Made by a program: the position numbers and the translations under genes
DNA from: Gnetum montanum
Lineage: Eukaryota; Plantae; Gnetophyta
Direction: 5' to 3'
Assembly (NCBI GenBank): GCA_015680685.1
Contig: MNCI01000412.1
Span: 87,498-151,497 of the forward strand
DNA: 64,000 nucleotides
Shown here: positions 1-64,000 of the stretch, piece by piece
Numbering within the stretch: the stretch's first letter is position 1
Layout: each line of letters begins with the position of its first letter
The notes under the pieces: generated by a model
Seen by the model: only the letters and a program-made list of their open reading frames with translations
Database searches by the model: none
Told to the model about the DNA's origin: nothing

Positions 1-1200
1 ACATGCTAACCTGGCCATGTTGACAGTAGGTAGATCAATAATAGAATTAGAGCAACAATTGGTTACTATGTATTCCATGTATAAAAAATAGTTTGTAGAG
101 ATGAAATGCGAAAAATAAAATCTCCACATCATAAACTCTAAGATTCAAGCAGTCAAATGAAGCTAGAAAGACCAAAAAATATGTTGTAGAAAATTTTTCT
201 AGAAGAATGACTAATTATCACAAATTGCAAAAGATGATCAAGGCCTTTAAAATATTCCAACAAGTATCATGTCCTTGTGAAATGCCAATGATGGTAAATA
301 TTGCTAATATAGCATGGAGAGTGTACAATCCCAAGACTAAAGAGGAAAAGATGAGAACATTACTAAATAAGTACTAATTCAAGAAGTCAAAGGACAAAAG
401 AAAAAACCCAATAGAGGAGACACCTCCATCAAAAACATTAAGAAGCTACATCAAATTCTATTATGTTTTATTCTATATTATTTTTATCTTATGTCAATTA
501 TGTGCTACATGATAATTTTGTAACATTATTTGAACAAATATGCAACATGCATAGGTAAAGTTAATCATGTATATATGTCATGATGTTGAGTCCATGTAAT
601 CCCATAAGTTTGTAATGAACTCTATCCTCCTTTTGTTTGAACTTGAAGATGAGTTTGAACTTAATTGTGGTATATGATGAAACCCTTTTGTTAAGGAGTA
701 CAATATCATAGATGTGATATCTTAGCCCAATATATGATGTCATAGGTACAATGTAGTAGGTCATGGTCATGCATATAAATACGAGCTTGCCATTGTGTTG
801 AAACCAATTTTTAGTCAACACTTTGCAAAATTCTTGCAATTTATTTTCTTGAAGTTAGAGTTAGTTGTGAATGCCCATAGTCTAATGAATAGAAATTATA
901 TGACATCTTTATTTGAATGTATTTTCCTTTAACACAATTCATAAATTGCAATAAAAATTGAGATTATTCGTCATCATTGTAGTGTATTACATAGAATAGA
1001 TTTATTTTTTCATGTTATTTACCTTTACTACATCACTTACATTTCCAAAGTCAATTAATATTACAATGTTCATTAGTAAGGTTGAATGAGTACAGCTGGT
1101 TTCAAGTGTAAAGAATAATTATTTGATAAAATAGTCATGATTTTGCTTGATTTTCGTAGTATTAAAGTTGATAATTCTAATAAAAATTACATCATCCTAG
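1..1200 (+). mobile_element. 3' end of an Athila-like LTR retrotransposon related to element C (ORF2 C-terminus plus degenerate 3' LTR)
   Basis: Frame 2 reads HANLAMLTVGRSIIELEQQLVTMYSMY, aligning with C ORF2 YTNLSMLIAGCSRIELEQQVAITYIKY (~14968-15050). 870-1110 (atgcccatagt..atgacatctttatttga..gagattatt..catcattgtag..aatgagtac..tcaagtgt) is colinear with the C LTR at 7958-8185. The right boundary is uncertain (n at 1203). Confidence 0.7.
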
Positions 1201-1459
1201 GNGTACTTTCTAGAAAATTAAAAAATTAAAAATAATTATAGTGGAAAAATGTCCTTCATTTTTCACTCTCAAACCCCAGTGAAGTTTACATTTACCATAA
1301 ATTGCTTGAAGCATTACATTTACCATAAATTTACATAGTACTTGGTTTATTTATCACTCTTTGTAACCAAAACATAACAATGACAAATAATAAAATGCAT
1401 TCATTATTTTTATTGGGTTACAAAGATTAGAAGCTATAATAAAATAAATGTCTATTTTA

Positions 1460-3203
1460 TTACATTTTATATGAAGAGGTGTCAAGGTAGAGTTCATTCT
1501 CGATAGGTTTTAGGAAGCTATAATACCACCTTCCAAATGCTTTGGGAACTTTGTGTAGAGATTTGGTTGAGTTATCCATGTACACAAGACCATATCAAAA
1601 GGTGTATCCATATTTGAATTCAAATTCATCCATCAAACTCCATGAAAAGTATCCCTTTACCTTTTCTCCCTCCTTGTGAGTGTTTAAAAAAATGGTCTAT
1701 GAACAAATTTTCTTCCATTCAATAAAACAAAAAAAAAAAGATCAAAGTTAAAGCTATAACATAGTGTACCTTTGTTGTCTTAGTTTTGATTTACAACTAG
1801 TATATTTTGTGCAATATTTTTTTTAAAAAAATTAGTGTAATGCTCCAACTACAAAAGAAGTATAAAATTTAATTTATAATTTAAAAAGATTTTGATTTAT
1901 AACTTGCACCTTTTTTTCTCTCATTTATCTAGCCTATAGCTTGCACTTAACTCAATGGTCAAATACAAATTATATATCTATAATGAAAAATAATATTCCA
2001 TCTATAACATTTAGGGGAGTCTATTAGCTAAATTATATCCCATGTATATGGACAACATGTTTGCTAGATCTTTGTATTGCAATGTGCAAGGAAAAAATTT
2101 CAAAGAGGCAAAGGGAGCATTCATGGAAAATAATAATCCATAAGGATTTAGAAATATTTTTCAACACAAGATTTCTTACCAAAATTATTATGGAATACAT
2201 TGGTAAAATAGCAACTTGGATAATTTTCAATAAAGTAGATGAACTAAAGTTCAACCTAATTTCTAGAAGATTCTCTCAATTGAATTATAGATATATATTA
2301 TAAGCATATAAATAAACTAATGTAATAAGTTTTCCATGCCAGAAATTTTAACACTAACATTGTTGATAAGCTTAAATTTTGTAATTTTAATTTATAATCT
2401 AAATGCACCTAAATCATAATACTCAACCTACTAACCTTATATACTATACTCATTTGGTATCGCAAGAGAAAAAAAATACCATACCATCATTCCAAATAAT
2501 TATAGTATTCATTACAATGTTAACAATTTTTTTAAAAAAAATCCTATGTTTTTATAAATAATAATTTTTTCATTCTCTTCTTACTCATGAATTGTATCCT
2601 CATCATCTCTTGTGTCCTTTTTATATTACACATCTTTATCAACAAACTCACAAGTCAAGAACAAATAAGCCATGGCATGCATCGAACGTGATGATGGTGC
2701 TTAATAATATGTAAAAATTTTTAAATTGAATTTAAAATTCAATACGTAATTAATTATTTTAATTAACATTAATTACCTCATAGCCTTTCTAAGTTGTCTC
2801 AAGTATTCTTGATGATATCCAACTCTATGTATGTTTTGTGTGGGATCATGCTTCACCAAAGATGTGTTCTTAGATAGTCCTATAACATAGAAGAACCAAA
2901 GTTTACATTAGACTAGAGAAGAGAATGTAGACAAGAATTAAGTGTTAAAGGACGGAAAAATCTGAAACTAGAGCTAAAATTAACATTCTTTATAATATAT
3001 ATGTCTAGGTAATTGTATCTTTGGTTAATGTACAAAACAATATCCTTGATTTTTCTAGAAATGTAGAAATCCATTTCCTCATCTGTTTGTAGAGGTGCCT
3101 ATGGTGGGAGATAAAATAAATTTTGATGTGAAAACTAAACTAACATACTCTTTTATCCCTAAATTTTTTTTATTATCAAGAATTAATTTTGGTTACCTAG
3201 TGA
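1460..3203 (-). pseudogene. GH1 pseudogene, 3' exon block (end of the interrupted exon plus last three exons)
   Basis: Donor gtaacc just left of element A; nucleophile motif ITENG degraded to IIKN(G); terminal exon VKGYFSWSLMDEFE ending at TAA 1460-1462. Confidence 0.9.
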
Positions 3204-3204
3204 C

Positions 3205-4161
3205 TAGTTCAAGGGTTACACCTCAATAGACCCCAATAGGATCCAATCCATAACTTCCAAGTACATCTATCTTAGAAAATAAGAAAAATATAATAAAATA
3301 GAGAAAATTTTCCTTACATTAAGAAAATTCTCCAAAATACATAGAAAATATGTCAAGGATAAGAAGCCAAGCTCAACCTACAACTCTCCCAAGGATCTTA
3401 GAGGCTACACTTGTCCTCTCATAATCCTTAATTGCTCACAATGGAGTCTTAGCTCAAGACAAGACACTTATAAGAGATTCTCCTAACCTCTCTCAAGTGC
3501 TCTCCCTTGACTCTGACTTAACTTTCTTACACAAGCTATCCTTCTCCAACTCTCAAAATCTTTTTCTCCTATTCAAGGTTAGGATTATCCTCTTACAATG
3601 TTGAATTACATCAATATTTATAAGCAACTAAAACATGAGAATCCTGGAAACCTTATTTCAACTCAACTTGAAATTCTTTAAATATTTTCCAAGTCTTCTC
3701 ATCTTCTCCCTAGCTATTTCCACCTTTCTTTGGTTATTTTCTGAATTGGAATGGACATTTTCAAAAGCTTCCCCATCCCAAATGCCACATTATATCCTTT
3801 TTCCCTGCCAACATAGACGTCTCTAGTTTCATGTAGATGTCTCCTATGAAAGCCCTACTCTCAAGAGAGACATCTACTAATTTTGGTAGATGTCTTCTTT
3901 GGACTTGGGACATCTATACTTTAGGACAGAAGTTTATCCTAAAGGTGCCAAGAATAAAAATGCTTGTTTTTATATCACGAGCCTTTAGATAACTAACAAC
4001 AAGTCTCGATAGATCCTAGAACCTTCTAAACTCATTAAAATAATCCCAAAAACCCTAAAAAATGCTTAAACATCCAAGAATCATCCCCAATAGAATCAAC
4101 TCATAAAGACACATAACATTTAGGGTAGAATAATAGGATTGGAAGAGGTGTCCCTACTCCA
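3205..4161 (-). repeat. 3' LTR of element A
   Basis: Colinear with 19429-20410 over ~960 bp; PPT adjacent on the inside. Confidence 0.88.
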
Positions 4162-5424
4162 ACTCTCTCACCCTTAAAAGTGTCATGCTTCATGACCTTT
4201 CACAAGCTAAAAGTATCCATACCTCCATGACTCAAGGCCATTACAATAATCATAACTCAATGCATTACAAACATGAGGATAAATATCATTAGAGGTTTTG
4301 GTTTTGAGCTTCCCTTGTTCATGGGGGCTTGTTCTCATGTCTAACCATGCTTCCTTCATTTGATCATCTCATTGGAATGCTTTCCTTGCATCCCCATGAT
4401 GACTTAAACATGCAACAAATAAAGAATAAGAAAAATAAAAGGATTAGGCTTTCTTAATTCAACATCCTTTCTTCTCTTCTTTTTCCTCATCTTCACATTC
4501 TTCTTCTTGGTGGATGGAAGACTATTACTTATGTTCCTTTCATTACAACCATGTAGATTGCCTTCATGGTGCATTTCCATTTTACAGCCAAGATAATCAA
4601 ATCCATCAACACACTTCACAAATTTATCATTGTTATAATCAATAGCAAACATCTCCAAATTTTGAAAAATCAAATCATTATCAATGTCTTTACTCACATC
4701 AATAATGACCTTTTTACAAGGACTATTCCAAAAGGCATCATCATCAATGGCATCAAAATTCATAACAAGACTCTCAATCCCATAATCACCACAATAATCA
4801 TGATGCTTATCATTACCATTGAACAATTCACCATCCTTCACACTAGCTTCAACATGAGAGACAGTACTACCATCAACAAGGTAAAGCTCACCCTTACTTA
4901 CCTTTTCATGGCTTCTCCCATCTATCTTTAACATATGGCTACTCAATCTGATCAAATCTTGAATGTTCAAGATTCCAAATAGATGTTCCTAGTTCCAATG
5001 GTTTTCCTCTTCAAAGGAATCATCAACAAGCTCTTCATCCCACTTTAGAGGTACCAACTGAAAAAGTGAACTTTCCTCCATGGCCTTAACATTAGATTCA
5101 TCAAAAACATCATTAAAGTAATCATTCTTCCACATACCTTGGCTAGAAGACTCACCTCTCTCCCATGAGATAGTCCTAACTTGACTTAGAATCTTCTTTC
5201 CCTTGCCACAAGGTGTAGAAAAATTACAAAAAGAATGAGTATCATACCTTCTAATGCTACCCTTGATCCTCCTTAAAGATGTCACTTAATCTATGCCACT
5301 TTCTTAGCTTAAATCCTTCGCCTTCCATGACTCATAGGGTAGCAACTCTCCTTGATTAGCAACATACATCATCTTGGAATTTGAAGATCTCTTGGTCCCT
5401 TTTATGAAGCTCTTGGTTTCCTCC

Positions 5425-5996
5425 TGTTACATCCCCATTCCCAAATGATGCTATTTCCTAATAAAGATGGTGCCTTTTCATAACAAATGTTATTGTTATT
5501 TTAAAAATACTTAAAAAGGTAGTTGTGATTAAGACTTGAAAGGACATGTAGTAATAATGGACATGTCTCTTAAGGTAACCTTTGGGGGTTTGAAGCAAGG
5601 CATTTATATTCAAGGTTAAAGGTTGTGCCAACATGGAGTGGTAGATTTGGAATAGGCAAGTCATAGGAAGTTGGGTGAAGTAGGATAGGAAGCGGACTGG
5701 CCATCCCTTCTAGCTAGGTTATAGGCCTAACCATGATGGCAGTGCTGGATTGCCTCTAAGGGACAGATGCCAAAGGAAGAAAACCCCAAGGAATACTCTT
5801 GGAGCACGATCTAGATATACTATTCCATATCAATAAATCATTCTTTTCTTTCTATTTCTACATTTTTCCTATTATTTCCTTTATACTAATGTTGAATATC
5901 ACTTATATTTTACATTTGGTATATTCTTTGTATGCATAATGTATAATATATCATATATTTGATGCTTTCCATGACATCTGAGAATGGGATGTCACA
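5425..5996 (+). repeat. 5' LTR of element B
   Basis: 572 bp, TG...CA, colinear with 18390-18961. Confidence 0.93.
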
Positions 5997-7744
5997 ATTG
6001 GTATCAAAGCAAATCATGACCCAAGGGCCATTCAGAACCATGGGCTGACTACAACATGAACTTGATGATGAATCTTGAAGCCACAACATAGGAGATCCAT
6101 TGATCAGCACCAGATGGATCATATATCTATGATGTAATTTAGAAGATACCTTTCCATTGATTTCACAAACAAAGGATCAAGCATCTAGATCCTAGCAGTC
6201 AACAAAATTATTTTAAGGATATCATTAACCAATGAAGATTTGATTATGCCTCATTAAGATTCATCAATTACAAGAGATGTTAGATTAGAAATTAACTTGG
6301 AATTGTTGTTTACCCATACCGAACCTTCATCTTGTCATCGATCAAATCACCACATCAACCCCTAAGGTGGAATAAAATAATAATAAAAAGCTTTTAAAAA
6401 AATTTTTAAAGTAGAAGGTTGCAGGTTCAAGCCCCAACCTCCACTATAAACAAATATATATCTATCTATATTTAAAAATAATTAAAAAGAATAATAATAA
6501 AAAGAACAACAACATTTTTTTTAGGTAGGAGCTTGTGGGTTCAAACCTTGATCCCTCAATTTTAAAAGTTTTTTTCCATAAAAAATAAATGGAAATTATA
6601 ATAATAATGATAATAATTTATTTATTAAAAAAATTTAGGCTGCATCATTGACCCTATAGGCCACACTGACCTTGTAGAGGCCACACCACCCCTATTCTAG
6701 CTATCGTTGTCCGTGACTACCACTGCTATTCTGCGTGCCTACTACTATTCACCTTCCTAGGTTCTCTTTGCTACTATTTTGCCATACCCACTACCTGCTG
6801 TTGCACCTAAAACCTATAGCAATTGAGGTTGGCATTTCTACCATGCTCTCCACCTCGTCACCTCTAACACGAGCACCCCTACAACCACCGCCCTAGAGCA
6901 CTATCACTACCATTCCTTGGATTACACTATGTCACCTACTATAAAAACCTACCCCTATAGTCTACAAAAATACTCATTGCATTTTTCACAACTGTTGTTG
7001 ATTGTGCCACTATTTTTGGATTACACCTTGAAATGGCTATTGTCTATGCAAAAAAAAATTTCCATCAATAGACAAGAAAATTAAACTTCTTGACAATTAA
7101 CAGGAATTTTAAAATTCCTGTCAGCTGATGGAAAAATTGAAAAATATATATTTACATCAGTAGTTCTAAATTTAAATTGAAAACATGCACAAATATTTTC
7201 AAACATTAGAATTGTTGCACTAGTAACAATATAGACAAAAATTTCACAATTACGCATGCTTGCACTAGAGTAGAACAAGGATGGGTGATCTCTCTCGAAG
7301 TTTCATTTTTCATGACAAAGGTCCTAGACTTTAGAAACCATAACTTTTGAATTTGGAAGCCTTTTTTGATGAACAAATAGTTGTTTCCTATTGTTCTCAA
7401 CCTTCTGAATACAATGGTGAAGTTAGATTCATCCAAAGGAACCCCCAAACTTAGTTTTTACTCCTTGCCTGATATAGTATCTTGGTATCCTCAAAACTTT
7501 AATTTTCACACAACCTGAGCATACGATGTTCTTTCTCAACATATGAATAGTCATTTCCAACATTTTTCACTTTTCTAAACTCAATGGTAAGGTCAAATTT
7601 ATCATCTAGACACTCAATAATTGGATGATGTCATAAATTCAACTTTTTAGGCTTTAAGATTTAGTACATGACCCTTGCAAATAGTCTTAAGATCACTATG
7701 GCATGTCAGTAGTTACATTACCGGAGTCAGTGTTCTTAAGGGGG

Positions 7745-8582
7745 TGATGAGTTATCATTTTGTTGGCTGTGATAAGGTAGTCATGATATCACATACATGA
7801 TATCGCATCCTAGATACGATATCGCGTACGTGATATCGCAGCCTATCTCCTCATCTATAAATAAGAGGTAGAGAGATCTAGTAGGCATTTTTTTAGAGTC
7901 TTTAAGTTTAAGTTTCTTTCTACATAAGTTTTCCTCTCAATCCTTCTCTCCCAGTGTATGCCCACAGTGTGGTGATTGTAATTGTATGACATCCTTATTT
8001 GAGTGTGACGTACTTGGACATGCACATGACCGGAAATAAAGATCGAGATTACTTCATCATTGTAGCATCCACTTAGCTTAATTATATATTTAATTATTAT
8101 TTACTACTTTCATGGTTAATATCTCTCTACCATTATCTCCTAGTAATGCATAATGAGTACGACTTAATTACAAGCATTCAAGTGTGACTACTTGGTAACC
8201 TAGTAGCATACTTAGGCCATGCACTTGGTAATCCTAGTGGTAGTTGTGCACAAGGTCCAATATGTGTATGGATGACTAAGGAATGGATGCTCATCACACT
8301 TAGGCTAGCTTAGACTCTCTCTGTCTCTCTCTCGTAGTTTAGTTGATATTATTTTCCATTAGCCCCAAGAGTAGCATTAGTATAGGAACACATCATACAC
8401 CTCACTCTAGACTAAACCATATGTGATAAAGCTAATACTAGTCTAGGTGGGAAGACAACAAAATGTGATCTATGAGTAACTATCTAGAAACCACAACTAG
8501 CCCATCTATGGAGTTTGATCGGATCGTGCTCGAAATGCTTGTATTCATATGGTTGAGTGTAGGGGTACCTCACCACTCATCA
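7745..8582 (+). repeat. 5' LTR of element C
   Basis: Colinear with 15651-16463; GATATCGC repeats followed by CTATAAATA at ~7855. Confidence 0.93.
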
Positions 8583-8723
8583 TTGGTGTTGTTTCTGGGG
8601 ATGGTGCTAGTTATCTAGGTTAGTTATATCATACAAGTTCATTGTATAGGAATTAACAATATATCTTTCAGGAAGAAATAATCACAAAAATTCACATACA
8701 AATTCACACAGAATTTCACAACC

Positions 8724-9915
8724 ATGCCTCTCCTACAAGACTACGATAATGCCATATCTAGTGAGGCAATTCGTTGGAGAATCAACGAATTGTATGACAA
8801 TGAAGATTGGAGTACACAATCTAAGGTGGGGGTTTATTATAAACATAAACAAAGGTAGCATCATCCCAACACATGAAAGCATAACTTACTTGATGATGAT
8901 GAACTCCTAGTGGCCACTACAAGCCTAACACAAATAAAGGAGGTTGTTTGAATCTCCTGAATGCATCATAAAGAGAGCTACCTACCCACGCTCAATTTAA
9001 ACAACTTTTTCAATTTCTTAGGAGGTTACAACTTAGATCCGCAAAAACATTTACAAGCCTTCTATGGTGCCTGTGCATGTAACAACATTGATAATAGTTG
9101 GCAAAAGCTCAAGCTCTTTCCTATGACACTTGTTGACTAAGCAAAAGTATGGTATAGATCATTAAAAACCAAATTCAATACGACATTGGCCAACAATGGT
9201 ATAACTCTTTAATGAATGATATCAAACCTATGCAAGAGTGTTAGCCTTGAGGAAACAAATCCAAGAGTGGAAACAAGCACAACATGAACCCTTGGACATG
9301 GCCTTAGAAAAATATTATGCACTGTTAAATAACTGTCCAGGCCATGAGTTCTCTGAGGAAAGGCTAATGTAACATATCATTGATGGACTTTGTGATGAAA
9401 CAAGAGAAACCCTACGGATGTATGCCCAAGGTCAACTATACAAACTATGAATCCATCAATTCCAAGAGCTTATTAAGTGGGTAGCAAAAGAAGAAGGAGA
9501 AATGGCTAGATGGGAGAGTATTGAAAAACATCAACGGGACCAAAATCTCAACTTAACAGAGGTCCATAATCATAAAAAGGATAAATCAACCAATCTCAAG
9601 GAGGAAGAACCACATTTGCCAACCCAAAAATCACTAGAAGAAGTTGAGGAAAAGATCAATAAGATGTTGGAATGGATGCATAAAAAGTATGGAGAATATA
9701 TTGATATTATTGGAGATAGAGTTTTGACAACCCGAGAAGCAAGACAAAGTATCATTAGACAATTGGAAAGAAGGGATGAGGAAGATAAGGGCTCAACTAC
9801 TAATCATAAGTATGAATGCAACCTTTTCTTGTACGATCGCCCCAAGGGCCAATGCCCAGTCTTGTTACATTTATATAAGCATTGGGAAAGCACGTTACAC
9901 CCAGAGTTCATATAG
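8724..9915 (+). pseudogene. gag: gag of element C (degenerate)
   Basis: FLGGYNLDPQKHLQAFYGAC..LKLFPMTLVD*AKVWYRSL and W.Q...EPL...LEKYYALLNNCPGH, which is Athila-type retrotransposon gag. Confidence 0.85.
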
Positions 9916-12119
9916 AGATACTATGTTCAATCATAGTGGAAAAAATCCCAGTCATGGGGGAAGCCACCCCTAAACTGGAGACACCCTTCACATCATCCGA
10001 ATCTAAATGCTTATCTAGTTCAACATCCTGTTTCCCCAACTGGGTCAACATACTCTATCCCTCCACATTATCATTCTCCTCAATACTATCAACCCATGTC
10101 TTCAACACAACCACTGCCTTGTGTACCTTACACTTCTCCTCAATTTCAACATTCTCAACCTTTCCCTCCTTCTACATCACCACCAATTATTCTTGAAGTG
10201 TCTGCACCATAGCAACAACCTATGAACATTACTTATGCTACTATTGGCAATAGCAATAAGAGGCCTCCTCAACATCGAAAATTACCCTGCTTTAGACATG
10301 ACCATAGGAAGGGACAACATAGTTCCAAGGCCATTGCATTCTCCTCAGCACAAGTCCAACACTATGGTGCATCCTTCTCCTTGAACCTAGTGCCTCGTGT
10401 CACTTCATTAGGGCCACCAATTAACACTCCAACAACCATACGGCCCAATGAATACAATCATAAAGAGTGACATCCTGATCCTTGCATATCATCTTATGGT
10501 CTCAAGTATCATAGTCGGTCAACTCTTTATCTAGGAACCACATCTTATAAATTGTCCCACTACGCTTACTATAATCAGGTGTGTGAACCCCAATGGGGTA
10601 AGTATGACCAAGTTTCCATATTTCGAACATGCAAGGATCCTCATCTTTCAATTATTAATCCTTTCCATGCTCAATCGTTTAGTTATGGGGGATATCCCCC
10701 ATTCTAATAACAAGTAGGATTAATAAATATTTTTGATTTTCTTTAATTTTACAATTTTTTGTTTTCTAGTTTTTCATTTTTCAATTTCTTGTTTTATCTT
10801 TTTTTCTTTTGTCTTTTTATATTATTTTTATAAATAATCTCATCTACGAATAAAACACTTATGTGGCTCATTAGTTGAGGTATGTTCTATGTTATTGAGT
10901 CTTGATGATCAGTTATTTGGAGAGTGAGCCCATTACACCCACTCATCCACTCTACAAATAAGAGGTCCTATTCGAGGGTATAGTGATATTCTTGACATTT
11001 TTTAAAACTTAAAACTAATTTTGTGTTCATTGTACCCAGAATGAAGAATCATGGACTTAGAGGGAATGATTAGGGTGTGACATCAAGGGGACTTGAAAAT
11101 TCTCTTTGGTGATGTCTATGAGAGTTATCATGCAACATGGTTATACTAAGATCCTTGTAGATATAACACAAAATGGGAGTAAGAGTAATAGAAAGGCATT
11201 CAAAAATCCAATGTTGTTCTAGGGGGTCCCATTGGAAAGACATGCATCCATGCCTAAAGGTTGGTGGCTTATCTAGATTCAGTAATAAAAAAAAAGATAG
11301 AAAAGAAGAACGAAAAATAAAAGAAAGAAAAGAAACAAAAAGGCGAAGTGCCACAAAGAAAAAATCACTCCTCCTGAACAAAATGCCAAGTGATCATATG
11401 CCTTGTTGTTATGGTACTCTTATAGTCACTCATCATGGGATGAAACAATGTGGTGTCATTGATCAGAGGAATGGACTTTGTCCTGATCCTGGAATGATGG
11501 GTTAATGACACATTAATCATGCTTTACACGTAGGATTCACTGTGCCCTGGGTCAGTTACCTCATATCCCAATCTCTACAATCCCTTCTATAGTCCATCTC
11601 ATCTCATTGTTCATGTAATTATTGCTTGTGTCTCGCATAGAGTAGAATTCTTACCTCATTCCAATGGTATCTACATGTGTGCGTTTTGCGAAACTGGTAT
11701 GGACTACATTTAACCCTTCTAGTTCCTATAGACACTTTTAAGTGTGGTTATGCAAGGGCATTATAGGTTGGAACCTACTTTGGGGAGGATCCACTTGCAT
11801 AATTTTTTATAATTTGCACTTATAACACATCTCGCACACACCCTCTATTATCCTCTTTGTATTTTCAATGATATTATTTCCCTTATTACTATCCCTCTAA
11901 ATTCCAACATTCCTATGAACCATCACATGGCCCTTTTCTCTCCCTTACCACCTGAGGCCCTTAGTGATTAATTCCACCCACACATAATTATTCGTGCCTT
12001 CAGAACTAGCTAAATTATCCTTGAACCCTTTAACATTTGCCTACATGTCCTTAATTTACATTGTTAATTTCAGAAAAAATCTTAAAATTCGGTATATTTT
12101 GTTGTGCCTTAAATATTGA

Positions 12120-12660
12120 TAGGCCATGATATCGCATACACGATATTGCAGTTGATGGGATATTGCATCATAGAAAACCTATATATAGGTGACCCCCAAC
12201 ACCACTTGCCATCATTTTCAACCATTCATGTGGGGGATTTTTTCAAATTTCTCTCTATGACTTGTGATTGCACGTCCCTTGCTCTCATACCTATATCTCG
12301 CTCGTTGGTCCTCTGATTTTCATTCTATCTGAACCTACTTGAACCTAGAGTGTTTAGCTTAGTCATGGGAGAGGGGCACACACTGAATAGAGCATAAATT
12401 TTTTGAAATTTTTCATCACTTGAAGGACATTATCAAGGGTAATTAGTTATAACATTAAGGATAAATGTGCCAAAAATAATTTCATCCCCTTAGTTATACT
12501 GGGAAAGTAAATTTGAAAACCAACTAAGTAAAAATGACTCACTATTATAATCTTTTAGGAAACATCACACAGAGATAAAATAAATTTATTCAGGTAAGTA
12601 GTAAGGTATACCCTAAATTTGGAAACAACCTTATTAACAATTGGCCCCGTGTGATTGCAG
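12120..12660 (+). promoter_or_regulatory. Putative internal promoter and spliced leader for ORF2 of element C
   Basis: LTR-type catgatatcgcatacacgatattgcag at ~12125-12151; CCTATATATAGG at ~12178-12189; intron cag|GTAAGT...TTGCAG|ATG at 12594-12660. Confidence 0.5.
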
Positions 12661-15410
12661 ATGGCCCCGAAACGCAGACAATAGGAAGGTCCTACTCAAG
12701 GTGGAAGCAAACGACCTAGGAGAGGCAAAGGACAAGTCCCTAATAAATAGCATGTAGAGTAGGATGAATAATCATTTAGCATTCACCAAAAGGACCTTAC
12801 TACTATACAATCAAGGTAGGAAGAAGGAGGAGCTGCGGTAGAGCCTAAACAGGGACAACATCTCACGTTGCCCCAGGATTGTGTTTAGGCTATCCATGAA
12901 AGGTCCACATTCACTATGATGATTGTGGAATTGAATTTTTAATATTTCACAAATTTTTCTCCAGAGGCTATTAGGGAGCACCTAAAAGGATCCCCATTAT
13001 GGCCTATCCTCTCTAAAAGCAATGCCTAGTACTTAGAGGAAATGTACCAATTTTGGCAAAGCAAAGAAAAAGGCACCACAGTTAACATTTGTAGTGTGAT
13101 AGTTAATTTCTCCATTCAAGACATTTCAGAAGTATTAAACCTTTTGAATACAGGGCCAAAGGTTGCTTACTTGTCTACTAGTTTAGACCCTGATGCACAA
13201 CGAGTTTGGTTGGAAAGGGCATATGGCAAGGAGGATAAAACATTTGGAGAGTTGACGATGGAGGAGAGGATCTATTTCAAAATAGGAACTTATCACCTCT
13301 TCCCCACGAAGGACTTAAAAATAATTTCAACATATGTGGCAAGAGGATGTGCAATATTGATGGGAAAGGTTAATGCTAATCTACCTCATCTATATTTTAC
13401 AGAGATCCTAAGGTGGTTTAAAAAATAGAAGATAGGGAAGCTAGCATTACCCTTCCCTTGTCTTATTGGGAAGCTATGTTGATGTGCTGGTATCAGAGGA
13501 TACACCAATGATGTCCTCCAAAAAGCCCAAAATGCTTCATATGCTAAACTACTAAAACCACCAACTGCAAGGAAAATCAGAAAAATAATAGACGGCAAGG
13601 CTAGTTGCACCAGAAAAAGAATAGATGGTAGGTCCAACTACAACTCAACTTGTAGGACCCAGCCAACTTCCAAGTATGGGACCCATCCAACAACAAGAAG
13701 TTGGGCCTAGCACAGGCTAGGATCAACCACTATTGCCACAAGATTACAGATCATCGATGAGCCATCTCAAGGCCATCGTTGAGACGGTCAATTAGGGAAG
13801 TTGTGATGATGCAAATCTCTTTCGCATCATCAATGATGCCATGAAGCCCATGGTTTCTTTGGATCATGCAAGGGGTAAAGTTTCCATCCATATAGGAAGA
13901 GGGGAGAGCACTTGATCAGAATAGATCTCAAGGAACGCTGCATCTTTTCAAGTGTAATTAGAAACTGGTGAAGGGGCCACAGTGATGGTCATGCAACACC
14001 AGGATACAACAGGAGCTATAGAGGTGGTTGTAGACCATATTAAAGAATTGTTCAATGTACCTATTGTGCCATCAATAGATCTTACAGGAGCACAGGATGC
14101 TCAAAATCTGGCGGAAACCTCAATGACTCCTACGGAGCATGAGGATGTACTTGATCAATTACTACAAATGGGGCAAGTAGTGACGTCCTTGTTTGAAATC
14201 CCTAATGATATTACAACAATTAAATCAAACCTCATTTCCACCAAGGAAAATCTGGTCTTGATAGAGATGAGGGCCGATCATGGTGAAGCGAAGGTGCAAA
14301 AATTGCAAGAAAGGCTTGTGCCCTACAAGCATCATAGTAGGACCCCTTGCAATTTCTTCCCATAGACTAGCTAGACACTTTCAAAACTGAGGAACTGAAA
14401 AAACTACTAACAGAGAATAAGAAGGTGGTAGAAGAAAAAGAGAAGGTTGTTTGGGATGCCTCTGCAGCACAAGCACAAACTTATGCATATACCAAGGTAC
14501 TCAAGGCCTTACAAGAGGAAAATAAGTAACTTGTTGCTGAAAACCTTCGGTTAACCTCTATGAAAAAGCAAAAGAATGTTCTCAAAGAACATTTTTAGCA
14601 GTTACGAGAACAACACATCTGGATAAACTAGGACATGAACCATTTAGCTAGGAAAAATTGAACCCTCTCAATGGAGGAGGTACGCACCATCTACCAGAAG
14701 ACGGCTATTGAAATAAGCGTGTGGAAGAATGAGGCTAAATGGCATGAAAAGCTAAAGGAGCAAATCTAGGACCAAGTGGGGATGTATAAATAGATCATTG
14801 AGAAGGAGATCCATATGGCCAAGGCCTACATCAATGTTATTAGTGCTCAACACACTAAATGGCAGGCCATATTGGACACATATGCATTTTTCCACCAAGT
14901 GGAAGTTAATAACCGAGACCTGCAAATCCAAGATCTTACAAAATACATGGAGTTGGCAAACCTGTGGTATACCAACCTTTCCATGTTAATAGCAGGGTGT
15001 TCAAGAATAGAGCTTGAGCAACAGGTAGCCATCACCTACATCAAATATGAAATCTTTTTTGCAAAACATAAGAAGATATTGCAAAAATTGGAGATTGCAA
15101 ATTCTGAACTTGAGGTGGTTAAAGCAAGCTATCAGGGATAAAAAGGTGTCACAATAGACTTGGCTCGATGGCTTACAGATTTTCAAGAATACAGAGACAA
15201 AGTGATAGCCTATGAAGAGGAATGGCGGGTGTTTGTAGCTTGGTATGTCAAGGTAAATAAAATGTTTCTGCAACTACCCTACCCATGGGAGGTGCTGACT
15301 CCATTAAACATAAGAACATTAGCATGGATGGCATAAGACCCCCAAAATGAAGAGCAGAAACTCCAAGTAATACTTCAAGGCCATCAAGTCCCAAGACCTG
15401 GATCACAAGA
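12661..15410 (+). pseudogene. ORF2 (env-like/extra ORF) of element C, degenerate
   Basis: MAPKRR start directly after a ttgcag acceptor; fragments 13042-13428, 13982-14365 and 14815-15141; coiled-coil-like C-terminal half; homolog at 1-440. End coordinate approximate. Confidence 0.7.
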
Positions 15411-15650
15411 CAAGGGAAAGGCACCCATAGAGGAGCTACCACCACCAGGAACTACATGAGTTCCATAAACTTTGTAGCTATAGGATTTTCTTTTGCATTC
15501 TTTGTGTTGTGTCTCAATTTTTTTCTGATTCCACACTATGGCGTAAACCCATTTTTACCAATCAATAATCCCATACCTATCCACTGTGTAATCAATGGAG
15601 CTTCTTCTCACTGTAACTCAAGGATGATTTTTCATTCAGTTGTGGGGATA

Positions 15651-16463
15651 TGATGAGTTATCATTTTGTTCACCACGATATCGTAGCCATGATATTGTGT
15701 ATGTGATATTGCAGCTTGTCTCCTCATCTATAAATAAGAGGTAGACAAATCTGGTAGGTAGTTTTTTAGACTCATTAAGTTTAAGTTTCTTTTTACATCA
15801 GTTTTCCTCTCAACCCTTCTCTCCTAGTGTATGCCCACAGTGTGGTGATTGTAATTGTATGACATCCTTATTCGATTGTGACGTACTTGGATATGCACAT
15901 GACTGGAAATAAAGATTGAGATTACTTCATCATTGTAGCATCCACTTAGCTTAATTGTTTATTTAATTATTATTTACTGGTTTCCTAGTTAATATCTCTC
16001 TACCCTTATCTCCTAGTAATGCGAAATGAGTACGACTTAATTATGAGCATTCAAGTGTGACTACTTAGTAACCCAATAGCGTACTTAGCCCATGCGCTTG
16101 GTAATCCTAGTGGTAGTCATACATGAGGTCCAAGATGTGTATGGATGATTAGGGAATGGATGCTCATCGCACTTAGGCTAGCTTAGACTCTCTCTCTCTC
16201 TCTCTCTCTCTCTCGTAGTTTAGTTGCTATTATTCTCCATTAGCCCCAAGAGTAGCATTAGTATAGGAACACATCATACACCTCAGTCTAGACTAAAGAA
16301 TACATGAAAAAGCTAATACTAGTCTAGGTGGGAACATAATAAACTGCGATCTATGAGTAACTGTCTAGAAACCACAACTAGGCCGTCTATGGAGTTCAAC
16401 CAGATCGTGCATGAAATGCTCATATTGTTATGGTTGAGTGTAGGGGTACCTCACCACTCATCA
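15651..16463 (+). repeat. 3' LTR of element C
   Basis: Copy with fewer GATATC units and a longer (CT)n tract at ~16187-16214. Confidence 0.93.
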
Positions 16464-16789
16464 AGGGGGTAGAAAGGCCATCAATAATTAGATAATATAA
16501 TTACATATTACTAAAATTATATGATGTCTTTAAATATTACTAAAATTAGATAATGTAATTATAAAATTAGATAATATAGTTAAATTAGTTTAAGAATTAG
16601 TTGTATCAGTATCAGTTGATGAATCAGTCAATGTATTAGTTAAAGATCAGTTGATGTATTAGTTGGAGAATTAGTTGAGGAAATAGAACAATCTTCAATC
16701 ATCAAGAAAAGGGTATATTAATCCATCTTGCAATCAAAATATAAGGCAAAAGCAACATGGAGACTTAAAATCTTGTTTTAACAAGGAGT

Positions 16790-17968
16790 ATGATACTCAT
16801 GAAGAGAAATGATCCAAACAAGATTCCAAGAATGAGAATGAAAGTTCCAACATACAACGTGCTCGCAAGACCCTTAGTGAGTAAGAAACAACATCTACTA
16901 TGTCCATCATGGGCTCTAGATTGACATGAATATTGATACCCATGCATCTTAGCAAAGTTAAAAGATTTGGATGCTGATGTCTTGTGCTTACAAGAAGCCT
17001 TGACATGGGAATTTATATATCAATTCCAACCAAACTTAGGAAAGATGGGATCCAAAGGTATTTATAAGAAAAAAGGTTCTCATGGAAGTTCTTCATTTGA
17101 GCCATATAGATTAGCCTATTGCACAAATCACAACATGGATGGTTATGCAATCTTTTATAATGAAGCCAAGTTTGACTTGGTATAATGATTTGAATGGAGT
17201 TTACAAAATATGATTTTTGAAATTCTAGAACTCTATGTGATGGAAAAGAAATAATGGTTAAGATTTCAGAAAAATCACATAGCCTTGCAAGTGATTCTAA
17301 AAATCCATCTATCAGGAAGATGTGTATGCATGATTAACACACATTTGATTGTCAAACCAACATGTTCAGATGTTATACTATGTTAAGGAGCATATTTGAT
17401 TAAGCAAATAGAATAAATTTTGAAGAATACGTTATTGCTAGTTATACTAATATGGTTCTATTCATTTTTTTTGTGCAGAGTTCAATGAAAATGTTAGATG
17501 TAGTGTTTATTATTTCTTAAAATATGGATCTATAAAAGAATCTTTGGAAGATGAACTTAATTTGAAGAAGATGTTTCCATCAATTCAACATGCAATTCCA
17601 TTGGAAAATGGATATTCTACTTACTTCAAATCCTTAGTAGATAACTATAATTCTAGAATTCAATAACATATCATGTTGATGGATAACACACATTGTGAAT
17701 CACAGTTTACCAATTACTCTACTATGATTAATGAAGATCGGTCAAGAACATTCTTCATTGAGACTTTGAATTATATTTGGTACAATGCCTAATTCTTTCA
17801 AGTTATCAAGTTACTAGAATTAATTTCTAAAGAAGAAGTTGATAAGAGTCAAGATCAAGCCTTTCCATCTTGAACAAGACCATCAAATCACATACCACTT
17901 ATGGTAGAATTACAATTACTCCCATTAGTTAATAAGGTTGATCAAGATCAGATAATATCTAACCCTTA
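16790..17968 (+). pseudogene. CCR4: Intronless CCR4-type deadenylase (EEP superfamily) domain captured in element B; stops and frameshifts
   Basis: Ordered motifs: TYNVLA..CPSWALD*..ADVLCLQE, GIYKKK, DGYAIFY..KF, NHIALQVIL..CMINTHL..DV, CAEFN (CGDFN), H.IPL..Y, FTNY..F.ETLNYIWY (TLDYIFY), VIKLLEL..AFPS..PSNHIPL..E (SDHI). These match the plant CCR4a/b nuclease domain end to end. Confidence 0.9.
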
Positions 17969-18389
17969 ATTTAATTGATAAATCATATTATTATATTTAT
18001 TATTTACTTTATATTTCAATTAGATTAATAAAATATCTAAGGTAATGCAAGTTGGAAATAAAGAATTTGCCCTACCTTCACTTGGATAACCAAATATGAG
18101 TTGCACATTGTGTGACCTTGGTTAGGACTAGTGATTGGTAGTTGGTAGATATTTTTCAATTCTTATCATTATCTTAGAAAATGAAGTAACTATTAAGAAA
18201 CTAATATTTAATTTTCCATATAATTATTCTCACATATATCATATTTGCAGAATAAGCAAGAAACAACTTCAAGTTTAAAGGAGAAATCAAATTACTAGAG
18301 CACTAGATCATGAAAGAAAGCATTGGAGCTAGCAAAAAATAGAAAATGTGGACCCATTTAAGGATGAATGAAACCTAAGGGGGATAGAC

Positions 18390-18961
18390 TATCACATCTC
18401 TATTCCCAAATGATGTTGCTGCCTAACGAAGATGATGCCTTTTCATAACAAGTGTTATTATTATCTTAACAATACTTGAAAGGACAATTGTAATTAAGAC
18501 CTAAAAGGACATGTTGTAATAATAGACATGTCTCTTAAGGTAAACTTTCAAGGTTTGAACTAAGGCATTTATACCTGGGGTTACATGTCATTCCAACATG
18601 GAGTGGCAAAGTTGGTATAGGCAAGTCATGGGAAGCTGGGTGAAGTGGGATAGGAAGTGAACTGGCTATCCCTTCTCGCTGGGTTATAGGCCTAACCATG
18701 GTGGTAGTGCTAGATTGCCTCTAAGGGATAGATGTCAAAGGAAGAAAAGCCCAAGGAACACTCTTAGAGCACAATCTGGATATGCTATTCCATATTAATA
18801 AAGCATTCTTTTCTTTCTTTTTCTGCATTTTTCCTATTTCCTTTATACATAATGTTGAATATCACTTATATTTCGCATTTGGTGTATTTTTATTATATGC
18901 ATAATGTCTAATATATTGTATATTTGATGTTTTCCATGACATCTAGGGATGGGATGTCACA
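18390..18961 (+). repeat. 3' LTR of element B
   Basis: 572 bp copy following the PPT. Confidence 0.93.
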
Positions 18962-19428
18962 CCTCCCTTGAAACCCTTGAGTATTGAGCACTCCCTTGCT
19001 CAATACAAGATACTTGAGATCTCCTTTTTGCATTCATCTCTACTTCACCAAACATTTCATCTTCCTTTCCTTTTTGATGGATAGAAGATATTCTACTAGT
19101 TCTTCTCAAAATATTTCCCATGTTAGTCTTGAATTTCTCCCTACCTCTTCTTAAATTTTTTGCAAAATCTTGGTTCTTGTGAACCTTTACTTTGGAATGA
19201 ACTTCTTCCATTTCAGCTACAAAAGCTTTAAATAAGTCCTTAAACTCTTGAAGCTCTTATCTAAGTTCTTCATATATATTCTTATTTAGACCCATATCTA
19301 AAGAAAAAATAATTATATACAAAATAAAGTTAAAATATATCCACAACAATGTTCTTTTCATTCAAATAAAATACCAAGCTTCAACATAAAAGTGTGAAAA
19401 CTACTAAACCTTTACTTTGATACCAATC

Positions 19429-20410
19429 TGGTGCAAAGGTTGCATTTCAATAAATTCCAATACGACCCAATCCATAACTTCTAATTAGATATAGATTAGA
19501 AAATAATAACAAGATAATAAAATAAAATAAATCTCCCTTTTATTAAGAAAATTATCAAAAATACATAGAAAATACATCAAAGATAAGGATCCAAGCTCAA
19601 CTCACAACCCTCCCAAGGATCTTAAAGGCTACACTTGTCCTCTTTTAATCCTAAATTACTTACAATGGAGCCCTAGCTTAATACAAGACACTTATAAGAT
19701 ATTCTCCTAACCTCTCTCAAGTGCTCTCTCTTTCCTCTCACAACTTCCTTACACAAGCTCTCTTCTTACAAAAGCTATCCTCCCCAAACTCTCACAAGCT
19801 TTCTCACCTATGTATGGTAGGGTTATCCTCTAAGAATGTTAAATTACATCAATATTTATAAGCAACTGGAAGATAAGAAACCTAGAAACCTTTCCTCAAC
19901 TCAACTTGATATTCTTTAGATGTTTTCCAAGTCTTCTCTCCTTCTCCCTAGCTATTTTTATCTTGCTTTGGTTATTTTCTAAATTAGAATGTATGTTTTC
20001 AAATCCTTCTCCATCCCAAATTCCACATTATAGCCTCTTTCCTTGCTGACATAGACATCTCTGGTTTTCATGTAGACATCTCCTATAAAATCCCTACTCT
20101 CAAGAGAAACATTTACTATTTTTGGTACATGTCTACTTTGGACTTGGAATGTCTACACTTTAGGGGAGACATATATCCTTCTATAGAGAGATCTATTCTA
20201 AAGGTGTCAAAAATAAAAATGTTTGTTTTGATATTGGTTTTGGATTCCTTCCAACAAGTCCCCATTGATCCTAAATCCCCATAAACCTATTAAAATAATC
20301 TCAAAACACCATAAAACATGCCAAAACATCCAAAAATCATCCCCAAAAAAATCAGCTCAGAAAGACATATAGAGTAGAACAAGGTGATTGGAAGAGGTGT
20401 TCCTACACCA
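19429..20410 (-). repeat. 5' LTR of element A
   Basis: TG...CA ends; tRNA-Met PBS adjacent on the inside. Confidence 0.88.
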
Positions 20411-20413
20411 ACA

Positions 20414-21694
20414 AATGATAAGAATTTAATTTTTGTAACTTGTTCACTCGGCTATGATGTCATCTAAATAATTACATGGAACAAGGCTTAAAAGAACACC
20501 ATACATATAATTAGTTGTGTAGTGATTCAGTTCAATGAAATCTAAGTATGTGTTTCTCAGTCTTTTAGATTCCTCTGCAATTAAGTTTAGTAGCCTTGAT
20601 CCCACAATTTTTGTCATTGACTATGGGTACCATCCAAGAAGTAAAGGATCTAGTATCCTAGTTGTTGAGAAACAAAATAATGCACTAATTTTTTTCAAGA
20701 AAATAAAAGGGGAAAGAAAACTAATGCATGGAATCCAAAATCAATTCATGGAAATAAATTTTGACAACATTACTATGCCAGCTAATAGTGAAGTCTAGAA
20801 TTCTATTTGTGGCTTCAAGATCAATGAAGGAATTTGTAAGAGGCTCATACCACTAATGAGGTAGCATAGTATCCACCAATCCATTTTTTTGTTCCTGCAA
20901 TCTCAATCGAGCAAAGTGATCCTAGATTTTTAGCAAAAGTTTGGTTTTCAATCACTATGTAATAGAGAAAGCAAAAATGATGGGTATAAAAAGAGAAAGA
21001 AACTATTCTAGTGAAAATATTTTGCCTACATGGCTGATCTAATTAATTTTCAATGTTTTTATTACCTTGAACTTGTAATCTTTTACCCAACATATTTCAG
21101 TAACTCAATAATTAGATTGTTGTAGTACTCAACCCCTTTGACATTCACCTCTCCTCTTGACTCTGTTAGTTGTAATTAGGAAATACATATTAACCAATAA
21201 AAGAAGAGAAAATGAGGGAAATTAGACTTAATGTTTTCTTATTTAATTACTTGGAATCAAGCATGATAAGGAAATTGAGAAGCAGTAAGCATCCACACCC
21301 ATTTTAGCCATCAATTTGACATCTTCTTACAGAAAATTAATTCAATGGTTTAAGCCTCAGTAGTGAAGACTATTGTAGATCAAAAAGAACCATGATGAGA
21401 AAGAAAGAGGATGAGATGATGAAAAATAACTATGTATTGATGACATTGGTCCATTGCAACATCTCCATTTTCTCCATTTACAATATTTCCTGCAAAAAAT
21501 CTAGAACAATGGGCACTAAGTTTTAAAAGAGGACATCCAAATTTTTTAATTGCATAGAATAATTAGATCATATTTCTTAAAGATAATACAAAGGTGCAAA
21601 TATGAAAATGTAATAAAAGTTTTAGACCTAGCATGTGACAAAACATGTCCCAATTGCTGGCCATTTTTCCATCCTTGAATGCTACTCCTTCATA
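20414..21694 (-). pseudogene. GH1 pseudogene, 5' exon block (six exons)
   Basis: Mostly AG/GT-bounded exons with GH1 motifs YEG..DG..WD, GDVA.D..H.Y, EDVKLM..MG.DAY.FSIS and GV.YYNNLI.ELL. The acceptor of the 76 nt exon is mutated (gtaa) and the donor of the 116 nt exon reads GC. Confidence 0.92.
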
Positions 21695-23408
21695 CTACAT
21701 TATAAGCATAAGAAAAGAAGACTAAATCAAAGTGCTTCTTGTTACTAAAACTAAAACTAAAATTTTATTACTAATGAAATTAAAACTCTATTTTCTTTTT
21801 TAAATTGAAGCTACTAAAACTAAAGTTTTGCTTTCATGAATTAAAAAATGGTGGAGAAAGAGAGAAAAAAGAATTGGGTATGGTATCTTAATTTGCTATG
21901 GTACCTTAATTGCTTTAAGTAAGCAAATTTTCATGAATTTTTCTTCAAACTATCTTAATAATTTAGCATCCAATGTATAGTGTAGTGATGAGGACACTCA
22001 TATCGTAACTAAAAGGTTATCAGTTCAATTCCTATGTGTTCTAATGCTACCTATGACAACAGTGAAGTAACCTCTCTAATAAGTGTTATACTATAAACCT
22101 AACCTACTCTACCCTACTCTACTATGTGAATATAGACCTTGAGTTTTCATACTAAAAAATGAAAACATAATTTAAGTATTTTATTATATATAATTTTGAC
22201 TACCTCACCACGTTTCACACAAATTATAAATTATTGGAATCCTACAATCCATGAAGAACCATATTCCTTTAATTTGTTGTATGTAACCAAGCCACATGAA
22301 ATGTTAAAGTCAAGAGGGATGTTCTTTTCATTATTTTGTGTAACCAAATCCTCATTTTTTTGTATTTTCTTGAATTATGCAAATAATGCGTCAGTGCATG
22401 CTCATGTAATGCATACATGGGCACATGAATGTGAGCAAATAACAAAGTGAAACATGGTCCTCTAGAATGTATTTTGTTTGCATCATTTGTCATTTTGTGC
22501 CCTCCAAAATGCCTTTAAGAAAACTTAGATAGGTAGCATCAACCCACATACATAGCTTATTCATAAGTGAAAGTAAGAACCAAATTATAGAAAGATAAAA
22601 ATTTTTACCACTATGTTACATTCTTGGGATGGTAAAGTTTTTTTAGAGTAACTCAAAAAATTTAACATTGTGGATGCCACATAAGAAATTTACAGCTTTC
22701 AATGCAACTATGTTGAGCTAAGTATAAAATTTACAAGCTATTACTCTACCCTAGGCTTGCATCACAACTAGTATGAGTTGCCTAGGCAATGGTGGAACCC
22801 TTTTCTTTTAAAATTCAGAATAAAAAATTTTTCATTCAACTTTTTAACTTAATTAGATAACATAGTGGTAGCATTACTTTTAATAAAGTAGAAGGTTTTG
22901 AGTTCAATTCTAATCTTCTAATCTTACTTTATTTTTCAAGTGTTTTCCATTGTTTACATTTCATTGTTTGATTATTTGTTCTTTGAAGATTTTTGCAAAA
23001 TTTTTATGTCTAATTTAGTGTTCTATGATTTTTTATTTTTTTATTTTTTTTGTAATGTACACCAATCAAAGAATTTTTGGAATGTAACACTCATACCCAC
23101 CAAACACATGTATGGCATGATTTGGTCAATATATAACTAAACCCTTTGCAATTTGATTTCACAGTCTAAGTAATAGTCAATGAGATGGCCATAATGTGAA
23201 ATTGATTTAGTTGTTTGGAGTCTTATTTGAGTTAATTAGACATAGATAATAAGATCCAAACTGATTTTTCTTCCATCATAGCACTATAACCTAGTTTAAT
23301 TTTACTATTTTATGCATTAAATTTTTATTGTTCTTATAGCATATTGTTAATATTTCCATCACATTTTAATTACTTGTTGGAATAAGTGCAACCTAATATC
23401 AAGAGTAA

Positions 23409-26131
23409 TGTGCAATTTACCGATTAAATTAAATACGCGTGATTAACTGATCCAATAAGTGAAGACTTCAAAGAAACATTTTGGAGAAATCCTCATCTAC
23501 TATTCTTCATTACCTTCTGCACAAAATCGTGGTCTCTTCTTCATCTTCATTGACAGCTAAAAAGTGGTTTTCAGAGACCCAAAAAATGGGTTACCAGGGG
23601 CGGCGGATTGTAGCAAAATATCTGGCAGACAATCCAATTCTACATTGTCGTACTATTAGTTGGGCACATTGTTTCATCATCTTCTTCTTCACCAAGAGCA
23701 TCAGCGACATCTACAAACCCTAAACCCACACAAAAAATCCATCTGCAGAAGTGGTAAAAACCGTGACCTTGTCTTTGCCACTTTCAACGAAGTACGGCTA
23801 CGTCTGCGTCTGTGCGTTGGAAGAGATGGTTCGGGGCAAGCCTACGGTCGAGGACGCGGAGAATAGGTGGGAAGATCAGCAGCAGGCAGATGTATCATCA
23901 TTGTCTGCAAATGCTGGAATGATGCAGCGTTGGCATCAAATATCAGCTGCCAACTACGTTCTCGTGAGCGTTTCAGCATTGAAATCCGAAAGATTCGAGT
24001 GCCTTCATCAGACAGACTTTGATTTCTTCCACGGCCACGATGGAACGCTGCAACACCGATTTTCTATGAAAATCCTCAAAAACCAGGGTGTTCTCTAACA
24101 TTATCCAAATGCACTAGTGTTTGATCTTCATTCTCTGGAATTCCTCTTCCAGATGGCCTTCATCTGTTTAATCGTTAACATTACTGTGACAGAGGACGAG
24201 ATCTACATAGCGGCTAGGAGTGAAGATGAGGAGATAATCCTTTCTGTGTTTTTCTTGCTGATAAATGGCAAGCCTCTGCAACATTTTAGGGTTACGGTTT
24301 CAAAGAATATCGAAGCATTTGATATTTTTAACGGTATTTTAACTGCTCACGTGGTGTGGAATATGGATTAATTTTATCAAATTAGGGGGCAAAGATATGA
24401 CTCCTCAATAGATCTTAATAAATATATAATATATATGTAACAACTGACTTTTGTATTTTTATAATGATAATAACTTCTTATAGAAGTCATAACCTCCTAT
24501 GGTAGTACAACTAATTTTCTAAATGTTTGTAACCACTACAAAAGACACTTGTCAACTACAACCTTTTTTTTTTCTCCAAAATGGGCCACTTGTCAATTAA
24601 AAAGGCCACTTGTCAACTGCATGGGACACGTGTCAACTACAACTTTTTTTTCTCCATGGTGACCACTTAGCAAATGAGTGAAGACACTTGGAAATTGAAT
24701 GAAGACATTGGCAATTGAATAGGACACTTGTCCATTGTAGCATTTTTATCTCTTTTGTGGTTGAAACCACCCAAAATTGTTGTAACTAACCTAACTTGTT
24801 GGGCAAGTAACCTCCTAACTTGTTGGCCAAGTAATATCCTAATTAGTTGGCCAAGTTGCTTGGGAGAGAAGTTAGGTGAGATATTTTTGAATATGTAACT
24901 TCTCTACCTACCTTGGAACCCTATAAAAAGGCTTCAGGGGTCAAGGAGGAAGGCGGGATCAAGAAGATTGGAATCACAAGGGACTTCTCACATCACACTT
25001 GGAGTCTTGGAAGATTTGTAAAGAAGATTTCTTGGAAGATGGCTTGCTAGAATAAAGATTTCAGCCTCTTTGTCATGGTCCTATGAGTTATGTATTTTAA
25101 ATTGTTTAGCTAGTGGTTTAGATAGTATCATCCTTGGCAAGTAATTTTGGGATTTTTAGATTGCTCTTACTATTCTTGTTGCCCGATAGAAATTTCTATT
25201 AAAATTTTTCCATAGAAGAGCTTGTGTTTAAAAGTCATGAGAGCATTTTAGTAGTAAATTTTGTTATTTTGCAACGTGTGGGAACTGCTATTGGGATTGT
25301 TGTAAGAGAGCCTCTGTTTGTAGTCACGTCATTGAACAATTCAGTAGTCGAGAGGGTTCAGAAAATCTTTGGTATTTTGATGGGACCAGAATAGCTTCTT
25401 TTTATCTTTAGAGTGATTTTCCGTGTTATTTCAATCAGAAATTGTCAAGTCTTTTAAAGGTTCTGTTTAAATGCAATCGTTGACATCTACTGTCTAGCCA
25501 AAATGGAGTCTCGTACATGGTAGTTTACGCAGCAATTTTTGGTAGTACAGTAGGATTGTCTTGAAGATATTGCTTGTTTGAGTCTTGGAAGTTTGAACAA
25601 TTCATAGATATTGAATTTGGAATAGCTTTATTGCGAAGTGTTTACTCGTGTCATTTTACCTTGTTTAAATATTTGAGGTCCACACAAATCTGCTTTCTTT
25701 TCTTTCTGTCTATTTCCTTTGAATCTTGCTCTATTTCTAGTTTTCTTGTGGAACTATATATCTCTCTCTGGGGAAAATTAGGAGTAGATTTGCGGAGTTG
25801 TGCTCAAATGTTTATGCAAAATTTTACTTGTTACAAGCAGGTATTATAGGGACCGCATAGACTAGGTAGTTTGAACAAAATAGGAAACTCTCAATAACTC
25901 ACAGTACTTGATAAAGTTGGCTGAATCTCTTAAAGTAAGTCATTTGTATTTCACACACACGCAATCGTTACATTGCACACAACCGCACGCCGCAACAGCA
26001 CACACACATACTCACATTAACTACTGAGTTATTTGGAGGTATCTGGGCCTTGGTGTTGCCAGAGACCAGCAGGCACCTAAATCCTGTTCGAGGACACTCG
26101 TTGGCGGTCGCGTCCCAAACGGTCGCCAACA
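23409..26131 (+). repeat. 5' LTR of element D (missing ~880 bp at its 5' end)
   Basis: Homology to the 3' LTR starts only at 29224; internal cacttgtcaa and ttggccaagt subrepeats at 24540-24860; TATA cctataaaa at ~24920. Confidence 0.9.
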
Positions 26132-26248
26132 GTTCTTTTGGCGCTAGAAGGAGGGCTGAAAATTAAGCCTCTAGGTTCATAAGCCTTATACTTTTAGTAC
26201 ATCAACAATTATTGGTAAGGCTTAAGAATTAGATACTATTTTCAGTTC

Positions 26249-27336
26249 ATGACCAAGAAATTTGATAGTTTGGAAAGTTTCAAAGTTTCAAAAGATATTC
26301 TAGATTCTAAGACTGATTCTTCATCAGAAGAAGAACAAAAGAAAGTTTTTGAATTGGGAACAAGTAGTGGAGTGAAAACTAGAAGATCAAGAAGATCACC
26401 CATTATATCTGGTTTATCAATTCGTAAGAGAAGATCTAGAAAGTCTAAGAGTTCAACATTTCAAAGGAATAGGATGGCAAATCCTTGGCAAGGAGTTACA
26501 CCATTAGGATTTCAAAATTACAATGATATTCCTAAGGTAGTTTACAAATATTTGCCTGAGCCTTTTATTCCTGGAAAAGATTATTTAGCTAAAGAATATA
26601 TTCACATGTTTGAGTTAGCTTTAGCTCATGCAAATATTCAACATGAAGATCAAGCTTGTAGGTTGTTTGTATCAAATTTAAAGGACATGGCTCAGATTTG
26701 GTATTTAAACTTACCAAGAAATAGTATTACAAGTTTGGATGACATGAAGAATCTTTTCTTAGTCCAATTTGGTAATCAATTAGATCAACAACAACTATAC
26801 TATGGGTTGATAAAAGCTAAGCAAGGAGTTAAAGAGTCAATTAGAGATTTCAATATCAAGTTTCAACGAATTTGTGGACTCTTTCAAAGACAATATAGAC
26901 CATAAGAAGAAATTCTTAAGGAAACTTACCTTAAGGCTGTCAACCCCAACATTTCAATTTGGTTAAGAAGAACTCCAAACTTAACTACATTAAAAGACTA
27001 CTTTAGTGAAGCTATATAGTTAGAAAAGCAGCTGAACTTGAATCCTGAAGAAAATATTGCAATTCAAAAAAGAGAAGAAAGAGTTATGATCCCTATGCAA
27101 GATTTTACTCAATTTAAAGATTTACCAAGTCCATCTCATGTTAAGATAGAACAAGAACATGAAATAGTGGGATCTGAAAAAGGACAATTAATGAGAGATA
27201 TGTCTAATGAAATAGTGAAGCTTGAAAAAGCAATGGCAAGAGTTAGTATCAAGGAAGAAAGGAAAAGTAGAAAGCATAAACATCAAGACACTAAGTTAGC
27301 AGAAGATGAGGATGAAAGTGATCTTATTATGTCCAA
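26249..27336 (+). pseudogene. gag: gag of element D (internal stops; runs into the assembly gap)
   Basis: AKEYIHMFE..HEDQACRLFVSNLKDMAQIWYLNLPRNSITSLDDMKNLFLVQF..KQGVKESIRDFNIKF, a retrotransposon gag domain. Confidence 0.9.
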
Positions 27337-27851
27337 NNNNNNNNNNNNNNNNNNNNNNNNNNNNNNNNNNNNNNNNNNNNNNNNNNNNNNNNNNNNNNNN
27401 NNNNNNNNNNNNNNNNNNNNNNNNNNNNNNNNNNNNNNNNNNNNNNNNNNNNNNNNNNNNNNNNNNNNNNNNNNNNNNNNNNNNNNNNNNNNNNNNNNNN
27501 NNNNNNNNNNNNNNNNNNNNNNNNNNNNNNNNNNNNNNNNNNNNNNNNNNNNNNNNNNNNNNNNNNNNNNNNNNNNNNNNNNNNNNNNNNNNNNNNNNNN
27601 NNNNNNNNNNNNNNNNNNNNNNNNNNNNNNNNNNNNNNNNNNNNNNNNNNNNNNNNNNNNNNNNNNNNNNNNNNNNNNNNNNNNNNNNNNNNNNNNNNNN
27701 NNNNNNNNNNNNNNNNNNNNNNNNNNNNNNNNNNNNNNNNNNNNNNNNNNNNNNNNNNNNNNNNNNNNNNNNNNNNNNNNNNNNNNNNNNNNNNNNNNNN
27801 NNNNNNNNNNNNNNNNNNNNNNNNNNNNNNNNNNNNNNNNNNNNNNNNNNN
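27337..27851. other. Assembly gap (515 N)
   Basis: N run. Other gaps: 32487-32534, and single n at 1203 and 63369. Confidence 1.
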
Positions 27852-28345
27852 CAGATATACATCTATAGTGAACCTTTCATGATTGATAACATTACTTCAA
27901 ATGGAAAAATTAAGATGGTTGAAAAAGGAGATGTTGAAAACAAAATTTGTACACTCCAAGAAAATGAGAATTAATTTCAGAAAGAAGATGAGAGGATTGC
28001 TGAAGACAAATCTCAAGAGGATCAAGTTGAAAGCTCCAGCGAGCCAAAAAGTAATAGAAAGATTGCTTATCAGAGGGTTAGAGATATAAGGATTCCTACC
28101 AGCAGAATCCTCCTCATTCTCTTTCCATCTCAAGAATAGTCCATGAACAAAGGACTTAATAATGTATAGTTTGTTGGTTTTGTTAGGAATGAGGTTTTTG
28201 TCCCATCACACCTTATGTTAAATGGGAATTTTTCTCCAAAAATATTTATCAGTTCAGATGTAAAAGTTCAATAAAAGCTTCAGTACAGTTCAGTTTTAAA
28301 ATGAGGCTGCATAAATTTCTTTACACTTTTAAAGGGGGGCAGAAA

Positions 28346-31300
28346 TGTTGGAACATTTTGGCCATTTAATGGAGCAGGCTTTGTGAGGTTGTGAAGCTAG
28401 TCATATAACTAACATTTCCAATATTTTTGGATGAAGACTCTTTAGAGGTGTTGGCTATTTCAGTGCCAAAGAAGTATTCACTGGATCTACAAACATGTAT
28501 TGATGTACAAGTCAAGAAGTGGTTTTAGTTGACCTCCATAAGGTATGGGAGGGTAATGAATGTAAGGAAACTTGTAGAAGAAACTAAATAATGCCTTGGA
28601 ATTGAGAGTTATATTGTTTGGGCTATGAAATGCCCCTGAAAGCCAGGTACATTCAAGGTCATCTACCCCTAGCAAAAGCATCTGGAATAGCCCATCATGA
28701 GGAGGCAACATGTTTCACTTACAGCGTATGGTTTATGAGAGAGATTTCAATGGGAATCTTGCCAAGAAATTTTTTGTCTTAAAGACCATGATCCTGCAGA
28801 GACTTCAAATTTGCAATCTAAGAAGGGATGTTGCAGCTCAACGTATTATCATCCAATTGAAGCCGATAGAGAGAAGACAGATTTCCTAAGCTTGCAGAGA
28901 TGCTTCAAGATATGAAGTTGGAAAACACATCCATGTCATGCATATTTGGCCAGAAGCTCACCAAATTGACTGGTAAATTTCTAGTTAAAGACGTAGTTCC
29001 TATAAGACAGAGCACAAGCCTTGAAAGATGGTAAATTATTTGTGGATGAAGGAAAAGGTAAATAAATTATTTGCCTTAAAAAGGTGACATTAATGGATGA
29101 ACAAAAGAGTGAGAGCCGTGCACCCCTGGGTACTTCTGAAACACCAAAAAATGGACCGAATATGGCATTGCTACCATTGTCATGGTTGGTGAACCTTAAA
29201 ATGAAATTCTAGAACTGTGCCTATGTCAGCAATTTAATGATTAAATTAAATACGCGTGATTAACTGATCCAATAAGTGAAGACTTCAAAGAAACATTTTG
29301 GAGAAATCCTCATCTACTATTCTTCATTACCTTCAGCACAAAATTGTGATCTCTTCTTCATCTCCATTGACAGCTAAAAAGTAGTTTTCAGAGACCCAAA
29401 AAATGGGTTACCAGAGGCGGCGGATCGCAGCAAAATATCTGGCAGACGATCCAATTCTATGTTGTCATACTATTATTTGGGCACATTGTTTTATCATCTT
29501 CTTCTTCATCAGGAGCATCAACGATGTCTAAAAACCCTAAACCCACACAAAAAATCTGTTTGTAGAAGTGGTAAAAACTGCGACCTTGTCTTTGCCAATT
29601 TCAACGAAGTACGGCTACATCTGCGTCTGTGCGTTGGAAGCGATGGTTCGGGACAAGCCTGCAGTTGAAGACGCAGAGAATAGGCGGGAAGATCAGCAGC
29701 GGGCAGATGCATCATCATTGTCTAAAAATGCTAGAGTGATGTAGTGTTGGCATCAAATATTAGCTACCGACTACGTTCTCGCAAGCGTTTTAGCATTGAA
29801 ATCCGAAAGATTCGAGTGCCTTCATCAGAGAGACTTCTATTTCTTCCACGGCCATGATGGAATGCTGAAACACCGATTTTCTATGAAAATCCTCAAAAAC
29901 TAGGGTGTTCTCTCACATTATCCAAATGAACTAGTGTTTGATCTTCATTCTCTGGAATTCCTCTTCCAGATGGCCTTCATCTGTGTAATCGTTAACATTA
30001 CTGTGACAGAGGACAAGATCTACACAGCGGCTAGGAGTGAAGACAAGGAGATAATCCTTTCTGCATTTTTCTTTCTAAGAAATGGCAAGCCTCTGCAACA
30101 TTTTAGGGTTACGGTTTCAAAGAATATGGAAGCATTTGATATTTTTAACGGTATTTTGACTCCTCACGTGGTGTGGAATATGGATTAATTTTATCAAATT
30201 AGGAGGCAAAGATATGACTCCTCAATAGATCTTAATAAATATATAATATATATGTAACATGTGAATTTTGTATTTTTATAATGATAATAACTTCTTATAG
30301 AAGTCATAACCTCCTATGGTAGTACAACTAATTTTCTAAATGTTTGTAACCACTACAAAAGACACTTGTCAACTACAACCTTTTTTTTTCTCCAAAATGG
30401 GCCACTTGTCAACTGCATGGGACATGTGTCAACTGCAACTTGTTTTTCTCCATGGTGACCACTTGGAAACTGAGTGAAGACACTTGGAAATTGAATGAAG
30501 ACATTGGCAATTGAATAGGACACTTGTCCATTGTAGCATTTTTATCTCTTTTGTGGTTGAAACCACCCAAAATTGTTGTAACTTACCTAACTTGTTGGGC
30601 AAGTAACCTCCTAACTTGTTGGCCAAGTAATCTCCTAATTGGTTGGCCAAGTTGCTTGGGAGAGAAGTTAGGTGAGATATTTTTGAATATGTAACTTCCC
30701 TACCTACCTTGGAACCCTATAAAAAGGCTTCAGGGGTCAAGGAGGAAGGCGGGATCAAGAACATTGGAATCACAAGGGACTTCTCACATCACACTTAGAG
30801 TCTTGGAAGATTTTTAAAGAAGATTTCTTGGAAGATGCCTTGCTAGAATAAAGATTTCAGCCCCTTTGTCATGGTCTTGTGAGTTATGTATTTCATTTTT
30901 TTTGTTTAAATTTTTTAGCTAGTGGTTTAGATAGTATCATCCTTGGCAAGTAATTTTGGGATTTTTAGATTGCTCTTACTGTTCTTGTTGCCCGATAGAA
31001 ATTTCTATTAAAATTTTGCCATAGAAGCGCTTGTGTTTAAAAGCCTTAAGAGCATTTTAGTAGTAAATTTCATTATTGTGCAACGTGTGGGAACTGCTAT
31101 TGGGATTGTTGTAAGAGAGCCTCTGTTTGTAGTCACGCCGTTGAACAATTCAGTAGTCGAGAGGGTTCAGAAAATCTTTGGTATTTTGATGGGACCAGAA
31201 TAGCTTCTTTTTATCTTTAAAGTGAATTCTCGTGGTATTTCAATCAGAAATTGTCAAGTCTTTTAAAGGTTCTGTTTGAATGCAATCGTTGACATCTATT

Positions 31301-31940
31301 ATCTAGTCAAAATGGAGTCTCGTACGTGGTAGTTTACGCAGCAATTTTTGGTAGCATAAGAGGATTGTCTTGAAGATATTGCTTGTTTAAGCCTTGGAAG
31401 TTTGAACAATTCGTAGATATTGAATTTGGGATAGCTTTATTGTGAAGTGTTTACTTGTGTCATTTTACCTTGTTTAATTATTTAAGGTCTACACAAATCT
31501 ACTTTCTTTTCTTTTCTGCTTATTTCCATTGAATCTTGCTCTATTTCTAGTTTTCTTGTGAAACTATCTCATTCTCTGGGGAAAATTAGGAGTAGATTGC
31601 GGAGTTGTGCTCAAATGTTTTTGCAAAATTTTATTTGTTACAAGTAGGTATTATAAGGACCACGTAGGCTAGGCAGTTGAACAAAATAGGAAATTTTCAA
31701 GTATTCACAGTACTTGGCAAAGTTGGCTGAATCTCTTTAAAGTAAGTCATTTTTAGTTCACACACAACGCAATTGTTACATTTTACACAACCACACGCCG
31801 CAACAGCACACACACATACTCACATTAACTACTAATTTTATTTGGAGGTATCTGGACCTTGGTGTTGCCAGAGACTAGCAGGCAGCTAAATCTTGTTCGA
31901 GGACACTTGTTGGCGGTCACGTCCCAAATGGTCACCAACA
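28346..31940 (+). repeat. 3' LTR of element D (~3.6 kb)
   Basis: Begins TGTTGG after the PPT and ends CCAACA. Confidence 0.85.
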
Positions 31941-33653
31941 CTAAAGAAGATAGAGAGAGAAAAATTAGACATGAAAAAAGAAAAAACCATGAGCATCAAA
32001 GGAGTCATGACTACAATAAAGCATATGACCTAAAGATTGTGAAGAACCCCGACATTCCACTCAAAATATGATTAACATCAAGGAAGTAGTGTACATACCT
32101 ACTAGGCATTTAAGGAATAGTCACAAAAAGAGACTTGGCATGAATTATATTCCAAAGTTATGTACTATCTATGTTTGGACTTGGGGGGTAAAAATGCCTT
32201 TTGGAATGTCAAAAATGACAATTTGATATGTTTTTTGAGGTGGGGGTGGGAGGTTATAGTACTTTCTATGCTAAAAATACATGTATGAGAGGTGTAGTTC
32301 ATCTACCCCCAACATAGAGAGGTAGATCTTACCTAGCCCAATGTGGAGGAGTCCACCCACTACTAGCATCGAGGATGTGGTAGTCATCATGTACAATGTG
32401 GAGGGTGGTTTGACCTTCTTTCCTAGTCTTGAGTTTCATCCTCCCAACATTGATGCACCTTCCCCTCCTCCGCACCAACCCCCCACNNNNNNNNNNNNNN
32501 NNNNNNNNNNNNNNNNNNNNNNNNNNNNNNNNNNNCCCACAATATAGAAGCCACATGCATAAGAATTCAACACTCCATTGACTTCAATGATGACCATGCA
32601 CTCCAACAAAGATGGTAGAAGACTCAATGTGAAAGAAGAAAGCCAACATGAATGGTTTGCCCCCATTACTATTTATAGTAAATGAAATAGCCAGGGGGAT
32701 GTGGAACTTTCCATACATATTAACCGTTCCAAATTTGGGCATTCACCTTACATGTACATGGTAGAAATCTGTAGCTAAATTATAGTCAAATTACATCCAT
32801 TTTTAACCCAACACATAACCCAAAACATATAAAAACCAACCTCAAATACCATTTTGAGGTTCCACACTTGGGCACACCTTGAGCATTGGCATCCTAACAT
32901 TTAAGAGCTATTACACCAAAATAGCTTCTTAGAATCCTTCAACATGAAACCATTGTAGCCTTGTGACCCTCTTTACCCCCTTGGAATTTTTAAGTTTGTG
33001 GCTTTCACTCTACACCCCTGGGATTCTCAAATCCCAATGTGAAGCATTCTAGTAATCCAATTCCTTCACACTTTTCACTCCTAGTAGTAACTGATGTTGC
33101 AGATCTAGATTAGTATTAGAAAAGGTTTCAATAACATCAAGAGTGGTGAAGCATCCAAATTATGGAGTGGATTTCACTGGCTTCAATGGACTTTGAACCC
33201 CTGTCCAAGTGAATCATCCTTTGCTCTCCTATAGGAATTTCTTGTACACCTCCCTTGAACTCATTCATTATTTTTTAATAAAGTTTTAAGATTTCAATTT
33301 TATGTGTAATTTTTATTTGCTCTTGGTTATTTAGATCTATTTTTTCCTTTTGCATTATTTTTTTTGCGTTCTCTAAGTCCTTGGATGATTTGCTAGACTA
33401 TCTAGGGCACCTTAAATCTGATTTTTTAGAGGCCCTAGGGATTCAAGATTAAGGTTATTGCACTAGGACTTTAGATTTTTTAGTGATAAAATTTTATGGT
33501 TGCAATAGGTTTTTGATGCTAAAAGGAGGGTCTCTACCCGATTTCTTTGTCTAATCCTATGACCATCATTGCCAATGTTGCCTATCATCCTAAAATTTGT
33601 AATTTTTTACTTCAAAACCTTTAAAATTATTGCATCAAATAATGCTTCTACTT

Positions 33654-33670
33654 ACACACACACACACACA

Positions 33671-33737
<67 letters not shown>
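33654..33737. repeat. Compound microsatellite (AC)n(TC)n
   Basis: Directly visible. Confidence 0.98.
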
Positions 33738-33739
<2 letters not shown>

Positions 33740-34439
33740 CCCACCCCTCCCGAATAATGGAAAATTTAGTATGGAAGTTGTAAGTTTTTCGGTGTTGGAT
33801 TTTCACAACACTTGCTATGAATTTTTAATCTAGAGCCAGCATTGAAAACCTATTGTGACCATTCCATATCTTGCTACAATATTTTCATAACAAGGTCTAT
33901 GTTGATGGTTTCAATAATCAAACCCCTTTCCCCACTGACGCCCTAGCCCCCACACACCAATGTTGGCTAGGAAGGTGTGAGATCTCCCAATCTCACCCGC
34001 ATTCTTTTTCCCTACTACACCCAATGTAGGTGCAGCTAGGAAGCCCAACATGGGTAAGGTTTAGCACCATGTACCATATTGGGTAAAAGGGTATACCTCC
34101 TTTGGCAAACCCCTTATTGTTTATAGTAAGTGACTTATTTTGATAATTTTTAATGACTTTTAACAATTTTTCATTTTTTCTTGTTGGAATTCATACTTTT
34201 GACCATACATTTTATAGCCTATATCCAATACTTTTAGCATTGTAATCATGTCTTTCTATTATTTGATCAAGTTACTTTTCACATTCACTGATAGTGGATG
34301 CAGAGAACAAGCCATGAGGATATATGACCCCAAGGATCCTACTATCATTGAGTGTAGGTAGTCTTTGAGGCTAAGGGGGTGAAGTCCTAAATTTTAATTA
34401 GAAATTAATATCACTACAATTACATTTGTGCTAAAATTC

Positions 34440-37113
34440 AGGCTAGCATGTTGATTCCACATGTGAAAGCAAAAGCCAAAAGGGATTTTGAGTTCATACA
34501 TCAAGATGAGAAGGAATACATACCTTTCCCATATGATCAAATTTTCCTCAAGAACACCTATACTTGCATCCTATCTTAGCTCATGGAGATGGATCAAGAG
34601 GATAAAAAGCACAAGTTGAAGAAGCAAGAGGAAGAGGAGGATGAGTTTTGGAAAGAATCGATGCCTAAAAAGCTCCTAGATAGGTTTTTCCAACAAACAA
34701 CCCCCATGGCCATAGAGCCTTCTTCTACCCCTTTTGTTTTCTCCATGGTTCAAATGCCATCATCCTCTACCCCCTCCTACTTGACCATGTGTGATCCCAC
34801 ACTAGTCATCATTGTGCACCAAATGCAATTAGTATCACAGTCAACCACATTTAACTTTTCCATGCCATTCACCATCCAATGTAGGTCAGTATGACCATTG
34901 TCAGTGGGTTAGTACCATCAACTCATTCATCTATCAAATGGGATCTACAATGGGGCCTCAAGTAGCCCAGGGATCATGTACCCATTTTTTTCTATTTGTG
35001 CCTCAAGTACTAGCACAAACCTCCTTTTCTCCATTTATCTTGTCAACTACCATTGTAACACAACCTCTCCCCTCTATCCCACAACCTATAGTGAGGCAAC
35101 AAGCCTTCCAAAAAATGCCACAACCCTTTGTTCAGACCTCACAACCTAGGGGAGCATCACAAGACCTAGATTAGGTCTTCTAGATGATCTAGGACTTGAT
35201 GGAGGAGTTGAATAGGCTTAACGCATTTACTTCTTAAAGATTCAAGATCATGGATTTTTACCAAGGTGATCCTATCAATCCTATGATCCCACCCTTGACA
35301 CTTCCTCTTGGTGTTTCTATCCCTCAATTTACAAAGTAGAATGGTAAGGGTAATTTCAATGCTCATCTTAGAAATTTTTGTTCAAAGTATCTATTATTAC
35401 AGGTTTAGCCACATACTGTTATGAGGATTTTTCCTATGTCTTGATTGGGAAAGTGCTTGAATGGTATTGCATCCTACCTAGAGCATCTATATCCTCTCTT
35501 GAGAACCTGATAGTCTAATTTGTTAATTGGTTCAAGTATAACTTGAAGCCTGATACTATGCTTGACCAAGTAATGAAGGTTAAGAAAGGATCCCCTCAAA
35601 CCAATGTAGAAGTTCATCCAATGATGGAATAATTTGCTAAATGAGATACCCGAGCCTTTAGATGAAACCAATATTTTGGAAATATTCAAGGGTGTAGTAA
35701 ATGATTTCATTAAGTCTAAGCTATATTACCTTGACTTGTGGTCATTCAGTCAAGCCTTCTCTCAGAAAAAAGCATAAAGGATGCTATGAAGGCTAGTCAT
35801 GACCTTGCCTATGTGGCATACAAAAATTAACACAACCAAAAGAAAGAGGAGAGAGGCAATTAGAACAACATGGTGGTGTCAACTATAACCAAAGAGGCTA
35901 GCACAACCAATCAAGGGCCAAAAACAAGTGCACCTAAGGCCCTTACTAACAACCAAGATAATCAACCATTAACCTTTAGGGCTGTTAGATTGACTACACC
36001 TAGGCTAAACTTTAAGTGGAAGGACCGTAGTAAGTACACTAGCTTACCCTTGAATCCTTAAGAACTATTAGATCAACTGTTGAAGAGTCAGTGCATCCAA
36101 TATAAATAAATGACTAAAGCTACTTGAAAGGAGCATGAGTAGCTACTTGAAAGGATCCTACTCAAGCAACAAAAGATGATCCTCAACTACCTAGGTATTT
36201 TAAGCTAGACCACTTTTTCCATTATCATCAATTTCCAAGTCATGACATTGACTTCTGCATTGCACTAAAGGATGACATACAAAAGATGATAGATATGAAA
36301 GATTTGATCTTAGATACATCCAATCCAATCCAGCTATAGAATCAAATGATGTAGGTGTAAGAGCATCCATTAAATGATAATAATAGCCCCTATGTTATAT
36401 CATTGTTCAACATTGATGATAATAGGAGGCCTACGAGGGAACCATTCATGATATAGATAACCCCTCATTATAAATAGGGCTTTTCAACTTCCACCAACTC
36501 AAGATCCCCATTTTTTGTAAGGATACTCCAGTGAGCATGCCCAAAGGAACCTTTTGTCATCAAGGTGCCCTAGTCAACTATAACCCAACTAGCTTAGACA
36601 ACCAAATGATGGCCTCCTATGGTGGCCAATGCTACAGCTTCTCCCTCATACACAACTACTAAGAATTAAAAAGCCTCAATCAAGCATAGGAAGAAGCCTA
36701 TGCAAAATTCCAACAATAACAATGACCAACAAGCTAAGCCATGTAAGGAAGTGGATCCATCAAAGCCCACTTCCAAATCCTTAGTACCCATAACTTCTAC
36801 AACCTAGCCTACTTCTACAAGAAAATCATGAGAGGAATGCAAGAGCTAAGAGAATAAGAAAGAGAAAAATCCACAATAACCCAAGGCTAAAGTACACATT
36901 TTTGGGTTCATGAAAGAAGTGAAGCAAAATTAGGACAACAAGCCTATAGCTAATGACAAAAACATCATAAGTATGATGAAGTAAGTTAGGTAGTCTCTCA
37001 ATTAGAGAAATACATGCTTGAGCCTCTATGACTTAATCCTTACTTTCATTGCATATCATGAAGTGCTAGTCAAAATGTTGAATTTAATTCCCATTAGCGA
37101 GATATCCCTATTA
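34440..37113 (+). pseudogene. gag: Element E: heavily decayed Tat/Ogre-like gag fragment paralogous to the gag of F
   Basis: MDFYQGDP..PPLTLPLGVSIPQFTK, GVVNDFIKSKLYYL, F.HYH..PSHDIDFCIALKDDIQKMID and LSLYDLILT..HE.LV.ML..IPISE are all colinear with 40490-42535. No LTR or PBS found upstream. Confidence 0.85.
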
Positions 37114-39091
37114 CATCTGGAATCTAGGGTTTCAGGCTCAAAATGCATGGTTTTTTCTGTATACACTTTGGTCATGCCATGGTCACGCTGCCCAACGTAA
37201 GACCATCGTGTGTACAGTGTGACCAACTTCTAGAGCCCCAAAACCAAGTCTAAATAGCCAATATTTGAGCACACGGACCCTCCATGAGCTTCACCAATGC
37301 CCCATGTAGCTCCCAACCTTCAAAACCTTGAAATTTAAGCTTAGAATCACATGTCTTGAGCCACTTTTTGTTGGTCATGCTGAGGTCATGCTACATAGCA
37401 TGACCAAATAAGAACAACTCAATACATGCACCTCCAGGTAGAGTTTTGATATGAATTCTACTCCCAAGCGCCAGGCAACAATTGTACATGTTCACAGGCT
37501 CCAAAAAAAATTTGGGCCTCAAAGATGCCACCCTCAATTAGTCACATTGAGGTCATGCTCCATAACATGACCACAGTGTGACGAAAAAAATAGGGAAAAT
37601 TAACAATTTTTAGGCATCATCTTCAACATTCGAGCAACCCCCAGGGATAGGTAGCACTTGTAGAGTTTTGTAGGCTTAAAAAACTCATAATTTGGGCCTA
37701 AAATATGGCATTTTTAGTTAGTCATGCTGAGGTCACGCTATAGTGTGACCAAACCAAACTAGCCCAAAACAGCAGCAAAATGCAGTCAAATTTAGCATCC
37801 AAGCCACCCTAGAGAGTAGGTAGTAGTTTAGCATAAACAAATAGGCATCAGCATCCAAAAATCAACTCAAAAAAGGGCATAAACACTTGGTCACGCTAAG
37901 GTCATGCTAGCCAGTGTGACCACAGTGTGAGCAACCAAAAGCATGCCAAACTAGCCTCCAAATCAACTCAAAATTGATGTGTAGAACCCTCTTGATATCA
38001 AGCATGCAGATCCACACCAAAAATGGATCTCATAGGTAAAAAATGGGCTCAAAATGCATCATAAAAATTGGACATGTTGATGGTCACACTGGCAAGTTGA
38101 CGCAGGTGTATGCACAGCATAAATGCTGGACGCCAGATGCTGGACACCAGGACACACCATAGACATGATAGAGCCAGATCCACGCACATTGTAGACCTTG
38201 GTGGAGCAAAAATAGCACATATCTGCAAATCTGGAGGCTAGAAATCCATATCCACTCTTGTACTTTAACATTCTTTGTACATCTTGCATTTTTCAGCGTA
38301 TCAAGCTCTTACACTATGGATTACACATGCTAGCATAAGAGATCTTGATCACGCTACACCCTCTACATTGTAAAATTCTGTGCACCTGGTTAAAATGTTC
38401 ACACCTATCACCCGATCAACATTTCCCTCATCCTACAACTATAGATCTTCCTCCAGATCCAAATCCTACACTCGAAAATCCTATAAATACCCTGTTTTCC
38501 ACTTAATCAAGGTTGGCAATTTTGGGCCATCGAGACCTATAAGGTTGGAAATTTTGGAGCAGGAAAACCAGCAACCCTAAACCCAGACTTAGTCACATTG
38601 AGCACTGTAGGGTAATCTTGGTCACACTACATACCTACAACTAGAAACCTACAATCCCCCAGCATCTATACATTGTTCACATTAGGGCTAAATGTCTGCC
38701 TTGCGATCAAACTGCAACTGTGTTCTGACCGGTGCACTTTTATTTGTAATCGTCCATTAATACATTACAATTTTTTCATCCATTTTTCTTTTTTTACACT
38801 ATTTACATTTGTTATAATTTTTGTTACCTTTGTTCACATTTTTTTTTTCATTTTACATCTTGTACGTTCGTTTATGTTTAAATTTGCATCTGTTTACATA
38901 TAACCCAGCACATCGCAACAACATATGCTAGGGGAAGTCCTTGTTTGATCTATGCGTAGACCATTTAAGGAACTCTACCTTCATTTATTTCTAGCTTGCC
39001 CTCATGCAAAGGTGGGGTCTTACTGTGTCTTCCATAGATCTCTCAGCATCTGTTTCATTCCAGCCTTGCACCAATGATTTCGGATAGTACA
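37114..39091 (+). repeat. 5' LTR of element F (lacks first ~180 bp)
   Basis: Colinear with 57086-59091; many GGTCAYGCT/AGYRTGACC inverted motifs; TATA cctataaata at ~38480. Confidence 0.92.
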
Positions 39092-39879
39092 GTAAATTAG
39101 TGCTCGAAGGTGGGCCAATTTCTATTATGTGTTTTTTGTTCACCATCCATACATTGCCCATAGCATCCTACATTCTTGTCCTCTACCCAGACACTGCTCA
39201 CAGCGTCCAACATCCTTCTCTTCCTTCTCAGACTCTATTCATAGCATCCTGCACTTAGTTTTCTCACTCAGATGCTACCCTCAGTGTCCAGATGCCCTTC
39301 TAACTTGCTAAATACATGCTACTTAACTCACAGTGTCCAACACTTAGGCCTTAGCTTCTAGACGTTGTTCCTTAGTCCCAGACACTACATCCAGCATCCA
39401 CACGTTGTACCCTAGTTCCAAATGCTACACTTTATATCAACTACATTCTACATTTTAGTTTCTTAGCCACATGCTATGTTCATCACCCTCAGCATCCATA
39501 CACTGTCCATGGTTAACCTCAGCATGCACACACTATATTTTTCAATGTAGACATGCTACATGCTGGACTCACCTCCCAAATGCTGATACATTGCACTTCA
39601 CACTTAGCGTCCATATGCTGTACGTCATACATTAGCCATGTTGCAATCTTTCATACACTGTACTCCCTTGTACACTCCTTGTTTTTTCTCATACATTGCT
39701 TGTCTTTACTATATACTACTCATTTTTATCATACAGTACATTTTCTCCCATATGCTATCCTCATACACTCAAAATGGACTCCACACACACCAACACAGCC
39801 ACCTTTTGTGTCTCCGACTTCGGTACCATAGTCTTAGGTCCCATCACTACTACTGAGTCCATAGTAGCCCTTGGCAAGA

Positions 39880-42800
39880 TGAACCCTTAGGGGCCACCTC
39901 ACTGGTCACTGAGACTACAAGGTAGAAACCCCACGTTCACCATCCTAACGCCCGAACAATATAACTTTATTTATGTTAAAATCCAAGCTAACCTGGACGT
40001 TGACCAAACTGAACTAGAAGCAAAGAGAAACTATGAGCTAATTCACAAAGGAGGCCATAACTTCATCCCTTTATCATATGACATAATTCCCCTCTCTGAA
40101 TCCCACCATGAACTCATATCCCAACTCCTCATGGCAAGGAACCAAACCTCACATCAACCTACCATAAAGCCTCAAAACAGAGATGAGGAAGATGATTTCG
40201 CGGCTCAATCTAAACATGGGGAGATGCAACAATATCAACCTACTCATTATAGCATACCACCTGCTACAATTTCATCCATGAATGTCACTCAAGTACAACC
40301 ATCAACAATGCAACAGTCATCATTGCCACCAACTGTACAGTAGTCTAACTTGCATAACACTCAAACTAACCAACCTATTGCTCCACCGAGTGCCCAAGAA
40401 TAGGACAAAGCCAAAAAGATGATGCAAGAGCTCACTAATGAGGTAAAGTGCCTCAAAACTGCTAACACTGAAGAGATTAAAGTATTGGACTTTTACCAAG
40501 ATGATCCAAGTAGTTCATCAGTGCCACCTTTAACTTTACCCAAGGGAGTTTCATTGCCTCAATTAACCAAATATAATGGGGAAGGAGATCCCAACACCCA
40601 CTTGGTAACATTTAGATTAGAATGTCTATTGCTTCAAGCTTGGCCCCACACAATCCTACACATGTTCACCATGTCTTTAACCGAATGAGACCTAGACTAG
40701 TACAAAGCCTTACCCCATAACTCTATATCCTCTCTAGAGGATCTATTACACTAGTTTGTTACCAAGTTTAAGTACAACCTGAAGCCCGAAGTGACCTTAG
40801 ACAGTTTGATCCAGGTAAAGCAAGCACCACTAGAACCTGTGCAAAAGTTCATCCAGAGATGGAGTGCTGCACTTAATGAACTTCACAAGCCAATCCCAGA
40901 AAGATACCTAATTACGATTCTTAAAGGGGTCATGAATGACTTCATTAAGTCAAGGCTCTACTATCTAAACACTCACACCTTGAGTCAAGATTTTTTATAG
41001 ATAAAGAACATAGAGGAGGTAGCCCAAAATATTCATAACCCTGCTTATTTAGCCTATAAAATTCAACACACGAAGAAAGACAATGACAAGGCCAAAGCAA
41101 CAGCAGTAGTAGTAGTGGAGACGGATCAACCTAGCAACACGGGACAGAAAGGGAAAAAACCTACTATTCTTGTTAACTATGAGAGAACCACTCCTACACC
41201 CACACCTGAACCATCCTTTGCGCAAACTACCAACACGGGTCATGCACATACATTTGAGAGAAAAGAGCCTACTCAATATACACCATTGCCTATGAAGCCT
41301 TCGCAACTATTAGATCAACTTTTAAAGGCTAGGGCCATCAAAGATAAGCAGTTGTCTCCCACGGTAGCCCAAAGACATGACTAATATTGTGAATTAGTCA
41401 GAAACCTAAGCTTGGCAACACCGAATGTGCCTCCAGTTCTGAGAGGCTTTAGACTAGATAGATTTTGTGAGTACCATCAACGAAACAGGAACAGAAATGA
41501 TTATTGTTTCACCCTGAAATAAGACATACAATGTATGATTGATAGGGGTGAAATAACCTTCAACAAAAATAACCCTGTAAAACCACAAAATCAATCTATG
41601 GACATGTATAAGGATCCCCTTAACACCAAGGAGGCTCCTTATGTGATCAACACAATATGTTTCGGCAATGAATAGGAAATACCCAGAAAACCTTTCATGA
41701 TTTGTGTTCCTACAGCATCAACACCATCTCCCCAACCCTCATTTCCAACACATACACTCTCCACACCTCGAAAACCATTCGTCATCCGGGTACCTCCTAC
41801 AGCGGCAACAATGAATGTACGCCCACAAACCAAACCTGCTCCCCTTGTGATCTGGGTACCGCCTGCTATTGCAACCATAGACATACAACCCCAAACCGAA
41901 GCAACTCCATTTTTCATCAGGGTGCCTAAGCAACCAGATGTTTAAACTCTAATAGCTCAAATGCCAAATCGCCCCACTCCATTCGTAATTCGGGTGCCTA
42001 AACACCCCAACACTCAACCACCAATAGTTCCATCACAAACCCACCCTATTCAATTTTCCATTCGGAGCTCGAAGCAACCAGATGTTCAAACCCTGATGGT
42101 TCCCTCACATCCTCCAAGAGAACACCTCATAGAAAGGTTGACCAAGGAATGTTTGGAAAGAGAACATCAAGGTCATAAGTTGGGATCCTCAAAACCCACT
42201 CCATTAAATGCTACACCCGTGGCTCTGACAACTGATGAACCAAGCACAAGTAACCAAGTTGAAAAATCAGGAATGCCCGAGGAGCCAAACCCAATGGTTA
42301 CAGTTGACCATGCAACAACCCTTCCTCAAGGAATATAACTATTGGGTCCAATGGACCAAGTATCAACCAACAAGAACATACCAAATAGCAAAGACTTGGC
42401 TAGTGCCCTAACCCAGGTTACATAGGCCCTCAAACAAAAGAACACTTCATTGAGCTTGTATGACTTAATGATGACCTCTCAAGTACACAGTGAAGGCCTA
42501 GTACGTATGTTAACATCAATCCCTATTAGTGAAGACTTACCTGCAACTGAATCATCCATTCATGAAGTAATTTCTCCACATCAAAGATCAAGGTCCACAT
42601 TACTAAACTTCCACATAGATAACATTAAAAAGGATAAACAAATAGGAAAATTCACCACCGCACCTATGTTCATAACCATACAATTCAACCAATTTAAAAT
42701 ACATAGAGTACATGTTGATGACGGGGTAGCCACAAACGTAGTACCATTCCCCATCATCAAACAATTAGTGCTCATAGAGTAGATAAAACCAACATCCACA

Positions 42801-43400
42801 ACATTCCTAAAATCATTCAGGAGATCATGTGTCACAGTAAAAGGAACACTCACTTTGGACTTCATAGCACAGGACCAATTCCCCACGTCAACCAAGTTTG
42901 TTGTCGTAGATGAGATGCTAGGATTTAACTTGATTTTGGGATGACCTTGGTTAGCCTAATTAAGAGTGGTATCCTCACCCATCCTTCAAGAGATTCACTT
43001 ACCTTACAAAGGTGGTGAAATCATTATACACAGTGATGCGGCTACATCCAACATCTCTTCACATGTAGGAACAAACCAAGGCTCAGAGGTTGAATTTGAT
43101 GAATCTAAACAAGATGACACTACCCCTAATTTTAAAAAAGATGACACCACCGATGAGCCTAAATAATACAATGCACTAGATAAAACCCAAAGTGATGATC
43201 AACCTTCCAACTGTAATCCCCCAGAAGACATGGAAACATTACAAAATGGGGAAACATTAGAACATGATGACGTAGGAGCTGTTCCCCCAAATGTCTCATG
43301 GTCAGAATTACCATTTGACATAACTAGTGAAGGAGACACTAAATATAAGATCAAATCGACATGCCCTACCCTTAATGTCAAGCTTCAAAAAATAAAGAAG
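39880..43400 (+). pseudogene. gag: gag plus aspartic protease of element F
   Basis: LPQLTKYNGEGDPNTHL..FTMSL; knuckle remnant FCEYH....C..LK.DIQ.MID at ~41460; protease HRVHVDDGVATNVVP at ~42700 and NLILG*PWL at ~42930. Confidence 0.9.
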
Positions 43401-43919
43401 CTACTAAACCATTAAATTACCACACATCCGAAATGATGTTAAACTACCACACATCAAAAATGACATGGTCAGAAACAACCGGTTTTTCTAAATTCACCGA
43501 AATAGCTACAGTCTCCTCCACCACTTTAACAAAGACACGATAGTCCACCATGACTTTAAATTGATACCCATGGCCCGAAACAGCCTTAAACTAGAGCACA
43601 GTACATTGTCATTTCACCGAAACTTCGCTACATCATTATTGTTTACATTTTGCATGTTACAAGTTTCATTTATTTTATTTTTACCAGACATGGCTCCAAC
43701 GTACAATTACATTCACAAATAAAAAATGGAAGAAAAGAGAGAAAACAACATTTACACAATACAAAGTGATAGCATATCACACCATCATCATGTTACATCG
43801 GTCTTCACACATTCTAGAAAAACAAAACAACAATCCAAAAAACTAATTCCCAAAAAACAAAACAACAAGAAAAAAACTAAAAACAAAATGACAACACTAA
43901 CAAGCCAAATCAGGCACTA

Positions 43920-46900
43920 GCATTAGGAGGGGGCTGGTCACCAAAGTCCTTTGTGTCATCAACTCCTATCCCACTGGGCCCAGCCTCATCATCACGATGC
44001 CCCTATCACAAAAAGATAACAGAACAATAAAATAAGTAAGCACACATAAATAGATTAAAAGAACAAAAAACACCAAGGAAGATGATGATAACTAAAGGCA
44101 ATAAAATGATATTAGACTAAAACACTCATAGGTGAGGAAGGCCTGAGGTTAGCTTCCAAGTACCATAAAATCTCCTCTTTCGACATGCACGCCTAATCTT
44201 TCTCAAGTCCGAGGTCGATGTTGGCCAAGACTTTGCCCTTGTCAACTTCATACCAGGAAGGATGCTTGAGAGAAAACATGCTTGTTGAAGCTTCACTAGA
44301 GGCAGTGGTAATGGACCTCTTAGGAGACCCTTCCACCTCTGTACACAACAAACTTCTCATACGAAGAACATAAGCCTAACCCCTCCACGAACATCTCCAA
44401 CTGGCAACGTTCAACCAATTCCTCTTTTAACCACTTTTTGTATTGGTGCTTGTGGTCTTTCTGATCTAGGCCCCATTTACATACCTTGGATGCAAAGGAC
44501 TTCTAGTCATGGCACTTACTATTCAACAAATCCATCTAGGCCCGCTATTTAGCCAAATCCCAAATTACCTACACTTTGCTATTCAAGCTCGCCCAATAAC
44601 GTGCATAGGTGATTTTGGATGTCTACCAGGTACTATCAATGGCCAATCTAGCAAAGGTGAAATCATAATGGACCTGCAAGTTGTTCCTTTCCTCTATTAA
44701 TTTTGCCAAATTTCCTTTCAATGATTAAATTTCAAGCCATAACTATTCAATTGAGCGCTTGCAGGTCTAGAGAGACTTGGCATTTGGAATAACACAACCT
44801 GAAACTACATCATAAATACTTCTTGGAATCTGCTCAACATATTTTGGAAATTTTGGAAGACCATCAATATGGGTAGCCTTGGAAAGACTCCATTAGAGTT
44901 TTGCACCTACAAGTACAAACATTACATATATGAGCCAACAAGAAAACTCCAAGAGATGCATAAATACAATGAAACCAGGTGCTTAGTATAAAGTACACAC
45001 CTAATTCAGGATGAGCCTATTGCATACGAGCAACAACATCGTTGAAAATGATGGTAACAAAGTCCACCTTATTGGGAATCTCATGCCATACCCTCAATGG
45101 ATTGGCAGATGTTGAATCTATATGAGAAGGCACCTCAACCGGGGCCTCTAACTCCAACCCATCTGCCTGAGATACATGTGCTTCAGGTACTTCGGCATCA
45201 ATGTCTGATGTTAAGAAGATCCATGATAATCAAAAGAATATACAAAACTAAAAAAGTATGGAATGCAAATCAAGCAAACAAAACTTACCAAGAGGCTACT
45301 TGTTGGTCAGCTCAGGCAGATCATCAAGGTGTAGAGATCCATCAAAGAAACCATTAAAGACACCTTTCTCCTCACTCGAATGCTTAAGGGCATCTAAAGC
45401 ATCACTTCCATGGAGCTCGTTGCACCCTCTTCCCGTAAGAGGGGAATACCCTCAACTGCTTATTTTCTAGCTTCCTCCTCTTCATCACACCCAATGATAA
45501 CCGTTTCAAGTTCACCCATCGGAGCTAATTCTTCCCTTTCCCTCTCGGGGGTACACTCTGTTAACACTAACAAATATAAAGTTAGCATGACATAATAGAT
45601 ATGCATATTTAAGTAAGAAAATAAATTCAAAAGGCAATAAAAAAGCACTTAAAGCAAAAAAAAAAAAAAAAGGGAAACTTACCTGCTCCTACCATGGTAA
45701 ATCGAATCTTCTTCACCCTTGGAGGTCTCACCTTCATAGTAGGTGCATTCGAACACTTAGCTCTTTTCACCTTAGCCTTGGCTTTCTTGAAGATCTCCTG
45801 GATCAAGAACCTAGTTCTCCTAATAGCTATGTGTAGTATGGGTGGTTCCAACACCAAGCTATCACATGAGTGGTGGGAACAACTGGCTACACTTCCTGTG
45901 GTAATGGATACTGATTCGTCGATACCTTCAGGTGGATCTTGGGATCTCGTGGTGTTAAATAAATGATAGATCCAAGGGCAAGACAACTGTGAGAGATCCC
46001 TTAACACATAATGATCATCTCCATAGAAGACTAAGAACTTGGCAAACCTATGGAGATATCCTGGGAAAAATGCAAAAGTGAAGTGGAACTGCGCATTCAC
46101 GTTAGAGCATAATCTGATAAACTCCCCATGGAAGGCCAAAACCAGAAACTGTGCCTAGTTATAATGCATACCAGTCTCTAGGATCGAGCACATGATATGT
46201 GCAGGCTCTACCCCAAGAGTTCTCACTTGAGAAAGAGACTTGGGAAATGCACATGCTCTATAAAATGGTTACAAAAAATTCACTTCCATCAATTTTTTGC
46301 ATAGGGAAGCCCTTGGAACCCTGTGGCATGTCCAACCACTTGTCAAGGTCCTTAATCACTTGGCCTTTCCTATTTTCCTTGTCCACTATCACTTTGACAT
46401 CATCTACTGGTACCCCAAAGAGATCTGAAAAGAATTCAGCAATCAGATGGAATGCAACCTTAACCCCCCACACCCGCATGCTAAAATAAGTAACATCATC
46501 ATTGAAAGAGTCAATGATGGTAACCATCTTAGTCACGGGAACGATAGAAGTCAAGGCACCGAACAGATCCATTAGACCAGCATCTGTAAGGCAAGTGATG
46601 ATGTGTTGAGGTGCTTTTCAACGCAACCACCATTGCGAATCTTCTGTCTCCCCATACTTCATGAAAAGGGTACCCTTAGTATGCCCAGACATAATGGTGA
46701 CCCCACTAGGAGTAATATCCATTGTAAAAACATGTTACACAAAAGATCAATATCATGATAAACAATGGGGTAGCAAAGATAAAAATGGAACTTACAACAC
46801 AATCACTTACCATTAGCAAATCGATAAGGCACACTCAGCACTGAATTAACCGCTTGAGGAAAAGTGGGCCCATTGTGAGACCAATCTTCATGTAGCCACC

Positions 46901-47460
46901 CACGTATTTCACAACATTCAAAGGCCATGGAAATTTTCTTATGATAATGGACAATAGCACCCTTGGTTTGATCCAACACGGCACCACGAAGAGTGGGGTC
47001 CACCATAAAAGCCTCTAAGGTTCTACGTGTTAAGTCAAGTCCATCATCATTCCTGTGCATTCTGTGGTCATCAAAATCGGGCCTGCCAAGAAAAAGATAA
47101 TCAAACATAAACAATGGTATAACACCAAAGAAAAAAAAATAAAGATAAATCAAAAAAATTCTTAACCTTCTACCCTATACACTATTCTAGGTGGATTCTA
47201 GAATAATGTATGTACACAGAAAGCTAGGAAAGGGATGTTACTGCTATTGTAGTGGCTACAAAGTGGTAACTCCCAAACATGAGTCAGAGGATGGGTAGAT
47301 CGAGGACCTTCTATAGGACCAACATCAACTTTAAATAATCCCTCATCCACATCAACGATGAAGGCCAATATGTCATGGGATGAGCCAAGTAGTATGGTCT
47401 CAACAACACTATCAGCCAACTGTTCACTTAAATAAGACTAGATGACCATGCTAAAACCCT
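43920..47460 (-). pseudogene. Antisense multi-exon extra gene inside element F (plant mobile domain / transposon accessory-like)
   Basis: Minus-strand ORF blocks 47198-47419, 46803-47153, 46258-46572, 45627-46139 and 45460-45648, separated by short T-rich introns with GT(A/T)AG donors (~47166, 46810, 45682) and YAG acceptors (~47082, 45558, 44907, 44004). The segment CLTDAGLMDLF..IIDSF..AFHLIAEFFSDLFGVPVD..YN*AQF resembles PMD/transposon accessory proteins; the family call is tentative. Confidence 0.6.
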
Positions 47461-47999
47461 GTAGGATAAACAATAGAAATTCACTAGAGCCTAGACGAAA
47501 CCATAACCCTTGTGATCCGATCTTCATGTCATGACGAGGTGCTTTGGGCTCTTAGAGGCCAAAAAAAGATAACACACCCATGAGTTCCACCACAAAAACA
47601 AAGGGCTTAAGTCCCGTTCACAGAGCCAGAACCTTAAGTAAGTAACTTAAAACGCAAAAAATATAAACTAAACAAAAAAAATAAAAAAATAAGTAAATAA
47701 ACCTAATGAGTAAATAACATTCAATGCACACCCAAGCCCACCCCTTGGGACAAGAACTCTAGTATTTGTTTGGTGCATCTAACGCTCAATGGGAAACATT
47801 GGAATCCACTAGGTAACACCAATCTTAAAAGGACAACATTTACTAAAAATCACGATAATAGTTCAAGTTACCAAAAATCATCACATCCACAAGTGGGAAG
47901 TATCACATATTTTATGCTATTTTAAATCTTTCAGCTCACACCACACATAAAAGGAACTCACGCTACGCATGGTAAATCAATTGTGTTACAACCGGAGAT

Positions 48000-48900
48000 G
48001 GCAGTAACTCACAATAAAGGTAACTCACGTTGCCAGGATAGCCAACTCATGCAACAATGAGGGTTACTCACACTACAGAGGGTTACTCACGCTACAGAAG
48101 AAACTTGTAACAGTGCAACTGCAACTGAAAACAATAATTTACACTGCACTTGGCAATTACCCATGCTACAGAATAAACTGGTAACACTGGAGCTACAACT
48201 TAAAATAACTATTTACATTGTACTGGGCAGTTACCCATGCTGCAGAATAAACTGGTAATGCTACAACTACAACTGAAAGCAACTATTTACTTTGTACTTG
48301 GAAATTACTCACGCTGTAGTAGAAACTAATAACGTTGTAGCTGCAACTGAAGACAACAATTTATGCTGTAAGGAAGTCACTAACGCTACCAACAATAGTT
48401 CACCATGCCAAAGTAAAGCCTCACGCTGCTAAGCAAAGGCATTACTGACACTGAGTAAGGCTCATAGGTATTCACGCTATAACAAGGACAGTTACTCACG
48501 CTGCCCTTGTCCAATGCCTTGCACCACAATTGATTCACTTACACTGACAATTAAATACAGTAACTCATGATGATAAAGAGGGCAAACATTAAGGAGTAAT
48601 CACACTACAAATTAGTAATACATGAGCTCACGCTGTAGTAGGAATCAATCACCCACATCTTGGTTTGGAGGCCAGTAAATCACGCCATGGTCTAAAAAGC
48701 CCTGAAACAAGCTATATTGCAAACAGCCCTGCAACCAATGCTACACAGCCCTGCAACTAACGCTAGAGATGCATCCCTGCAACTAACACTATGCAACCCT
48801 GAAACTAATGCTATGCAGCCTTGCAACTAACGCTAGAGATGAAGCCCTACAACTAATGCTAGAGATGTAGCCCTGCAATTTATGCCATAATCAACAGTAA
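48000..48900. repeat. Degenerate tandem arrays (~68 bp unit at ~48085-48390; 21-26 bp unit at ~48700-48880)
   Basis: Repeats of actcacgctacag..aaactggtaac..caactgaaa..attta, and of agccctgcaactaacgcta. Confidence 0.85.
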
Positions 48901-49994
48901 TTTAAAACACTCGTTCTCCCAACCAAAATGTAGCCAAAAATACCCAAAGCGTGGCAACCTTTGCAACTCATGCTGCATGTGGGCATGCCCTATGTTGCTC
49001 ATGCTAGCTGAAAACCAACAACAAGAATAAAAATAGTAGTCCCAAATCCAGAATCAAAGCAATAGACCCTAAAAACATAACCGCAACAAAAATGCACTAA
49101 AACGTGATTGTGTTAGGGCCACTCACGTTGCAATCTTAGAGGAAATCACACTACAATTATGAATTAAAATAGAAAACAAACACCCTGGAACATAGGGAGG
49201 AAACACAATCACTCTCAACACAACTAGAAATCGCCCACAAACACCAAAAATCTATGGCTCTCATAACTCACGCTGCCACTCATTGACGTTACACTACACC
49301 AAAAAAACAAGAAAGGAGGGAAGGAATAAACCTGCTTAGGATTCCAACCCATGAAGAAACCTTAGGTTGTGAAAGGCGTTGGATTAGTTCCTCACTCTCC
49401 TCCAAAAATGCCAAGTTGCCTACTTCTTCCCCTTTTCCCATTCCTGCTTTTCCTTGCCCTTCATCTTGCTCATGCCATGCATTCCAAGTCACTCATGCTG
49501 CATCGTTTTCCAATAGCTCACACTATGCACTAGTCCTCTAAACTTACACTATGTCCATTCACTTATGCTTGCACTACATTTGGGGGCCATTTTATCCCAT
49601 TTCGCAATTACATGGTGTCCTTTCCTCTCTCCTCTTATTTATTTTTACTTTATTCTTGTGCTCCCAAAGTAGCTACTTCTTTTCATTCCTCTGATGCATA
49701 TTTATTAAGTTTTGCAAAGTAACCCATGCATTTGGACAAAAAAGAAAAATCCACAAAAAATCCAACAATCACAAAAGAAATCATAATACCTAAATATACT
49801 TGGAACATGACTGGCAGACAGCCTGGTATGGCTTTAAACTGCCACACATGGCCCAGTAAGGCCTAAAACTGCCATGCGTTCATGTATGACAATAAACTAC
49901 TCATTACATGCCTTAGTTACATTTAGACATAAAATTAATTACATACCAATAGCAACTAAACCTTCACTAACATTGCTCCCTGTTCTAATTGGCA

Positions 49995-51640
49995 GGAGTG
50001 ACCACATGGATAACAAGAACCTCTTGACAACACTCTCTTTCAATGGACCACATGGAGCCATTAAAAGAGAGATTAATCTAGAGTCCATTGATCTAGACTC
50101 ATTAGCTCATGATAATTTCATAGCGTCAAAAAAAGAGACACTTGATTGCTTTAAGGGAATGAAGAAAACTCTGGATGTAGAGGCCGATAACATCACCAAA
50201 GATCCCCTCACCGAAGTCCCCATTACTATGTTTAATGACGAAGTTAAAATATTAAAACTAAGTACTCTATTAAATCCACAACTGGCTAGTGACATAGCTC
50301 AAGTGCTGAAAGACAACATGAAAGCATTCACTTGGTCCTATACTGATATGCCAAGACTAGACCCTCGAATAGTCCAACATAACATCATCCTTGATCCAAA
50401 ACTCAGACTAGTGAAACAAAAGGCACGAAAGTTTAAGCCTGAGGTAGTATTGGCAGTTCGTAATGAAATCATGAAGCTTTACCAAGCTAGTTTCATCTGA
50501 GCTATTGACTATGCCGATTGGGTGTTCAACATGGTTGTAGTCCCAAAAAGAAATGGAAACATTCGCCTATGCATGGACTTTCATGACCTCAACATAGCAA
50601 CCATAAAAGATGACTTCCCGCTGCCTAGTATCGATCAACTTGTTGATTCAACTGCTGGGCATGCATTGTTGTCCTTTATGGAAAGATTCTTGGGATACAA
50701 CCAGATTAGGATCAACCCAGAACATCAACTCAAGACAACCTTCATGACACCATGGGGAACATTCTGTTATACAATGATTCCATTCAGTCTAAAAAATGCT
50801 GGTGCTACATATCAGTGAGCGATGACATACATCTTTAGTGATTATATGCTTAGTTCGCTCAATGATTATGTAGATGACATCGCAATCAAGTCAAAAAAAA
50901 CTGAGCAACACATCAATGATTTAGATTTGGTACTTAAATGTTGTCTCAAGTATGAGCTTAAACTTAACCCAAAGAAATGTATCTTTGGGATCAAAATAGG
51001 CAAAATGGTCAGGTTCATAGTATCTGAAACAGGGATATGTGTAGATCCCGATAAAGTTAGAGCAATAAAAAATTTGAGGCCACCTAGAAACCTTATCAAA
51101 CTATGCAGTCTACAAGGAAAATTACAATTTATTAGGTGCTTCATTAAAAAATTGACAAACAAGATAAAACCCATGTAGCATTTATTGTGCAAAAATGCCC
51201 ACTTTCAATGGACTCAATAGTGCTAGGAAGCCTTTGAGAACATCAAAACGAAGCTATCTAAACTACCGATAGTTCATCCCCCGCAAAGTGATAAAACCTT
51301 TTACATCTACCTCACCACATTTGACTCATCTATTATGTCCATGCTTTACCAAAAATGAGAAGATGGATTTGAGATCCCTGTTTACTATTTAAGCCATGCC
51401 TTAGTGGCCCATGAATAGAGATACAACGACATAGAGAGGTCATGTCTAGCCCTTATCTTTTCCTTGAAAAAGTGGTGACATTATCTCTTCTACAACCAAG
51501 TCAACATTATTTGTAAAGAAAATGTGCTCAGAGCTATTACCAACAACATCTATGAATCAAGCAGGATAGCTAGATGGAAGGCGATGATTGCGGAGTTTGA
51601 CCTACGCTACATAGCTCAATATTCCACAAATGTCAAGAAA
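49995..51640 (+). pseudogene. pol: Reverse transcriptase plus RNase H of element F
   Basis: AFTWSYTDMP.LDP.IV.H, VVVPKRNGNIRLCMDFHDLN, KDDFPLPSIDQLVD, GYNQIR..TPWG, LKNAGATYQ, YVDD (50867), KLNPKKC; RH IPVYYLSHAL..E.RY..IE..CLAL. Confidence 0.97.
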
Positions 51641-51756
51641 TAGTCAATAAAATGACCACCTCACTAATGCAAGACCATGAAATAACCAACCCTAAGTTCC
51701 CTGATGAGAATGTGAACACCATAGAAACCATGCCTGCCAACTATGATGCAATCTTA

Positions 51757-52171
51757 TAATTTGATGGAGCATCAACCTCCCAAGGAGGAAGTACTACAGC
51801 CATCATAATGTATCCCTCTAGAGAAATTTGAACCTCTACCTATTGATTAAAATTCCCTTGTACCAACAATGTGGCAGAGTACGAAGGTCTTCTTAGAGGT
51901 CTCATGGTAGCACTAGCTTCAAGAATCACATGGCTTGTAGTTCAAGGTGACTCACAACTAGTAATCAATCAAGTCATGGATGTTTTCGGATGCAAAGCTT
52001 CACATTTACAATCATACTGTGACTTAACTAAACACTTGCTGAAACAATTAACAAAAATAGACATGCAACATGTTCCCAGAAACAAAAATACCATCGCAGA
52101 TGCACTCGCAATACTATCCTTAAATGTGACACCCGACATGTTTCATGCATTTCCTAGTTCCATAATGAACT
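51757..52171 (+). pseudogene. Additional archaeal-type RNase H (aRH) of element F
   Basis: FDGAS..GG, FPCTNNVAEYEGLL.GL, VQGDSQLVINQV, HVPRNKN..ADALA; diagnostic of the Tat lineage. Confidence 0.93.
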
Positions 52172-53904
52172 TGAAACACCATGAAATTTTAGCTCAACAC
52201 TTTGAAACAAGAATAATTCAAAACCTCTCAAGTCCTAAGAAGAAAACTCTAGACTACGGCATGGAACTCAAGCCAGCTTGCTCATGCTATAAAGCTAGCT
52301 TTCTCCTAGCGGGAGTGACTCAAAACAACCTCAAAATAATGTTAAAATGGCCTGATTTTGAAGGTACAAGTCATCCTAAAGGTCAGTCCACCAACGATTA
52401 CCCTAGGTTCCTAGCCCTCAAAATCCTAATTTTGGGCTCAAAAATACACTTTTTACATTGCTTATGCCTAGCTTATGCCCAAGTCACACTAGGATCATGC
52501 TGGAGCATGAGCTCAGCATGAACAAATAGAAACTAGTCCAAGCAAGAAGTCCCAAGCACACTCTTAGCATCAACTTAACTCCCAAGGATAGGCAATAGTT
52601 TTACTTGTCAACAAACTCCAAGAAAATCAAAGTTCAGGTGTGAAACATAGCATTTTGGCTTGCTCACGCCTTGGTCATGCCTAGCTCATGCTAAGATCAA
52701 GCCCAAGTCATGCTGACAGTGTGATCCTAGTGTGAGTTACCAAAATGATTCAAATCGAGCACAAACAGGCTCAAAATTAGCATCCAGGTGGACCCCAAGG
52801 GTAGGCAATAGTTACACTTGAAATACAAGTCTCAAAAATCAAAATTTGATGTAAAATGAACCATCCCACCTTACTCATGCCTAGCTCACACGCAGGTCAC
52901 GCTGAGCACTATTCATCAGCGTGAGTATTATTCATCAGCATGAGTACTATTCATGCCTAGAAAACAGTACTCCAAACGCACACTAAGGACACACCAGGAC
53001 CAAATCAAATCACAGTGGGAGCCCTGGTGAAGCAGAGACACCTCAAACAGCCACCAAACCACTCAAATCAACATCCTGCAGTAGACGATTCAAAGGACCA
53101 TGAAGTTTCAAGTGAGGTGGAGTCAATCCCTCTTGGAATTCATTGTAAATTTGAATTGTAAGCTTTACCATGTGTGAGCTTGTCAAGCTCTTACGCTACT
53201 TCTATGGGTGTAAGCTAGCTTTCGATTGTAAGATATAGTGCACCTGGTCTAGAATGTAGTTGCCCACGTATACCAGTCGTGCGATCCGTTTTTCCCTCAT
53301 CTCGCAGCCATCGATCCCATTCAATCTAACTCCCAAGCCTAGCAAAAATGTATAAATACCCTGTTCATTGACATAAATGGGGTTGGCAAAAATTCCAAGA
53401 AAAGAGACAAGCAAATCCTAAGCCTGGACACACATGATTCACAGTGCCTGTAAACACCTTGCATTAGAGCTTAATGTTCAACTTGCAATGCAACTATGTT
53501 TTGACCAGTGCACATCTTGTTTATTCTTACAACATTGTTCATTATTTGCCATCCATTTTCCTATTCTAATTCATTGTTTGCATTGTTCCATTTCATTTGC
53601 ATACATTCTATTTGCGTTTATGTTTCATTATGTTTCATTACATTCTGTTACGTTTCTGCACGTTCTATTACGTTTTGTTACATTACATTATTTTCTCTGT
53701 TTTACATTTGTGACGATAACCCCAACATAGGCAATAGCGTATGCTTGAGGAAGTCCTTGGTTGATCTGCGTGCAGACCATCCCAGGCACTCTGCCTTTTT
53801 TTTCCAGATTTCCCTTGCACAAAGGCAAGGTCGTCTGTATCTCTCCTGAGATCTTTTAGTATTTGTTTTCCTCCAGCATTACATTGACAATTTTAGATAG
53901 TACA
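52172..53904 (+). mobile_element. Solo LTR G (related to the F LTR family) inserted between aRH and integrase
   Basis: Starts tgaaacacc..aaattttagctcaacacttt and ends gatagtaca like the F LTR; shares gaagtccttg.ttgatctgc.tg.agaccat; TSD GAACT/GAATT; no PBS or PPT. Confidence 0.88.
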
Positions 53905-55218
53905 GAATTGTGCCAAACCCATAACCAACACTCTCAACAACATACCTATAGCATCTATTAGTAGCACACATGTAGTGGAATGGTATCATCACATAAAAGA
54001 GTACCTTCTACATGGTGAACCACCACTACATCTAACAAATGCTCAAAAGGACGCAATGTAAAAACGTTCTCGATAATATGCGCTAATAGGAGAAACATTA
54101 TGTCATAGATCCTATGAAGGAATTTTGTTAGTGTGCTTTAGTAACATTGACAGTCACATGATCATGGAGCAAGTTCATGAAATACTTTGTAAAGGGCACA
54201 TAGCACCTAAGGCAATGGCAATGAAAATCAAACGTTTACGCTATTATTGGCCACACATGGAGCATGATTGTTTCTCCAAGTTCAAAATGTGCAACATCTG
54301 TCAAAAGCATGGTAATTTAATACATGTGCCACCTAATGAGTTTCATACAGCACAAATCACATGGCCTTTCCAAAAATGGGGGTTAGACATCATTGGATCA
54401 ATAACTCCCCCATCTTCACCAAGACATGGCTTCATCATCACCACAACTGAATACTTCACAAAATGGGTAGAAGTTATCGCCCTTAGGAATACCACATCCA
54501 AACAAGTGTGCAATTTCATACTCAAAAATATTGTAACCCATTTTGGCATCCCAATGACCATAATCACCAATAATGGTCCACAGTTCAATAGTGCCAAAAC
54601 CAAAAACTTCTGTGAAAGCCTAGGCATCAAACACTCATTCTCATCATCGTACTACCCATAAAGCAATGGTCAAGTAGAGTCCATGAATAAAATTTTCATC
54701 ATGGTGCTCAAGAAAATGCTTCATTAGAGCAAAAGAAGATGGCATCAAGAACTAGTTTACGTGCTATGGACATATCGAATGACACATCGAACATCCATAG
54801 GTAAAATTCCCTATAGTCTTGTTTATGGATCAGAAGTTGTTTTACCTTTGGAGTTGTAGGTACCCTCATTGCAGATCACTCTCTCTAGGCTCCTCGATGA
54901 AGGTCAGAATGATGAATTGTGTGTTGTTGACCTTGACTCGATGGAGGAGGAACGTACAGGCACACCCGATCAAATTGAGTGGTACCAAAAGAAACAACGA
55001 TGGTGACATCGACATGATGTACACAAGCATCCGATCAAGGAAGGTGATCTAGTCCTCAAGATGGTCCGTGAACACTCAGATAAATTCTTAGCCAACTGGG
55101 AAGGGCCTTACTTGGTCATTAAGCATACGACAATGAGGCATTCAAACTAGTTGATATGAATGACAATGAGCTTGCTAATCCAACAAATCACATGTACCTC
55201 AAACATTACTACATCTAA
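53905..55218 (+). pseudogene. pol: Integrase of element F
   Basis: HE..C.GH..YYWP..C..CQ zinc finger; WPFQKWGLDIIG; YFTKWVE; ITNNGPQF; SNGQVESMNK; NWEGPY module. Confidence 0.97.
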
Positions 55219-55234
55219 AAAACTTAAGGTATGC

Positions 55235-55536
55235 ACTCATCCTAGCATCATGATAGTAAACTAATAATGCAGACTTGTCCTGGCATCATGATGGTAAACT
55301 GATACCACAAACTCATCCTAGCATCATAACAGTAAACTGATACCGTAGACTCGTCTTGGCATCATGATAGTAAACTAATACCGCAGACTCATCCTGGCAT
55401 CATGATGGTAAACTGATACCATAGACTCGTCCTGGCATCATGATGGTAAACTGATACCACAGATGCATCTTGACATCATGACAATAAAATGATATCACAT
55501 ATTTATCCTGGCATTATGATAACTAACACCATAGAG
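55235..55536 (+). repeat. 38 bp tandem array in the 3' UTR of element F (~8 copies)
   Basis: Unit actcatcctggcatcatgatggtaaactgataccryag; more degenerate taaact units continue to ~55740. Confidence 0.95.
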
Positions 55537-56906
55537 CTCCATATGGTATGACATTAAACTACCACATTTGTGTCTACCAGAGTCTGCTAAGACTATAAAC
55601 TAGCTCACCTCTTCATAGTCTACCATGACTATAAACTAACACTGCACCGTCCGCTACGATGCTAAACTAGCAACGTCCAAAAAGTTATGACATAAAACTA
55701 ATCCATGACAATCCACTAAGACTATAAATTGGCAACATCATCACTAGCCCATTGATCTATTGCTACAATCAATGACTTGGCTTCATCTCAAGCCTGCTGC
55801 ATGATTCACCTCATGGACTCTGATGACACTGATGCTACTCGTTTTGTTCTCCTAAAGTTTAACACGATGCCTCCATCTCATTAGTTGTAATCAAGTTTAA
55901 AGTGTTTTAGACTAATACACTTGTAGTTTTCTTGTCCTCTTGGAGTTTTGTTTATAGGATGATGCTCTGAGGTGTTTACAGACAGATGCACTTCATCACA
56001 GTGACAAGGTACCACATTGTTCTTGACACATGCAACGGGGTTAATCAATCCACTCATGAGTACATTCCTAGTTTCCGATGCATCCCTTATTCTCCAACAT
56101 GTTCTCCCTATCCTACTCAATTACACCTCCTGGATACATTCCATTTACCACAAAACTTGAACCACACTATTGTATACTATGACTCTCCAAGCAGTTGCAA
56201 CCTACAACACAACATAGCACATGATACAACTACAAGCACACAAGCACGAGTACAATACTGAAAAGATACAATTTTGTCAAAAAAATGGGGGGGGGGAGAT
56301 AAAAAAAACAAAAAAAAATCAAAGAGAAAAATACATCATAAGGCCATTGGCTCTTCCCATACAAGGCCCAGGTAGGAAGGTAGTTGTCTTGGAACAAAAC
56401 ACTCATGTCTCAAACAATCATGTCACATAACATCATCACGTGGCTTTGGCTATTTGACAACGGGATCCTTTTGACACTCCCAAGTGTCTTGTTTCTCAAA
56501 ATAATGCACCACCTCATCATGTGGCTTTGGCTATTAACAACAGGTTCTCTTAAACATGATCCAAGAGTCTCGTTCCTCCAAAGGATGCACCTCCCATGCC
56601 TTGGTCCCAAGTCTGCTAGATACTGGCTATCAACAAAGACCAACATGACTTGTTCACAAGAGCATTCCTCTCCCACAATTAAACAAATCAATCCTTTGAT
56701 CAATTCCTAATCCCACAGTTACAACCTGCTTCCCATGCATATCCAAACTTCATTTCACAATCCAATGTACTTTTGAACATGATGCGATGGCATCCAGCCA
56801 AGTGCCTGATGGACAATGCTTGATGCCAAGTTGCTTATGGTGTTTTGTACTTCTTTGTCAATGCGCCTCGGGTGGATTTCTCTAGGTGTCAACAAAGAGG
56901 GGCCAA

Positions 56907-59091
56907 TGAAAACACCACAAAATTTTGGCCTAGCACTTTTAGATAGGATTCGAGCTAAGTCATGTCGCTATGAAACCTAAGTATAGCATGACCAAACTTG
57001 AGAACCTCCAAAATAGCATGAAACAACACATAATTGAATAGGCAATGTTCCTCCAGGGCCCACAGATGATTAATCCAACTCCTGGCATCCAGAATCTAGG
57101 GTTTCAAGCTCAAAATGCATGGTTTTTGCTATATACACTTTGTTCATGCCATGGTCATGCTACCCAGCATAAGACCAACGTGTGTACAACGTCACCAAAT
57201 TTTGGAGCCCAAAAACCAAGTCCAAACAGCCCAGATTCGAGCACACGGACCCTCCATGAGCTTCATCGATGCCCCCTATTGCTCCCAACCTTTAGAACCT
57301 CAAAATTTGAGCTTAGAATCACATGTCTTGATCCACTTTCTATTGGTCATGCTAAGGTCACACTGCACAGTGTGACCACAGCGTGACCAAATAAGAAAAG
57401 CTTAATTCAAGTACCTCTAGGTAGAGTTTTGACATGAATTCGAGTCCTGGGAGCCAAGAAATAATTGTACATGTTCACAGGCTCTAGAAAATCAAAATTT
57501 TGGCATTAAACATGCTACTTTAAGTTATTCATGCTGAGGTCATGCTACACAGTGTGACCATAGCATGACCAAACAAAAATAGGGCAAATCAACCATTTTC
57601 AAGCATCATCTTTGACATTCGAGCAACCCCCAGGGACAGGCAGCAATTGTACATGTTTTTAGGGTTTAAAACTCACAATTTGGACCTCAAACATGGCATT
57701 TTCAGTTGTTCATGATGAGGTCACACTGGCCAGCATGACCACAGCATGACCAAACCAAACTGGCCCAAAATAGTAGCAAAATGGAATCAAATTTAGCATC
57801 CAGGCCACCCTGGAGAGTAAGAAGTAGTTGAGCATCAATAAATAGGCATTAGCATCCAAAAATCAGCTCAGAACAGGGCATAAACACTTGTCCACATTGA
57901 GGTCACGTTGGCCAGTGTGACCACAGCATGACTAATCAAAAGTATGCAAAAACAGCCTTCAGATCAGCTCAAAATTGACATGCATAACCCTATCGACCTC
58001 GGGCATGTAGATCCATGCTAAAAATGGATCTCATAGCTCAAAAATGGGCTCAAATGCATCATAAATATTGGACACGTTGATGGTCACACTAGCACCCTGA
58101 TGCCAACATATGCACAACATAAACGTTGGATGCCAGACACTGGATGACAGGACACGCTACAGACACATCAGAGCCAGATCCATGCATGCTGGAGACCTTG
58201 GTAGAGCAAAAATAGCATAGATCTACAAATCCAGAGGCTAGACATACAGATCCACTCTTGTACTTTAACATTCTTTGTACATCTTTCATTTTTGAACGTA
58301 TCAAGCTCTTATGCTATGGATTACACATGGAAGCATAAGAGATCTTGATCACACTGCACCCTATACATTGTAAAATTCTATGCACCTGGTCAAAATGTTC
58401 ACACCTGTCGCCTGATACACATTTCCCTCACCCTGCAACCATAGATCTTCCTCCATATCTGAATCCTACATCCAAAAATCCTATAAATACCTCATTTTTG
58501 CACTTAATCAAGGTTGGAAATTTTTGGGCATCGAGACCTAGAAGGTTGGAAATTTTGGAGCAGGAAAACCAGCAACCCAAAACCTAGACTTAGTCACATT
58601 GAGCACTGTGGGACAATCTTGGTCATGCTACATACCTGCAACTAGAAATTTGCAGTCCCCAAGCGTCTACACACTCTTCACATCGAGGCTAAACATGTGT
58701 CTTGTGATCAAACCGCAACTACATTCTAACTGGTGCACTTTTATTTGTAATCATCCATCAATACATTACAATTTTTTCATCCATTATTCTCTATTTACAT
58801 CGTTTACATTTGTTATAATTTTCATTACCTTTGTTCACGTTTTGTTTTCATTTTACATCTCGTACATTTTTTTATGTTTAAATTTGCATCTATTTACATA
58901 TAACCCAGTGCATTGCAACAACGTACACTAGGGGAAGTCCTTGTTTGATCTGCATGTAGACCATTCAAGGAACTCTACCTTCATTTATTTCTAGCTTGTC
59001 CTCATGCAAAGGTTGGGTCTTACTATGTCTTCCTTAGATCTCTCGGCGTCCATTTCATTCTAGCCTCGCGCTGACGATTTCGGACAGTACA
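56907..59091 (+). repeat. 3' LTR of element F
   Basis: Follows the PPT; TG...CA; ~2.2 kb. Confidence 0.93.
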
Positions 59092-60800
59092 CTTTCTTCC
59101 ATGTTAGGGATAGAGATATCAACATGGAAAACAAGGGGAATGGATTTTTTTACAAATTTCAACCTTAATCAAATTTACATGTCAACCTCTAGGGCTACTA
59201 GGGTTGAGGATGGGGTTTGGAGATAAAACTAATTATTTTACAATGTTTTTAAGTGGTTTTTTGACTCCCCCCTTCCCCTTTTCCACATTGGAACTTCCAT
59301 TCTTAGTGTGAAAAAATGGGAAAAATATTGTTGGTGATTTTTGGGTGATTTTGACCATGCATGCAAATTTCTAGGATTATTGGAAATGATTGTTGCTACT
59401 TGATGTCAAAATTTCATTGTTTCAAAGTTGACAAGGAATTTTTTAAACTTCTCCACCTTTTTCCACACTAGGGATTCGATGCTCAGTGTGGAAAAATGGG
59501 AAGAAATATTTTTGAATATTTTTGGCCAATTTTGACCATGCATGCAAGTTTCCTAGATAGCTGGCATCGACTACTAACATCTGATTTTCAAAGTTTGGTT
59601 GTTTCAAGGTTGTTAATATATTTTTTGTACTTCCCCTCCTTTTTCTACATTTGTGCTTTCATTCATAGCATGGAAAAATTGGAGGAAGGATTTTTAGTCA
59701 TTTTTTATTACTTTTGATAATGCATGCATACCCCTAAGTTCACCAATGTTGCCTACTACCATCTTATGCTAAAATTTGACCACTTCAAGGGTCATAAGTC
59801 ATTTTTTTAATTTCCCATTTTTTCCACACTACAAATTCCATGATTAGCATGGAAAATTTGGGGAAAATATTTTTTGATCATTTTTTATCGATCTAGCCAT
59901 TCATGGATGCTCAAATGGTTGCAAACATTAGTCACCAATGCCTAAGGTGAAGATCTAGTTGTTCTAGGGGTTATGATGGGATTTTCAAGCTTTTTCCCTT
60001 TTTTCCATGCTTGGGGTTGGAGCCCCAACATGGAAGAGGTCCTTTGAATTAAGAAAGTTAGATCTAGGCTAGATCTATAGCTAATTTCCCTTGCATGTTG
60101 ACCTCTAGGGTTGTTGGTGTTGATGGTTAATTTTGGGTGTCAAGATTTTATAGTTTCGAGGCTTCTAAGTGCATCATGAAACCTCCCACATTTCTTCCAT
60201 GCTAGGAATGGTTTCTCTAGAATGGATGAGATGGGGTGATATATTTTTGACTCATTTTGGGGCTTCCAGAAGCTCTAGAGGGTTCCAGTAGGGTCTAGGG
60301 ATCACCAGGCATCAAGAAATGGTCATAAGGTCATCAACTTAGATCATTTTCAGATTCCCCCCATCTTTTCACAATGAGTGTGAAAGGCCCAACATGGGAG
60401 AAGTATCTACCAATGTGGAAAAATCCAAATACCAGGTTTCAACTAGTTTTGACAAGTTTTAACTAGGTTTGGTGAGCTTTTGAGGCTACCAAAGATACTT
60501 GGAAGGGTTTTAGATCATGTGGGGCTCACATTGGGGTCAAATTTGTGCTAGATGAGTGTTGGGAGGTAAGAGTGAGTGTTACCCCCCTTCTTCCAAGCTA
60601 GGCACTATTTCCCTAGCATGAAAGTTTATGATGCTTAGCCATGCTCATGTTTTGCCCAAATTTGTGGACTTGGGGTTGAAAAAGATAAGTCTGGGTTACT
60701 AAAAATAGAAAGATATTTTAATGCTAATGAATTTGTAGAAGAATGGACATGTTTCCACATTGGGCATGGTATTCCTAGAGAGGATTCATGGGGGTAAGGT
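59092..60800. repeat. Degenerate ~180 bp-period array carrying a TTCCAYRYT-spacer-ARYRTGGAA inverted motif
   Basis: Motif starts near 59097, 59281, 59461, 59643, 59822, 60003, 60195, 60368, 60591 and 60752. Confidence 0.75.
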
Positions 60801-62394
60801 TGCCTTAATGTTTTAAGTGTTGAATTTAGTAAAAATCCCCCCCCCCCTAAAACAAATGTGAACTAAACTTTCCCCCCTTTTTCCTTAGTGCACTTGTAGT
60901 TATGGTGCACTAAATTAGCAATTGGGGTTTTATTTGGGTTTAGGTGTGTTTTATAAGTTAAAATTTCAAAACTTTTGATCATAATTGTCATTCTTCAAAA
61001 ACAACACATTGGAGGAGAGTTCTAATAAATATTCTTGTATCATCCATAACTAATCTTTAGCATGGAAGCCCCCCATCTCCCTTGTAGTCAGCATAGAACT
61101 CACATCTTTTCTTAATTTCTTCATTTCTCAACATTTAGCCCATCATGGCACCAAAATAGAGAGGAGGAAAGAGCAAGAACCCAAAAATCTAGAGGATGGA
61201 TGAGTGCTCTAGGGATTTATTATGGTTTCCAAGTCCTATCTCAATCTAGGCCCCATCTATCATTGCTCCAAGGTAGCCAATGCTACCTATTTTTTCCTTT
61301 GTTTCCATGGTTTTTTTCTAGGTTTCTGCCTTCCAAGTGTTAGGGTGATTTTTTCAAATCTAATTCAATGGGGGGATTAACTTAGAATTTTGTAAAAATC
61401 CCACATCCTATTTTGGCTACTCCCATGAAAATTGATGGTTGTTTTATCACTTTAGCTTTTGCAAATTTGATTTTGAAAATAGGCCTAGTTGTTTTGTGCT
61501 TTTTCATCAATATCTTGGGGTATGGCCATTCTTTTCAGATCTAGGCCTTAGAATTTGTTAAAATTAAATTTAAAAAAAATCCTACCCATTATTTTGATGT
61601 GAATTTAAATGGGTTATAAGGGTTTTGGCTATTTCGACCATTTTAATGGCCATATGAAATTTTGGCTTTGCGATTTTTGAAGTTTTACTATGAAAAAGCA
61701 AGTCAACTTGTGTATTTTTTCTCATTATAACTACTACATATTTGTGAAGTCAAATGTTATTGGTTTGTATCCCTTTTTTTAAGCTTCTTGATGGTTTTTC
61801 TCTTAATTAATTTAGCTCTAAAATGAGCTATTTATGGTTATTTTTCTAATGTTGCACAATTAGGCTATTCGTGCCACTTTTGTAATTTCATGTAGATTTG
61901 TGAACTTTTCATAAGCAAAAAGAAATTTTATTTTCTATTTTCTAGTCATGGCTACATAGTGTTTGGTTTAGCTTTCCAATGGAGGTGGAATCATAATTAT
62001 TGGACTTGAAATGAATTTTTTACGAATTTTTTACTAGCATATGCAGATCATGGAAAAACTCACAATTGTAGTACACTGCCCAAAATATAAGTGGTTAATT
62101 TCTTTCTTTTTCTAGGAGGGTAAAATATTTTTCTATTTTAAATATGTTTTTGTTATGGATTCATGGCTTTTTATAAGCTAATCATTCTTTTTTCTAAATT
62201 TGTATATAGTTTAGATGTTTCTTTCAAATTCTTTTTCTAAACTTATGCTTGCTTTTTTTGAGATTTATGCATAATTTAGACGCTTTCTCATAAATTCATG
62301 CATAAATTACACTAAGATATAGTTTTGTTCATAATTATTTTGATTATAAAGGTTATAAAATATGGTATCCATGTTTTTATGGAATTTCTCTAGT

Positions 62395-62770
62395 TAATTT
62401 AGATAAACACATAAGAGCTTTCTACAGAAGCTAATTTCAGCACTGACTTAGGGAGTTTTATCTAAATTTGTAAAGAAATTACAATTATTAATAATGCAAG
62501 GTTATGATAAAATTACTTAGGATAATTTAGAAAAACTCCTTAGAGCTTTTTACAAAGGCTAATTTCACCTCTAACTAGACATTCTACCTAAATTTGCTAA
62601 CTCCAATATTCCAAAACGTTTTTTCTTTGAAAGGTTGTGATAGTGCCTTTTAATGGAATTTATTAAGCTTATTAGATAAACACCTTAGATTATTTTGAAA
62701 GGCTAATTTCACCTCTAACTAGATGTTTTCCTAACCTATTAAGAAATTCTAATTTCTCACAATGTTTTTT
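62395..62770. repeat. Three degenerate copies of a ~130-145 bp unit
   Basis: ttagataaacac..agag..gctaatttca..ctaactag at ~62399, 62528 and 62672. Confidence 0.7.
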
Positions 62771-63215
62771 CTTTGTTTTTTGCAAGGCCTTCTTTAGGCC
62801 TATTCTCATTATATTGAAGCTAGCAGGAATTTTTTGTTACATTAGTCATCCCAAAAATAATACTCAATTGCATGACATGCCTCTTGGGAAGCTCTCATTA
62901 TGGTTTTAGCCCAAGGAAAGGAACTTCCTTGGCTACCTCCTCAAGATCTTTAGTGTGATGATATGGTCACACTTATCGATGGATGTAGCTATGGTTGTTC
63001 TAGAGACCCAATTTCCTTGGGCATTAGGACTTATTATTAGGTATATTACTAATAAAACAATTCCTAAAACTATAGGGGAACTTGCAGATGCCATAAGTTC
63101 ACGCTAGCTATCAAATATCTAGACAATGCTTGAGTATAGTTACTATAATACCGATAATACTCTAATAGTGGCACATAGAGCTCACATACTATTATAGAAC
63201 CCACTTGGCACTATA

Positions 63216-64000
63216 TATCATCTACAAGGGTAAACATGGTTATTATAATGTTTTTTATGGTTTTTTCTTAACTTCTTTGTCTAACTTCATTAATTTTACT
63301 TCTTGTAGGTACAAGGTTAATGAGTAGCATTTGATCATTAATGATCAAATCCTGGTAGTAGCTCAAACNTAAATTTTGCAGATTCTTGCTTCATGATGAT
63401 CCTTAGGAAACATTTCAGGAAATCATTCTTTGGGGTTGACTACACTCTCTATTGGCTAACTACGTTCTAGGATAGTAGAGAGTGTAGTCCCAAAAATTAG
63501 AAAAACTTTTCCTCACGTTGACACTTAGACAAATCTATAGTCAAGAAGTTATCATCAAAATTTGGTGGTGTTTCATTAAAAACTAGGAAAAGAAATAAAA
63601 CACTTAATTCCATAAAATACTAGAAGCCACGTGTTTACCTTTACTTTTCTTTTGTGATGTAGAGGTTCTAGATACAAGGGTTTGATCTGTAACATCGACA
63701 TCTACTCACTAGCTATGCATCATCTTACTATCCTTGCACTTCTTGTATACCATGCTGAAATTGGTGGCATATTCATCAAAGTCCCCTTTTAAATTTTGAT
63801 ACAAAATAGCTCTAATTTGAGGAATATTGGTGAATTCATCCAAAGTAGTTTGAGCTACTACCAGGATTTGATCATTAATGATCAAATGCTACTCATTAAC
63901 CTTGTACCTACAAGAAGTAAAATTAATGAAGTTAGACAAAGAAGTTAAGAAAAAACCATAAAAAACATTATAATAACCATGTTTACCCTTGTAGATGATA
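63216..64000. repeat. Perfect inverted repeat (63216-63368 vs 63848-64000, running off the window edge), probably an assembly artefact
   Basis: 153 bp exact reverse complement; the left arm ends at the single n (63369). Confidence 0.9.

Follow-up and report, generated by a model that had tools for sequence, protein, structure and literature searches.

Introduction

The function of the extra genes carried by Tat, Ogre and Retand retrotransposons is presented as an open question in the literature (PMC7264820, PMC11963269). Ogre elements, as described in one survey (PMC6317226), are Ty3/gypsy elements of the non-chromovirus OTA group and the Tat clade, with a gap between the protease (PR) and RT that is spliced as a plain intron and averages 274 bp, and with an antisense ORF that is located 3' of INT and mostly encodes PMD (431 hits). 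The antisense genes of Retand elements (Grande gene23 and the RIRE2 and TRP28 ORFs) are situated downstream of pol, before the 3' LTR, and the Grande gene is reported there to have its own promoter and a nuclear product (PMC7264820, PMC11963269). Finally, the gymnosperm Tat lineage III (TatIII) is described as carrying aRH after INT and an antisense eORF at its 3' end (PMC4408406, PMC6317226).

Here, we describe a retrotransposon, element F, in a 64,000-nucleotide stretch of Gnetum montanum DNA (contig MNCI01000412.1; this stretch is the window, and all coordinates are positions in it). The PR-RT gap of F is about 6.6 kb, 24 times the Ogre average, and holds a gene. This gene runs antisense to the element, as in TatIII, and an antisense accessory gene with flanking tandem arrays is common to F and the Retand elements; however, it differs from the Ogre and Retand genes in its position, in lacking a detectable PMD or TRP28 (Transposase_28) match, and in having seven introns, whereas no multi-intron structure is described for the Retand genes in the accounts cited above. 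In contrast to TatIII, F has neither aRH after INT nor a long ORF in its 3' region, and the tree support for grouping it with Cryptomeria and Gb_11641 sequences is only 0.32. Within the literature covered, which included few subscription papers, no gene has been reported in a PR-RT gap and no NIF domain in a retrotransposon, and a NIF/CTD-phosphatase-like fold is absent from the eORF domain list of the survey (PMC6317226).

Results

F, encoded on the plus strand, is a Ty3/gypsy element of the Tat type whose domains are ordered much as in Ogre. Its 5' LTR (37114-39091) lacks the first ~200 bp relative to the 3' LTR (56907-59091); because this start is deleted, no TSD can be read, and no TGG directly follows the 5' LTR; Ogre elements have a PBS for tRNA-Arg and a 5-bp TSD. 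A decayed gag-PR frame with its linker spans 39800 (an approximate start) to 43415, and includes gag (Retrotrans_gag, E 1.6e-4 in a profile search) and a PR core at ~42660-43050, which is followed by a linker of ~120 aa and aligns to P0106 with a score of 65 vs. 29.5 +/- 4.3 for shuffled sequences. The decayed RT, RH and aRH (49996-52171; RVT_1, and RVT_3 with E 1.2e-18 at 51691-52190) have 824 homologues at E <= 1e-30, with RT-RH in a single frame from 49997. The additional RNase H in a Ty3/gypsy pol (RVT_3) places F in the Tat clade, and its location between RH and INT is that of Ogre; aRH after INT, the TatIII trait, is absent. A solo LTR of a related family (52172-53904; TG..CA ends, target-site letters matching at 4 of 5 positions) is inserted between aRH and the decayed integrase (53905-55220; rve and Integrase_H2C2). 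The 3' region (55221-56906) carries a 38-nt TAAACT array and a polypurine tract, and we found no antisense ORF of at least 250 codons, such as the eORF-3'R of Ogre and Retand, between INT and the 3' LTR, the longest stop-free frame being 108 aa in 1.7 kb, although decay could mask a short one. In an RT tree of 121 sequences without labelled references, the placement of F had a support of only 0.32. Cryptomeria proteins and Gb_11641 are among the nearest named RT matches (52-54% over the core). With a K2P distance of 0.183 over 1975 columns (83% identity) between its LTRs, F is old, and the copy is dead, as evidenced by stops, frameshifts and the nested solo LTR; the family as a whole is high-copy. 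Rfam gave 0 matches in 37000-64000 and no tRNA gene was found.

An earlier, sequence-only reading of this DNA had PR coding end at ~43400 and RT resume after a 3' splice signal, with tandem arrays in between and no TIR at the edges, and all of this was borne out. The gag-PR frame stops with TAA at 43413-43415, and RT follows a branch-point-like CACTAAC (49965-49971) and an acceptor AG (49994-49995), which together (49965-49995, plus strand) score best among the 21 plus-strand AGs of 49700-50100; edge comparison revealed no TIR. The left edge is a 27-nt tandem repeat (43412-43463) that overlaps the gag-PR stop and differs in copy number among sister copies (back-joints and loose ends), whereas the right part, 47751-49995, contains 74-nt and 22/26-nt arrays, lies upstream of the antisense gene and probably includes its promoter. 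The upstream donor suggested at ~49311 did not hold, since 49300-49340 contains no plus-strand GT; the nearby possible donor, at 49331, is on the minus strand. The TAAACTR edge motif is enriched in the 3' region (10 vs. 0.4) but not window-wide (36 vs. 29.5 +/- 5.8). A longer 13-mer, picked post hoc, is present at each edge of the spacer and again in the 3' region (4 vs. 0.35 expected), and a 43-nt direct repeat (74%) links the two edges. The spacer showed no counterpart of the P0106 G-patch (scores of 24-38, without a control).

The analysis confirmed the spliced antisense gene. It comprises seven coding exons and about 1040 codons on the minus strand of 43910-47632, in decayed form, in agreement with the 6-7 exons and short introns proposed earlier, except that it extends beyond 47460 to 47632 and is preceded by a further 70-nt T-rich GT..AG intron (47702-47633). 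A strict splice-site scan, with thresholds that were too tight, recovered 1 intron, and a composition test was used instead: an objective scan of both strands of 43905-47750 returned 7 T-rich segments, all of them on the minus strand, matching 7 introns of 70-127 nt (T fraction 0.55 vs. 0.30 in exons). In this copy, 5 of the 7 introns are GT..AG; the acceptor of intron 46810-46722 and the donor of intron 44129-44003 are non-canonical, both sites having been placed partly by frame, and the canonical GT of intron 47166-47083 lies one base out of the downstream open frame. Stops in exons are fewer than by chance (17 in 17 tiles vs. 25.6 +/- 3.7, with values as low in 1.4% of 500 shuffles), and the best frame matched on both sides at only 4 of 6 junctions, ties counted. 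In the order of transcription, the exons are the first recognisable coding exon (47167-47632), a stop-free exon 2 of 272 nt (46811-47082), a frameshifted exon 3 (45683-46721) that would encode a central domain with a Lys/Arg-rich patch (16 of 47 residues) and no family match, an acidic, frameshifted exon 4 (45289-45557), an acidic exon 5 (45001-45204), exon 6 (44130-44906) with a heptad pattern that by simple count is likely a coiled coil, and a last exon (43910-44002) with an acidic tail and the stop.

A distant paralogue of the gene lies outside F on the plus strand (62787-63368), consisting of an exon (62787-63229), a 79-nt GT..AG intron and the start of exon 2; past an assembly break, the rest is found in 63370-63907 on the minus strand. 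The two genes share 26% identity over 148 aa (tblastn, E 1e-10), and the alignment scores of the first exon (149 vs. 27.6 +/- 4.6) and of exon 2 (63 vs. 22.2 +/- 4.0) both stand well above background. Two intron positions are also common to both, with the exon 2 of 269 vs. 272 nt ending in phase 1 in each.

The N-terminus of the predicted product resembles the NIF/FCP1-type HAD phosphatases (PF03031), a likeness to which we give moderate support on the basis of sequence comparison. Among 642 six-frame pieces, the paralogue ranked 1st and the first exon of F 2nd against the NIF profile, the match, in register from the first strand onward, covering 56 columns in F and about 120 positions in the paralogue, and hhalign scored 39.9 vs. 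13.6 +/- 2.9 for 100 column shuffles. The score of F was 7.6 bits vs. 5.3 for the reversed profile, with 19% probability in global mode, and stayed below the Pfam cut-off; Pfam gave no NIF match for the exon pieces. Neither F nor the paralogue has the DxDx(T/V) motif, with no Asp at the aligned positions, and in F the domain forms a fusion with about 800 residues that could not be assigned. We predict a phosphatase-like domain devoid of catalytic activity at the start of the product. The PMD or transposase identity considered previously found no support, given that PMD (PF10536), Transposase_32 (PF20167) and Transposase_28 gave no Pfam match for the exon pieces of this decayed copy, and shallow home-built profiles (12 PMD and 2 Transposase_32 fragments) did no better than shuffles with the same decayed single copy as query. 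A phmmer search of exon 3a against 1.84 billion representatives returned one repeat protein (E 4e-4), which we consider spurious. No relatives were found by word search (longer proteins only), in metagenome, viral and phage collections, PDB sequences, NCBIfam, PHROGs or 24 RT loci, and the Atlas search gave no usable match (scores of 0.78 or less). Two predicted folds were unusable (mean pLDDT 36.5 and 36.8), the second giving a best Z of 4.8 and, with Foldseek, 0 matches at E <= 0.001.

The motif TCAYGCT, picked by eye, occurs 11 times on the plus strand of the upstream region (47751-49995) vs. 0.3 expected and a shuffle maximum of 2, with 2 of the 11 sites sitting in one array. It is also found 10 and 12 times in the 5' and 3' LTRs, respectively, and 9 times in the nested solo LTR, but 0 times in gag-PR, RT-aRH and the 3' region.

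The presence of the spacer in sister copies was supported at its PR side. Contigs from DNA runs X1 (5377) and X7 (5998), which carry different species labels, were aligned over the linker that follows PR and the adjoining 415 nt of spacer, and covered 30 of 30 bins, with only 3% (X1) and 2% (X7) continuing into unlike sequence. Variant rows within the spacer rest on 11-97 (X1) and 13-94 (X7) contigs, and in the rows at 43406 and 43417 there are contigs that run on for 33-46 letters, so that some sister contigs cross the gag-PR stop. Among the contigs listed none spans the whole stretch, 982 further loose ends were present, and depth fell to 114-640 in the last three bins. Given this continuity and the TCAYGCT motif shared with the LTRs, the spacer is likely family-borne. 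Words of the antisense gene (9-34%) were found in at least 9 DNA runs with 5 species labels and in 0 RNA runs, which we did not count as evidence. In the distant Tat relatives L003 and L004, PR lies within about 1.5 kb of RT.

RNA run X11 included 6 reads with a T-run before 42652; because the window lacks this run, it represents a poly(A) tail, and a polyadenylated minus-strand RNA ends in PR. Minus-strand-direction reads of X11 covered PR, with a gap at 43120-43263, and 11 of 12 bins of 43264-43830; 103 of the 114 reads, which derive from sister copies, were under 90% alike. Another 8 reads, in the opposite direction, clustered at 43552-43599, just past the gag-PR stop. Run X14 gave 0 reads in the spacer, and no junction reads were seen for any intron among the RNA reads. 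On the plus strand, the vicinity of the PR end yielded no strong donor, and the only frame-compatible one found there, at 43301, is weak (score 1.3, not among the 25 best of the region). The RT frame is open from 49838 and has in-frame ATGs at 49874, 49886 and 50006, and a donor at 49826 (score 3.4) would yield a 170-nt intron. Accordingly, the earlier proposal of a spliced accessory gene inside a pol intron stands as regards the spliced antisense gene and the family-borne PR side of the spacer but not, so far, as regards the intron of pol.

Discussion

We consider it probable that the spacer, with its seven-exon antisense gene, is a fixed part of a high-copy Tat/Ogre-like family in which the gene would serve as an accessory regulator, with pol likely expressed through splicing to 49996. 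Under this model, plus-strand RNA would be packaged unspliced and the minus-strand introns would escape the spliceosome on it, so that each new copy would inherit them, in line with the suggestion that antisense orientation preserves introns. The analogy drawn with engineered retrotransposition reporters is inverted, however, since in such reporters the intron shares the orientation of the element and is spliced out (PMC12786077). The antisense gene is likely to be transcribed from its own promoter within 47750-49500. Taken by itself, the Ogre-like splicing step appears to us about evenly balanced, and a separate pol transcript would be a somewhat weaker prospect.

Two other accounts concern how the spacer is used. 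The same family-borne gene could sit in a spacer that is no intron, with gag-PR and pol as two transcription units, pol having its own ATG and starting either at an internal promoter or with a leader from the LTR; we rate this as a tentative possibility. The in-frame ATGs and the open RT frame, the LTR-type motifs upstream of RT, the donor at 49826 and the 8 opposite-direction reads are consistent with it; however, those reads are few, Ogre splices its PR-RT gap, the branch point and acceptor coincide with the RT boundary, and their frame is shared by the weak donor at 43301. This account touches the pol step alone and otherwise overlaps with the one we favor. Alternatively, the antisense unit might act mainly as RNA, its long 3' end overlapping PR to dampen gag-pol or to feed small RNAs, with the protein being secondary. 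The polyadenylated RNA ending within PR would fit this, and dsRNA regulation has been raised for antisense ORFs (PMC7264820), but about 1040 codons with few stops and protein-level conservation with the paralogue argue for selection on a protein, and we find this reading very improbable.

The remaining accounts concern where the spacer came from. Multi-intron genes are typical of DNA transposons, and a separate intron-bearing element (such a transposon with indistinct termini, or else a host gene that was captured) could have inserted between PR and RT in this copy or a sub-lineage, and would then serve F in no way. The paralogue in an unclassifiable context outside F, the short PR-RT distance in L003 and L004, and the reach of the sister alignment, which ended short of the gene body, would all suit such an insertion. 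Against this, the spacer edges lack a TIR, sister contigs with two species labels pass from the linker into the spacer, the LTR motif recurs in the upstream region of the gene, and the usual antisense ORF is missing from the 3' region of F, as though the cassette had been relocated; hence, we regard the insertion as unlikely. A recombinant origin, in which a template switch at TAAACT-containing repeats joined an element with gag-PR and the accessory gene to an RT-INT module, followed or not by amplification, is in our view quite unlikely. It would account for the 13-mer and the direct repeat, for the resemblance of the left edge to a 3' region (stop, array and antisense gene end) and for the PR-side continuity among sisters, which it predicts as well, but not readily for the splice acceptor at the RT boundary or for LTRs that match each other at the two ends. 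Being a statement about origin, it does not conflict with a family-borne, regulatory antisense gene.

As to what that gene might do, the predicted dead NIF/FCP1-like domain, basic patch, acidic stretches and coiled coil might belong to a nuclear trans-acting factor. By analogy, this factor might bind TCAYGCT in the LTRs and in its own upstream region and thereby keep the element transcribed, in the manner of the VANC proteins of VANDAL elements, a guess that we hold only tentatively. Both systems combine an element-encoded accessory protein with short motifs repeated in non-coding parts and tandem arrays, although VANC belongs to Mutator-like DNA transposons while F is an LTR element (PMC5735166). 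The full combination, i.e., a giant PR-RT intron housing an ancient seven-intron antisense gene, whose pseudo-CTD-phosphatase fusion would bind the LTR motif for VANC-like self-activation while being invisible to ORF-based surveys, is a speculative and rather doubtful extension.

In conclusion, F would represent a case in which introns persist in a retroelement through antisense orientation. The F family also offers, for the function of the extra genes, a candidate domain (a dead CTD-phosphatase-like fold) together with a candidate target motif, both of which are testable.

Results

The spacer lies in F, a 22-kb Ty3/gypsy element with LTRs at 37114-39091 and 56907-59091 (83% identical; K2P 0.183) and, based on Pfam, the domain order gag, RT, aRH and INT; in Ogre/Retand elements, too, aRH follows RH and precedes INT (PMC6317226). 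The copy in the window is dead, and its pol is interrupted by a solo LTR from a related family (52172-53904), nested between aRH and INT. This solo LTR has both the short motif TCAYGCT and an LTR end in common with F, and hence the related family uses the same motif. The two flanks of F differ, which implies a deletion; immediately to the left of the truncated 5' LTR there is a second decayed gag (34400-37113) that is related to the gag of F (68% over 251 nt). Both LTRs carry ~180-nt periodic repeats with self-complementary cores (37360-37950 and 57334-57950). The best RT relatives of F are just 52-55% identical over the core, and a tree of 121 RT sequences put F in the vicinity of Cryptomeria, Gb_11641 and Victoria proteins at a support of 0.32; therefore, these data resolve no lineage for F.

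The sequence-only reading that PR and RT are split, with a 3' splice signal before RT, was borne out: the gag-PR frame reaches a stop at 43413-43415, and RT is back in frame from 49997, preceded by a branch-point-like motif and the top-scoring of 21 local acceptors. The resulting gap is 6.58 kb as opposed to an Ogre average of 274 bp (PMC6317226). In two distant Tat relatives (L003 and L004), PR is at most ~1.5 kb from RT, and 7 of the 120 proteins fetched have a PR-like stretch and RT in one predicted protein. Near PR, a single donor compatible with the frame was found (43301), and it scores weakly. ATGs in the RT frame are located at 49874, 49886 and 50006. The plant-type Tat RTs recovered from prokaryote assemblies (22 loci, L003-L024, mostly on short contigs, some of the assemblies also bearing PMD and Transposase_32 fragments) are likely plant contamination.

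A scan of both strands of 43905-47750, based on composition only and blind to splice sites, returned seven minus-strand segments rich in T but no such segment for the plus strand. These segments match introns of 70, 84, 89, 125, 84, 94 and 127 nt, five of the seven with GT..AG ends, and delimit seven exons summing to 3120 nt. Best-frame stops over 17 exon tiles numbered 17 vs. 25.6 +/- 3.7 in shuffles (positive control RT-RH, 6 vs. 17.9), and at four of the six exon junctions, ties counted, the frame that is most open is matched on both sides. The last junction is compatible at the cost of one stop, the canonical GT of the first is one base off, and a search for a start codon found none. The minus-strand, intron-containing gene read earlier from the sequence is thus upheld.

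A distant paralogue of the gene lies outside F (~62787-63900); with the spacer as query, tblastn over the remainder of the window recovered it at 62796-63230 (26% identity, E 1e-10). The 79-nt GT..AG intron of this paralogue interrupts the same codon as the first coding intron of the F gene, in the phase needed by F exon 2; exon 2 measures 269 nt in the paralogue and 272 nt in F, with identical end phase and an alignment score of 63 vs. 22.2 +/- 4.0. Intron positions held in common despite such divergence make an artefact very unlikely and, at the sequence level, confirm the predicted gene structure. Within the paralogue region, 63216-63368 and 63848-64000 form a 153-nt perfect inverted duplicate about one N (63369). 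An inverted piece, most likely an assembly join error, makes up the final 631 bases of the window, and its minus strand carries on the paralogue gene. Upstream, 59092-62786 includes 180-nt repeats with palindromic cores (59238-59888), long T-rich DNA and a candidate minus-strand polypurine tract (~60582-60593), and may be the LTR of an adjoining element; no partner for it was found within the window.

Elsewhere in the window, a younger and possibly non-autonomous element (23412-31940) has 2.7-kb direct repeats (92% identical) around an interior of just ~3.1 kb, including an N gap at 27337-27851. Three nested direct-repeat pairs at 3204-20412 (3204/19428, 5429/18394 and 7807/15680; 79-89% identical) are likely stacked LTR elements.

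Searches of sequence, metagenome/viral/phage, PDB and profile collections found no relative of the predicted protein, and the proposed PMD or Transposase_32 affiliation gained no support, the shallow profiles of these families giving no match. By eye, exons 1-2 resemble NIF/FCP1 phosphatases in their family features. A profile was built from bacterial PF03031 sequences (16 of the 21 strong matches) and run over the six-frame translation of the window (642 pieces). The highest rank went to the paralogue (12.0 bits, E 0.004), followed by F exon 1 (7.6 bits, E 0.087); the next locus was at 4.1 bits, and a reversed-profile control reached 5.3 bits. Profile-profile comparison gave a probability of 78-83% over 56 columns (just 19% in global mode), with a score of 39.9 vs. 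13.6 +/- 2.9 in 100 shuffles (maximum 26.9). The catalytic aspartates are absent from both genes at the aligned positions; downstream, the F gene encodes a patch of basic residues, has acidic exons and shows a heptad pattern.

Sister copies of F were assessed over 42400-43830, i.e., the PR side and the first part of the spacer, in two DNA (X1, X7) and two RNA (X11, X14) runs. Matching DNA contigs (5377 in X1, 5998 in X7; two species labels) covered 30/30 bins; being mostly <95% alike, they derive from other copies, and only 3% and 2%, respectively, continued into unlike sequence. Summed contig depth, which is not copy number, was similar over the linker (766-2188 in X1) and at 43456-43695 (1171-2065, with one bin at 9068), and dropped in the last three bins. 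Among the loose ends listed (there are 982 more), those at the spacer edge were extra copies of a 27-nt repeat and none led into RT.

In X11 (2% of the run sampled), 114 reads matched, 103 of them <90% alike. Reads in the minus-RNA direction had a depth of 10-20 over PR and covered 11 of the 12 bins of 43264-43830, with a gap at 43120-43263; eight opposite-direction reads clustered at 43552-43599. Six reads had a T-run before 42652 that is missing from the window and from the nearby DNA loose ends among those listed, indicating a polyadenylated minus-strand RNA that ends in PR. X14 provided 20 reads, none in the spacer. Since 42400-43830 contains no intron, reads there carry no splicing information.

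Discussion

Based on established splicing and reverse transcription, the antisense gene would be reversed in the plus-strand genomic RNA, and its introns, unspliceable in that orientation, would be copied into every new insertion. Persistence of the spacer would require packaging of unspliced RNA; in Ogre, just a subset of transcripts is spliced (PMC6317226). Pol could be expressed via splicing into 49996 or via its own transcript. One 13-mer is common to both spacer edges and the 3' region of F, and the usual 3' antisense slot of F is empty, which suggests that the usual 3' antisense cassette was relocated between PR and RT.

TCAYGCT, a motif picked by eye, occurs 11 times in the region upstream of the antisense gene vs. 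0.3 expected and is also enriched in both LTRs, with no occurrence in gag-PR, RT-aRH or the 3' region of F. Independently of the sister contigs, this distribution speaks for a spacer that probably belongs to the family. We favor the hypothesis that the antisense product may be a nuclear activator binding TCAYGCT, by analogy to VANC, the VANDAL transposon anti-silencing protein (PMC5735166), and Grande gene23 (PMC7264820).

No report of such a layout in the PR-RT gap was found in the literature searched. In conclusion, the intron-containing antisense gene in the spacer of F is real. It is a variant of the antisense-accessory-gene design of Tat/Ogre elements, distinguished by where it lies, by its seven introns and by a candidate domain of pseudo-phosphatase type.
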